A stretch of 64,000 nucleotides of DNA, taken from Eledone cirrhosa (Eukaryota). The stretch spans positions 312,852,001-312,916,000 of the forward strand of contig OZ024743.1 of assembly GCA_964016885.1 (NCBI GenBank). Reading direction: 5' to 3'. Positions 1-64,000 of the stretch are shown here, piece after piece (the stretch's first letter is position 1; each line of letters starts with the position of its first letter). The notes beneath the pieces were generated by a model, which worked only from the letters and a program-made list of their open reading frames with translations, did not search any database and was not told the origin of the DNA. The translations under genes and the position numbers were made by a program.

Positions 1-1220
1 ATAACAGAGGAGTTTAAGACCGGATGCCCATGGGAATTCCTATATGTGGATGATCTCACACTTATAGCTGAATCTATGGTAGAACTAGAGAAGAAATTCC
101 AAACAAGGAAGCAGGGACTAGAAAGGTTCTCAAAATCAACCTGACAAAGACTAAGGTCCTCCTCATAAGTAGACGAGAAAACTGAACCCAGATCCCCTCA
201 GAGAAATGGCCTTGCTCAGTATGTAGGTAAGGTGTAGGTAGGAACTCCATCCTCTGCCCGAAACAATGGGTACACAAGAGATGTAGTGGGATCTCAGGGA
301 GCTAAGCTAAGAATGTAGGCTTTACATGTAGCAGCTGCACCAGGACAGTAAGCAGCAAATGGCCACAGGAAACAAGCACCACCAAACTCTGAGAGGGCTC
401 TGTAGAAACATTAGACAGCTTTTGTTACCTAGGTGACCAAATTAACAGTGGAGGTGGGTGTTCAGAAAGTAGAGTAACCAGGGTAAGAATGGGATGGAAG
501 AAGTTCAGGGAGCTACTGCCACTGTTAGCTGCAAAAGGCTTTTCCCTCAAAATGAAAGGTAGACTGTATGATGCGTGCATACGAACAATAATGTTACATG
601 GTACTGAGACCTGGGCGTTGTGTGTAGAAGACTTGTGTAGATTAGAAAGAGATGAAGCTTGCATGCTCCAATGGATGTGTAATAGTAATATATGCGAATG
701 GCAAAGCATAAACGAATTGAGAGAGTGAGCATAAGAGGAATCAAATGCTGTGTGGAGGAGAGGAGGTTCCATTGGTATGGAGATGTGATGCATATGAAGG
801 ATGACAGCTGCATAAAAAGGTGCAGAGCACTAGAGGTCGATGGAAGCCGCAGAGTGGGGAGACACAAGAAGACCTGGGATGAGGTGATAAAAGCCGACCT
901 TACCCAATTACACCTCTCAAAGGCGATGACACAGGAACATGACCTCTTGTGTCGCGAAGTAATACAGAAGACCTGACTTCCCACGGGTACAAGCCGAAGC
1001 TGAAGCATATAGACAATATGCCCCCACCCACTGCAAAAAAGCACCCAGCATTCACTGTAAATGAGGTTGGTGTTGGGAAGGGCAACCAGCTGTAGAAATC
1101 AAGCCAGAATCAATTCCCGGATGAGCAAGACAAGGTCAACCGACCAGGCACTGCCCACAACAGGACAACCCGTCTAACCCATGCTAGCGTGGAAGAACGG
1201 ACATAAAACGATGATGATGA

Positions 1221-1223
<3 letters not shown>
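1..1223 (+). mobile_element. RTE-clade LINE, degenerate 3' portion (RT C-terminus, 3'UTR, (GAT)n tail)
   Basis: Frameshifted peptides ITEEFKTGCPWEFLYVDDL, GWKKFRELLPLL...LYDACIRTIMLHGTETW and FHWYGDVMHM...KTWDEVIKADL. Clearly homologous to the 17700-18920 ORF; ends in gatgatgat. Confidence 0.9.
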
Positions 1224-1268
<45 letters not shown>

Positions 1269-2302
1269 ATTAGAAATGTAAGCTATCGCCGTATTTTGAC
1301 TAAAGTAATTAAAGAAATTATTTAGCCTGATAGTGGGGTTAAGAACTCTCGGAGAAATGGAAAAAGATGAGTATTGACGTACATGCATGTACTCATCTTT
1401 TTCCATTTCTCCAAGGGTTCTTAACCCCACTATCAGGCTAAATAATTTCTTTAATTTCTTTAATTTCTTTATTCAAAATACGGCGATAGCTTACATTTCT
1501 AATAATTTCAAACCCACATGCTGTTTCGAAAATATTCTTACATATATATATATATATTTTATATGATGAAAGCGCACCATAATTTGCTTTGGTGTCCTTG
1601 AAATATGTATAATGAAATAAATATGGTTTTATAAATATAGTTTCCATTTGTTAATATATTGTATTTTTACTCCCAAAATTTGTTGAGTGCTTTATATCAG
1701 TTATAAAAATAGTTGCTTGTTGTATCCCAACAAATTAAATATAACTTCTACACATATATATATAATCATATATGTGAGAGGTAGTGATGCTCTGACATAG
1801 CATGATATAATGTGTCGGGGGGTTGTATATTGAATCTTATACAAAATGTTTATGTAAATAAACATTTTTGTAGCCTCGTTATGAATTTCGAAAGCAGTGA
1901 TTTATTCACCACTACTTTTAGCAACCAAGGGAGAACAGCCTGAGGGCACATTTCTGATTCTTTAGCTGTCATCAAAGAGGCTTACTCCTCTTGGATGCTG
2001 AAATAAGCTGCCTCTCATTAATTAGAGCCTGTCATATATATATAAATATATACACACACTCATATATATATATATATACACACTCACATACATACATATA
2101 CACACACACACATAAATATGGGTATATACATAGGTGTAAATGTGTTCAGTGGTGTACAGTGTAATATATTGATAAAGTAATGAAATACTATTTACCCCTT
2201 GAATTTAAAAAAAATATAATAATAAAACACTGTTTATAACTTGAATCTAGCACTTTTGTCCTTCATGGGAATTATCATGATATAAAGTTTGTTATTATAA
2301 AA

Positions 2303-2550
2303 TGTATATGTGTGTGTCTGTGTGAATGTGTATGCATGTGAGTGAGTGTGTGAGTATGCATGAGTAAGTGTGTGACAGTGTGGGTGTGTGTTCATGTGAG
2401 TGTATATGCATGTGTGAACGTGTGTCTGTGTGAGCATGTGTGTGTGTGTTAGTGAGTATATATGTAGGTGTGAGTACGTGTGTGAGTGTGAGTGTATGTG
2501 TATGTGTGAGTGAGTGCGTGCGTGCGTGTGAGAGTGTATGTGTGCGTGTG
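2303..2550. repeat. Degenerate (GT)n microsatellite
   Basis: Direct reading of the sequence. Confidence 0.9.
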
Positions 2551-3172
2551 CAGGAGTGTTTACATTCATGTCAGTATTTATGTTTATGTAACTTAGCAAT
2601 TCAACAAAAAGAGATTGACAAAATAAATTCAAAGTTTAATAAAAATAGGTAATGGGGTTCAATATAATGAACTATATCCATTTAAGGTAATGCCCCAGCA
2701 TGGCCATAGTCCAATGCTTGAAAGCCAGTAAAATAAAATTATGCATAGTAGATGTTAGATATAGAGAAATACTGTACATGATAGGCATGTGGCTTACAGA
2801 GTATAAATATCTGTGTCAATCAATAGATTCCACATTGAGTTCAAATAATTGAAACAGTATATTCAATATAATTGTTGACATTTTCTGTTAGTTGTTCAAA
2901 TATGTACCATCTGAATATTTTTCAATCACAAGACTGTTTATTTATTAGCTTAGCTGTGGAGATAATGTCTTAAGTGATCTCAAAGGTGTCTTATTTTTTG
3001 TGAAGCAGTTTTTGTAAAGAGCCTCTAATAGCTTTTCTTATTGTTGTAGATTTACATGACTTCAAAAGAAATGTTAGCCAATGGCTTTTAACTCTTAACT
3101 TCCTGTACCACATGAAACGGCATTAGCAAAACATTCTTTAAAAGTATAAAACAGCATTATGAATGCATTACA

Positions 3173-3391
3173 TTAACCCTTTAGTTACCAACCCGGCCAA
3201 AACCAGCTCTGGGTCTATGAAATAATTCACCCATTTTAAAGGTTTCCAATTAAAATCTTCCAACATAATTTTGTATAAGAACTTTACATTAAGGAAATAA
3301 CTAATCATTTTAGTAAATCCCTCAAAATTCTTCATTAATTAATTGAAATAGTGTGTATTTCATATTAGAAATGAAGTCCTGAAAGGGTTAA
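3173..3391. mobile_element. piggyBac-type MITE
   Basis: TTAA-CCCTTT...AAAGGG-TTAA; second copy at 11728-11961. Confidence 0.75.
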
Positions 3392-5742
3392 AACTAAATT
3401 CTTTACTCTAATACTAAATTTTTACAACAATTTGTCCACTAGTAAAGATACCATAAAATTTGAATTAATAAACCTGGTTTCTAGATATTTTCTACTGAAT
3501 TACTACATGTTAAAAATTAAGTGTATGAAGTAAAATAATCACAGACTTTTCCCCTTTAACTCTTTTGGTACCAATTTGCCTAAGACTGCCTTGGTTTTAT
3601 GACAACAATTCTTAATTCAAAGTACAGTAGAACGAACATCTTTCATCATGAACAAATCAGTTCATGAACTATTTTTCCAAACATAAAACATGTTGGGTGA
3701 TAAACAGTATCTCAAGTAACAAACACACAAGCCGGCAACAAGGGTTGGTGAAAAGCTGGGAGTATTGATGGGAAAGCATTGCTTGCCTTGTAGTTAGTTA
3801 CTATGATGATATATATCTGTCTTTCACACACAGTCTCTCTCTCACTATATTTCTCTCTCAACATTTCATATGGGGAAAATAGTTTCAGTTTACCAACATT
3901 TCAGGTGATAAAGGGCCTTCAGGAACAAATTATATTCATGAACCAAGGTTCCACTATATTCATATTTAAATTAAAACATCTCATCATAATTTTATGTAAG
4001 AAATATCATAGAAACATCTGTTAAGTTTTATTCCTCACATGCAAGGAAGACAAGGGGCAAAGTTGCGAAGAAACCTCAAGAAACGGAATCTCAAAGTAGA
4101 TAAACACACACATTGACTAGTGACTTGCCATATTTGAAAGGATCCACTCACTAGTACAAGTACTGAGAAACTAAAAGTATATGTGTTGAGATATCAAAGA
4201 CAGTAGTGGAGAAGACAACCACTTTAGTGTTGGTGTCATGATAAAATAAACCAAGTACTCCCTGTTGGCTATTAAACGTAGACAGTATAGGAAAGAGAGG
4301 ACTCTTTAGTTTTGTTGTTGTTTTGACAATCTCTCTAGTGTTATTGCCAAAGTAAAATGCACCCAGTACACTCTGTAAAATGGTTGGTGATTGAACAGAG
4401 ACAATATAAAGTAGTCAGTCTTCCCAATTACATGACAACCTCTCAAATGCTGATACCCCAATAGAATGCACTTAGTAGATTGTTAGTTTTAGAAACATTG
4501 TTTTGACACCAAAGTGATTATATTCAACTAGGTAAAAAAACGTCAGATAATTGTCAAATTTAAAAGGTCTCTTTTACTTCTGAGAATATCAGAAAATTAT
4601 TGTTGGCAATCAACTATAATGCCACTGGGTCTGTTCAATATTATTTGTTATTGCTTTTCTATTTCTGTTTAATTCAACAATATTCTTTTGGTGGGGTGAG
4701 AGTAGGGTGCAGTGTAATGGAATGTCATTACTGACTTTTTTATGATACATTATCATTGTTAATAAAATGTTGTAGTTTGCTTGAAGCACAAAAGTTCCTT
4801 ATACTCTGAAGAAGGGAATTTTGAGTCCCAAAATATAAGGATGAAAGAAACAACAGCAACAACAAAAAATAAAAAAACAAAGATTACCAGGTAACTTACT
4901 ATTTCATTACCTTTATCTTACAGTCCATTTTGCATTGTTTAGCCTTATATCTCTTTCCACATTATTATCATTGTTGTTTTAATCTTCGGTTTTCCTGCTA
5001 GCAGGGGTTGGCTGGGTCTACATAGATCAAGTCAGTACTGAAGCAGTGGCTACTGATCTTCCAGATAAGCCAGGGGTCTATCGTCTCACTTATGTATAGT
5101 TTCACATTCTAACAAGTACGCAGAGGAGACTGTCATATCTTTGACACAACTGAGGATCCTCCCAACCCATTGTTTAGCAAGCTTTCTATGGCTGGATGCC
5201 CTTCCTATCACCAATCACTTTACAGCATGTACTGAGTGCATTTATCGAGTAGATCACCAAACACTAGGGAAGCTGTCATGCCTTGACATGAATGAGGATA
5301 CAAGAAAAAAAGTGGATATATTTTAAAAAACTGACAGTAAAGGATTCACTTCCCAAATAGTTCCATGAAAATCTGTGAGTAAAAATATAATCCAAACTGA
5401 AAACTATTTCCTTTAAAAATTCCAGACAAAATTTATAAACAGGTGAGAGTAAATAAGTAATAACAAAAACAATAACAACAATGATAATAATTTGTTTTAA
5501 ATTTAGGTAGAAGGTTGGTAGTTTTGTGGAGAAGGGGAAAGTCGATTATAGCAACCTCAGTACTTAACTGGTACTTTATTTTATCGACTTTGAATGAATG
5601 AAAGGTAAAGTTGACCTCAGCAGGATTTGAACTCAAAACATAAAGAGCTGGGATAAATACTGCTAATCATTTGTCCAAAGCCCTTAAGACTCTACCAATC
5701 CAATGCTCTAATAATAATAATAATACAAATAATAATAATAAT

Positions 5743-6475
5743 AGGAGACCTTAAAAAAGCTACAGAAGGAATGCTAATGGCTGCACCAGAGCAAGCCCTC
5801 AGAACGAAGTGGGTGAAACACCATTTTAACAAGGAGGAGACTAGCTCACTTTGTAGGAGCTGTGGAGAAAGAGAGAGAAAACTATGGTTCACATCATATC
5901 CAAGTGTAAACACCTAGCCCAGACTCTCTATAAAGGCTGGAGCATGATATAATAGGAAAGGTGATTCACTGGCATTTATGCAAACTAACTAATTTACTAT
6001 ATTCTGAGAAGTGGTATGATCATAAGCCAGAGTCAGTGATAGAAAACGATCAAGTGAAGATGCTATGGGATTTCAGGATACAGACAAGAAATTAGAATAA
6101 AATAGGCCTGACTTGGTTGTTTTTGACAAGGGGAAAAAAAGATCATGCCTGATTGTAGATGTAGCCTTCCCCGTTGGCACAAGAGTGCAAAAAAAGAAGG
6201 ACAAAAATTACGAGGTTTTAAAATAGGAATTAAAAAGGATTTGGGACTGTCATGAGATCAAGGTTGTCCCAATTGTCATAGGAGCACTAGGTACTATTTC
6301 AAAGAGTTTTCAAGGATGGTTAAAGAACATTAGTCCAGCCCCCTTTTTTTTGGAACACTTCAAAAGGCATGCTTGCTGGGAACAGCAAGAACCCTGTGAT
6401 ATGTCCTGAATATCCGAGGCTTGATGTTCATTTGAACAAACTTTCCAGTTAAATAACATCGATGACTGAGACTCC
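5743..6475 (+). mobile_element. R4/Dong-clade non-LTR retrotransposon 3' fragment (CCHC knuckle and restriction-like endonuclease)
   Basis: GDLKKATEGMLMAAPEQALRT..CRSCG..HIISKC..HWHLC..WYDHKPESVIEND..LWDF..RPDLVV..VDVA; bounded by (TAA)n on both sides, the known Dong target. Confidence 0.85.
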
Positions 6476-6484
6476 AATAATAAC

Positions 6485-7150
6485 AATAATGTTTCTACTT
6501 TTTGCACAAGGCCAGCAATTACTCACAGGGCATTGCTGGTGCTTTATTTTATCGACCTTGAAAGGATGAAAGGCAAAGTTAACCTCAGCAAGGTCTGAAC
6601 TCAGAACATAAAGGGCCATAACTCTATGCTGCAAAGCATGGTGTATGATGCTCTACCAATACTGCCAAACCACCGCCCTTAATAATAATAATGATGATTT
6701 CTCCTATAGGCACAAGGCCAGCAATTTGGGGGGAAGGGAAAGTTGATTAAACCTACCCCAGTGCTTTATTTTAGCGACCCCATAAGGATGAAAGGCAAGC
6801 CTAATAATGATTTCTAGTATAGGCACAAGGTCAGTAATTTAGGGGGAGGGAAAAGTCGATTAAATCGACCCAGTACGTTACTGGTGCTTTATTTTATTGA
6901 CCCCGTAAGGATGAAAGGCAAAGTTAACCTCGGCGGTGTCCGACCCTCTATGGATAGTGCCAATCCACTGCCCTTCCTAATAATAATAATAATAATAACA
7001 GCAATAATGATAATAATAATTTGTTGCAAAGGCGAGCAATTTGAGGGAAGGAGAAAGTCAGTTATATCAACCCTAGTACTTAAATGGAAATTTAATTTAT
7101 TGAACCTGGAAAGATAAAAAGCAAAGTTGACCCTAGCAGAATTTTAACAC
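6485..7150 (-). mobile_element. Cluster of tRNA-derived SINEs (second family, Meta-like central domain) separated by (AAT)n
   Basis: Repeated ggcacaaggccagcaatt..tttattttatcgacccc..ggatgaaaggcaaagttaacctc..tgaactc..tgccaa.ccac; A/B boxes on the minus strand. Confidence 0.8.
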
Positions 7151-7455
7151 AGTCATAATTAAATACCTCAAGACATTATTAGGAAAATGACAGAAAAATC
7201 TCATGTACTATCTCATTTAACATTTTCTGTCTTCTGACAATGTCAAGGGGTTAAACGAGTGTTGTAATTTGATATACATTACTTCAGTATAAATATGAAG
7301 GTAACTGTGAGACATATCTAATTAACTTCTTAATGATTATATCAGCAGCATTTCCTGCAGAAACATGCAACTTCTGTCAGATGCACTCCAGTTGCAAAAT
7401 CGAACGATCTTGTCTCATGCTTTGACTTCCAATTTCACCTTCCACATGATCAAAC

Positions 7456-7489
7456 CTCCTTAAATCTATCATTGCTTGTGTGATGAGCT
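7456..7489 (-). CDS. Possible small downstream RIM exon (K-AHHTSNDRFKE)
   Basis: Pyrimidine tract then aag|A, phase-compatible with the 9297 donor. The peptide resembles the GRFKE/DRF composition of the preceding exon. Donor GAG|gtttga is weak. Confidence 0.3.
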
Positions 7490-7605
7490 CTTTCCAAGAG
7501 AAAAGTACAGGTAAGGAGCAAGCAAATCAAGAATTTAAGAAATTGGTGAGTAAAATTTGGTAGACAGAAACAGTGTGAAAGCCCATCATATATATATATA
7601 ATCAC

Positions 7606-7990
7606 CATCATCATCGTTTTACGTCCGCTTTCCCCTGCTTGCAAGGGTGGGACGGGAACTGATTCTGGCTTGATTGCTAGAGCTGGATGCCCTTCCTAAC
7701 ACGAATCTCATTTACAGTGAGTGCTGGGTGCTTTTCTTTTTCCGTGGCGCCTACACGCCCACTTTACAGTGTGGGCTGGGTACCTTTTTGCCGTGGCACC
7801 TCCACGGCCACTTTGCAGTGGAATGATAGAGACCCCAGTCCTATCATCTCATTTCTACAGCTGAGTAAACTGGAGCAATATGAAATAAAGTGTCTTGCTC
7901 AAGGAAACAACACATCACCCGGTCTGAGAATTGAACTCACAACCTTTCGATTGCAAGGCCAATGCTCTAACCACTAAGCTATGTGCCTCC
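7606..7990 (-). mobile_element. tRNA-derived SINE with CORE-like body and RTE-derived 3' tail
   Basis: Head ggaggcacaTAGCTTAGTGG..GAGTTCAATTC (Pol III A/B boxes), body ccttgagcaagacacttta, tail closely matching the RTE 3'UTR and ending (GAT)n. Confidence 0.85.
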
Positions 7991-9296
7991 ATATATAGTA
8001 ATATATAAAGCAAACTGGTCTATAAAGCAAAATGTAATGACTAAGTTCTGTTCCAGTGATTTGGCTGTTACGTGAATTATCAGTAAACAAACTCCTCACT
8101 TAACGATCAAATTTCATTCTATTGATCTATTGATCTTATTGTAAAGAAAATTGGTTGGTAAATAAGGTTCTGTTCTAATGACCTGGTCATAAAATATCTT
8201 TAGATATTGTTTCAATGTCACCCAATTGAGGATAAAGTCCATGTGAATATAAAAATTTACCAAGTATCAGTTTTAAATGAAAAGAATTATTATATATTAT
8301 TTATATGAAATGAATTATAATATATAGTTTGTAAAGCTCTAATAGAAACATTATCTTAGTAACTGTAAATTGGTTTTATTTTTGTAGAATTCTTACAAAC
8401 ATGAAAAAAAAATTAATTACTGGATGAAGAACAGATTAAACATGAGGGTTAGCTAAAAGGTACATAGGCTGACTATGAAGAAGTGATGCTATAACTGTGA
8501 AATCTTGCATACATTCATTTCAACTCTTTTTATTAATATATGCATTGTTTGTTTCCAGGGACTATGTTGAAAAGTAAACCTCATTTAGTCATTCTATGAG
8601 AGTATCTTGGTCATCCTATAAACTTTAAACTTTTCAGCCAGCCCCCATATGTAACATAAAACATTTAAATAAAAGAAATTCAAAAAGCACACAACATATA
8701 AATATGTGTACTGAAAATATTATAGCCAAAAATATAAGCAGTTATTAAGTGAAGAGTGGCTGTATATAGGTTTTTAAAATGTTGATTCTGGTATGTTTAC
8801 CCTTCTCAGGTATTGTTTCTGATAAATCAAAGATCAATTATGATTTCCTACATCAGCACAAGCTCACAAATATTATAGGTATAATATTGATTGTATTGAT
8901 ATAAATAATGGCCTAGTTCTTATCTTATTAACCCTCAATACAACAAGTCATGACCACATGATACAGTAGCAAGAAAATCTTGAAAAGTATAAAACATCAA
9001 CACTATGCAGAGATAAAGGACACAAGTTTCCCTAGTGGGTTTTACCTCAGAACATTTTATCTATAATATTATAACACTATGTACATATGTGGCATGGATG
9101 GAGGAAAGATAAAGAAGAGAGTTTCGATGGGAGGAATAATAGCAATGGTGTCAAGAAGAAGAAAGAGAGAGAGAGAGAGAGAGAGAGAAGAATGTTGAAG
9201 GGAGGAGAATAATAATGGTATGAAGCAGAAGAAAGAGAATGCCATTTACATGTGGGGAGTGGATGTATAAGTACATAAAAATAAAAAGCTACTTAC

Positions 9297-10024
9297 TTTA
9301 ATCTATCTCTTGAAGGTTCTCGAGATGAATCCCTAGGTTTTCGTTGATCTCTTTCATGGTAATGATCTCCAGTTTCTCTCCCAGAGTGATCTACACGTTT
9401 TTCATCATTAAATCTATCGGCAGAACCTTCCTTGAAACGTCCTTGATGTTTATCCCTAATTCTTTCTTCTTTTTCGTGTGATTTATCTCTGTCTGAACGT
9501 TTATCGTAACGCCTGGCTGATTCCTCCCTTGAATGTACTTTACCATCATGATGTTTTGATCCTTCAACATTTGTACCTCGAGCAGATGATCCACGTTCTA
9601 TATCTCTGCCACGGTCTTGCAACTGACCTTTTTCTCGAAGTTTCTCTTTCTCCGATACAATAGTTCCACTGGTATTGTCTGTTGGTCGATCTTTCAGATC
9701 ATTTTGCTTATTTCCTTGGACTTCAGACAATGAATACTGACGCTTTAAACCACGGTTTTGTAAACTCCCTGATCGAGAAACAGACTTTTTATCAATATTT
9801 TCTTTTTCAGAACTAGCCCCATTGTCAGTTTGTTGTTTGGCTAAAATCTTTGCTTTCTTTTCATTTGGAGGACTGACATCTGTTTTCGTAGAAGCTGTTT
9901 CACTACCAGAAGCGGTATCACCAACATCAAGAGCAACAGGTCGTGCCATACCGCCATGGTACCAAGCCCCAGTTTTAGCTAAAATTTCTTGTTTTTTGCG
10001 ACATAAATTGCATGACCATATTAC
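9297..10024 (-). CDS. RIM: RIM exon: end of zinc finger plus charged low-complexity linker
   Basis: Acceptor ttttattgacag|GTA at 10025/10024 (phase 0, joins the 35314 donor in frame) and donor AA|gtaagt at 9297/9296. Encodes VIWSCNLCRKKQEILAKTGAWYHGGMARPVALD..., matching the RIM WxCNLCRKxQEILxKxGAW motif. Confidence 0.93.
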
Positions 10025-10480
10025 CTGTCAATAAAAATGTTAAAGATATTAGAGAATATTTCTATTTCGACAGAGAATAAAATAATTATAAAAAAAATCA
10101 ATGAAACACAAAACAAGGTCAAACTAAAAATATCCATCTATGCTAAATAAATAATAATAATAATAATAGCACATAAATTGGTTTAGTATGTCATTAACAG
10201 TTAAATCCTTAACAATTAGCTCACAATGAATTTATACAGCTCTAAAAATATTATGATTCCTGCTGTGAGCTAATTGAACAAAACATAAAACCATCATCCA
10301 CTTTCATTTAATATCTATTAAAATCCATTGTATGTGTTTATATTCAATACCTGCATCCCTACCACTAATCATCATATGTAAATATTTAAAAGATATTACC
10401 CTATAATATCATGAAATAATACACAAAGATAAAAATACTCCTGCTGGTTTGCATGAACAGTGTAAACTTTTGTACTGGTG

Positions 10481-11473
10481 TTAACTCTTAACATCCTGTA
10501 TTGCATGAAATTATATTAGTAAGGCATTCTTTATAATTACAAGTCTGCACTACAACAGTATCAAGTTAAACTATATTAATAAAACATTATTTGTAAAGTA
10601 TAAAACTGCACGAGAACAGCGTCACATTAACCCTTGAACACTTAAACCGGCCGTATCCAGCCAGAATTCTGTCACCTGTTTTTGTTCAAATCGGTCATCA
10701 TCGGCTGCTTATACTTATGTTAAGGTATTGTTCTCAAAATAAATAATTGTTTATACTTTTGGCACAAGGCCAGCAATTATCCCAGTGGATTACTGGTACT
10801 TTATTTTATCGACCCCGTAAGAATGCAAGGCAAAGTTAACCTCGCCAGGATTTGGACTCAGAACGTAAAGGGGCATAACTCTATGCTGTAAAGCATACTG
10901 TCTGATGCTCTACCGATGCTGCCAATTCACCAGCCTCAATATTATGTGATATAAAGCCTTTACGTTGAAAAGACAATAGTAAATATAGAGTAATGTAAAT
11001 GCTAAAGGGTTAAGCTATATTAGTAAAACACTCTTTGTCAAGTACAAGACTCCACTGTAAATACAAGACACCACAACAGCATCACAACAAACTATATTAG
11101 TAAGACACTCTATGTAAAGTACAAGACTATAACAGCATCATGTTAAACACTGAAGTATTTGCTTTAAAAGTTTTTACTGAGTGTCTGTGTTTGTATTTAT
11201 GTTATGTAACTTAAGAGTTCAACAAAAAGATATCAATAAGATAAATACCAGACTTGAAAAAATGTAATTACAAGGGTCAAATATGATTAACTCTAAGGTG
11301 GTGCCCAAGCATGATTGTAGCATAATGAATGAAAACAGCAAAAGAATAAAATAATAATACTACAAATTTTCATAATGATCTGAGCAATTGTAAAGATGCT
11401 ATAAACATGTGAATGAATAAAACTGATGTTTTAACTATTTTCTATGAAATCATTACAGGATGTTAAGAGTTAA
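10481..11473. mobile_element. TTAA-flanked piggyBac-type MITE containing a nested MITE (10627-11013) that itself contains a SINE (~10745-10940)
   Basis: Outer TIR ttaactcttaacatcctgta / tacaggatgttaagagttaa; inner ttaaccctt / aagggttaa. Confidence 0.75.
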
Positions 11474-11727
11474 AACAGAATAAACATCTGCTGGGCTGCC
11501 TCATTTTCTTTACACCAAATGAAGAAAGATGTGAATTCAAAATAAAGTAATGTCTGTGCAAAGGAGTCTTCTTGACAGGAGGATGAGTTCATAAGTAATT
11601 CTTTTTTTAGAGTGTCTTTATGCATAACAAGATTTCTGTTTCTACCTTAGTATACATATTAACACCATGGTAACTCTTGATGGAGTTGTAGGGTTGCTGT
11701 AATGGCATACAGAGTTTCTTGAACATT

Positions 11728-11961
11728 TTAACCCTTTAGTTACCAACCTAATCAAAACCGGCTCTGGGTCTATGAAATAAAAGACCCATTTTAAAGGTTT
11801 CCCATTTAAATTAAAATCGCCCAACATAATTTTGTATAATTACATTAATTTACTATCTTAGTAATGAAATAATTAATAATTTTAGTAAATCCCTCAAACT
11901 TTTTCATTAATTAATTAAAATTGAGTGTATTTTACTTGAAATGTAGTCATGAAAGGGTTAA
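11728..11961. mobile_element. piggyBac-type MITE
   Basis: TTAA-CCCTTT...AAAGGG-TTAA; homologous to 3173-3391. Confidence 0.75.
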
Positions 11962-14900
11962 GCCTGATGGAGCCCAGTCCCCTCCAAGTGGTTTAAGGCT
12001 ATTTTCTCTGCTAAAGCAAGGGTTAGTTTTGTGGACTCTAATATAGATTTCATACTCATCATGGGGTCCTTTTTGAGACAATGTTTACCAGACAGATGCT
12101 CTTTCTGGCATCAACCATTTTAGGTATCTCTTACGACAGACAGGAATACAGTGTACTTATTCTAAACCACATACATACACACACAGCATATCTATACTGT
12201 ACATGTGAGATAAATCTTGATATCATTGTAAGTGGCTGAAGGTGGTTTTATGAGGGTTGGTATAAAAGAGTTAATATTTGTAAATGATATTGTCCAAGAA
12301 CGACCAAGTCCAAAAACTAATTCATATGCATAAAAGAAATATCTCTAAGTTCTGTAAGTTGTATGTTAATTAAAGTTGATATGCTGGTTACTTGCATTAA
12401 GTTTTATTGCTTAGAACAAGCAGTTCAATATCTAATTAAATGTGCAAATTAGCTAATTATATATTCAAATCTAAAATATGAAAATTAGGCACACTAATTA
12501 TTTAAATGAGTTACATTTCTCAATAAACTTTTTATTCAGTTTACCATATTTGAACAGAACTATATTGTCTGTCAGTAGAAACTTGTTTCAATAAGATATA
12601 CACAAATACTGCAGCTAGTATTTCTTTATGTGTGTGCTATAACCACACGTGTGTATGTATATGCCTGTATATATATATATGTATATTATATATATATATA
12701 TATATATACACATACATACACATTCACATACATATACACTTTGCTTTTTACAGTTCTGTCAGTGAGAGAATGGCCCTTTTCAGAACCTCTAAGACAGGTC
12801 AAAAGAGGGAAGATAACCTCAAACTGGAAACATGGCCACAAATACTTGCAACAGAGTGGACTCCACTAGAAGCACCCAAAAGCCAGGAAGTGACAGTAAA
12901 CAGGCATATATTTCAATACAAGGAATATTTATGGAACAGTAGACTGTGTAAAGTGTAGGAATGTATTTGAGCAAAATGTGGCACTTGGACCATCTGTTAG
13001 AACAGAGGCTCCAATCGAGTACAACTTATGCTAACATGGAAAAGTGGCCATTAAACAATGATGATGATGATGATGATGATAATGATGGTGGTGATGATTA
13101 TGATGATTCCCATAAAAACTTGAACAAAAAAAATGTCATTAAATGCAAATATAATAATCCTGATATATTTGGTTAGGAAGGAAAAGAAAAATGATTTTAC
13201 AATCATAGAGGTCAGCTTCCTTACAGATGTGAACATTTCTTCAATAATCTGAGAGAAAGAGAATATTTAGAGAACTTCTTGGAGACCTACAGCTTCTCTA
13301 TCTAAATGATACAGTTGGTTGTTTTTTTGTTTTTTTGTTTTTTTCATTAGTTTACGTGGTAGATTTGGAAAATGGAGCAGTACTTATTGCCTTCACAAGC
13401 CCTCTGAGACCATAGAAATCAATATTGTTGACATTCTGTTTAGTGGCAAGACTGCTCCTTCAGGAAAGTCATGAGTAGAGAGGAGGCAGGAGTTCCAGAT
13501 GGCTGACATTCTGGACAGAAAAGATGGTCAATAGTGGTTTGTGTGAGGTCAAGGGATGTAGTTTGACACAACATTGGCTCCCCTAACTATCTAAAAGTCA
13601 AAAGTCTGTCTTGACCCTGCAGGCTCATCAGACAGGTTCTTCTCTTGATTTCCGTGGTTTGAAGCAACTAAGAGTACATGCCATCCCCCTGGACAGGATA
13701 CCAGTCCATTACAGGGTTAAACCCCACAGCTATTGCTGGTATTCATTTTCAGCTGAGTATACTGGAGCAATGTGAAATGAAGTGTTTTGCTAAAGAACAC
13801 AACACAGTACAGCAATCAAACCCACAATATTATGATCATAAGTCCAACATCCTTACTACTAGGCCACATGTTTCCACTAACTATATTAGTAGTTATCTAA
13901 GTGGTAATCTTGAATCATTAAGGTTTTCATTCAAAAATAGTGACCAGGTAATACAAACTTTACTAATACAATTTGTAAGAGGAACAGCAAAATTATGAAA
14001 GATTTTTCTAAAATTCAACATGTAACTCTAAAGGAACATTCTTTCTTTAGAGGAGGAATTCAAATATTAAAAAAAAAGTAAAGATAGCATACATATTCAT
14101 ATATATATATATTCATATACCATAATAAATATATACATGTTAAAGGTGCAGATAGATACTGAAATAAAGTAAAATCCAAATAGATGGCCCTCTTCATTTT
14201 GGTTAACTCTCAGAGCCTCTAGATTGTAACACTCAGAATCTTCCAGCAACACTACAAGTTAATTAAAACAAAGAGAGCCCTTTGGATGGATGAATATCAC
14301 CCCATGCCAGCATGGAAAAACAGATATTAAATGATAATTGTTTCTACTTTTTGGCACAAGGCCAGCAATTACCCAGTGCATTACTGGTATGATAATGATG
14401 AATAGTGATTATATATATATATATATTATATCCAAAATTAAATTAAGGGTGTCATGTCTGAGACATGCGCCATATCCACTGTAGAATATGCTTTGAGCAT
14501 ATTCTACAGTGGATATGGCGCATGACACGCTTAATTTAATTTTGGATATATATACGGCCCCTTAATTGTAGAGCTAACTCAGTTGAAAGGACTCAGCTGC
14601 TATTTCTAGCTGTCGATAATCCTATTCACGCCACTGGGATGACGCTGGTACGATGAGTGTATTTTTTTAAAAATGCAACATGTGCAACGGGTCATTCGAA
14701 GATTTGCATTTGCTGTGTAAACACAGATAGTTAAATCTTCTCCCTTGTTGAAAATCCGGGATTTGACTACTGTGATTTACGGATTAATGGTGAAATATAT
14801 TACTTTAATGAAATATATACAAGGAAGATTAATCATTTTAAAAGGTATCTATATTTGAAGTTCTAGTTAAATTTTAATTAGTTACCTACCTAGCTGTGTG

Positions 14901-15307
14901 TGCTTGCACACTTTAAAAATTATCCCCTGTGATTGTTTCATGTGTTTATTTTAGATATATATATATGTCAATCAAATTTTAGTTGATATATATATATATG
15001 TAGAAGTTATATTTAAATTGTTGGGATACAACAAGCAAATATTTTTATAACTGATATAAAGCACTCAACACATTATTGGAGTAAAAATACGATATATTAA
15101 CAAATGGAAACTATATTTATAAAACCATATTTATTTCATTATACATATTTCAAGGACACCAAGTCAAATTATATTTATTTATAAAACTGATCTATATTAT
15201 ATTTTATCTGATGAAAGCGCACCATAATTTGACTTGGTGTCCTTGAAATATGTATGATGAAATAAATTTGGTTTTATAAATATAGTTTCCATTTGTTAAT
15301 ATATCGT

Positions 15308-15399
15308 ATATATATATATATATAATACATATATATATATATATAATACATATATATATATATATATATATATAATACATATATATATATATATATATA

Positions 15400-15433
<34 letters not shown>

Positions 15434-15636
15434 CATATATATATATAATACATATATATATATATAATACATATATATATATAATACATATATATATATA
15501 ATACATATATATATATATAATACATATATATATATATAATACATATATATATATAATACATATATATAATACATATATATAATACATATATATATATAAT
15601 ACATATATATATATAATACATATATATATATAATAC

Positions 15637-15667
<31 letters not shown>

Positions 15668-16261
15668 ATATAATATATATATAATACATATATATATTAT
15701 ATATATAATACATATATATATTATATATATAATACATATATATATTATATATATAATACATATATATATTATATATATAATACATATATATATTATATAT
15801 ATAATACATATATATATTATATATATAATACATATATATATTATATATATAATACATATATATATTATATATATAATACATATATATATTATATATATTA
15901 TATATATAATACATATATATATTATATATATAATACATATATATATTATATATATAATACATATATATATTATATATATAATACATATATATATTATATA
16001 TATAATACATATATATATTATATATATAATACATATATATATTATATATATAATACATATATATATTATATATATAATACATATATATATTATATATATA
16101 ATACATATATATATTATATATATAATACATATATATATTATATATATAATACATATATATATATAATACATATATATATTATATATATAATACATATATA
16201 TATTATATATATAATACATATATATATTATATATATAATACATATATTTATTATATATATA

Positions 16262-16299
<38 letters not shown>

Positions 16300-16320
16300 C
16301 ATATATTTATTATATATATA

Positions 16321-16356
<36 letters not shown>

Positions 16357-16440
16357 CATATATATATAATACATATATATATAATACATATATATATATA
16401 TATATATATAATACATATATATATAATACATATATATATA

Positions 16441-16483
<43 letters not shown>

Positions 16484-16531
16484 AATACATATATATATAA
16501 TACATATATATATATAATACATATATATATA

Positions 16532-16570
<39 letters not shown>

Positions 16571-16586
16571 AATACATATATATATA

Positions 16587-16631
<45 letters not shown>

Positions 16632-16647
16632 AATACATATATATATA

Positions 16648-16690
<43 letters not shown>

Positions 16691-16706
16691 AATACATATA
16701 TATATA

Positions 16707-16753
<47 letters not shown>

Positions 16754-16773
16754 AATACATATATATATAATAC

Positions 16774-16806
<33 letters not shown>

Positions 16807-16858
16807 AATACATATATATATAATACATATATATATATAATACATATATATATAATAC

Positions 16859-16895
<37 letters not shown>

Positions 16896-16917
16896 ATATA
16901 TAATACATATATATATA

Positions 16918-16960
<43 letters not shown>

Positions 16961-16963
16961 ATA

Positions 16964-17006
<43 letters not shown>

Positions 17007-17009
17007 ATA

Positions 17010-17052
<43 letters not shown>

Positions 17053-17055
17053 ATA

Positions 17056-17149
<94 letters not shown>

Positions 17150-17160
17150 ATATATATATT
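15308..17160. repeat. (TA)n-derived compound array with a 24-bp periodic core
   Basis: taatacatatatatattatatata repeated at ~15680-16150 (MYYIYNIY in the ORF track). Confidence 0.97.
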
Positions 17161-17216
17161 TGAGCAGTAGTAGTCTAACCCAATCAAAACATACCATGCT
17201 GGGGCACTGCCATTTG

Positions 17217-17248
<32 letters not shown>

Positions 17249-17307
17249 CAAATGGCAGTGCCCCAGCATGGCAGCAGTTTGTCAAGTGGAAAACATAATA
17301 GAACAAT

Positions 17308-18928
17308 ATCATCATCATCATCATCATCAGCGTTTAACGTCCGTGTTCCACGCTTGCATGGGTTTGGACGGGGGTAGTCCCACTTGAGGCAAGAGTGATT
17401 GTCTTGCTCGCATAGGACTGTCTGGCAGGTTTTCTACAGTTGGATGCCCTTCCTAACACCAACCACATTTACAGTGTGGGTCTGGGAGGTTTTTACCGTG
17501 TTGCCTACACGGCCACATTACAGCGTGGACTGTGTGTTTTTTTGTCGTGACACCTACACGATCTCATTTGTTTCGGCCTCGATGGCGCGGCACCAACATA
17601 ACTTTACATAGAACGGGGTGGTGTGGATCGGGTGGGGGTGGTGGGACGGGGTGTATTTGTTAGAGATGCCTACTGGCTGGAGTAGGTTTTACTATATATT
17701 TAGGTAAGGCGGGTCTTCTCTGTTACTGAGTACCGCCAAAGGTCTCGGTCCAGTGACATTGTCTTGGAGAGGTGTAAGTGTGTGATGTCGGAGTTTATCA
17801 GCTCGTCCCAGGTTTTTCTAGGTCTGCCTATTCCGTGACTACCGTCTATCTTTATTGCCCTGCACTTTGTTATACAGCTATCGACTTTCATGCGCATCAC
17901 GTGTCCATACCAACGTAGCCTTCTCTCGAGTAAACAACATCTGATCCCTCTTATCTCTAATTTATTCCTTAGTTCGTTTATGCTTTGCCGTTCACGTATA
18001 TTACTGTTACACATCCAGCGGAGCATGCAAGCTTCGTTCCTCTCTAGTCTGCGTATATCCTCTGCACACAATGCCCAGGTCTCACTGCCATGCAGCATTG
18101 CTGTTCGTATGCAGGCATCGTACAACCTGCCTTTCATTTTTAGTGAGAACCCTTTAGCAGCTAATAGTGGTATAAGCTCTCTGAACTTTTTCCAACCAGT
18201 TCTGACTCTAGCTACAGTACTTTCAGAGCACCCTCCCCCACTGCTGATTTTATCGCCCAGGTAACGGAAGCTGTCCACTATTTCTATAGAACCCTCTGCG
18301 CAATTGAAAGAGCTAGTAGTTTGTGGGCACTTGCTGCTACTTATTGCACCAGAGCACCGGCCACATGTAAAATCTATGTTCTTAGTTAGCCTACCTGTGA
18401 TCCCACTACATCTTTTATGCACCCATACTTTGCATTTAGGACATAAAATGGAGTTTCTACCTACGCCTTTCCTACACACCGAGCACGACCATTTCCCAGA
18501 AGGGACCGCCGCCTTGTTTTCTTTCCTACAAACTAGTACTTTGGTCTTAGCCAGGTTAATTTTAAGTCCTTTTGACTCTAGGCCGTGCTTCCATGTTTGG
18601 AATTTCTTCTCTAGCTCGGCCATTGATTCCGCTATGAGTGTCAGGTCGTCTGCGTATAGGAGTTCCCATGGGCAGCCTGTCTTGAACTCCTCTGTTATGG
18701 CCTGAAGGGCAATAATAAATAGTAGTGGACTGAGAACAGAGCCCTGATGGACGCCGACTTTTACGCTAAACTCTTCACTATATTCGTTGTTAATTCTAAC
18801 CTTGCTGACTGTTTCTTTATACATGGCTTGTATAGCCCTCACAAGCCATTCGTCAACGCCTAGTTTTCTAAGAGCCCACCAGATAATGGAGCGGGGGACT
18901 CTGTCGAAGGCTTTCTCCAAGTCGACAA

Positions 18929-18929
<1 letters not shown>
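17308..18929 (-). mobile_element. RTE-clade LINE, 5'-truncated, with an uninterrupted 406-aa RT ORF segment (17700-18920)
   Basis: FVDLEKAFDRV, GVHQGSVLSPLLF, LLYADDL, FRYLG, a PHD-like Cys-rich insert and RLRWYGHVMR...GRPRKTW; 3'UTR and (GAT)n tail at 17308-17328. Confidence 0.95.
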
Positions 18930-18986
<57 letters not shown>

Positions 18987-21273
18987 ATATATTTGAGCAG
19001 TAGTAGTCTAACGCAATCAAAACATATCTACATAAGATTAAGGAATCCACAAGTCTAATGAGCTATCAATTCCACAGTCAGGCATGATTGATACAGATTT
19101 TACCTTGAGCAGATCAATTGCAAAATGCAAATCACATGTAAATAAACATAATGATACTATATTGATACTTCATTCTTGTTCCCTATTATTATTTTCCTGC
19201 TGAAACATCTGGATCGTTGACTACAGCTGACAAAGGATTCTTTCTTCTTTTCTCCTCTTGTTCCGTCCAAACCACCATCCTAAACCTTGTTTCTAGTAAC
19301 CACACAGCTCCTTTCGTTTCTTATCAGTTTGTATATATATATATATATGTATATATATTTATTTTGATAGGGTTAGGCTACTATTGCTCACAACTATGGT
19401 CTTAAAAGCCCAGGCATTATCCATCAATTGGAGAGATTGCAAAAACATTCACAAAAAACAAGATGGTGATGGGGGACAGACCTTAACTACTGGGAATGCC
19501 ATTGCACATCATTAGTTATATCAAAGACATAGAAGTCTCCCTTGTGCTGATGCTACATAAAACACACTCAATACAAATTGTAAAGTGGAGAAATGTATAT
19601 AAACAAGATATGGCTCCCAGCCCATCTGAGACATCAGAAGTTTTGATTGAGTAATGACAGTCTATGATGACCCATCCAACCCTTGTTAGAGAAAATAGAC
19701 ATTACATGATAACGTTGTCCCTGCCATTCCCAACCTTAATTTTATAGACCTTAGCATAAACTTAGTTCCTTACTAGTTTCATTACTATTTCCTTACTGTT
19801 CATTACAAAATACCAGATTCCAGAGCCTTAGCCTTGCCATCACCCTCAGTAATGCTGTGAGCATGTTAGCTTGTCTCAAAAAGTTCTGATGACCCTTGTG
19901 GTGTGTGACTGACTGATGCACTTAAGTGTTGAATTGATGTTTTTTTTTTTCCCGCTTTGATTGTATTATATTTATAAGCTTCCTAGCAATAATTAATTGA
20001 TTATATGTATTTATATCTGATATAAATGTAATAAAAATTCTTTATATCTCATATATAACAAGCATTTTAAGGCTATTGATCCTGCTAAAGCAAGGATTAT
20101 CCTTACAGGACTTTATATTCAGCATGAAGTTCTTAAGGCAATTTTTACAGCTGGATGCTCTTCCTGGTGCCACTCCATTTAGTCACCTCTTATAACAAGC
20201 AAGAATAAAGTATACCTATTCTAAACCAGATTTACACGGTCATTGTTAAGTACAATATATATTATGTTTAATGTTTAATCTTTACATGCCACATGTTACG
20301 GCACCTTCTCTAGCAACAACCTGGTGCATTTGGCTACCAGCCCAGGCTTTGTTGCTCATGAGGCCAAAGAGGGCAAACTATCATAGTATTGACTGCTCTC
20401 TGACAGGCTTGTGGTTGAGCCTGAGGCAGCGGAAACTTCCAGCATTCTTAGCCCCTGGACCACATCCCTGCTCACTGCTACCGAAGCAAAGTTGGCTACC
20501 CACAGGTGAAAGCTCCAGCACAACTTCCTCACCATCCTCTGGGACAATGTCTTCTCCATCCAGTGAACCAGGATCACAAGGCTGACTGACCCTTGAACAG
20601 TGAGTGGTATATACAGATCACACACACACACACACACACAGAATAAGTATTTTGTAAGCATAACAAATTATAATGTACATTGACAGTGTGTTAGCTTGTG
20701 AAAGATCAATAATCAGTGACACATGATATATACAATTGTAATCTACTAAACTACACTGGAAATGCTAGAAATACAATAACATTTTTAAAAACTACTACTG
20801 TGTGTATCTGGTTTAGAATAGGTACTCCATATCTCTGAGTAAAGGTATGGAAACTAGTGATTAGAGTGGTGACTAATGATCATAAGTTTCGATGACTTGT
20901 TGCATCTTTGAGCAACCAACAAGCTTATTTAAACAGTTTATTAATCCTTTTCACATCAAACTACCTCTGATTCTACAATATTAAACTGTTAATTTTATGT
21001 AAGAACCTTTAAGTTGTTCCAAACACTAGCTTAATAATGAAAAATAGCATCACTAAATCCCTTCAAATTCTTAATTATTTTTAAATGATTTGAAAATGAT
21101 GGGTAGTAACTTTAACTAAAAATATGGTAACAATTAAGGGAAATAAAAAAAAATTAAAATACCAACGTGAAAAATGAAAAAACAAAATGGAATTGGTCAA
21201 TGACCTCTCTTTGAAATTGCTATAATGCATATATATGTACATAGAAAGAGTGAGAGAGCGAGAGATGTGTGTG

Positions 21274-21319
<46 letters not shown>

Positions 21320-24082
21320 TAACGAAGGAGATGTGGTAAGGAACCAGGTGGACCATAACGCACCAAAGTACTCAATACTTAGGGTAGTAGAGTGGGTAAT
21401 AGGAACGAGTAGGACCCCGACGGCTGAGCTCAAGCCGTTTCGAAACGGCTTGAGCTCAGCCGTCGGGGTCCTACTCGTTCCTATATACATATGTATATAT
21501 ATATATATATACACACATACATATATACATACATATATATATACATATATATACATATATATATATAACATATACATATATATATGTAACTGGCATACTG
21601 TACTGTACTATGGCAGCTGTGCAAATTATTAATTAAAGCATGTTTATAGATTACTTAAATAGCCAAATAAAATTTTAATATAAACTAATCAAAGCAAAAA
21701 CAATTAAAGAAACAACAACAGCAACAACAATAATAATAATAAACAAAAACACTTTAAATCGAAGAAATATCATCCCTGGTGCATTTAGTTAGTTACTTTG
21801 TTTTATTTTATTTCATTTTATTTTATAAAGATCCAATCTCTTGGTTGATAATCACTGAAGCATTGATTAAAAAAATTGATATGCTTCGGAACAACTAAGG
21901 TACCTTGGCTGACTGAATCAGTCACTTAAAGAACTGGTTGTCAGTTTGGTGTCTTGTCAAGCATTAACTGTTCCTAGATCTACTTGCCATAATATTACTA
22001 ATAGGTGAGAAGCATTTATGGAGGCATATACAATATTTTTTATGTATAATAAACATATTGTATATATTTCCATATATACCTCTATTCAGAATCACTTTGT
22101 GTTACTATTACTAATAATTGATACTTATTACTAATAGGTGAGAGGCATACATGGAAGCATATATAATATATTTTCTATGTATAACAAACATATTGTATAT
22201 ATTTCCATATATACATCTATTCAAAATCATTCTGTGTTAGTGCTACTACTAATTAAGCCTGCATTATATGCAAATGAGCATCACCAAAATTGTAATATTT
22301 ACAAAATCAATATACAACCTATTAGCATATTTACCTCAATATCAAGTGATTAAATATTATTCATGATGATGTTTGCATGCATGGTCTCATAACTACCGAT
22401 GAAGCTGTAGGGGTGCCATATTGACTTATAGCAATTCTAGGGCATTTTTTAAAGCTAGCAGAGCCCATCTCCTCTCCAGGTCTGAATACAGCAAATTTCT
22501 TCCAGAGAAGGATAGAGATTGGGAGAAAGGAAGTGAGAAAGAGATATAGTGGAAGAATCAACACCAATACTAGACTGGTACTTTTTTTATTGACCTCGAA
22601 TGGATGAGAGGCAAAGTTGACCTCAACGGGATTTGAATTCAGAGAGCCTAAATGAATATCACAAAGCATTCTATCCAATGTTCTAACAACTCTACCAATT
22701 TGTTGCTTTCATGATGGATAAAGATTCTCAAGTACTAGTATTTGACATTCTCACGTGGTTACTACATTAGCTGTCATCAGCAAGACTTATGAATATTTAT
22801 TATACATAAAAATATTGTACGTTTCCATACACACTTCTCTATTCTGAATCACACTGTTACTGCTACTGGTAATTAATACCTAGTTATAACAACCAGTCAA
22901 ATAAATACAAAATGTTATATAAGAATATACTTCAATAATTCTTAATGTGGTCACATGACATGCTTAACTTTGATAGACTCAAAGACAGAAAATTAAGAAT
23001 TTAGACAATCTAGGATGATATTTTAATTTTATTTTTTCTCTTTTTATAACAATTTGATACCATTTTGACCAAAACTGTCTCTGTTTCTATGAAACAAAAA
23101 GCATCCATTGTAATGGAGTGCTAATTAATTTTGATAATTAGTTAGTGATATTCCTAAATCCGTCAAATTTTTCATTGTTTTCAAAATTAACTGAAACACA
23201 TTGGTAATGTATTCCATGACCATATTTCTAATGGAATACACTTTGTAATTCTGACACATCTGGGACATGATTTTATATGAGAACCGTATTTTAATGAAAT
23301 AATTAATAATTTTAGTAAATCCTTCAAAATTCTGTATCAAATAATTGAAATAGAGTGTATGTCATTAGAAATATGGTGATGAAGGAGTTAATGCTTTTGT
23401 TACAATATTTCTAATGAAATACACAGCCATCATTATCATCATCGTTTTAGTGTCGGGCTGGTCAGGTCTAGCAGGGAAAGCAGATGTTAAATGTATTTCA
23501 ATTATGCTACAATATTTTTAATGAAATATAATGCTGATGTGTTTCAATTATTTTTGAAAATAATGAAGAATTTGGAGGCATTTTAGTATTACATAAAGTT
23601 ATGTAGGAATGTATTAATTTAAATATGAACACTTTAAAATGAACAACTTTATATTGTAGAACTAGTGACAATTTTATCCAAGTTGGTATTAAAAGAGTTG
23701 AATAAATTATGTAGAAAAGTTTCTGTTTTTATTATAACAATGACAAAAAGAAAGAGAACTACAGGATAAGAAAGAAAAAAGAGGTTGAGAGGGGTAAATT
23801 TCACAGCCTTGGCTGGACAGCATATCTTAGTTGTGATCCACACTCAATATGGTAAAAGCATTGCTGTAGAGAAAAGTCACATGGCTCGTTCCTCAGATAT
23901 GATGCACTTGTCCCGAGTTGGTGGGACCAAGAACATCAAAGGTAAATTTGTTTGAAAAAAATTTGATTTAATTTATGAAACAAATTTGAAGCAAACAACA
24001 ACAACAACAACAATAGCAACAGCCACAACAAATAACGTGCAGAATTACATCTAATCCATTTGCATTTGACCATAAAACTTAC

Positions 24083-24136
24083 AGTGACGTTTTGACCACT
24101 GAGATCTTTGACTTCCTTGCCACTCACAGGTACGGG
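24083..24136 (-). CDS. RIM: Candidate alternative RIM cassette exon (PVP, 9 nt; or PVPVSGKEVKDLSGQNVT, 54 nt)
   Basis: Pyrimidine tract tttttttctcattgattctgtcag| at 24137, then donors |gtgagt after 9 nt (24127) and |gtaagt after 54 nt (24082). Both forms are phase 0-0 and stop-free. Confidence 0.6.
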
Positions 24137-25274
24137 CTGACAGAATCAATGAGAAAAAAATACAAAGTGATGAAAATAATGAAGATTAGGTCAAAAAGAG
24201 CAAGGAAACAAAACAAAATAAGTCTGTCATTCACTTATGAGTGAGTTTCAATGTATACATGTATTTCCTTTATAACGTATCCACAAGGATTCCACAGAAT
24301 GTTCTCCTTCTCTCTATAATATCTCTGAATAATGAATAAAGAATAATAAAATAATATACTGCCACATGTTTTTCTATGAAAATACAGTGTGACTTATCTA
24401 CTGCTCCTACAATTCCTGAATTCAAAATATACATGATATATTGTAAATATTGTGTAAAATGAAGGTTGACATATTTACTGGACCTACAAATGCTGAATTC
24501 AAAATATACATGATGCATTGCAAATATCACATGTTAAATGGAAATGTGATTTATCTACTGGACCTACAAAATCTCAATTCCAAATATATGAGTCTTTGTA
24601 AATGTTGAATATAAAATGACAATGAGTGTAGGCAACAATTATAAAGGGTGAGTCATAGGTAAATGGGCAGTCCAACGTTTATATTCCAAATGATAATATT
24701 TACTAAAATTCTGGTCATACATTACGAAATTATAAATTCATCAAACAAATATAACCATGGCTGATCACACATAAATAAGTGGATGTTCAAAAAGCTATCT
24801 GTGAACCTTTCAATAAATATCTATTGACAACTCAGTTACTTATGACTCACTTCCCTGTAGTTTCTCTATTCCTTAGTTTGAAGATGGAGAATTGTTTCAA
24901 AAATGAATAGATTAAAGATCAAGTTAATGTGATAATGTTCAGTAAAGTTTGTTGCAAATTAATGTTTGAGAAAAAAAAACCATAAGCAGAAAGAGATTGA
25001 GAGGGTACAGTTAAACCAAATATTCTTTCTGTTGACACCCAACAAAAAGAATACTTGGTTTAACTGTCCCGTCTTATTCTCTTTCTGCTTATGATTTTTT
25101 TTCATTACAAAGGAAAAGAGCCATTCATTAGTCCGGACCAAGGAAATTATCTTTCCAATGGTCTTTCCATTGTTGGCACTTAATATCAGTCACAATTAGT
25201 AGGAGGTGGGATTTAAACTCAGAATAAACAAAACTGGATAAGATACTAAAAAGCATCCAGTTCAACTTTTTAAC

Positions 25275-28200
25275 AATTCTGCCAATCCACTACCACTACC
25301 GGGCTGGAACATTATCAACCCTGATTCTGCCAATCCACTACCACTACTGGGCTGGTACTTTATCAACCCTGATTCTGCCAATCCACTACCACTACTGGGC
25401 TGCTACTTTATCAACCCTGATTCTGCCAATCCACTACCACTACTGGGCTGCTACTTTATCAACCCTGATTCTGCCAATCCACTACCACTACTGGGCTGGT
25501 ACTTTATCAACCTTGATTCTGCCAATCCACTACCACTACTGGGCTGGTACTTTATCAACCCTGATTCTGCCAATCCACTACCACTACTGGGCTGGTACTT
25601 TATCAACCTTGATTCTGCCAATCCACTACCACTACTGGGCTGCTACTTTATCAACCCTGATTCTGCCAATCCACTACCACTACTAGGCTGGTACTTTATC
25701 AACCTTGATTCTGCCAATCCACTACCACTACTAGGCTGCTACTTTATCAACCCTGATTCTGCCAATCCACTACCACTACTGGGCTGCTACTTTATCAACC
25801 CTGATTCTGCCAATCCACTACCACTACTGGGCTGGTACTTTATCAACCCTGATTCTGCCAATCCACTACCACTACTAGGCTGCTACTTTATCAACCCTGA
25901 TTCTGCCAATCCACTACCACTAGTGGGCTGCTACTTTATCAACCCTGATTCTGCCAATCCACTACCACTACTAGGCTGCTACTTTATCAACCCTGATTCT
26001 GCCAATCCACTACCACTAGTGGGCTGCTACTTTATCAACCCTGATTCTGCCAATCCACTACCACTACTGGGCTGCTACTTTATCAACCCTGATTCTGCCA
26101 ATCCACTACCACTACTGGGCTGGTACTTTATCAACCTTGATTCTGCCAATCCACTACCACTACTGGGCTGGTACTTTATCAACCCTGATTCTGCCAATCC
26201 ACTACCACTACTAGGCTGCTACTTTATCAACCCTGATTCTGCCAATCCACTACCACTACTAGGCTGCTACTTTATCAACCTTGATTCTGCCAATCCACTA
26301 CCACTACTAGGCTGCTACTTTATCAACCCTGATTCTGCCAATCCACTACCACTACTAGGCTGCTACTTTATCAACCTTGATTCTGCCAATCCACTACCAC
26401 TACTAGGCTGCTACTTTATCAACCTTGATTCTGCCAATCCACTACCACTACTGGGCTGGTACTTTATCAACCCTGATTCTGCCAATCCACTACCACTACT
26501 AGGCTGCTACTTTATCAACCCTGATTCTGCCAATCCACTACCACTACTAGGCTGCTACTTTATCAACCTTGATTCTGCCAATCTACTACCACTACTAGGC
26601 TGCTACTTTATCAACCCTGATTCTGCCAATCCACTACCACTACTAGGCTGCTACTTTATCAACCCTGATTCTGCCAATCCACTACCACTACTAGGCTGCT
26701 ACTTTATCAACCTTGATTCTGCCAATCCACTACCACTACTAGGCTGCTACTTTATCAACCCTGATTCTGCCAATCCACTACCACTACTGGGCTGCTACTT
26801 TATCAACCCTGATTCTGCCAATCCACTACCACTACTGGGCTGGTACTTTATCAACCCTGATTCTGCCAATCCACTACCACTAGTGGGCTGCTACTTTATC
26901 AACCCTGATTCTGCCAATCCACTACCACTACTGGGCTGGTACTTTATCAACCCTGATTCTGCCAATCCACTACCACTACTAGGCTGCTACTTTATCAACC
27001 CTGATTCTGCCAATCCACTACCACTAGTGGGCTGCTACTTTATCAACCCTGATTCTGCCAATCCACTACCACTACTAGGCTGCTACTTTATCAACCCTGA
27101 TTCTGCCAATCCACTACCACTAGTGGGCTGCTACTTTATCAACCCTGATTCTGCCAATCCACTACCACTACTGGGCTGCTACTTTATCAACCCTGATTCT
27201 GCCAATCCACTACCACTACTGGGCTGGTACTTTATCAACCTTGATTCTGCCAATCCACTACCACTACTGGGCTGGTACTTTATCAACCCTGATTCTGCCA
27301 ATCCACTACCACTACTAGGCTGCTACTTTATCAACCCTGATTCTGCCAATCCACTACCACTACTAGGCTGCTACTTTATCAACCTTGATTCTGCCAATCC
27401 ACTACCACTACTAGGCTGCTACTTTATCAACCCTGATTCTGCCAATCCACTACCACTACTAGGCTGCTACTTTATCAACCTTGATTCTGCCAATCCACTA
27501 CCACTACTAGGCTGCTACTTTATCAACCTTGATTCTGCCAATCCACTACCACTACTGGGCTGGTACTTTATCAACCCTGATTCTGCCAATCCACTACCAC
27601 TACTAGGCTGCTACTTTATCAACCCTGATTCTGCCAATCCACTACCACTACTAGGCTGCTACTTTATCAACCCTGATTCTGCCAATCCACTACCACTACT
27701 GGGCTGGTACTTTATCAACCTTGATTCTGCCAATCCACTACCACTACTGGGCTGGTACTTTATCAACCCTGATTCTGCCAATCCACTACCACTACTAGGC
27801 TGCTACTTTATCAACCCTGATTCTGCCAATCCACTACCACTACTAGGCTGCTACTTTATCAACCCTGATTCTGCCAATCCACTACCACTACTGGGCTGGT
27901 ACTTTATCAACCTTGATTCTGCCAATCCACTACCACTACTGGGCTGGTACTTTATCAACCCTGATTCTGCCAATCCACTACCACTACTAGGCTGCTACTT
28001 TATCAACCCTGATTCTGCCAATCCACTACCACTACTAGGCTGCTACTTTATCAACCCTGATTCTGCCAATCCACTACCACTACTGGGCTGCTACTTTATC
28101 AACCTTGATTCTGCCAATCCACTACCACTAGTGGGATGGTACTTTATCAACCTTGATTCTGCCAATCCACTACCACTACTGGGCTGCTACTTTATCAACC

Positions 28201-31200
28201 CTGATTCTGCCAATCCACTACCACTAGTGGGCTGCTACTTTATCAACCCTGATTCTGCCAATCCACTACCACTAGTGGGCTGCTACTTTATCAACCTTGA
28301 TTCTGCCAATCCACTACCACTACTGGGCTGCTACTTTATCAACCTTGATTCTGCCAATCCACTACCACTACTAGGCTGCTACTTTATCAACCCTGATTCT
28401 GCCAATCCACTACCACTACTGGGCTGCTACTTTATCAACCTTGATTCTGCCAATCCACTACCACTACTAGGCTGCTACTTTATCAACCCTGATTCTGCCA
28501 ATCCACTACCACTACTAGGCTGCTACTTTATCAACCTTGATTCTGCCAATCCACTACCACTACTGGGCTGCTACTTTATCAACCTTGATTCTGCCAATCC
28601 ACTACCACTACTAGGCTGCTACTTTATCAACCCTGATTCTGCCAATCCACTACCACTACTAGGCTGCTACTTTATCAACCTTGATTCTGCCAATCCACTA
28701 CCACTACTAGGCTGCTACTTTATCAACCCTGATTCTGCCAATCCACTACCACTACTAGGCTGCTACTTTATCAACCCTGATTCTGCCAATCCACTACCAC
28801 TACTAGGCTGCTACTTTATCAACCTTGATTCTGCCAATCCACTACCACTACTAGGCTGCTACTTTATCAACCCTGATTCTGCCAATCCACTACCACTACT
28901 GGGCTGCTACTTTATCAACCCTGATTCTGCCAATCCACTACCACTACTGGGCTGGTACTTTATCAACCCTGATTCTGCCAATCCACTACCACTACTGGGC
29001 TGCTACTTTATCAACCCTGATTCTGCCAATCCACTACCACTACTGGGCTGCTACTTTATCAACCTTGATTCTGCCAATCCACTACCACTACTAGGCTGCT
29101 ACTTTATCAACCCTGATTCTGCCAATCCACTACCACTACTGGGCTGGTACTTTATCAACCTTGATTCTGCCAATCCACTACCACTACTGGGCTGCTACTT
29201 TATCAACCCTGATTCTGCCAATCCACTACCACTACTGGGCTGGTACTTTATCAACCTTGATTCTGCCAATCCACTACCACTACTGGGCTGCTACTTTATC
29301 AACCCTGATTCTGCCAATCCACTACCACTACTGGGCTGCTACTTTATCAACCCTGATTCTGCCAATCCACTACCACTACTGGGCTGGTACTTTATCAACC
29401 CTGATTCTGCCAATCCACTACCACTACTGGGCTGCTACTTTATCAACCTTGATTCTGCCAATCCACTACCACTAGTGGGCTGCTACTTTATCAACCCTGA
29501 TTCTGCCAATCCACTACCACTACTGGGCTGGTACTTTATCAACCTTGATTCTGCCAATCCACTACCACTAGTGGGCTGCTACTTTATCAACCCTGATTCT
29601 GCCAATCCACTACCACTACTGGGCTGGTACTTTATCAACCTTGATTCTGCCAATCCACTACCACTACTGGGCTGCTACTTTATCAACCTTGATTCTGCCA
29701 ATCCACTACCACTAGTGGGCTGCTACTTTATCAACCCTGATTCTGCCAATCCACTACCACTACTGGGCTGGTACTTTATCAACCTTGATTCTGCCAATCC
29801 ACTACCACTAGTGGGCTGCTACTTTATCAACCCTGATTCTGCCAATCCACTACCACTACTAGGCTGCTACTTTATCAACCCTGATTCTGCCAATCCACTA
29901 CCACTACTAGGCTGCTACTTTATCAACCTTGATTCTGCCAATCCACTACCACTAGTGGGCTGCTACTTTATCAACCCTGATTCTGCCAATCCACTACCAC
30001 TAGTGGGCTGGTACTTTATCAACCTTGATTCTGCCAATCCACTACCACTAGTGGGCTGCTACTTTATCAACCTTGATTCTGCCAATCCACTACCACTAGT
30101 GGGCTGCTACTTTATCAACCCTGATTCTGCCAATCCACTACCACTACTGGGCTGCTACTTTATCAACCCTGATTCTGCCAATCCACTACCACTACTGGGC
30201 TGCTACTTTATCAACCTTGATTCTGCCAATCCACTACCACTACTAGGCTGCTACTTTATCAACCTTGATTCTGCCAATCCACTACCACTACTAGGCTGCT
30301 ACTTTATCAACCCTGATTCTGCCAATCCACTACCACTAGTGGGCTGCTACTTTATCAACCCTGATTCTGCCAATCCACTACCACTAGTGGGCTGCTACTT
30401 TATCAACCTTGATTCTGCCAATCCACTACCACTACTGGGCTGGTACTTTATCAACCTTGATTCTGCCAATCCACTACCACTACTGGGCTGCTACTTTATC
30501 AACCTTGATTCTGCCAATCCACTACCACTACTAGGCTGCTACTTTATCAACCCTGATTCTGCCAATCCACTACCACTACTAGGCTGCTACTTTATCAACC
30601 TTGATTCTGCCAATCCACTACCACTAGTGGGCTGCTACTTTATCAACCCTGATTCTGCCAATCCACTACCACTACTAGGCTGCTACTTTATCAACCTTGA
30701 TTCTGCCAATCCACTACCACTAGTGGGCTGCTACTTTATCAACCTTGATTCTGCCAATCCACTACCACTAGTGGGCTGGTACTTTATCAACCTTGATTCT
30801 GCCAATCCACTACCACTACTAGGCTGCTACTTTATCAACCTTGATTCTGCCAATCCACTACCACTACTAGGCTGCTACTTTATCAACCTTGATTCTGCCA
30901 ATCCACTACCACTACTAGGCTGCTACTTTATCAACCTTGATTCTGCCAATCCACTACCACTACTAGGCTGCTACTTTATCAACCTTGATTCTGTCAATCC
31001 ACTACCACTAGTGGGCTGCTACTTTATCAACCCTGATTCTGCCAATCCACTACCACTACTAGGCTGCTACTTTATCAACCTTGATTCTGCCAATCCACTA
31101 CCACTAGTGGGCTGCTACTTTATCAACCTTGATTCTGCCAATCCACTACCACTACTAGGCTGCTACTTTATCAACCTTGATTCTGCCAATCCACTACCAC

Positions 31201-34200
31201 TAGTGGGCTGCTACTTTATCAACCTTGATTCTGCCAATCCACTACCACTAGTGGGCTGCTACTTTATCAACCCTGATTCTGCCAATCCACTACCACTACT
31301 AGGCTGCTACTTTATCAACCTTGATTCTGCCAATCCACTACCACTACTGGGCTGGTACTTTATCAACCCTGATTCTGCCAATCCACTACCACTACTGGGC
31401 TGGTACTTTATCAACCTTGATTCTGCCAATCCACTACCACTACTAGGCTGCTACTTTATCAACCCTGATTCTGCCAATCCACTACCACTACTGGGCTGGT
31501 ACTTTATCAACCTTGATTCTGCCAATCCACTACCACTACTGGGCTGGTACTTTATCAACCCTGATTCTGCCAATCCACTACCACTACTGGGCTGGTACTT
31601 TATCAACCCTGATTCTGCCAATCCACTACCACTACTGGGCTGGTACTTTATCAACCTTGATTCTGCCAATCCACTACCACTACTAGGCTGCTACTTTATC
31701 AACCCTGATTCTGCCAATCCACTACCACTACTGGGCTGGTACTTTATCAACCTTGATTCTGCCAATCCACTACCACTACTGGGCTGGTACTTTATCAACC
31801 CTGATTCTGCCAATCCACTACCACTACTGGGCTGGAACATTATCAACCTTGATTCTGCCAATCCACTACCACTACTGGGCTGGTACTTTATCAACCCTGA
31901 TTCTGCCAATCCACTACCACTACTGGGCTGGTACTTTATCAACCCTGATTCTGCCAATCCACTACCACTACTGGGCTGGAACATTATCAACCTTGATTCT
32001 GCCAATCCACTACCACTACTGGGCTGGTACTTTATCAACCCTGATTCTGCCAATCCACTACCACTACTGGGCTGGTACTTTATCAACCCTGATTCTGCCA
32101 ATCCACTACCACTACTGGGCTGGTACTTTATCAACCTTGATTCTGCCAATCCACTACCACTACTGGGCTGGTACTTTATCAACCCTGATTCTGCCAATCC
32201 ACTACCACTACTGGGCTGGTACTTTATCAACCCTGATTCTGCCAATCCACTACCACTACTGGGCTGGTACTTTATCAACCTTGATTCTGCCAATCCACTA
32301 CCACTACTGGGCTGGTACTTTATCAACCCTGATTCTGCCAATCCACTACCACTACTGGGCTGGTACTTTATCAACCCTGATTCTGCCAATCCACTACCAC
32401 TACTAGGCTGGTACTTTATCAACCCTGATTCTGCCAATCCACTACCACTACTGGGCTGGTACTTTATCAACCCTGATTCTGCCAATCCACTACCACTACT
32501 AGGCTGCTACTTTATCAACCTTGATTCTGCCAATCCACTACCACTACTAGGCTGCTACTTTATCAACCCTGATTCTGCCAATCCACTACCACTACTGGGC
32601 TGGTACTTTATCAACCCTGATTCTGCCAATCCACTACCACTACTAGGCTGCTACTTTATCAACCCTGATTCTGCCAATCCACTACCACTACTAGGCTGGT
32701 ACTTTATCAACCCTGATTCTGCCAATCCACTACCACTACTGGGCTGGTACTTTATCAACCTTGATTCTGCCAATCCACTACCACTACTGGGCTGCTACTT
32801 TATCAACCTTGATTCTGCCAATCCACTACCACTACTGGGCTGGTACTTTATCAACCCTGATTCTGCCAATCCACTACCACTACTGGGCTGGTACTTTATC
32901 AACCTTGATTCTGCCAATCCACTATCACTACCTAACTGGTACTTTATCAACCCTGATTCTGCCAATCCACTACCACTAGTGGGCTGGTACTTTATCAACC
33001 TTGATTCTGCCAATCCACTATCACTACCTAACTGGTACTTTATCAACCCTGATTCTGCCAATCCACTACCACTACTGGGCTGGTACTTTATCAACCTTGA
33101 TTCTGCCAATCCACTACCACTAGTGGGCTGCTACTTTATCAACCTTGATTCTGCCAATCCACTATCACTACCTAACTGGTACTTTATCAACCTTGATTCT
33201 GCCAATCCACTACCACTACTGGGCTGGTACTTTATCAACCCTGATTCTGCCAATCCACTACCACTACTGGGCTGGTACTTTATCAACCTTGATTCTGCCA
33301 ATCCACTATCACTACCTAACTGGTACTTTATCAACCCTGATTCTGCCAATCCACTACCACTACTGGGCTGCTACTTTATCAACCTTGATTCTGCCAATCC
33401 ACTACCACTAGTGGGCTGCTACTTTATCAACCTTGATTCTGCCAATCCACTACCACTACTGGGCTGGTACTTTATCAACCTTGATTCTGCCAATCCACTA
33501 CCACTAGTGGGCTGGTACTTTATCAACCTTGATTCTGCCAATCCACTACCACTACTGGGCTGGTACTTTATCAACCTTGATTCTGCCAATCCACTACCAC
33601 TACTAGGCTGCTACTTTATCAACCTTGATTCTGCCAATCCACTACCACTAGTGGGCTGCTACTTTATCAACCCTGATTCTGCCAATCCACTACCACTACT
33701 GGGCTGCTACTTTATCAACCCTGATTCTGCCAATCCACTACCACTACTGGGCTGCTACTTTATCAACCCTGATTCTGCCAATCCACTACCACTACTGGGC
33801 TGGTACTTTATCAACCTTGATTCTGCCAATCCACTACCACTACTAGGCTGCTACTTTATCAACCCTGATTCTGCCAATCCACTACCACTACTGGGCTGGT
33901 ACTTTATCAACCTTGATTCTGCCAATCCACTACCACTACTGGGCTGCTACTTTATCAACCTTGATTCTGCCAATCCACTACCACTACTGGGCTGCTACTT
34001 TATCAACCTTGATTCTGCCAATCCACTACCACTAGTGGGCTGGTACTTTATCAACCTTGATTCTGCCAATCCACTACCACTACTAGGCTGCTACTTTATC
34101 AACCTTGATTCTGCCAATCCACTACCACTACTAGGCTGCTACTTTATCAACCTTGATTCTGCCAATCCACTACCACTACTAGGCTGCTACTTTATCAACC

Positions 34201-35165
34201 TTGATTCTGCCAATCCACTACCACTACTGGGCTGGTACTTTATCAACCTTGATTCTGCCAATCCACTACCACTACTAGGCTGCTACTTTATCAACCTTGA
34301 TTCTGCCAATCCACTACCACTACTGGGCTGGTACTTTATCAACCTTGATTCTGCCAATCCACTACCACTACTGGGCTGGTACTTTATCAACCTTGATTCT
34401 GCCAATCCACTACCACTACTAGGCTGCTACTTTATCAACCCTGATTCTGCCAATCCACTACCACTACTGGGCTGCTACTTTATCAACCTTGATTCTGCCA
34501 ATCCACTACCACTAGTGGGCTGGTACTTTATCAACCTTGATTCTGCCAATCCACTATCACTACCTAACTGGTACTTTATCAACCCTGATTCTGCCAATCC
34601 ACTACCACTAGTGGGCTGGTACTTTATCAACCTTGATTCTGCCAATCCACTATCACTACCTAACTGGTACTTTATCAACCCTGATTCTGCCAATCCACTA
34701 CCACTAGTGGGCTGGTACTTTATCAACCTTGATTCTGCCAATCCACTATCACTACCTAACTGGTACTTTATCAACCCTGATTCTGCCAATCCACTACCAC
34801 TACCACTGGACTGGTACTTTATTTATCAACCCTGATTCTGCCAATCCACCACCACCACTACTGGGCTGGTACTTTATCAACCCTGATTCTGCCAATCCAC
34901 CACCATCACCACCACCCCTAGACTGGTATATTTATCAACCCTGATTCTGCCAATCCATCACCACCACCTCTGGGCTGGTACTTTATTTATTGACCTTGAT
35001 TCTGCCAATTCACCACCACCACCCCTCAAATGGTACTTTATTTATTAACCCTGATTCTGCCAATTCACCACCCCTCAAATGGTATTTTATTTATTAATCC
35101 TGATTCTGCCAATCCACCACCACCACCACCAATACTGGACTGGTACCTTATTTATCAACCCTGAA
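25275..35165. repeat. 48-bp tandem satellite, about 200 copies, SINE-derived
   Basis: Unit gattctgccaatccactaccacta(c/g)t(g/a)ggctg(g/c)tactttatcaacc(c/t)t; indel-free to ~34800, then several diverged units merging into a SINE body. Confidence 0.98.
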
Positions 35166-35313
35166 AGCAAAGTTGACTTCAGCAGAATTCGAACTCTGAG
35201 CACAGAGTGTCAAAACAAATACTATAAAGCATTCTTTCCAACACTCTTAATGACTCCATTAATTTTCTACCTTTATTTAAAAGAGTTGTAAATAAGTTAA
35301 TATTTTTAAATAC

Positions 35314-35521
35314 CTTATTCCCACGCATTGTAATTCTGCCACCACATCTGGCACATGATTTTAGGTGACAGTAGTGACAACTATGTCCAACACCATCAGC
35401 AAATTTTGTTTTATGGCATATTTGGCAGACAGCACCTTCATCTTGTGGAGTTACTTGTTTGGTTTCTTCACTTAATTTTTTTACTGCTTGTTGGTAGCTA
35501 TCAAATTCATCTTGCATTTGT
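35314..35521 (-). CDS. RIM: RIM (Rab3-interacting molecule) exon: end of Rab-binding helix and first part of the FYVE-type zinc finger
   Basis: Acceptor ttttcag|A at 35522/35521 and donor AAG|gtattt at 35314/35313. Encodes QMQDEFDSYQQAVKKLSEETKQVTPQDEGAVCQICHKTKFADGVGHSCHYCHLKSCARCGGRITMRGNK; CxICHKTKFADGxGHxCxYCxxKxCARCGGR is the RIM/UNC-10 zinc-finger signature. Confidence 0.93.
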
Positions 35522-37239
35522 CTGAAAAATAATTTAAAACAAAAGGTGAGAATAGGACCCTAAAGAAACATGAATTAAATAAAATAATTTCTCAAATTTC
35601 AGAGTTGAACTTGTCTGGCAACTGACTTTATATGAGAAGATATGAAACCAAAGCAATTAAAGTTTATATAATGACTAAAGTACTCATGAATGCAGATACT
35701 ATAAAATAGCTTACAAAATAGGGTGAAGACCCTTAAAGACGGAAAAAGAAGTGAATGGCCGATGGCAACATTTTTTCCCATTTTTATGAGTCTTCACTCT
35801 ATTTTGTAATATGTTTTAGAGCATTTCTGCACATGAGCACACCATTCTTTATATTAAGTTTATCCCCTCAGTGCTTCATAAAAATTCAAGAGATTGTCTA
35901 TGTATACACAAAGGAATGAAATTTCACAGTTTTTGAATGGTTATAATGACTCTTCTACAATGTTATTAATCAAATGAACTGTTTATAGAAAGTGAGTAAT
36001 GTAATTATTCACATTCACTTCAGTCTCATGGGGGTTGGCTGAAGGCCATAGACACTGTCCCTTCTTCTAAACTAGCATTTCTCAACCTTTTGTCACCCTT
36101 GTGAAACATTTGAGATAGTTTTCATGTCTCGTCGGGGAACTCCTGGATAAAAATTATCATATACTATTAGTAATATTTATCTCTTTTATATTTTTATCCT
36201 AGTTATTATAATAACCAAGGATTTTCCAACGTGTATAGTAAAATAACTGATATAAAATTAAACAAAAATTACTCAAAATAGCATTAGCTTATTTAACACT
36301 TTCTTTCAGAACCCCTAGGGACCTTTTGTGGAACCCTAGCGTTCTAGAGAACTCTGGTTAAGAAACACTGCTCTAGTCATACTAAGTAAAAACAAAGATT
36401 GGTATTTATTAGCTTGAAAGGCCAAAGCTAAATCCATGTAGAATCTCAACTCTAAATTAGAAGGATGGAACCACAATAAACAAAACAAAAAATCCAACTC
36501 TAAGAATTCTGCCAATCCACTATCCCTTAACTGCTAGTTTATCAATCACAAAAGTTGACCTGATCAGGATTTGAACTCAGAGTGCAGACATCCAGGAATA
36601 AATATAGAGGCATTCATTCTGACAGTCTAACAATTGCCAAAAGAATAATGATGTCACAACAAAAAGTGATCAGCCCACACTGGAAAGTGATCGTTTTGGT
36701 GCCACAATAAAAAACACCCAGTACATACTGTAAAATAGTCGTTTTGGTGAAATGATAAAAAGCACCTATTACACATTGTAAAGCCAGAATCAGTTGTGTA
36801 TGAGTGAGACACGGTCATCTGATCTGGCTTGTCTCACAACAGGGCACCTCATCTAACCCATGCTAGCATGGAAAAATGAATGTTAAATGGTGATGATGAT
36901 GATGGTAATAAAGATAGAGATAATAGATAGGAAATAGATCAAGTCAACTTCTGCAGGTTGTGTTATAATCACAACAAAAACAAACAGAGTTTCATGTAAG
37001 CTTAGCCAATTGTTATAGTAAATTATAAATTTAATATGAATAATTTATTCTGGAACATCACTACAATCAATAAATATTGCCACTCTTAGAAACAAAAGGT
37101 AGCAGAGTACTAAATATATTATTATTAGTGGAGTATTGTCATAAAAAATGATGACTTTTATTATTTATAGAGAAAAATGTTTTTTCTTAATTTTGAAAAC
37201 CATTTGAAAACACTAATTTCTATAACATATAATATATTG

Positions 37240-37623
37240 TATGTATGTGTGTGTGTATACACAAAGAGAGGAAGAGAGTCAATATATTGTGTGTATATGT
37301 GTGTATACAGAGAGAGAACGGGAAAGTTCATATAGTGCGTGTTTGTGTGTAGTGAGAGAGAGAGAGAAAGAGAATCCATATACTGTGTGTTTGTGTGTTT
37401 ATACACAGAAAAAGAAACAGGGAAGGGGTCAATATACTGCATGTGTATAGAGAAAGAGAGAAAGTAAGTCAATATACAGTATATGTGTGTGTGTATACAT
37501 AGATAGGGAGAGAGAGAGGAAAGAGTCCATATACCGTGTGTGTGTGTCTATATACAGAGAGAGATGGGAGAGAGTCCATATACTTTGTGTGTGTGTATAC
37601 AGGGAGAGAGAGGGTGAGTCAAT

Positions 37624-37659
<36 letters not shown>

Positions 37660-37770
37660 CAGAGGGAGGGGGTAAATATACTGTGTGTATATCTGAATAT
37701 ACAGAGAAAAAGAGAGAGAGAGAGAGAGAGGCAATATACTGTGTTTGGTGTGTGTGTAGAGAAAGAAAGA
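37240..37770. repeat. Degenerate compound minisatellite (GA)n-gtcaatatact-(GT)n
   Basis: About 9 imperfect units. Confidence 0.8.
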
Positions 37771-38682
37771 GTCAAACTTAATACAAATATACATATAAAA
37801 ATTATTATATATGACTATAAATATAAAGTTCTTTTCTTTTAAAAGATATCTTGTGTTTTCTACAAGATATTGTGTTGGTTGCTTTTTCCATTTAATCATG
37901 TGACACCTACGACCTCAACCAATCACAAAACTTACAACTCTCTATTTTCTTTTCTTGCTCTCACTCACCTTTATTTTCATACTCCCACTGTCACTAAATG
38001 TCACTCTCATTTTACAGCCACCTACTCCCTTACTATCTCGTTTGTGTGACAGCAAATAAAAACACATGATAGTTATTCTATGTGGATTTTGTGTTTCATA
38101 TTTCAGGTTTCTGAATTCAACTTTGATAACTTTTATCACTCCATCACAATGGAGTGTATGGGGCAATGAAATTAATAACAGTAATACACTAGAGTTGAAA
38201 CTACATTTCAACTCTAGTATATTACAGGTATATTTACTGTAACTATTGAGGCCTTTCACTTACAAAACTGAAGATCAGGAGAGGGAAGTTACTGTGCAGA
38301 AGGTCTCCAGATGGTAGATAGAGGAACAATCTCTAGATATATGGGTTAGTGATAAATATGAAAAAAACTGAATGAAACAAAGGCTGTCCTTTGGCAAACA
38401 CTAGACTGCCAGCAAACCTAGAGTCTTGGGTGAAACCATGGGAAGCAGTATGGTGGATTGAAACATTGGTGAAAGAATCATCCATTGACCAATGGCAACA
38501 TTCACATGATGTTGGGCAGAAGAATCTCTCTGAGATCAATGGCTAGAATCACCAAGTTCCTGAAGTGTATTACAGCTAATATCTGTAGTCCAGGACAGAA
38601 GAACCTCTCTGAGTTTAATAGTCAGAATCACCAAATTCCCAACATCTATAGATTTGGCAGCCATAGATGTTTTAAGTTAAAG

Positions 38683-38867
38683 CAGTGGTTCCCAAAGTGG
38701 GTTCTGCGGAACCCAAGGGTTCCACAAAGGAGTGTCTGGGATTCCGTGAAAAAAGGTAGAGGAGTATGTTTATATTACGACCATATAACAGTATTAGACT
38801 TGGAGGTTCCTCCAAAAGTTTCTAAACCAAAAAGGTCTCTGCATTTGAAAAAATTTGGGAAACCCTG
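38683..38867. mobile_element. hAT/Charlie-like MITE
   Basis: TIR cagtggttcccaaa / tttgggaaaccctg. An older related element lies at ~36073-36370. Confidence 0.65.
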
Positions 38868-39929
38868 AGCTAAGGAAAGATTTGAAATGTGTCACATAAT
38901 CTGAGCAAACTCGACCAGATAATGAGGAAATTATATTTTCTTTACTTAAAGTTCATTACAAAGTAAGAAATCATGCTAAACGTTAATTTATTCTTGACAT
39001 TTTTCTAATGAAAGAAAAAAATGTGTATTTGAAAATGATATTCCTAGAATTACTCATGGTAATTAACACACATAAGTTAATTTTTTTTGCACTCTAAAGA
39101 AAATGATACATGTTTTAACTCTTTTGTTAGCATATTTCTAATGAAAAACTTTCAAAAAAATTAAGAAAATAATCAAGAATTTGGAGGGATTTGGTAATAT
39201 AACAAGCTTTCTCATTATTAAGCTGGTGTTTGAAATACAATTATGATGAAAGGCTTTTAGATAAATATAAGCATTTTAACCCTTACTACCATTTTAACCC
39301 TTGTTTTCTAAGGAAAACTCAACTGACAATTTTCAATTAATTTTGAAAATAATCCAGAATTTGAATGGATTTGATAATAAAATTAACTGTTTCAATGTTT
39401 GGGGCATAAGTTAATTAAGGTTCTTACATAATATTATACTGGAAAGTTTTTAGATAAATATAAACATTTAAAGTAAACAAATTAGTATTGTAAAATGAGG
39501 AGTGGTTTCAAAAGAGTTGTTTTAATGAATTTAAGAAAGTCAATAAAAAGAAAATTTTTGATAATCATCATCGTTTAACGTCCATTTTCCATGCTAGTAT
39601 GGGTAGGAAGGCAATTCCTTTGTGAGAGATCAGGTCAGAGGACCTTGATTCGGACACATGGAACTGATTTTGGCTTGTTTTCTGTAACTAGATGACCTTC
39701 CTAATGCCAACCACATTTACAATGTGTGTTGGGTGCTTATTGTCATGACACCTACACAACCACTAACAATAATGGAATATAGAACATTTGTAAGCAATGA
39801 AAAAGGTTGAGTTGATCCCAGTTCTAGTTGGGGTGGTTGATACTGTGATCACCTAAATTAAATGTTATTTTTTTTAAATGGGACCAACATCAGGGTGGGG
39901 CTCTTATAGAAAAAACAGTCCCTGGACTG

Positions 39930-40425
39930 CATTTAGAATACACCACCCAACATCAGATGTAAAAAGATTATACTTACCACAAACACAAGGAAAAAGAGGC
40001 CTTATGCAACTAGAAAACTATTATAAAATAACTACTGTAGGACAACAAAAATATCTACCGAAAAACAAAAGAAAGTTAATACAAATAACCATGAAACATG
40101 AATGAAATAAAAAATTGTTCTGTCTCCAAAAAAGCCAACAAATTCAAAACAGAAGCTGGATCAACAGCTGAGAGGAAAATGAAAATAAAGAAGAAACATC
40201 AAAAGAAATTGTGAAAAGCAAAATATAAATTGAAAACAGATCTCGAGAATGCTATACTAAAACAATGGCAAGAAAAACCCTTACATGGCTAATACCTCGA
40301 AAAGCTGAATAGATAAGAAGTAGACAAGCAAGATTCACAAAAAACTAGCTATGAAGGACAGGACTAAAAGCCAAGCAGAAGGATTTCTAATTGCAGCACA
40401 AGATCAAAGCCTCCCCACCAGAAGT
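39930..40425 (+). mobile_element. R4/Dong-clade fragment (RT thumb region), degenerate
   Basis: HHPTSDVKRLYLPQTQGKRGL..WQEKPLHG..EGFLIAAQDQSLPTR. Confidence 0.8.
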
Positions 40426-41878
40426 CAAACTTAAAAAAGTTGATAAGGGCCTGGTCAAAGAGGAATATATCTATCTTCATCATTTCAACCTCACCCACCA
40501 CACAACCTCTTTCGCTATAACCACAAGACAGAGGAAAACTGTCTGCCTATCTTGAGCAAAAGGAGGAGAAAGGGCGATCTTCACAATGGAGCCGTTTGAT
40601 AGCTGGATACATCCTACATATAACAAGAGCTATTTAACAAAACTTTACAAATCAGTAATACCTGGACACTGGGTAAGTACATACAGAATGGTTTAATCTC
40701 TCTGCACTTATATTGGACTACCCTGTGAAGAGAACTAGAATGAGATGGTTGGGTCATGTGTAAAAGTGTATTAGGGGTGATGAGAGTAAATGTGGAAGTA
40801 AAGAAAAGGGAAGACCAAGACAGACATGGCTAAAGATAATGATAGAGGAAAAGAAAGCCAGGGGTTGTTAATGAGGTACGCAGAAAGTACTGCATGCAAA
40901 ATGGAGAAGCTTGTCATCATGGAGCCAACAAGAAGAATGGCTGCAGAGGTTAGGGCAAAATGAAAAAGCATATTATGGGGATACTGCTTTAGTAGAGAGA
41001 GCAGTCATAAAATGCTTGTTATTGTTTTGTCCTTCAACTCCCCACACCAACTCAATTTGAGCTGACAAGGGCTACTATTTTGAAGATGAAACACAAACAT
41101 GAATATTGTTACAGTTTCAGAGACATGACATTAATATAATAACATAATGAACATTGATTTTTATTATTCATACATTAAAAAAAGAGTATTTTCTAGCTAT
41201 GTGTAATATCTAAATTAATGACAGAAAGAATTTAGTTTCTGACATTCTGATTTCACTTAAATTAGTTTCATTTAAGCTGAACACAAATTGTTACAAAAAC
41301 TACACCAATTTATATATATATATATATATATATTAGTGAAGGCACGTGGCTGAGTGGTTAGAGAATTTGATTTGCAATTGTGAGGTTATGAGTTTGATTA
41401 CTGGACCGGTTGATGCATTATGTCCTAGAGCAAAATTTGCAACCAGTAGATAATATGCTAGTATTAGCAACTGGAAAGACCAATGGAAACATTGTTTCCT
41501 CAGTTTGGGATCTTGTCAATCGACTGTCGATATATATATATGTGTATACACATATATGTATATGTGTATACACACAATATATATATATATAACAACTAGA
41601 AATTGATTAACATATAAATAAACATATGAATAATCACAGGAGATAATTTTTACAAGTGTGTAAGCACAAATAGCTAGGTAGGTAACTAAATAAAGTTAAT
41701 TAGAACTTCAAAAATAGATACCTTATAATATGATTAATCTTCCCTGTATATATTCCATTAAAGAAATATATTTCACCAATTAATCGAATGGTAAACGGCG
41801 GATGCTGGTACTTGGATTTTCTGGCATGACACCCATAATTTTGATTTAGATTAAATTCATTTTGATTTATCTTAATTT

Positions 41879-41915
<37 letters not shown>

Positions 41916-42623
41916 TCATCATCATTCTCCATGCTAGCATATATATATATATACATATATATGCACACACATACACTATATATATAGGCTTGGGCCCCAT
42001 GCTATCAAACTCTCAAAAATCAAACTCAGAAGTATTTCACCTCAACATTACACCAAAGCACATTAAAGCAAAAATAGACCCCATAAAATTCAAAAAGTCT
42101 TTGGACAGGGAGACTTGGGAAGAGTTGATAAAAGCTGACTTTTATCCCTGGTGCTATGCAGTAATACAGAAGACCCATCTCACAATGAGCGCAAGCTGAA
42201 GCACACATACAGTATGCACCCCCTTCCATACACCTCCCACGTGTACAGACTAAAACATACATCTAGTGTGCACGGTTACGGCTGTCCTTGCCGAATATTA
42301 AAAATAAAATTAGAATTTTATTTTTATTTTATTTTTAATATTCAGCAAGGCCAGCTGTAACTCGCTCAGTATGCAAATGAGGCTATTCAGCTGATGTGTA
42401 CTTAAGAAAATACTATATATTTTCAACCGTTCAACACACTGGCAGAGGTATACAGCCTTGATGAAGGGTAATGACCAGGAAACATGTTGATTGCTCCTCA
42501 AAACCAGTGTTGAACAAACAGGTGACGATCGGTAAGTGGCACGGCTTCAAATCGGTCCATTGGTTTACAAACAAATTGAACATTATTATTAATATTCGAT
42601 ATAACCCATACATACATGTGTGT

Positions 42624-42655
<32 letters not shown>

Positions 42656-42755
42656 GTGTATATACATATGTGTGTGTACGTGTGCATACTTACATTTATG
42701 TATCAGCTGTGCAAGGGCAACAAATAAAGTTCTAATTTTATTTTTATATACATAT

Positions 42756-42798
<43 letters not shown>

Positions 42799-43019
42799 TA
42801 TCCATACACACATACATACACACATACATATATATACACACATATATATACACATACATTTATATACACACATACATATATATACATATATACATACATG
42901 TATATAAGCATATATATACAGTATATATATATATACATGTACATAAGCATATATATATAACCTCTCTTATATATATATATATTCACACGTACATACACAC
43001 ACATATATATCATTTCGTT

Positions 43020-43350
43020 TTTGTTTTTTTTAAGTCCGCTTTTTCCCTGCTTGCAAGGGTGGGACGGGAACTGATTCTGGCCTGATTTCTACAGTTGGAT
43101 GCCCTTCCTAACACCAACCTCATTTACAGTGAGTGCTGGGTGCTCTTTTGCCGTGGCACCTCCACGACCACTTTGCAGTGGAATGATAGGGACCCCAGTC
43201 CCTATCATCTCATTTCTACAGCTGAGTAAACTTTAGCAATGTGAAACAAAGTGTCTTGCTCAAGGAAACACACATCACCCGGTCTGAGAATTGAACTCAC
43301 AACCTTTCGATTGCCAGGCCAATGCTCTAACCACTAAGCCATGTGCCTCC
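43020..43350 (-). mobile_element. Same CORE-like/RTE-tail SINE family
   Basis: Near-identical to 7606-7990. Confidence 0.85.
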
Positions 43351-43487
43351 ATTATATATATATGCATATATATTCGTCCCACCCTTGCAAGCAGGGAAAA
43401 GCGGACGTAAAATGATGATGATGATGATACGTAATATATATATGTATGTACATATATATATATACATGCATATATATATATATATAT

Positions 43488-44094
43488 ATGGTGGCTGCCA
43501 ACTCGTTTTCGAGTACGGCCACTACTTTATATCCATGTAGGAGAACTCCTACCGAAGCGCTGAACGAGTGTGACTTTTTAGTCCAGCCAGCGACTTGAAA
43601 ACTCTGGTACAAACACTACACTTGTGACAATTATTGACACATAGTGCTGGGCCCATGGTACCATGTGACGACAAGTGCAGAGAGATTTCCAGATATAAAG
43701 CAATGCCTGCGCCGTAAAGCTTTTATAGTGAGCAAAGGCACTGCACAAAGCCAGTCCCACTTAACCAAGATGATATTTACCAAAAAGAAGAACAAGTCAA
43801 CATCATTGGATACCATCAGGGTTGCAGGTATTATATCAGAGTTTTCCTTCTCCTAGAATTCTGCCTTGACAAAGGCTAAGGGGTCATCTCTCCCGGTGAT
43901 TTTGGATGGCCATTGACTCTTAAGAGCTCCTTTTCCCTTTGACAGATTTTGTTTTTTGTCCTGCAGGATGTCCAAAGTCACCCTCCTCACCAAGAAACCT
44001 TGGTGGGGTTGCCAGTTTAGTCGCCAACGACGCGGCCATGGGACAGATTGTACTGGGACGCATGTTACCAGTAGCACCAACTGGTGACCTGACA
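43488..44094 (-). mobile_element. Internally deleted (bipartite) RTE-derived non-autonomous element
   Basis: The 5' part is GC-rich, UTR-like and has the ctaggagaaggaaaactctg motif I recall from RTE 5' regions. The 3' part encodes CSVCTRVFKSLAGLKSHTR, a C2H2-type finger like RTE/BovB C-termini. Flanked by (TA)n. Confidence 0.55.
44010..44094 (-). ncRNA. Truncated HDV-like ribozyme candidate
   Basis: P2 TGTCAG/CTGGCA, CC-containing L3, GG before P4, P4 TAAC-ATGCG.../...CGCGT-C-GTTG and J4/2 gaCTAA. The 5' strand of P1 is missing. Confidence 0.4.
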
Positions 44095-44103
44095 TATATA
44101 TAT

Positions 44104-44589
44104 ACATGCAGAGCACTAGAAGTTGATGGAAACCGCGGAGTGGGGAGACCCAAGATGACTTGGGATGAGGTGATAAAAGCCGACCTTACCCAACTACACC
44201 TCTCAAAGTCAATGACACACGACCGTGACTTCTGGCGTCACGCAGTAATACAGGGTACCCGACCTCCCATGGGTACATGCTGAAGCATATAAACAATATG
44301 CCCCCCCCCCCCCCACCGCAAGGTGGTCGTGGAGGTGCCACGGCAAAAAAGCACCCAGCCCACACTGTAAAGTGGACGTGTAGGCGCCACGAAAAAGCAC
44401 CCAGCACTCACTGTAAATGAGGTTGGTGTTAGGAAGGGCATCCAGCTGTAGAAATCAAGCCAGATCAGTTCCTGTATGAGCAAGGCATGGTCAGCCGACC
44501 AGACACTGCCCACAACAGGACAACCCGTCTAACCCATGCTAGCGTGGAAGAACGGACGTAAAACGGTGATGATGATGATGATGATGATG
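44104..44589 (+). mobile_element. RTE LINE 3' end fragment (subfamily of the copy at 1-1223)
   Basis: CRALEVDGNRGVGRPKMTWDEVIKADLTQLHLSK followed by the same 3'UTR and (GAT)n tail. Confidence 0.88.
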
Positions 44590-44675
44590 CATACATATAT
44601 ATATATACATAAACATATATATATATACATAAACATAAATATATATATACATAAACATATATATATATATATACA

Positions 44676-46297
44676 TTAACAACGAATATAGTGAAGAGTT
44701 TAGCATAAAAGTTGGTGTTCATCAGGGCTCCGTTCTTAGCCCCTTACTATTTATTATTGCCATTCAGGCTATAACAGAGGAGTTCAAGACCGGCTGCCCA
44801 TGGGAACTCCTATATGCAGATGATCTAACGCTCATAGCTGAATCAATAGCTGAATTAGAGAAGAAATTCCAAACATGGAAGCATGGCCTGGAATCAAAAG
44901 GCCTTAAAGTTAACTTGTCTAAGACTAAAGTTCTAGTTTGTAGGAAGGAAAATAGGGCACTGGTCCCATCTGGGAAATGGCCATGCTCAGTGTGTAGGAA
45001 AGGAGTAGGTAGAAACTCCATTTTATGTCCCAAATGCAAAGTATGGGTGCATAAAAATGTAGTGGGATCACAGGTAAGCTAACTAAGAACATAGATTTTA
45101 TATGTGGCCAGTGCTCTGGTGCAATAAGTAGCAGCAAGTGCCCACAGAATACTAGCTCATTCCATTGCACAGATGGTTCTATAGAAATAGTGGACACCTT
45201 CCGTTACCTGGGTGACAAAATCAGCAGTGGGGAGGGTGCTCTGAAAGTACAGTAGCTAGAATCAGAGCGGGATGGTAAAAGTTCAGAGAGCTTATACCAC
45301 TACTGGCCGCTAAAGGGTTCTCTCTAAAAATGAAAGGCAGGCTGTATGATGCCTACATACGAACAGCAATGTTACATGGCAGTGAGACCTGGGCATTGTG
45401 TGCAGAGGATATACGCAGACTGGAGAGGAACGAAGCTTGCATGCTCCGCTGTATGTGTAATAGTAATATACATGAACGGCAAAGCATAAATGAACTAAGG
45501 GAGAAATTAGGAATAAGAGGGATCAGATCTTGTTTACTCGAGAGAAGACTACGTTGGTACTGTCACTTGATGCGCATGAAAGACAACAGCTGTATAAAAA
45601 AGTGCAGGGCGATAAAAATAGACGGTAGCCACGGAGTAGGCAGACCCAGAAAAACCTGGGACGACTTGATAAATTCCGACCTCACACACTTACACCTCTC
45701 CAAGACAATGTCACTGGGATGAGATCTTTGGCGCTTCACAGTAATACAGAAGACCCGCCTTGCCTAAGTACAAAGCGAAACCTACAGTCAGTAGGCACCT
45801 CTAACAAAAATAGTCCCTGTCCCACTACCCCCACCCCATCCACACCAACCCATTCAATGTGAAGTTATGTTGGTACCACAACATCCAATTCGAAACAAAT
45901 GAGGTCGTGTAGGTGTCACGAATAAAAAACACACAGTCCACGCTGTAATGTGGCCATGTAGGTAACACGGTAAAAAACCTCCCAGTCCACACTGTAAACG
46001 TGGTTGGTGTTAGGAAGGGCATCCAGCCGTAGAAAACCTGCCAGACGTGTAGGTGTCACCACAAAAAAACACACGGTCCACGCTGTAATATGGCTGTGTA
46101 GGTAACACAGTAAAAACCTCCCAGTCCACACTGTAAACGTGGTTGGTGTTAGGAAGGGCATCCAGCCGTAGAAAACCCGCCAGACAATCCTATACAAGCA
46201 GGACAACCAATCTTGCCTCTAGTGGGAAAACTCCCGTTCAAATCCATGCAAGCGTGGCAGATGGATGTTAAACGATGATGATGATGATGATGATGAT
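44676..46297 (+). mobile_element. RTE-clade LINE, 5'-truncated, frameshifted; same subfamily as the 17.3-18.9 kb copy
   Basis: INNEYSEEFSIKVGVHQGSVLSPLLF...LLYADDL with stops and frameshifts; 3'UTR with an internal ~130-bp duplication; (GAT)n tail. Confidence 0.92.
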
Positions 46298-46989
46298 ACA
46301 TACACATATACATACACATATATATACATATACATACATACACATATATATACATATACATTCATATACATACACATATATATACATATACATTCATATA
46401 CAAACATATATGTATGTTTATGTACTATATATGTGTATGAATATATATGTGTATGTATATGTATTTATATATATATATATATGGAAATATACTTATATAT
46501 ATATATAAATACATATATATATGTGTGTGTACGTGTGCATACTTACAATTATGTATCAGCTGTGCAAGGGCAACAAATGAAGTTCTAATTTTATTTTTAT
46601 ATACATATATATATACATATATATATATACATATATATATACATACATATCCATACACACATACATATATATATACATATATACATATATATATATATAC
46701 ACATACATTTATATATACACATATATACATATATACACATATATATATACACATACATTTATATATACACATATATATATATATACATATATACATACAT
46801 ATCTACATACATGTATATAAGCATATATATACAGTATATATATATATATACACATGTACATAAGCATATATATATATATGCATATATATATATATACATA
46901 ATATAGGAACCACTCTACTACCTCAAGTATTGAGTACTTTGGTGCGTTATGGTCCACCTGGTTCCTTACCACATTTCCTTCGTTATACA

Positions 46990-47762
<773 letters not shown>

Positions 47763-47926
47763 TAAAAACAAATAACGAAACGAAATTAAATTTCTTTTAT
47801 CGTCTCCGTTGAACCGGTACTTACTCACACTCTATGCAAATTAGTCTGCCCACTACTAATTTTCATAGAAAAAGCATATAACGATATGTGCTTTTACGAT
47901 TCTCTAGAGAGGCCGGAAGATAGGTA

Positions 47927-47971
47927 AATATTGCTGATGAGTTGTAACAACAACGAAACTAGTTCAATATT
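47927..47971 (+). ncRNA. Minimal type I hammerhead ribozyme
   Basis: Stem I AATATTG/CAATATT, core CTGATGA, stem II GTTGT-aaca-ACAAC, GAAA, palindromic minimal stem III (AACTAGTT), cleavage triplet GUU after 47964. Confidence 0.8.
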
Positions 47972-48159
47972 CCTTGTCTGGCTTTCTGGAGAATAGAGGA
48001 AAGGTGTTTCCTCAAAAACCAGTATGACTCTAAAAACCGGTTTGTCTGTGTGTTTACATACAGAATAGCTGGCCACTCACAGTAAAGTGACTAGTGAAAA
48101 AACTTGGTACATCTACATATGTATACGGGTGTGTATTCATATACATACTAGTATTTCAG

Positions 48160-50255
<2,096 letters not shown>

Positions 50256-50263
50256 GCATCTAT

Positions 50264-50450
50264 CTATCTAAGGCGGGTAAAATTCCCGAGATCCATATGG
50301 ACGAGTTCTCTCCAGCGGTCTCTGTCCCTCATTATCGCTGCCATATCCTGCATCTCCAACAGACCAGTGTCTGTCCTTAGGGCATCAACATATGTTAACC
50401 TTGGTCTTCCTCTTCTAGTGTGTCCATGTAGGGGCTCCCAAAGGAGAACA

Positions 50451-50452
<2 letters not shown>
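50264..50452 (-). mobile_element. C-terminal fragment of a different RTE/RTE-X-like LINE
   Basis: [30 protein letters not shown]...[11 protein letters not shown], a typical RTE-group C-terminus. Confidence 0.8.
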
Positions 50453-50490
<38 letters not shown>

Positions 50491-50554
50491 TATACATATG
50501 TATACATATATATACATATACACATATATGTATGTATGTATATATATATGTGTA

Positions 50555-50597
<43 letters not shown>

Positions 50598-50657
50598 GCA
50601 TATATATATATATACACATTCATATATATATACACATTCATATATATATACACATGC

Positions 50658-50690
<33 letters not shown>

Positions 50691-50839
50691 CACATAAACA
50701 TATATATATATATACACATATACATACACATATATATACACATATACATACACATATATATATACATATACATACATACATACATATATGTGTATATGTA
50801 TATATATGTATATACATGTATATGTGTATATATATATAT

Positions 50840-51523
50840 ACCAAACTTCGCACAAAACATCGTCTCCTCTAACAACAAAAAACTCAACCCTGATGGCAGA
50901 AATAACCTAAATAGCAGTGGAGAACCGACCAGGAGGTGTAACTGCCCGGATAGATCCATTTGCCCACTCGACAATAGATGCAGAGACCGTAATGTGATCT
51001 ACCAGTGCAACGTGAGAACGGATACCTCCAACAAAGCCTATATAGGACTTACCGCATGTGACTTCAAGACCCGGCTATACCAACATAGACATACCTTCCG
51101 AAACCCGGCCCGGCGTCACGCCACTACACTTTCGGGCCACATATGGGACCTCAAGGACAACAACATCACCTATGATCTCACTTGGAGATTACTGTCCAGA
51201 GCCAATTCTTACACGGGAGGACGCCGTCCGTGCAATTTATGCTTGGAGGAAACTTTACAAATGCTGTTTTCGACGGACCAACTCCTAAACAAGAAAGATG
51301 AACTGGTTACTGCATGTAAACATAGATTGCGTAGGACTTACCTCGCCCTCAAACCCCATAATGACCCGGGGGGGGTAGACTAGGGCTATAACATCCCACT
51401 TGCCGATTTTGCAATGGGTAACCCCTGCTTGCCAAGGGAGACGTAAGATCTTCTTTGTATTCTTTTATCGCTTCCTTTATTTCCTTCCCTCCTCTCTCCT
51501 TAGTCCTTCTACCCCAGCTCTTC

Positions 51524-51525
<2 letters not shown>
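50840..51525 (+). mobile_element. Penelope-like element 3' fragment with GIY-YIG endonuclease
   Basis: [64 protein letters not shown], stop at 51383; embedded in (TA)n. Confidence 0.92.
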
Positions 51526-51559
<34 letters not shown>

Positions 51560-51647
51560 GTATATATATGTATATATATATATATATATATATTATGTAT
51601 ATATATATATATATATATTATGTATATATATATATATATATATTATG

Positions 51648-51694
<47 letters not shown>

Positions 51695-51740
51695 ACATAT
51701 ATATATATATATGTATACATATATATATATATAAATATAT

Positions 51741-51804
<64 letters not shown>

Positions 51805-51895
51805 TATGTATATGAATATATACATATACATATATATTCATATACATACATATATGTATGTGTATGTACTATATATATATATGTGTGTATGAATA

Positions 51896-51948
<53 letters not shown>

Positions 51949-51980
51949 GTATATGTATTTATACATATATAATATATATA
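51526..51980. repeat. (TA)n compound microsatellite
   Basis: Direct reading of the sequence. Confidence 0.95.
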
Positions 51981-51986
51981 GAGAGA

Positions 51987-52300
51987 GAGGCACATGGCTT
52001 GTGAGTTCAATTCTCAAAGGTTGTGAGTTCAATTCTCAGACCGGGTGATGTGTTGTTTCCTTGAGCAAGACACTTTATTTCACATTGCTCCAGTTTACTC
52101 AGCTGTAGAAATGAGATGATAGGGACCGGGGTCCCTATCATTCCACTGCTAAGTGGTCGTGGAGGTGCCACGGCAAAAAAGCACCCAGCACTCACTGTAA
52201 ATGAGGTTGGTGTTAGGAAGGGCATCCAGCTGTAGAAATCAAGCCAGAATCAGTTCCCGTCCCACCCTTGCAAGCAGGGAAAATTGGACGTAAAATGAAA
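51987..52300 (+). mobile_element. Same CORE-like/RTE-tail SINE family, head rearranged
   Basis: B-box segment ttgtgagttcaattctca duplicated; the rest matches 43020-43350 in opposite orientation. Confidence 0.85.
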
Positions 52301-54789
52301 TGAAATACATACATATATAAATACATATACGTATATATATAAATACATATACAAACACATATATATACATACACATATATATACTACACATATATATATA
52401 TACATATATATACATACATTTATATATATATAGTGCAGCTATTCTTTAAGAAGCATTCTTCCAGATCTAATTATTAAACATCTCTTTAATAGCATATCAG
52501 CATCAGCTGCAGCAGTAACAGCAGCAGTAACAGCAGCAGTAACAGCAGCAGCAGCAGCAATTATAGCAGTATTGATTGGCACTGTACCATTTTCCAAGCA
52601 CTGTTAGATCTAAACTAGGTGAAATAGGGCCACATGTGAATGTGATCACAATCAACAATGTAGCACTTCGCTACTGCACCTTCATATATATTAGATCAGA
52701 AATATCATCATCATCACCATCATCATTTTACATCCACTTTCCATCCATCCTAGTTTGGATTGAATGTGAAGGTTTTTATTCAAGATTACTCTCTCACATC
52801 ATGCTTGTACGTTCCACATTTTGTCATGGTTTCTATATCTCGATGCCGCCTTTCTCAACACCTAACCATTTAACAGAGTGTACTGGGTGCATATTAATAT
52901 GGCACCAGCACTAGTGAGGTAGTCCTGTTCTCAGCAAGACAGTTGAGTCCTCTCACTGTCTCTGATAAATCACCAACCACTTTATGCTCAGAAAAAAGAA
53001 AAGGCAGAGTCCAGACAAATACCCTTTTGAATATTTACTAAATATAAACCCAATAGAATAAACATCCGTCAGTTTTGATGAGTGTTCCAGTTGTGTGATG
53101 AACGCCTGTTAAATTAACATGTAAGTAGCTGAGCATTCCACAGACACGTGTACCCTTAAGGTAATTCTCAAGGACATTCAGTATAACACACAGTGTGAAA
53201 AGGCTGACCCTTTGAATTACAGATACAATTCAGTCTCTATGAGATTGAGTATTCCACGGATATGTGTACCTTTAATGTAATTCTCAGGGAGATTCAGTTT
53301 GATTAGACTAGACGTTTGAATTACATGTACAGTAAATAACTAGTTATAAATTTCCTTTCTCTGCATTTGCATAAAAAAAGTATATGATATCTACCTAAGT
53401 CTACATATGCAATATATTGAGTGTTACAGGCTTGTTATAAAATTGGCAGAATTATGTCAAAGAAAGAATCTGATAAATGAGATATAATATTAATAAAAAG
53501 GTCAAATGAAATCAGGTGTTATTTCTCAGCTGAGTATTTTCTAGTTTGAGTCCCATGTTTGGTACTGTCATATACTCTGGTCCTGAACATTTCTCCAAGC
53601 CCGTTTTGGGAACTCTAAATTGTGTTGAGGTCATAAAAACCTCCCTAGTGCTAGTACCACAACAAAATGCACCCATTACACTCTGTAATGCAGTTGACAA
53701 TCAAATGGTGATAATGCAGAGTAGAAGGGACACTTTAGTCTTGTTGAGGATATAACAACCTCCTTGGGACTGCTGCTACACTAAAATGCACTCGGTTGGT
53801 GTTAAGAAGTGCATTCTACTATAGAAACTCTGCCAAAATGCTAAATTTTCCATGTAATCTCAACCTGGGACAGTAAAATATCAAAGAATAAAACAGGAAT
53901 ACAAAGAGCTGAAGAAATAAAACTAGAATTTAAATAAAATAAATGATATAAAGAATCTTGGGATTTCCCACATTTGTGAATCAATAAAGTAAAAATAATT
54001 GTAAATTTTTGCATGAACTGTGAGATGTTTGTGAAATAATTGCTCAAGCTGTCAGAATAGCTACTGGTTTGAACTAATAGTATTGCATATATCTATGTTG
54101 CACTATGTTGCAGTATGTTACACTTCATTGACTGAGCAGCCGGGAGTGCATGCAACTTAACTGATGGTTGAACACATTATGGGATGGCTATCGCTCAGTT
54201 GACCAATAGGTTTAAGAACCAATCAAAAAAATAATCAATAGCTAACAAGCCAAAAATCACCACATGCAGAGATTATAAACTGATTTATTTAGACTAGTGT
54301 TAAATGTTAAGTACACTAGCCTTCCTGCTGGATGCCAGTTCAATCCCTATGTTAGTGAATGTATATATATATATATACTTTTAATAGATTGATGGTTAAG
54401 ATCACATGCATAAATCATTTTGATATCAACTCATCTGAAAGCTCTTCTGGTATTGCGATAAAAACCATCCATTTAAAAGTGTTCATATCTAAATTAAAAC
54501 CTTCCATTGCAAATTTATCTAAGAACTTTGTTGTTATGTTCTAAACACCATCTTAATCAGCATTATCAACATCACTATTGTTTTAACATCTAATTTCCTT
54601 GCTAGCAAGGGTTGGATATGTCTTCATAGACCAATGCTGTACTGAAGTGGTGCTACTGACCTCCCAGACAGGCTGAGGGCACACTTTGAACTCTGAGCAT
54701 AGGGAGCTGGAAAAATTAATAGAAAGCATTTTCCCCTACTCTCTCATAACTGTCAATTCACCATCTTATATGAAAGAGAAAACAATAGA

Positions 54790-55457
54790 TTCCAGTAGTG
54801 TATTGGTACTTAATCGACCCCATAAAACTGGAAAGCAGCATTGATCTCAGCAGGATTTGAACTCAGAGCAAAGAGAGCTGGAATAAATAACAGAAAGTAT
54901 TTTGTCTTTTGCTCTTATAACTCTGCCAATTCACTGTTGTAAATCAATAACAAGCAACAGAATCTGAAATACCAACTTAAAAATGCAATGAGGTCATCAG
55001 GTACATCTATTTGATTATTGAGATTTATGAAGAAACAGTGTTCTGATGAAATAACTCACTTTCGTAATAATTGTTTCTACTTTTGACACAAGGCCAGCAT
55101 TACTGGTACTTTAGTTTATCAACTCCATAAGGATGAAAGGCAAAGCTAACTTCGGCAGGATTTGAACTCAGAACTCAAAAGGCTGTAACTCTATGCCGCC
55201 AAGCAGGGTATCCAATGCTCTACTGATACTGCAAATCCACCGCCCTATAATAATAATACTAATAATTGTTTCTGATTTAGGCACAAGGCCAGCAATTTTA
55301 TGGGGAGGGGAAAGTCGAGTAAATCGACCCCAGTGTGTGACTGGTACTTTATTTTATCGACCCTCGTAAGGACGAAAGGCAAAGTTAACCTCAGCAGGAT
55401 TTGAACTCAGGACGTAAAGGGCCATAACTCTATGCTGATACTATCAATCCACTGCCC

Positions 55458-55460
<3 letters not shown>
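54790..55460 (-). mobile_element. Cluster of second-family SINEs
   Basis: Three copies with the same motifs as 6485-7150. Confidence 0.8.
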
Positions 55461-55502
<42 letters not shown>

Positions 55503-55504
<2 letters not shown>

Positions 55505-56395
55505 ACTGTTATAAAATAACCACAATAGAACTACAAAATTATCTAATGAAGCATGAAGGAAAGTTAATAGAAATGGCTACAAAACATGAACGAAAACAAA
55601 AAATTGTTTTCTGGCTTCAAAAAAGCCAACAAATTCAAAACAGAAACCAGATTGACAGATAATTGTTAGGAAAATGAACCCCAAAGGGAAAGAACAACAG
55701 AAATTGTGAAAAACATAAAATCGGAATTGAGATAGACCTCCAGAATGCCATGTTAAAATGATGGCAAGAAAAACTCTTACATGGCCAATACCTGAAAAAT
55801 CTGAATAGAGAGGATATAGACAATCCTAATACTCAAAACTGGCAAGAAGCACTGGAGTAAAAGCCGAGATGGAAGGATTCCTAATTGCAGCATAAGATCA
55901 AAACCTCCAGACAAGAAACCACCAGAAGTACATAATGAAGCAGAACACAGTAAGTAACTGTGGAATATATGAAAGTGGGAAAGAAACAATTAACCACATT
56001 ATCACATAATAGAGTTGAGATTTACATATATAGTGGAAGTTATGCCAACACTATGAAATAGCAACAGAAAAAAAAGGTACAGACAAACACAAGAAAATGT
56101 GTCAGAGAATGACAAAACAACCATACTCTAGATATGCCAATACATACAGACAGTATATCTACCAAGGTAATATATCTACCAAGGTAATGGAGGAATTAAA
56201 AATCTAGAGATAGAAACAACCTGCATGTGGATGATGAAGACAGAAACAATACCTAGGTACTCTGTGAATGATAAAAAAACACAGACAGATACATAACCAA
56301 GACTCCAGGACTTACAAATATATACAACATACAAGAGATAGCACTACTAGGCACTGCATATATATTACAAAGAATTCTCTCAATACAATAGAAAC
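55503..56395 (+). mobile_element. R4/Dong-clade 3' fragment, degenerate
   Basis: Follows (AAT)n; WQEKLLHGQY..EGFLIAA..ETINHII..QEIALLGTAYILQRIL; homologous to the 39.9-kb fragment. Confidence 0.8.
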
Positions 56396-56437
56396 CACAC
56401 CACCAAAGACCATAGAGCTGTACTCAGTAATGCAGTA

Positions 56438-57060
56438 ATAATTGTTTCTACTTTTGGCACAAGGCCAGCAATTACCCAGTGCATTATTGGTACTTTATTT
56501 TATCGACCACGTAAGGATGAAAGGCAAAGTTAACCTCGGCGGGATTTGAACTCAGTCCGTAAAGGGACATGTCTATGCTGCAAAGCATAGAGTCCGACCC
56601 TCTACCGATACTGCCAATCCACAATGCACAATAAAAATAAGAATACTGATAATAATAATTGTTTCTACTTTAGGCACAAGGCCAGCAAATTACCCAGTGC
56701 GTTACTGGTACTTTATTTCATCGACCCCGTAAGGATGAAAGGCAAAGTCAACCTCGGCGGGATTTGAACTCAGATCGTAAAGGGACGTAATAATAATGAT
56801 TTCTGTTATAGGTACAAGGTCACCTATTTTGGGGACTAGGGGAAACTCTGATTTAGGCATGTGGCCAACAATCTGAAGGGAATAGGAAAGTAAATTTAAT
56901 TGACTCTAGTGCATGACTGGTACTTTATTTTATTGACTCCATAAGGATGAAAGGCAAAGATAACCTTGGCGTGATTTGAACTCAGAATTTAAAAAGCCAT
57001 AACTCCTTGTTGCATAGCATGGTGTCTGACACTCTGCCAATACTGCCAATCCACTACCCT
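56438..57060 (-). mobile_element. Cluster of second-family SINEs
   Basis: Three tandem copies; minus strand shows TGGCAGTATCGG (A box) and GAGTTCAAATCC (B box). Confidence 0.85.
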
Positions 57061-58419
57061 AACAATAATAACAATGGTAACAATAATAATAATGGTTTCT
57101 TTATTGGCCACAAGGGCTAACATGAAGAAAAACATTACAGACGGCACAGAACAGTACAGGATGATACATAGTGGGTTTTGGCTGTGTAAAAAGGTTATAA
57201 CAAGAAATGTGTAAAAACAAATTCAAAATTCAAACAAAAATTCCCCAATAATAACATGAAAAGCCTTCCTAATCTAGATATGAATTAAAGAGAACCTATA
57301 AATAAACGTGACATACCTTAAACATAGGCCGCCCCACCTAATCTAAATTATACTTTATATACCTCTACAATTCATATATATTTTCTACTAAGTTGTATAT
57401 ACAAGTTATATATACCAATTACATATATATCTCGTAAATAATGTTCTTTTATGGTACACCCTCTATTGATGATTGACAGCAACTTCCATCCACCCCACCC
57501 TACAAAAGAAAGTATAATAATAATAATATTAATAATCCTTGTATATGTCAGAGGTCATAAGATAATCTCCTTAAATGAGGAGAATAATAATTCACAGTAG
57601 AGTCCACTCTCGCCCCATCCCATGGTACAAACTATGTCCCTCACTACGACTATTAGAGTACATCTATTTTAAATGTGTGTTAGGAATATATACAGAAAGG
57701 GGAAAAAAAGAAGAAAAATACCTTAGAAATAAATAACTACACACAGTCTTAGGTTCATTTCCACAAGCGTGTGATGATAGGAATGTCATCTCTAATATTA
57801 CACACTCATTTTTTATTTTATTTATTTGTGTATTTTATCTTATTTTATTTATTTTATTTTTACTTTAAATGCATACAGATACATTTTCATGTCAAAAATC
57901 TAAAAATTCAGTGTAAACTTCCTTCTTTTCCCCTTTTTATTGATTTTTTTTAAAATTTATTTCTATTCCATGCTATAGCAACCAGGTTGTGATTTTCAGT
58001 AAAATGCTTTTTCTCATTCATGGATTTTTATTAGAGCAGTTTTACAAAATTACTTTCCTGTTGCCAATCCTCTGAAAGTGGAGAATATGGAGGATCATTT
58101 CTCAGTATCTTTCTCTCTTGCAAACCTTTCTTGGAAGTATGTTTTGTTACCAGAGATTACTTTCAACGCTAAGTTCATATGCTGCCATCCAGCATCCCTT
58201 TTTAACCAGTTTAACATTTCGATACTCATTACATTTCTTCTTTCAGTCAATACACAATAAGTGTTTTAAGGACTTTTACCCCCATCCCCAACGAAAGCAG
58301 GGGTCCTATTTGAGGTAATGTTTCAGAGCCCTTTCCAGCCAAAATTGCAATTGGCAGGACTGGACACTGTGTGAGACATCCGAAAGAAACAGCCACAAAT
58401 CTGGGGCTATGGCAGCAGA

Positions 58420-58680
58420 CAATACATGAATAGATAGACCACAGAAACTAAACCACTAACTTTATGGTATGACAGATAATACATAGATAGATAAACTATA
58501 GGAACCAAACCATTAACTTTATGGTATCATAGTCAATACATAGATAGATAAACTACAGGCACTAAAACACTAACTTTATGGTATGACAAACAATGAATGA
58601 ATAGATAGACCACAGAAACTAAACCACTAACTTTATGGTATGACAGACAAACTACAGAAACCAAACCACTAACCTAATGA
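58420..58680. repeat. Degenerate ~57-60 bp minisatellite, 4-5 copies
   Basis: Repeated acagaaactaaaccactaactttatggtatgaca. Confidence 0.85.
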
Positions 58681-58895
58681 CATACTTCAAAAAGACATTG
58701 GACTGAAGACTGTACTGGAAATAGGAACAGTGATGGAGGAGTGAGACATCTGGTATAAATAGCAAGATATTTTGTAAAGCAATGTTTTATGACTGGTGTC
58801 TTTTGGTCAGCTCTTATGTCACACAGGAATATGGTGTACTTATTCTGAACTGTATATACACAGCAATATATATATATATAGTTTTAATATAGATG

Positions 58896-58946
58896 AGATT
58901 CTACAGGACTAGAACTGTTTCATTCTTTAGAAATCATCAGGAATCT
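58896..58946 (-). ncRNA. Type I hammerhead ribozyme candidate
   Basis: Minus strand reads AGATTC-CTGATGA-tTTCTaaAGAAt-GAA-ACAG-ttctagtc-CTGT-A|GAATCT. Stem I is 6 bp, stem III 4 bp, cleavage site GUA; there is a U.U mismatch at the base of stem II. Confidence 0.65.
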
Positions 58947-58995
58947 GGGTATCAAAAAATAAGTCTGGTATTCCGATTCAACCCGGAATAACGTA

Positions 58996-59051
<56 letters not shown>

Positions 59052-59674
59052 GAACAATAAAAGAATAGATAATTAAAAGTCTGCTGGTTAATTATAATAA
59101 TATACGAACACTTTCCATGTTTGCATGGTTTGGACATGTAGTTACAGTCCAAGTCACTTCTTATTCTGACAGGTCAGTTATAATGTCACACTCATGCATG
59201 CTAAACTTTGTCATGGTTTCTTCAGCTATCTTCATCACATTGTCACAGTTTAAAACAGGTTGGTGAGCCTCATCTCACTCATTCATACTATTTTTTTGCA
59301 TGCTTCTAAGGCTGGATTCTCTTTCGAATGCCAACCGCTTTACGGAATATATTGGGTGCATTCTATCGTGACATCAGTACTAAGGAGGTTGTCATGCCCA
59401 TCGGGTGGCAGAAGAGTCTGCTCTTCCCTTCTTTGACTTGGTTTCTATGGCTGCATGTCCTTTCTAACACTAACTCTTTTACAGGATGTACTGGGTGCAA
59501 TTTTTCATAACATTCGCACAAGACATGTTATGCCCTTGACATGCCAGAAGAATCCTCTATTTAGCATGTTTTGTATGGTTGCATCCTTTTTCTAATGCCA
59601 TCTACTTTACTGAGTAAACTGGCTGCATTCTATCATGACAGCATAAAAGAAGTTGTCATATCCTTGACATGACT

Positions 59675-59930
59675 AAAGAGTGTACTGGTGCATTTTGTCA
59701 TGGCATCTATACAGAGTGTACTGGGTGCTTTTTGTCATGGCATCTATACAGAGTGTACTGGGTGTATTTTATCATGGCAGCAGTACTACCACTATACAGA
59801 ATGTACTGGCCGCATTTTATCATGGCACCAACACTATCACTGTATAGAGTGTACTGGGTGCATTTTATCATGGCAACAGTACTACAGCTATACAGAGTTT
59901 ACAGGGTACAATTTATTGTAGCAGCAGCAC
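59675..59930. repeat. Tandem repeats of an RTE/SINE tail segment
   Basis: Repeated acagagtgtactgggtgcattttatcatggc. Confidence 0.75.
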
Positions 59931-62217
59931 TAGTGAGTTTGACTTGGGGCAGGCAAGACTAAAGGTATTTACTCTTATCCTACGTTGTCTCCATTCAACA
60001 AAGACAACATAAATATCAAATAGTAAGAAAGTCTTTAAATTGTAATAGTGTTTACAGAGCAGTTATTTGCGAAATCAATCAATGGGGAAAAAGGAAAGGT
60101 TTGCACAGAGAAATAAAAATATGAGTCAGCAAAATAGATTTGGATAAAGGCCATAAATGGCAGTTTAGAAAACACAAAGTGCTGTAGTGACAGTTTCTGG
60201 CTTAGAATCTTATTGTTTATTGATTAATATTTTCACAACATCACAGTAATAAGAAAATAAAACAATAAAATAAGACTAAGATTTGCTGAGTAAATACTTC
60301 AATCTAATGATGAGTTTTAAACTAGTTACAAAAGCTATGTCATATCAACTATTCTATTGAAATTCCTTCAGTGTTAGCCTCAAAGTTATTAACTCCTTTA
60401 ATGCCAAAAACTGCCTGGAACCAGCCGTGCTGATATGATACTAAGCTGTGTATTTTAAAGTGTTGATATTTACTTAAAACATGTCCACTATATTTCTATG
60501 TAAGAATGTTTGTTCCAAACCCAAGATAAATAATGAGAAAATTAGTTATTTTTCTAAATCTTCCTAAATTATTAATTATTTTCAAAGGATTTTAAAATGA
60601 TAGAGCAGGCAATGTTGAAATATACACATAAATACACACACACATACACAAAGTTTCTGTCTAACAAATTTGATTCACAAAGCATTAGTCATCCTGAGAC
60701 TATAGTAGAAGATACTTGCTGAAGATACCTGCCAAACAGTCAGACTGAACCCCAAACCATGTGATTGCATAGTGAACTCTTCAAATACATATTCATGCCT
60801 GTGCTATTCATAAATGACATAACAAAAGGAATCACCAGTGTTATGTTACTTCCAAGAAGCCATAGCTATGTTGTCAACAAGGAAAACCTATGATTCAATA
60901 TGTTTGAAGAATTGATGGTAGATAAGTGTTAGCAGTACAAACTTCAGTATAATTGGATCAAATATTTGACAGCAACATTATCTCACATGTTGCCATCATT
61001 TTAGCATTATTATATATTATTACAGTGTATATCATAGTAGCAGGAATGGCTGTGTGGTTAAGGTGTTCACTTTACAACCATGTGTTTCTGGGTTCAGTCC
61101 TGCAACATGGCACCTTTAGCAAGTGTTTTCTACTATAGCCTCATGTTGGCCAATGCTTATTGAGTGAAATTGTGTTGATAGAAATAGTGTGAAAGCAGAT
61201 ATATATATATATGTGTATGTGTTTATTGTTTATGGCCCATAACTTAGTGGTTTGAGAAAAAAAGAGATTGATAAAAGACATATCTGGCTTTAAAAAGAAC
61301 TGGGGTAGATATGATTGACAAAAATGAAGGTGTTGCCTCAGCATAGAAACAGTCTAATGACTGAAACAAGCATAAGAATAATTGAATGAGTCATCATGGT
61401 TTCATGTGAGATCCCAAATAGACTAACAGAAATGACAGACTTTCTATGTGCCAATTTAAAATACAGTGGAAAGAAGCTGCAGCAGTGATAAACCATGGAA
61501 AACCTGGGCAGAGGTGGTGAAAGCTGATCTCAAATTGCTGAGACTCACAGAGGAGATGACAAAGGAATGCGGCCTGTGGAGAGATTCTGTGCTGAAAAGG
61601 ACCCATTCAACCCAAGTAAGTGTGGAAAATTAGACATAAAAAAGATAATGATGAAACACATTGGTAGTGGTACACTTCTTTATGGCTAATTCTTTTTCTT
61701 CTTTGCCTGGGAGAGTCGTGGGGAGAAAGTCTTTAGACATACCTTCCAGAGGGTTTTATCAGAAACAACTGTTATACAATAAAACACAACTTCACAAAAA
61801 TCAAACCTAAGACAACATGATCATGAAACCAACACCCTAACCACTAGGCCACTCACTTTCCCCACCTTATTAATGCTCTGTCAATCACGAAAATCTTGCA
61901 CAGTAAATACATAACAAAAACGTTAACTGTTCACTAATTTTTGTTCAGTTTGTCAAAAGATTTTCATCATACTTCTGTGACTTCAGAAAAAATTAAATAG
62001 ATAGCTCCCACTTATGTGGGTTAAGCTGGCCTCCTATAGGGTTGCATCTTATAGTAGGTTTCTCAAGCGTTTTAATGATAGGAGCCCCATATCTATCATG
62101 AAAAACAGTGTGAAAGGGAGTGTCTTGCTCAAAAACACAACTTGTCACATATCAAATGCATGATGTTATCATAAGACCAACATTCAAACCCTAAGGTCAC
62201 ACACCCTCACAACCTCA

Positions 62218-62638
62218 TTAAACCTTTAGTGTTCAAACCAGCCAAAACTGGCGAGAATTCTCTACCTCTTTCTGTTGAAACTGGCTGTAACCAGTCAGTC
62301 AAACTGATGTTAAGGTATTGTTCTCAAAATAAATACTTTCAAAATCTCATAGATTCGATATTATGTGAGATAATTATGTGAGGTAAAGCCTTTACCATGA
62401 AAATATAATTGTTTCTATTTTAAGCACAAGGCCAGCAATTACCCAGTACATTACTGGTACTTTATTTTATCGACCCCGTAAGAATGAAAGGCAACGTTAA
62501 CCTCGGTGGGATTTGAACTCAGATCATAAAGGGACGTAACTATGCTTCAAAGCATGGTGTCCGACTCTCTACCGATACTGCCAATCCACATGAAAATATA
62601 ATAGTATATATAGAGTAATGTGAATGCTAAAGGGTTAA
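62218..62638. mobile_element. piggyBac-type MITE (family of 10627-11013) with inserted SINE
   Basis: ttaaacctttag...ctaaagggttaa; interior matches 10627-11013. Confidence 0.7.
62410..62588 (-). mobile_element. Full-length second-family SINE with 14-bp TSD
   Basis: TSD catgaaaatataat at 62396-62409 and 62589-62602. Confidence 0.88.
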
Positions 62639-64000
62639 TACTCTGTCAATCACCAAAATCTTGTACAGTAAATTACAAAAACAAAATATTTCACCTTTCT
62701 TACATAATACTATGGACTTTAGAATAGGTACATTGTTGCTTATTGTATGATATGGTCCCTTAACTCCTAGTGGAGTCATAGGAGTGCAATTTTTTCATAT
62801 GGTGTTTCTTGGGTATTTTAAGCCTGGCAGACCCCATCCCTCTTGATGTAAGAGATGATTAAAAGGGTTGGCACAAAGAAGGGCCTCTAACTGTAAAATA
62901 TTGTCCCAAAAGAGTCCCCAATTACAGTGCCAGCAATGCTAACCTCTGCTTTAGCAAGGAAATGACATTAAAATACTTGCTGTGTTGTTGCCTTACATTC
63001 TTAGTGTGTGTGTGTTTATAATGGACATATATCAAGTCTTCATTCACCATTAGCCTGTGTGTGGTTGCACTACACTTCTTGTGCATTTATAGTTTATACA
63101 GAGTGCAGTGTATGGAATTTCTACCCCTTTTCTGAATATCAAGCATGGTTGTCTCCCTGCTTGTTTTCTATTTACACAAACCGTCACCATCACATTTTAA
63201 TTCATGCTTCATATAACCCTCAACATAGTGGCTCAATCTGCTAGAAATATCAGCCAAATTTCTTTCAAATTACACCCTATAATCTTAATGATTTTGTTAC
63301 TCTATTTCTAATAAAAGATATTTCCAATGATTTTCAGATAATTTTGAAAATAATCAAGAATTTGGAAAGATTTAGTAATGTAACTTTCTCATTATTAAAT
63401 TGGTGTTTGGACCATAGCTTAACAAAAGTTCTTACATAAAATTATGATAGAAATATTTTAGATAAATATAAACACTTTATAGAAGAAGCAACTTAAAGTG
63501 GTTTGATATCTAAAGGGTTAAAAAAAGGAGACATTGAACAATGTAGTACTATACATACAAAAAAGATGGAATGGGATGGTGATGGTGAAAATGTCTTTCA
63601 ATCAAATTAAACAACATAGAGAATCACTCTCCTGAAGAGATATAGCAGTTCTCAAATGTTTTTCTGCTTATGTCTAATTCTCTGAACAATTTTAAAGCCA
63701 GTTTCCCTCCTAGAACATGGGATAGCTATGTGAACTCAAATGACAGTGCTTCATGCTAATCAAGGGGCTCTTTTTGAAGCAATATTTTACAACTGGATAC
63801 CATTTCAGGCATTAACAATTTTAGTCACTTCTTATGACACACATGGACACTGAGTACCTATTCTAAACTGGATACACACATCATCATCATTTTATGTCTG
63901 TTTTCCATGCTGCTCTGAGACAAAACATGGCCAAATAACCACATCTTGCCCATACATTCCATATTTTCGTGTTGTCTTTGGTGTAACTTTTCACTATGAA

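What the first reader, a model, noticed from the sequence alone, without database searches (positions are those of the whole stretch)
24083..24136. Dual-donor microexon (9 nt / 54 nt) inside the RIM zinc finger, at the position of a vertebrate RIM splice insert
Seen: a strong acceptor (T-rich tract + tcag) followed by two canonical donors, GTGAGT after CCC GTA CCT and GTAAGT after 54 nt. Both are phase 0-0 and stop-free, in the middle of a 25-kb intron. Inclusion would give RGNK-PVP-VIWSC or RGNK-PVPVSGKEVKDLSGQNVT-VIWSC. Known: vertebrate RIM1/2 have a short alternatively spliced insert (EDKV-type) between RSN and VMWVCNLC, and this finger binds Munc13. Inference: a conserved or convergent neural microexon giving three variants of this loop, which gene predictors would easily miss.
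Basis: partly seen in the sequence, partly recalled or inferred. Interest (0 to 1): 0.75.

Follow-up and report, generated by a model that had tools for sequence, protein, structure and literature searches.

The report
Optional loop exon in octopus RIM
A real 54-base optional exon, already annotated in related octopuses, adds 18 amino acids to a predicted loop of the synapse protein RIM and likely tunes its grip on UNC-13, at a spot where other animal groups carry unrelated inserts; the proposed 9-base version was not seen.

Summary
The 54-nt exon (minus strand, 24136-24083) is real. Spliced contigs include it in 4 of 6 RNA-like runs, one identical to this window over 525 nt; one run holds the skip junction. 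It is not missed by annotation: Octopus bimaculoides, O. sinensis, O. vulgaris and Argonauta models carry it, and O. bimaculoides isoform X5 skips it. The peptide is 18/18 identical in cuttlefish-like proteins. At 54 nt it is no microexon. The 9-nt form is unsupported: 0 of 22 cephalopod proteins, 0 of 4 runs able to show it, and Argonauta's V-T cannot spell that donor; contigs drop rare forms, so it is not excluded (0.15). The insert sits at the predicted tip of the beta3-beta4 hairpin, beside the crevice that holds Munc13's helix in rat. Abalone, scallop, oysters, mussel and a nemertean have optional, dissimilar inserts at the same residue; vertebrates have EDKV there. Best reading: a recurrently used splice hotspot that likely tunes RIM/UNC-13 binding; function and neural specificity are untested. 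The scan noted the same exon before in another genome, with the same verdict.

The parts
35314..35521 (-). Upstream RIM exon: end of helix a1 and first three CxxC pairs of the zinc finger, ends ...RGNK, donor GTATTT
10025..35313 (-). 25,289-nt phase-0 GT-AG intron that hosts the optional exon
24137..24223 (-). Acceptor region: 87-nt AG-free zone, long pyrimidine tract, branch-point-like CTAAT at 24189-24185, acceptor TCAG; nearest TGC is 66 nt upstream
   Evidence: branch point is a motif match only
24083..24136 (-). 54-nt cassette exon, 18 residues PVPVSGKEVKDLSGQNVT
   Evidence: spliced contigs; annotated proteins with and without it
24122..24127 (-). Inner donor-like GTGAGT (Val-Ser codons); would give a 9-nt exon 24136-24128; use not seen
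24077..24082 (-). Used donor GTAAGT of the 54-nt exon
24063..24179 (.). 117-nt island (exon plus splice signals) that alone aligns in an unspliced 651-nt contig of a related organism
   Evidence: run X23, record 16: 7 other letters, 1 gap
9297..10024 (-). Downstream RIM exon: VIWSC, last CxxC pair, helix a2, GAWY motif and linker

Best explanation
The 54 bases at 24136-24083 are a spliced, optional exon of the octopus RIM gene that adds 18 residues at the predicted tip of the zinc finger's last beta-hairpin and likely tunes, rather than blocks, RIM's grip on UNC-13, while the inner 9-base donor is likely an unused look-alike. Shown: the exon is spliced in on both sides, is skipped in some transcripts of related octopuses, and is conserved in peptide and as a DNA island. 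Predicted: the finger folds normally and the insert loops out between strands beta3 and beta4. Inferred: the loop lies next to the crevice that holds Munc13's C-terminal helix in the rat structure, cephalopod UNC-13 keeps that helix, so inclusion would shift affinity or the RIM/UNC-13/Rab3 hand-over and with it vesicle priming. Inferred: the same old phase-0 intron has gained unrelated optional exons several times in animals because this loop tolerates insertions.
For: Junctions: runs X19, X1, X13 join 10024 to the 3' end of the 54-nt exon (30 of 30 loose letters equal window 24083-24112); X5 holds a 60-nt skip contig at depth 2; X15 shows both junctions and X19's same 2,700-nt contig covers 24079-24138. 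Proteins: 19 of 22 cephalopod sequences include it, 1 skips, 2 read into the intron; O. bimaculoides X1 and X5 differ by 18 residues. Conservation: 18/18 in proteins 99% like Sepia pharaonis RIMS2, where the linker after the finger is 81% identical; DNA island. Structure: strands 105-111 and 131-137 flank the insert, pLDDT 64-68 in the loop against 85-93 either side; best PDB matches 2A20 and 2CJS; Lu 2006 places Munc13's helix in the crevice of this hairpin. UNC-13 C2A exons are in this genome, cephalopod UNC-13 keeps the helix, and snail UNC-13 matches 2CJS chain A to residue 165. Complex of insert-bearing finger with O. bimaculoides UNC-13: weak support, score 0.34, best control 0.02, run agreement at least 56%, partner pLDDT at least 62; the mark was reached by 51 of 78 solved and 2 of 108 mismatched pairs, but at 0.60 or under by only 5 of the 78 and by all 4 passing mismatches; a like complex is solved, so it may be from memory. 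Hotspot: same-species include/skip pairs in 6 other spiralian species.
Against: No binding or physiology data for either form. The main UNC-13 contact (K97/K99/R118 in rat) is on the far side of the finger, so the effect could be small. The skip form was seen only in relatives, not in the run that matches this window. Inclusion dominates, so the skip form may be minor or non-neural; tissues are hidden. Many gastropods seem to lengthen the loop constitutively from the upstream exon and the lepidopteran and lancelet models have no insert (one unnamed insect-like protein with a longer loop looks like intron read-through), which fits mere tolerance. The inner GTGAGT is not trivial: about 1% per 54-nt exon, about 10% given Val-Ser, and no change is listed at it in X15 or X23.
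Confidence: 0.55

Rival explanations
1. Dual-donor exon: the inner GTGAGT is used and gives a regulated third isoform with only PVP inserted.
For: In frame, canonical, pairs with the U1 consensus about as well as the outer donor; two of only three GTRAGT in 25 kb; chance about 1% per 54-nt exon; GTG was 0 of 14 Val codons in the flanking exons. Long AG-free zone and CTAAT fit small-exon architecture. Abalone shows three loop lengths, 0/+15/+29.
Against: 0 of 22 cephalopod proteins and 0 of 395 proteins in all; 0 of 4 runs, including X13, whose contigs keep small bubbles elsewhere in the exon yet cross this junction unbroken; Argonauta encodes V-T, which cannot be GTGAGT; no TGC near the acceptor.
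Confidence: 0.15
2. The insert does not act on UNC-13 but is a docking site of its own (a short linear motif or modification site) for another active-zone protein.
For: 18/18 identity between octopus and cuttlefish-like proteins, 16/18 in Argonauta; exposed low-confidence loop; inserts of other groups are rich in P, K, V, S, T.
Against: No motif is shared among lineages (1 of 12 comparisons p=0.027, not significant after correction); no partner identified.
Confidence: 0.22
3. The insert is a tolerated spacer with no distinct function; skipping is splicing noise and conservation reflects the generally frozen N-terminus of cephalopod RIM.
For: The first 200 residues differ at only 2 positions between octopus and cuttlefish-like RIM; loop length varies freely among animals; 1 listed change in 54 nt in X15 and X23 is not clearly below the 5-6% of the downstream exon in other relatives.
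Against: A free spacer should drift like the linker (81%); include/skip pairs recur in six other species.
Confidence: 0.08
4. On origin only (overlaps the others): one ancestral alternative exon existed here in the bilaterian ancestor, was kept in spiralians and deuterostomes with rapid sequence turnover, and was lost in insects, many nematodes and lancelets.
For: Inserts at exactly the same residue in molluscs, a nemertean, an annelid, a starfish, hemichordates, tunicates and vertebrates; many start with Pro or Lys.
Against: Lengths run from 4 to 29 residues with no detectable similarity, while within cephalopods and within vertebrates the insert is nearly invariant, which argues against steady turnover; recurrent gain in the same region is reported as common.
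Confidence: 0.3

Closest known systems
Annotated cephalopod RIM isoforms (O. bimaculoides XP_052821978.1 X1 with, XP_052821982.1 X5 without; O. sinensis XP_036356910.1; O. vulgaris CAI9719396.1; Argonauta GAB1600238.1)
   Same: Same exon, same 18 residues (2 changes in Argonauta), same flanking exons; include and skip forms both annotated.
   Different: None carries the 3-residue form; these are gene models, with no functional study found.
Vertebrate RIM1/RIM2 EDKV insert
   Same: Same residue between RSN[K/N] and V[M/I]W; forms with (Megalops RIM2, Fukomys RIM1, lamprey) and without (Tetraodon, Oncorhynchus, PDB 2A20) were retrieved.
   Different: 4 residues against 18, no similarity; with/without pairs here are from different species, so alternative splicing of EDKV within one species rests on recall. 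Which Rims2 exon is SRRM4-regulated in mouse was not visible; the zebrafish rims2b neural microexon listed is 27 nt.
Type I convergent neural exons (bioRxiv 10.64898/2026.09.05.749416; spg/DOCK3-4, syd/SPAG9)
   Same: Different short in-frame exons in the same protein region of orthologous neural genes; that study includes O. bimaculoides.
   Different: RIM is not named in its main text (supplements closed); neural-specific inclusion not shown here.
SRRM3/4 (eMIC)-dependent neural microexons
   Same: Long AG-free zone, long pyrimidine tract, CUAAY branch motif, frame-preserving, surface loop next to an interaction site.
   Different: 54 nt exceeds 27 nt; no UGC close to the acceptor; dependence untested.

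Membership tests
RIM-I / alpha-RIM | Rab-effector helix plus two-zinc finger with the KTKF basic loop | tested here: met
   PDB 2A20 E=7.5e-16; fold matches 2A20 and 2CJS
RIM-I / alpha-RIM | PDZ and two C2 domains in the same gene | tested here: met
   22 exon matches to O. bimaculoides RIM, collinear over about 296 kb of C4; Pfam domains of the orthologue
Cassette (alternative) exon | Spliced to both neighbours through AG and GT | tested here: met
Cassette (alternative) exon | Skip form exists | tested here: met
   run X5 and XP_052821982.1; both from relatives, not from the run matching this window
Exon with alternative 5' splice sites (9/54 nt) | Transcripts use the inner donor | tested here: not met
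   0 of 4 runs, 0 of 22 proteins; low sensitivity for rare forms
Exon with alternative 5' splice sites (9/54 nt) | Inner donor conserved in relatives | tested here: inconclusive
   no listed change in X15, X23 (5 of 7 X23 changes unlisted); cannot be GTGAGT in Argonauta
Microexon | Length 3-27 nt | tested here: not met
   used form is 54 nt; definition
SRRM3/4 (eMIC)-dependent exon | Long AG exclusion zone, pyrimidine tract, CUAAY branch motif | tested here: met
   87 nt; 16 of 21 pyrimidines; CTAAT at -53; features
SRRM3/4 (eMIC)-dependent exon | UGC close to the 3' splice site | tested here: not met
   only TGC in 100 nt is at -66
SRRM3/4 (eMIC)-dependent exon | Neural-specific inclusion lost without the factor | not testable with these tools
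   run tissues are hidden and contigs give no inclusion level
Orthologue of the vertebrate EDKV exon | Same position in the protein and same host intron | tested here: met
   same residue; intron position only indirectly, from proteins that read into the intron after RSN[K/N]
Orthologue of the vertebrate EDKV exon | Sequence or length similarity | tested here: not met
   shuffle p about 0.88
Type I convergent neural exon | Non-homologous exons in the same protein region in several lineages | tested here: inconclusive
   dissimilar inserts at one residue; short low-complexity peptides cannot prove separate origin

The most novel reading that the evidence does not exclude
The beta3-beta4 loop of the RIM zinc finger is a splicing dial that animals have reinvented many times: cephalopods, abalones, bivalves, nemerteans, echinoderms, hemichordates and chordates each gained their own optional exon in one ancient intron to set RIM/UNC-13 affinity and so vesicle priming by neuron type, and cephalopods use a nested donor to give the dial three settings (0, 3, 18 residues).
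Probability: 0.1. Interest if true: 0.65.

Novelty: new member of a known kind. Interest (0 to 1): 0.32.

Why it matters
RIM binding to UNC-13/Munc13 sets vesicle priming and release probability. An optional loop beside that interface, frozen across octopus and cuttlefish lineages and paralleled by unrelated inserts in other phyla, is a concrete, testable case of splicing control of a core release step and of recurrent exon evolution. The exon itself is already in public gene models, so the new part is the comparative pattern and the structural placement, not the exon.

Tried and rejected
No RNA holder is on record in the run search; kinds are guesses. Run X6 laid nothing on the exon, which is no proof of absence. 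A third protein search for short cephalopod fragments gave 6 proteins, none cephalopod-like, so Nautilus and squid remain unsampled by name; 4 of 19 and 14 of 29 members of the two cephalopod clusters were not listed. Pseudo-exon or chance site: rejected. Paralogue or pseudogene: rejected, single collinear locus. Repeat origin of the exon: the 251-nt stretch has one match in the genome (that search skips very common words). Homology of the octopus insert to other inserts: not detected. Eight paper searches showed no paper on this insert or on a cross-phylum pattern; the EDKV search returned unrelated papers; most subscription papers are not held, two wanted papers were not held, one supplement file was unsearchable and preprint supplements are closed, so the exon may be listed in exon tables I could not see.

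Full report
Setting. The window lies on contig C4 of a 3.0-Gb genome. The minus strand carries part of one RIM gene: O. bimaculoides RIM isoform X1 finds 22 collinear exon matches over about 296 kb of C4 at 84-98% identity. The upstream exon (35521-35314) matches octopus RIM at 100% and the RIM2 zinc finger 2A20 at E=7.5e-16. The organism is therefore an octopod (inference).

Observation. All features are as described: acceptor TCAG at 24137, donors GTGAGT after 9 nt and GTAAGT after 54 nt, phase 0, no stop. The host intron is 25,289 nt. It holds only three sense-strand GTRAGT hexamers, two of them here; in the non-repeat part 3 were seen against 6 antisense and a shuffle mean of 6.6. 24136 is the only pyrimidine-rich acceptor with an in-frame donor, and 3 of 200 shuffles gave one (criteria set after seeing the site). 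The acceptor has an 87-nt AG-free zone and CTAAT at -53.

The 54-nt exon is used. On the downstream exon, contigs of X19 (0 differences in 525 nt), X1 and X13 continue from 10024 straight into the 3' end of the 54-nt exon; X5 has a 60-nt contig of depth 2 that joins 10024 to the upstream exon, the skip form. On the cassette, X15 shows both junctions and X19's 2,700-nt contig covers 24079-24138; X6 laid nothing. So 4 of 6 RNA-like runs, from four coded studies, include it and 1 shows skipping. X19 may belong to the project that made the assembly, and run kinds are guesses, but the contigs are spliced. An unspliced contig of X23 aligns only over 24063-24179 of its 651 nt, an island around the exon.

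It is already annotated. Of 22 fetched cephalopod proteins with MRGNK, 19 include the 18 residues, 1 skips them (O. bimaculoides X5) and 2 read into the intron (many are isoforms of one gene, and 18 cluster members were not listed). O. sinensis, O. vulgaris and Argonauta models carry it. Unnamed proteins 99% identical to Sepia pharaonis RIMS2 and 89% to octopus carry it 18/18, while the linker after the finger is 81% identical. The octopod-decapod split at roughly 270 million years is recalled, not from a call.

The 9-nt form. For: in frame, canonical, chance about 1% per 54-nt exon or about 10% given Val-Ser, from codon counts of two exons only; no listed change at it in X15 or X23, with 5 of 7 X23 differences unlisted. 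Against: 0 of 395 proteins, 0 of 4 runs in which it could show, and V-T in Argonauta. X13 keeps small bubbles elsewhere but crosses this junction unbroken. I put real regulated use at 0.15.

Where the insert sits. AlphaFold2 on an insert-bearing N-terminus (26-row alignment) gives strands at 105-111 and 131-137 with the insert (115-132) between them, pLDDT 64-68 there against 85-93 around; top matches are 2A20 and 2CJS. Lu et al. [quoted passage not shown] It appears to be in molluscs: snail UNC-13 matches 2CJS chain A to residue 165, O. bimaculoides and Argonauta UNC-13 have the same helix, and this genome has the C2A exons. A complex prediction with the insert gave weak support (0.34, best control 0.02; runs agree in at least 56% of contacts, partner pLDDT at least 62; mark reached by 51 of 78 solved and 2 of 108 mismatched pairs, at 0.60 or under by only 5 of the 78 and by all 4 passing mismatches; a like complex is solved, so possibly from memory; alignments unused; no skip-form comparison). 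It says at most that inclusion need not block binding.

Other animals. Same-species models with and without an insert at this residue: Haliotis asinina (0, +15, +29), Argopecten (+11), Crassostrea virginica and Magallana gigas (+15), Mytilus galloprovincialis (+19), Lineus (+21) (gene models, reads not seen). Longer loops without a same-species skip form: Owenia, Acanthaster, two hemichordates, two tunicates (NERM), Trichinella, Romanomermis. EDKV is in Megalops RIM2, Fukomys RIM1 and lamprey, absent in the Tetraodon and Oncorhynchus sequences. Against generality: 60 of 77 parsable loops among 141 new representatives are short, the named lepidopteran and lancelet models have none, and several gastropods appear to extend the upstream exon instead. 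28 of 44 proteins that leave the family after the third CxxC do so at a Val right after the loop (my count), as expected for a GT intron at the same place; their taxa are unnamed. The octopus insert resembles none of 12 others after correction (best p=0.027).

Literature. bioRxiv 10.64898/2026.09.05.749416 (passages and section 10) describes recurrent neural exons in the same protein region as common, includes O. bimaculoides, and does not name RIM in the main text. PMC4387716 (passages; supplements searched except file 6) lists Rims2 among genes with SRRM4-regulated microexons without showing which exon. PMC12626424 (passages, supplements) defines microexons as 3-27 nt and lists a 27-nt rims2b exon. 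bioRxiv 2021.02.24.432780 (passages) gives the eMIC features used above. PMC10169678, PMC9282427, PMC7456537 and PMC7273530 (passages) showed nothing on this loop in the passages seen. Older papers on vertebrate RIM splice variants are recalled only. Eight searches showed no paper on the cephalopod insert.

Verdict. A real, conserved, already annotated 54-nt cassette exon; not a microexon; the 9-nt form unsupported; likely one case of repeated exon gain in a permissive loop next to the UNC-13 interface. Function is inferred. Interest 0.32.

Noticed in passing
window 25276-34905: Tandem array of about 200 copies of a 48-bp unit, 95% alike, filling 9.6 kb of the RIM intron 1.1 kb from the cassette exon; it explains the strong GC skew.
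   Followed up: no
window 24113-24138: The X19 contig, otherwise identical to the window, has one unlisted different letter over the cassette, not in the 30 letters seen; allele or RNA editing, position unknown.
   Followed up: no
protein P0527 (O. bimaculoides Unc13, UVH70864.1), residues about 134-156; gene at G000 C20:11359380-11973077: A 23-residue Trp/Glu-rich repeat lies between C2A and the RIM-binding helix, absent from the Argonauta and snail sequences; Patella has 4 extra residues there. The partner's linker may vary by splicing too.
   Followed up: partly
   Followed up: partly
window 24382-24600: Two diverged copies of a short dispersed repeat just upstream of the cassette; many unrelated contigs match it.
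   Followed up: no
window 15307-17159: 1.85-kb TA microsatellite in the same intron.
   Followed up: no
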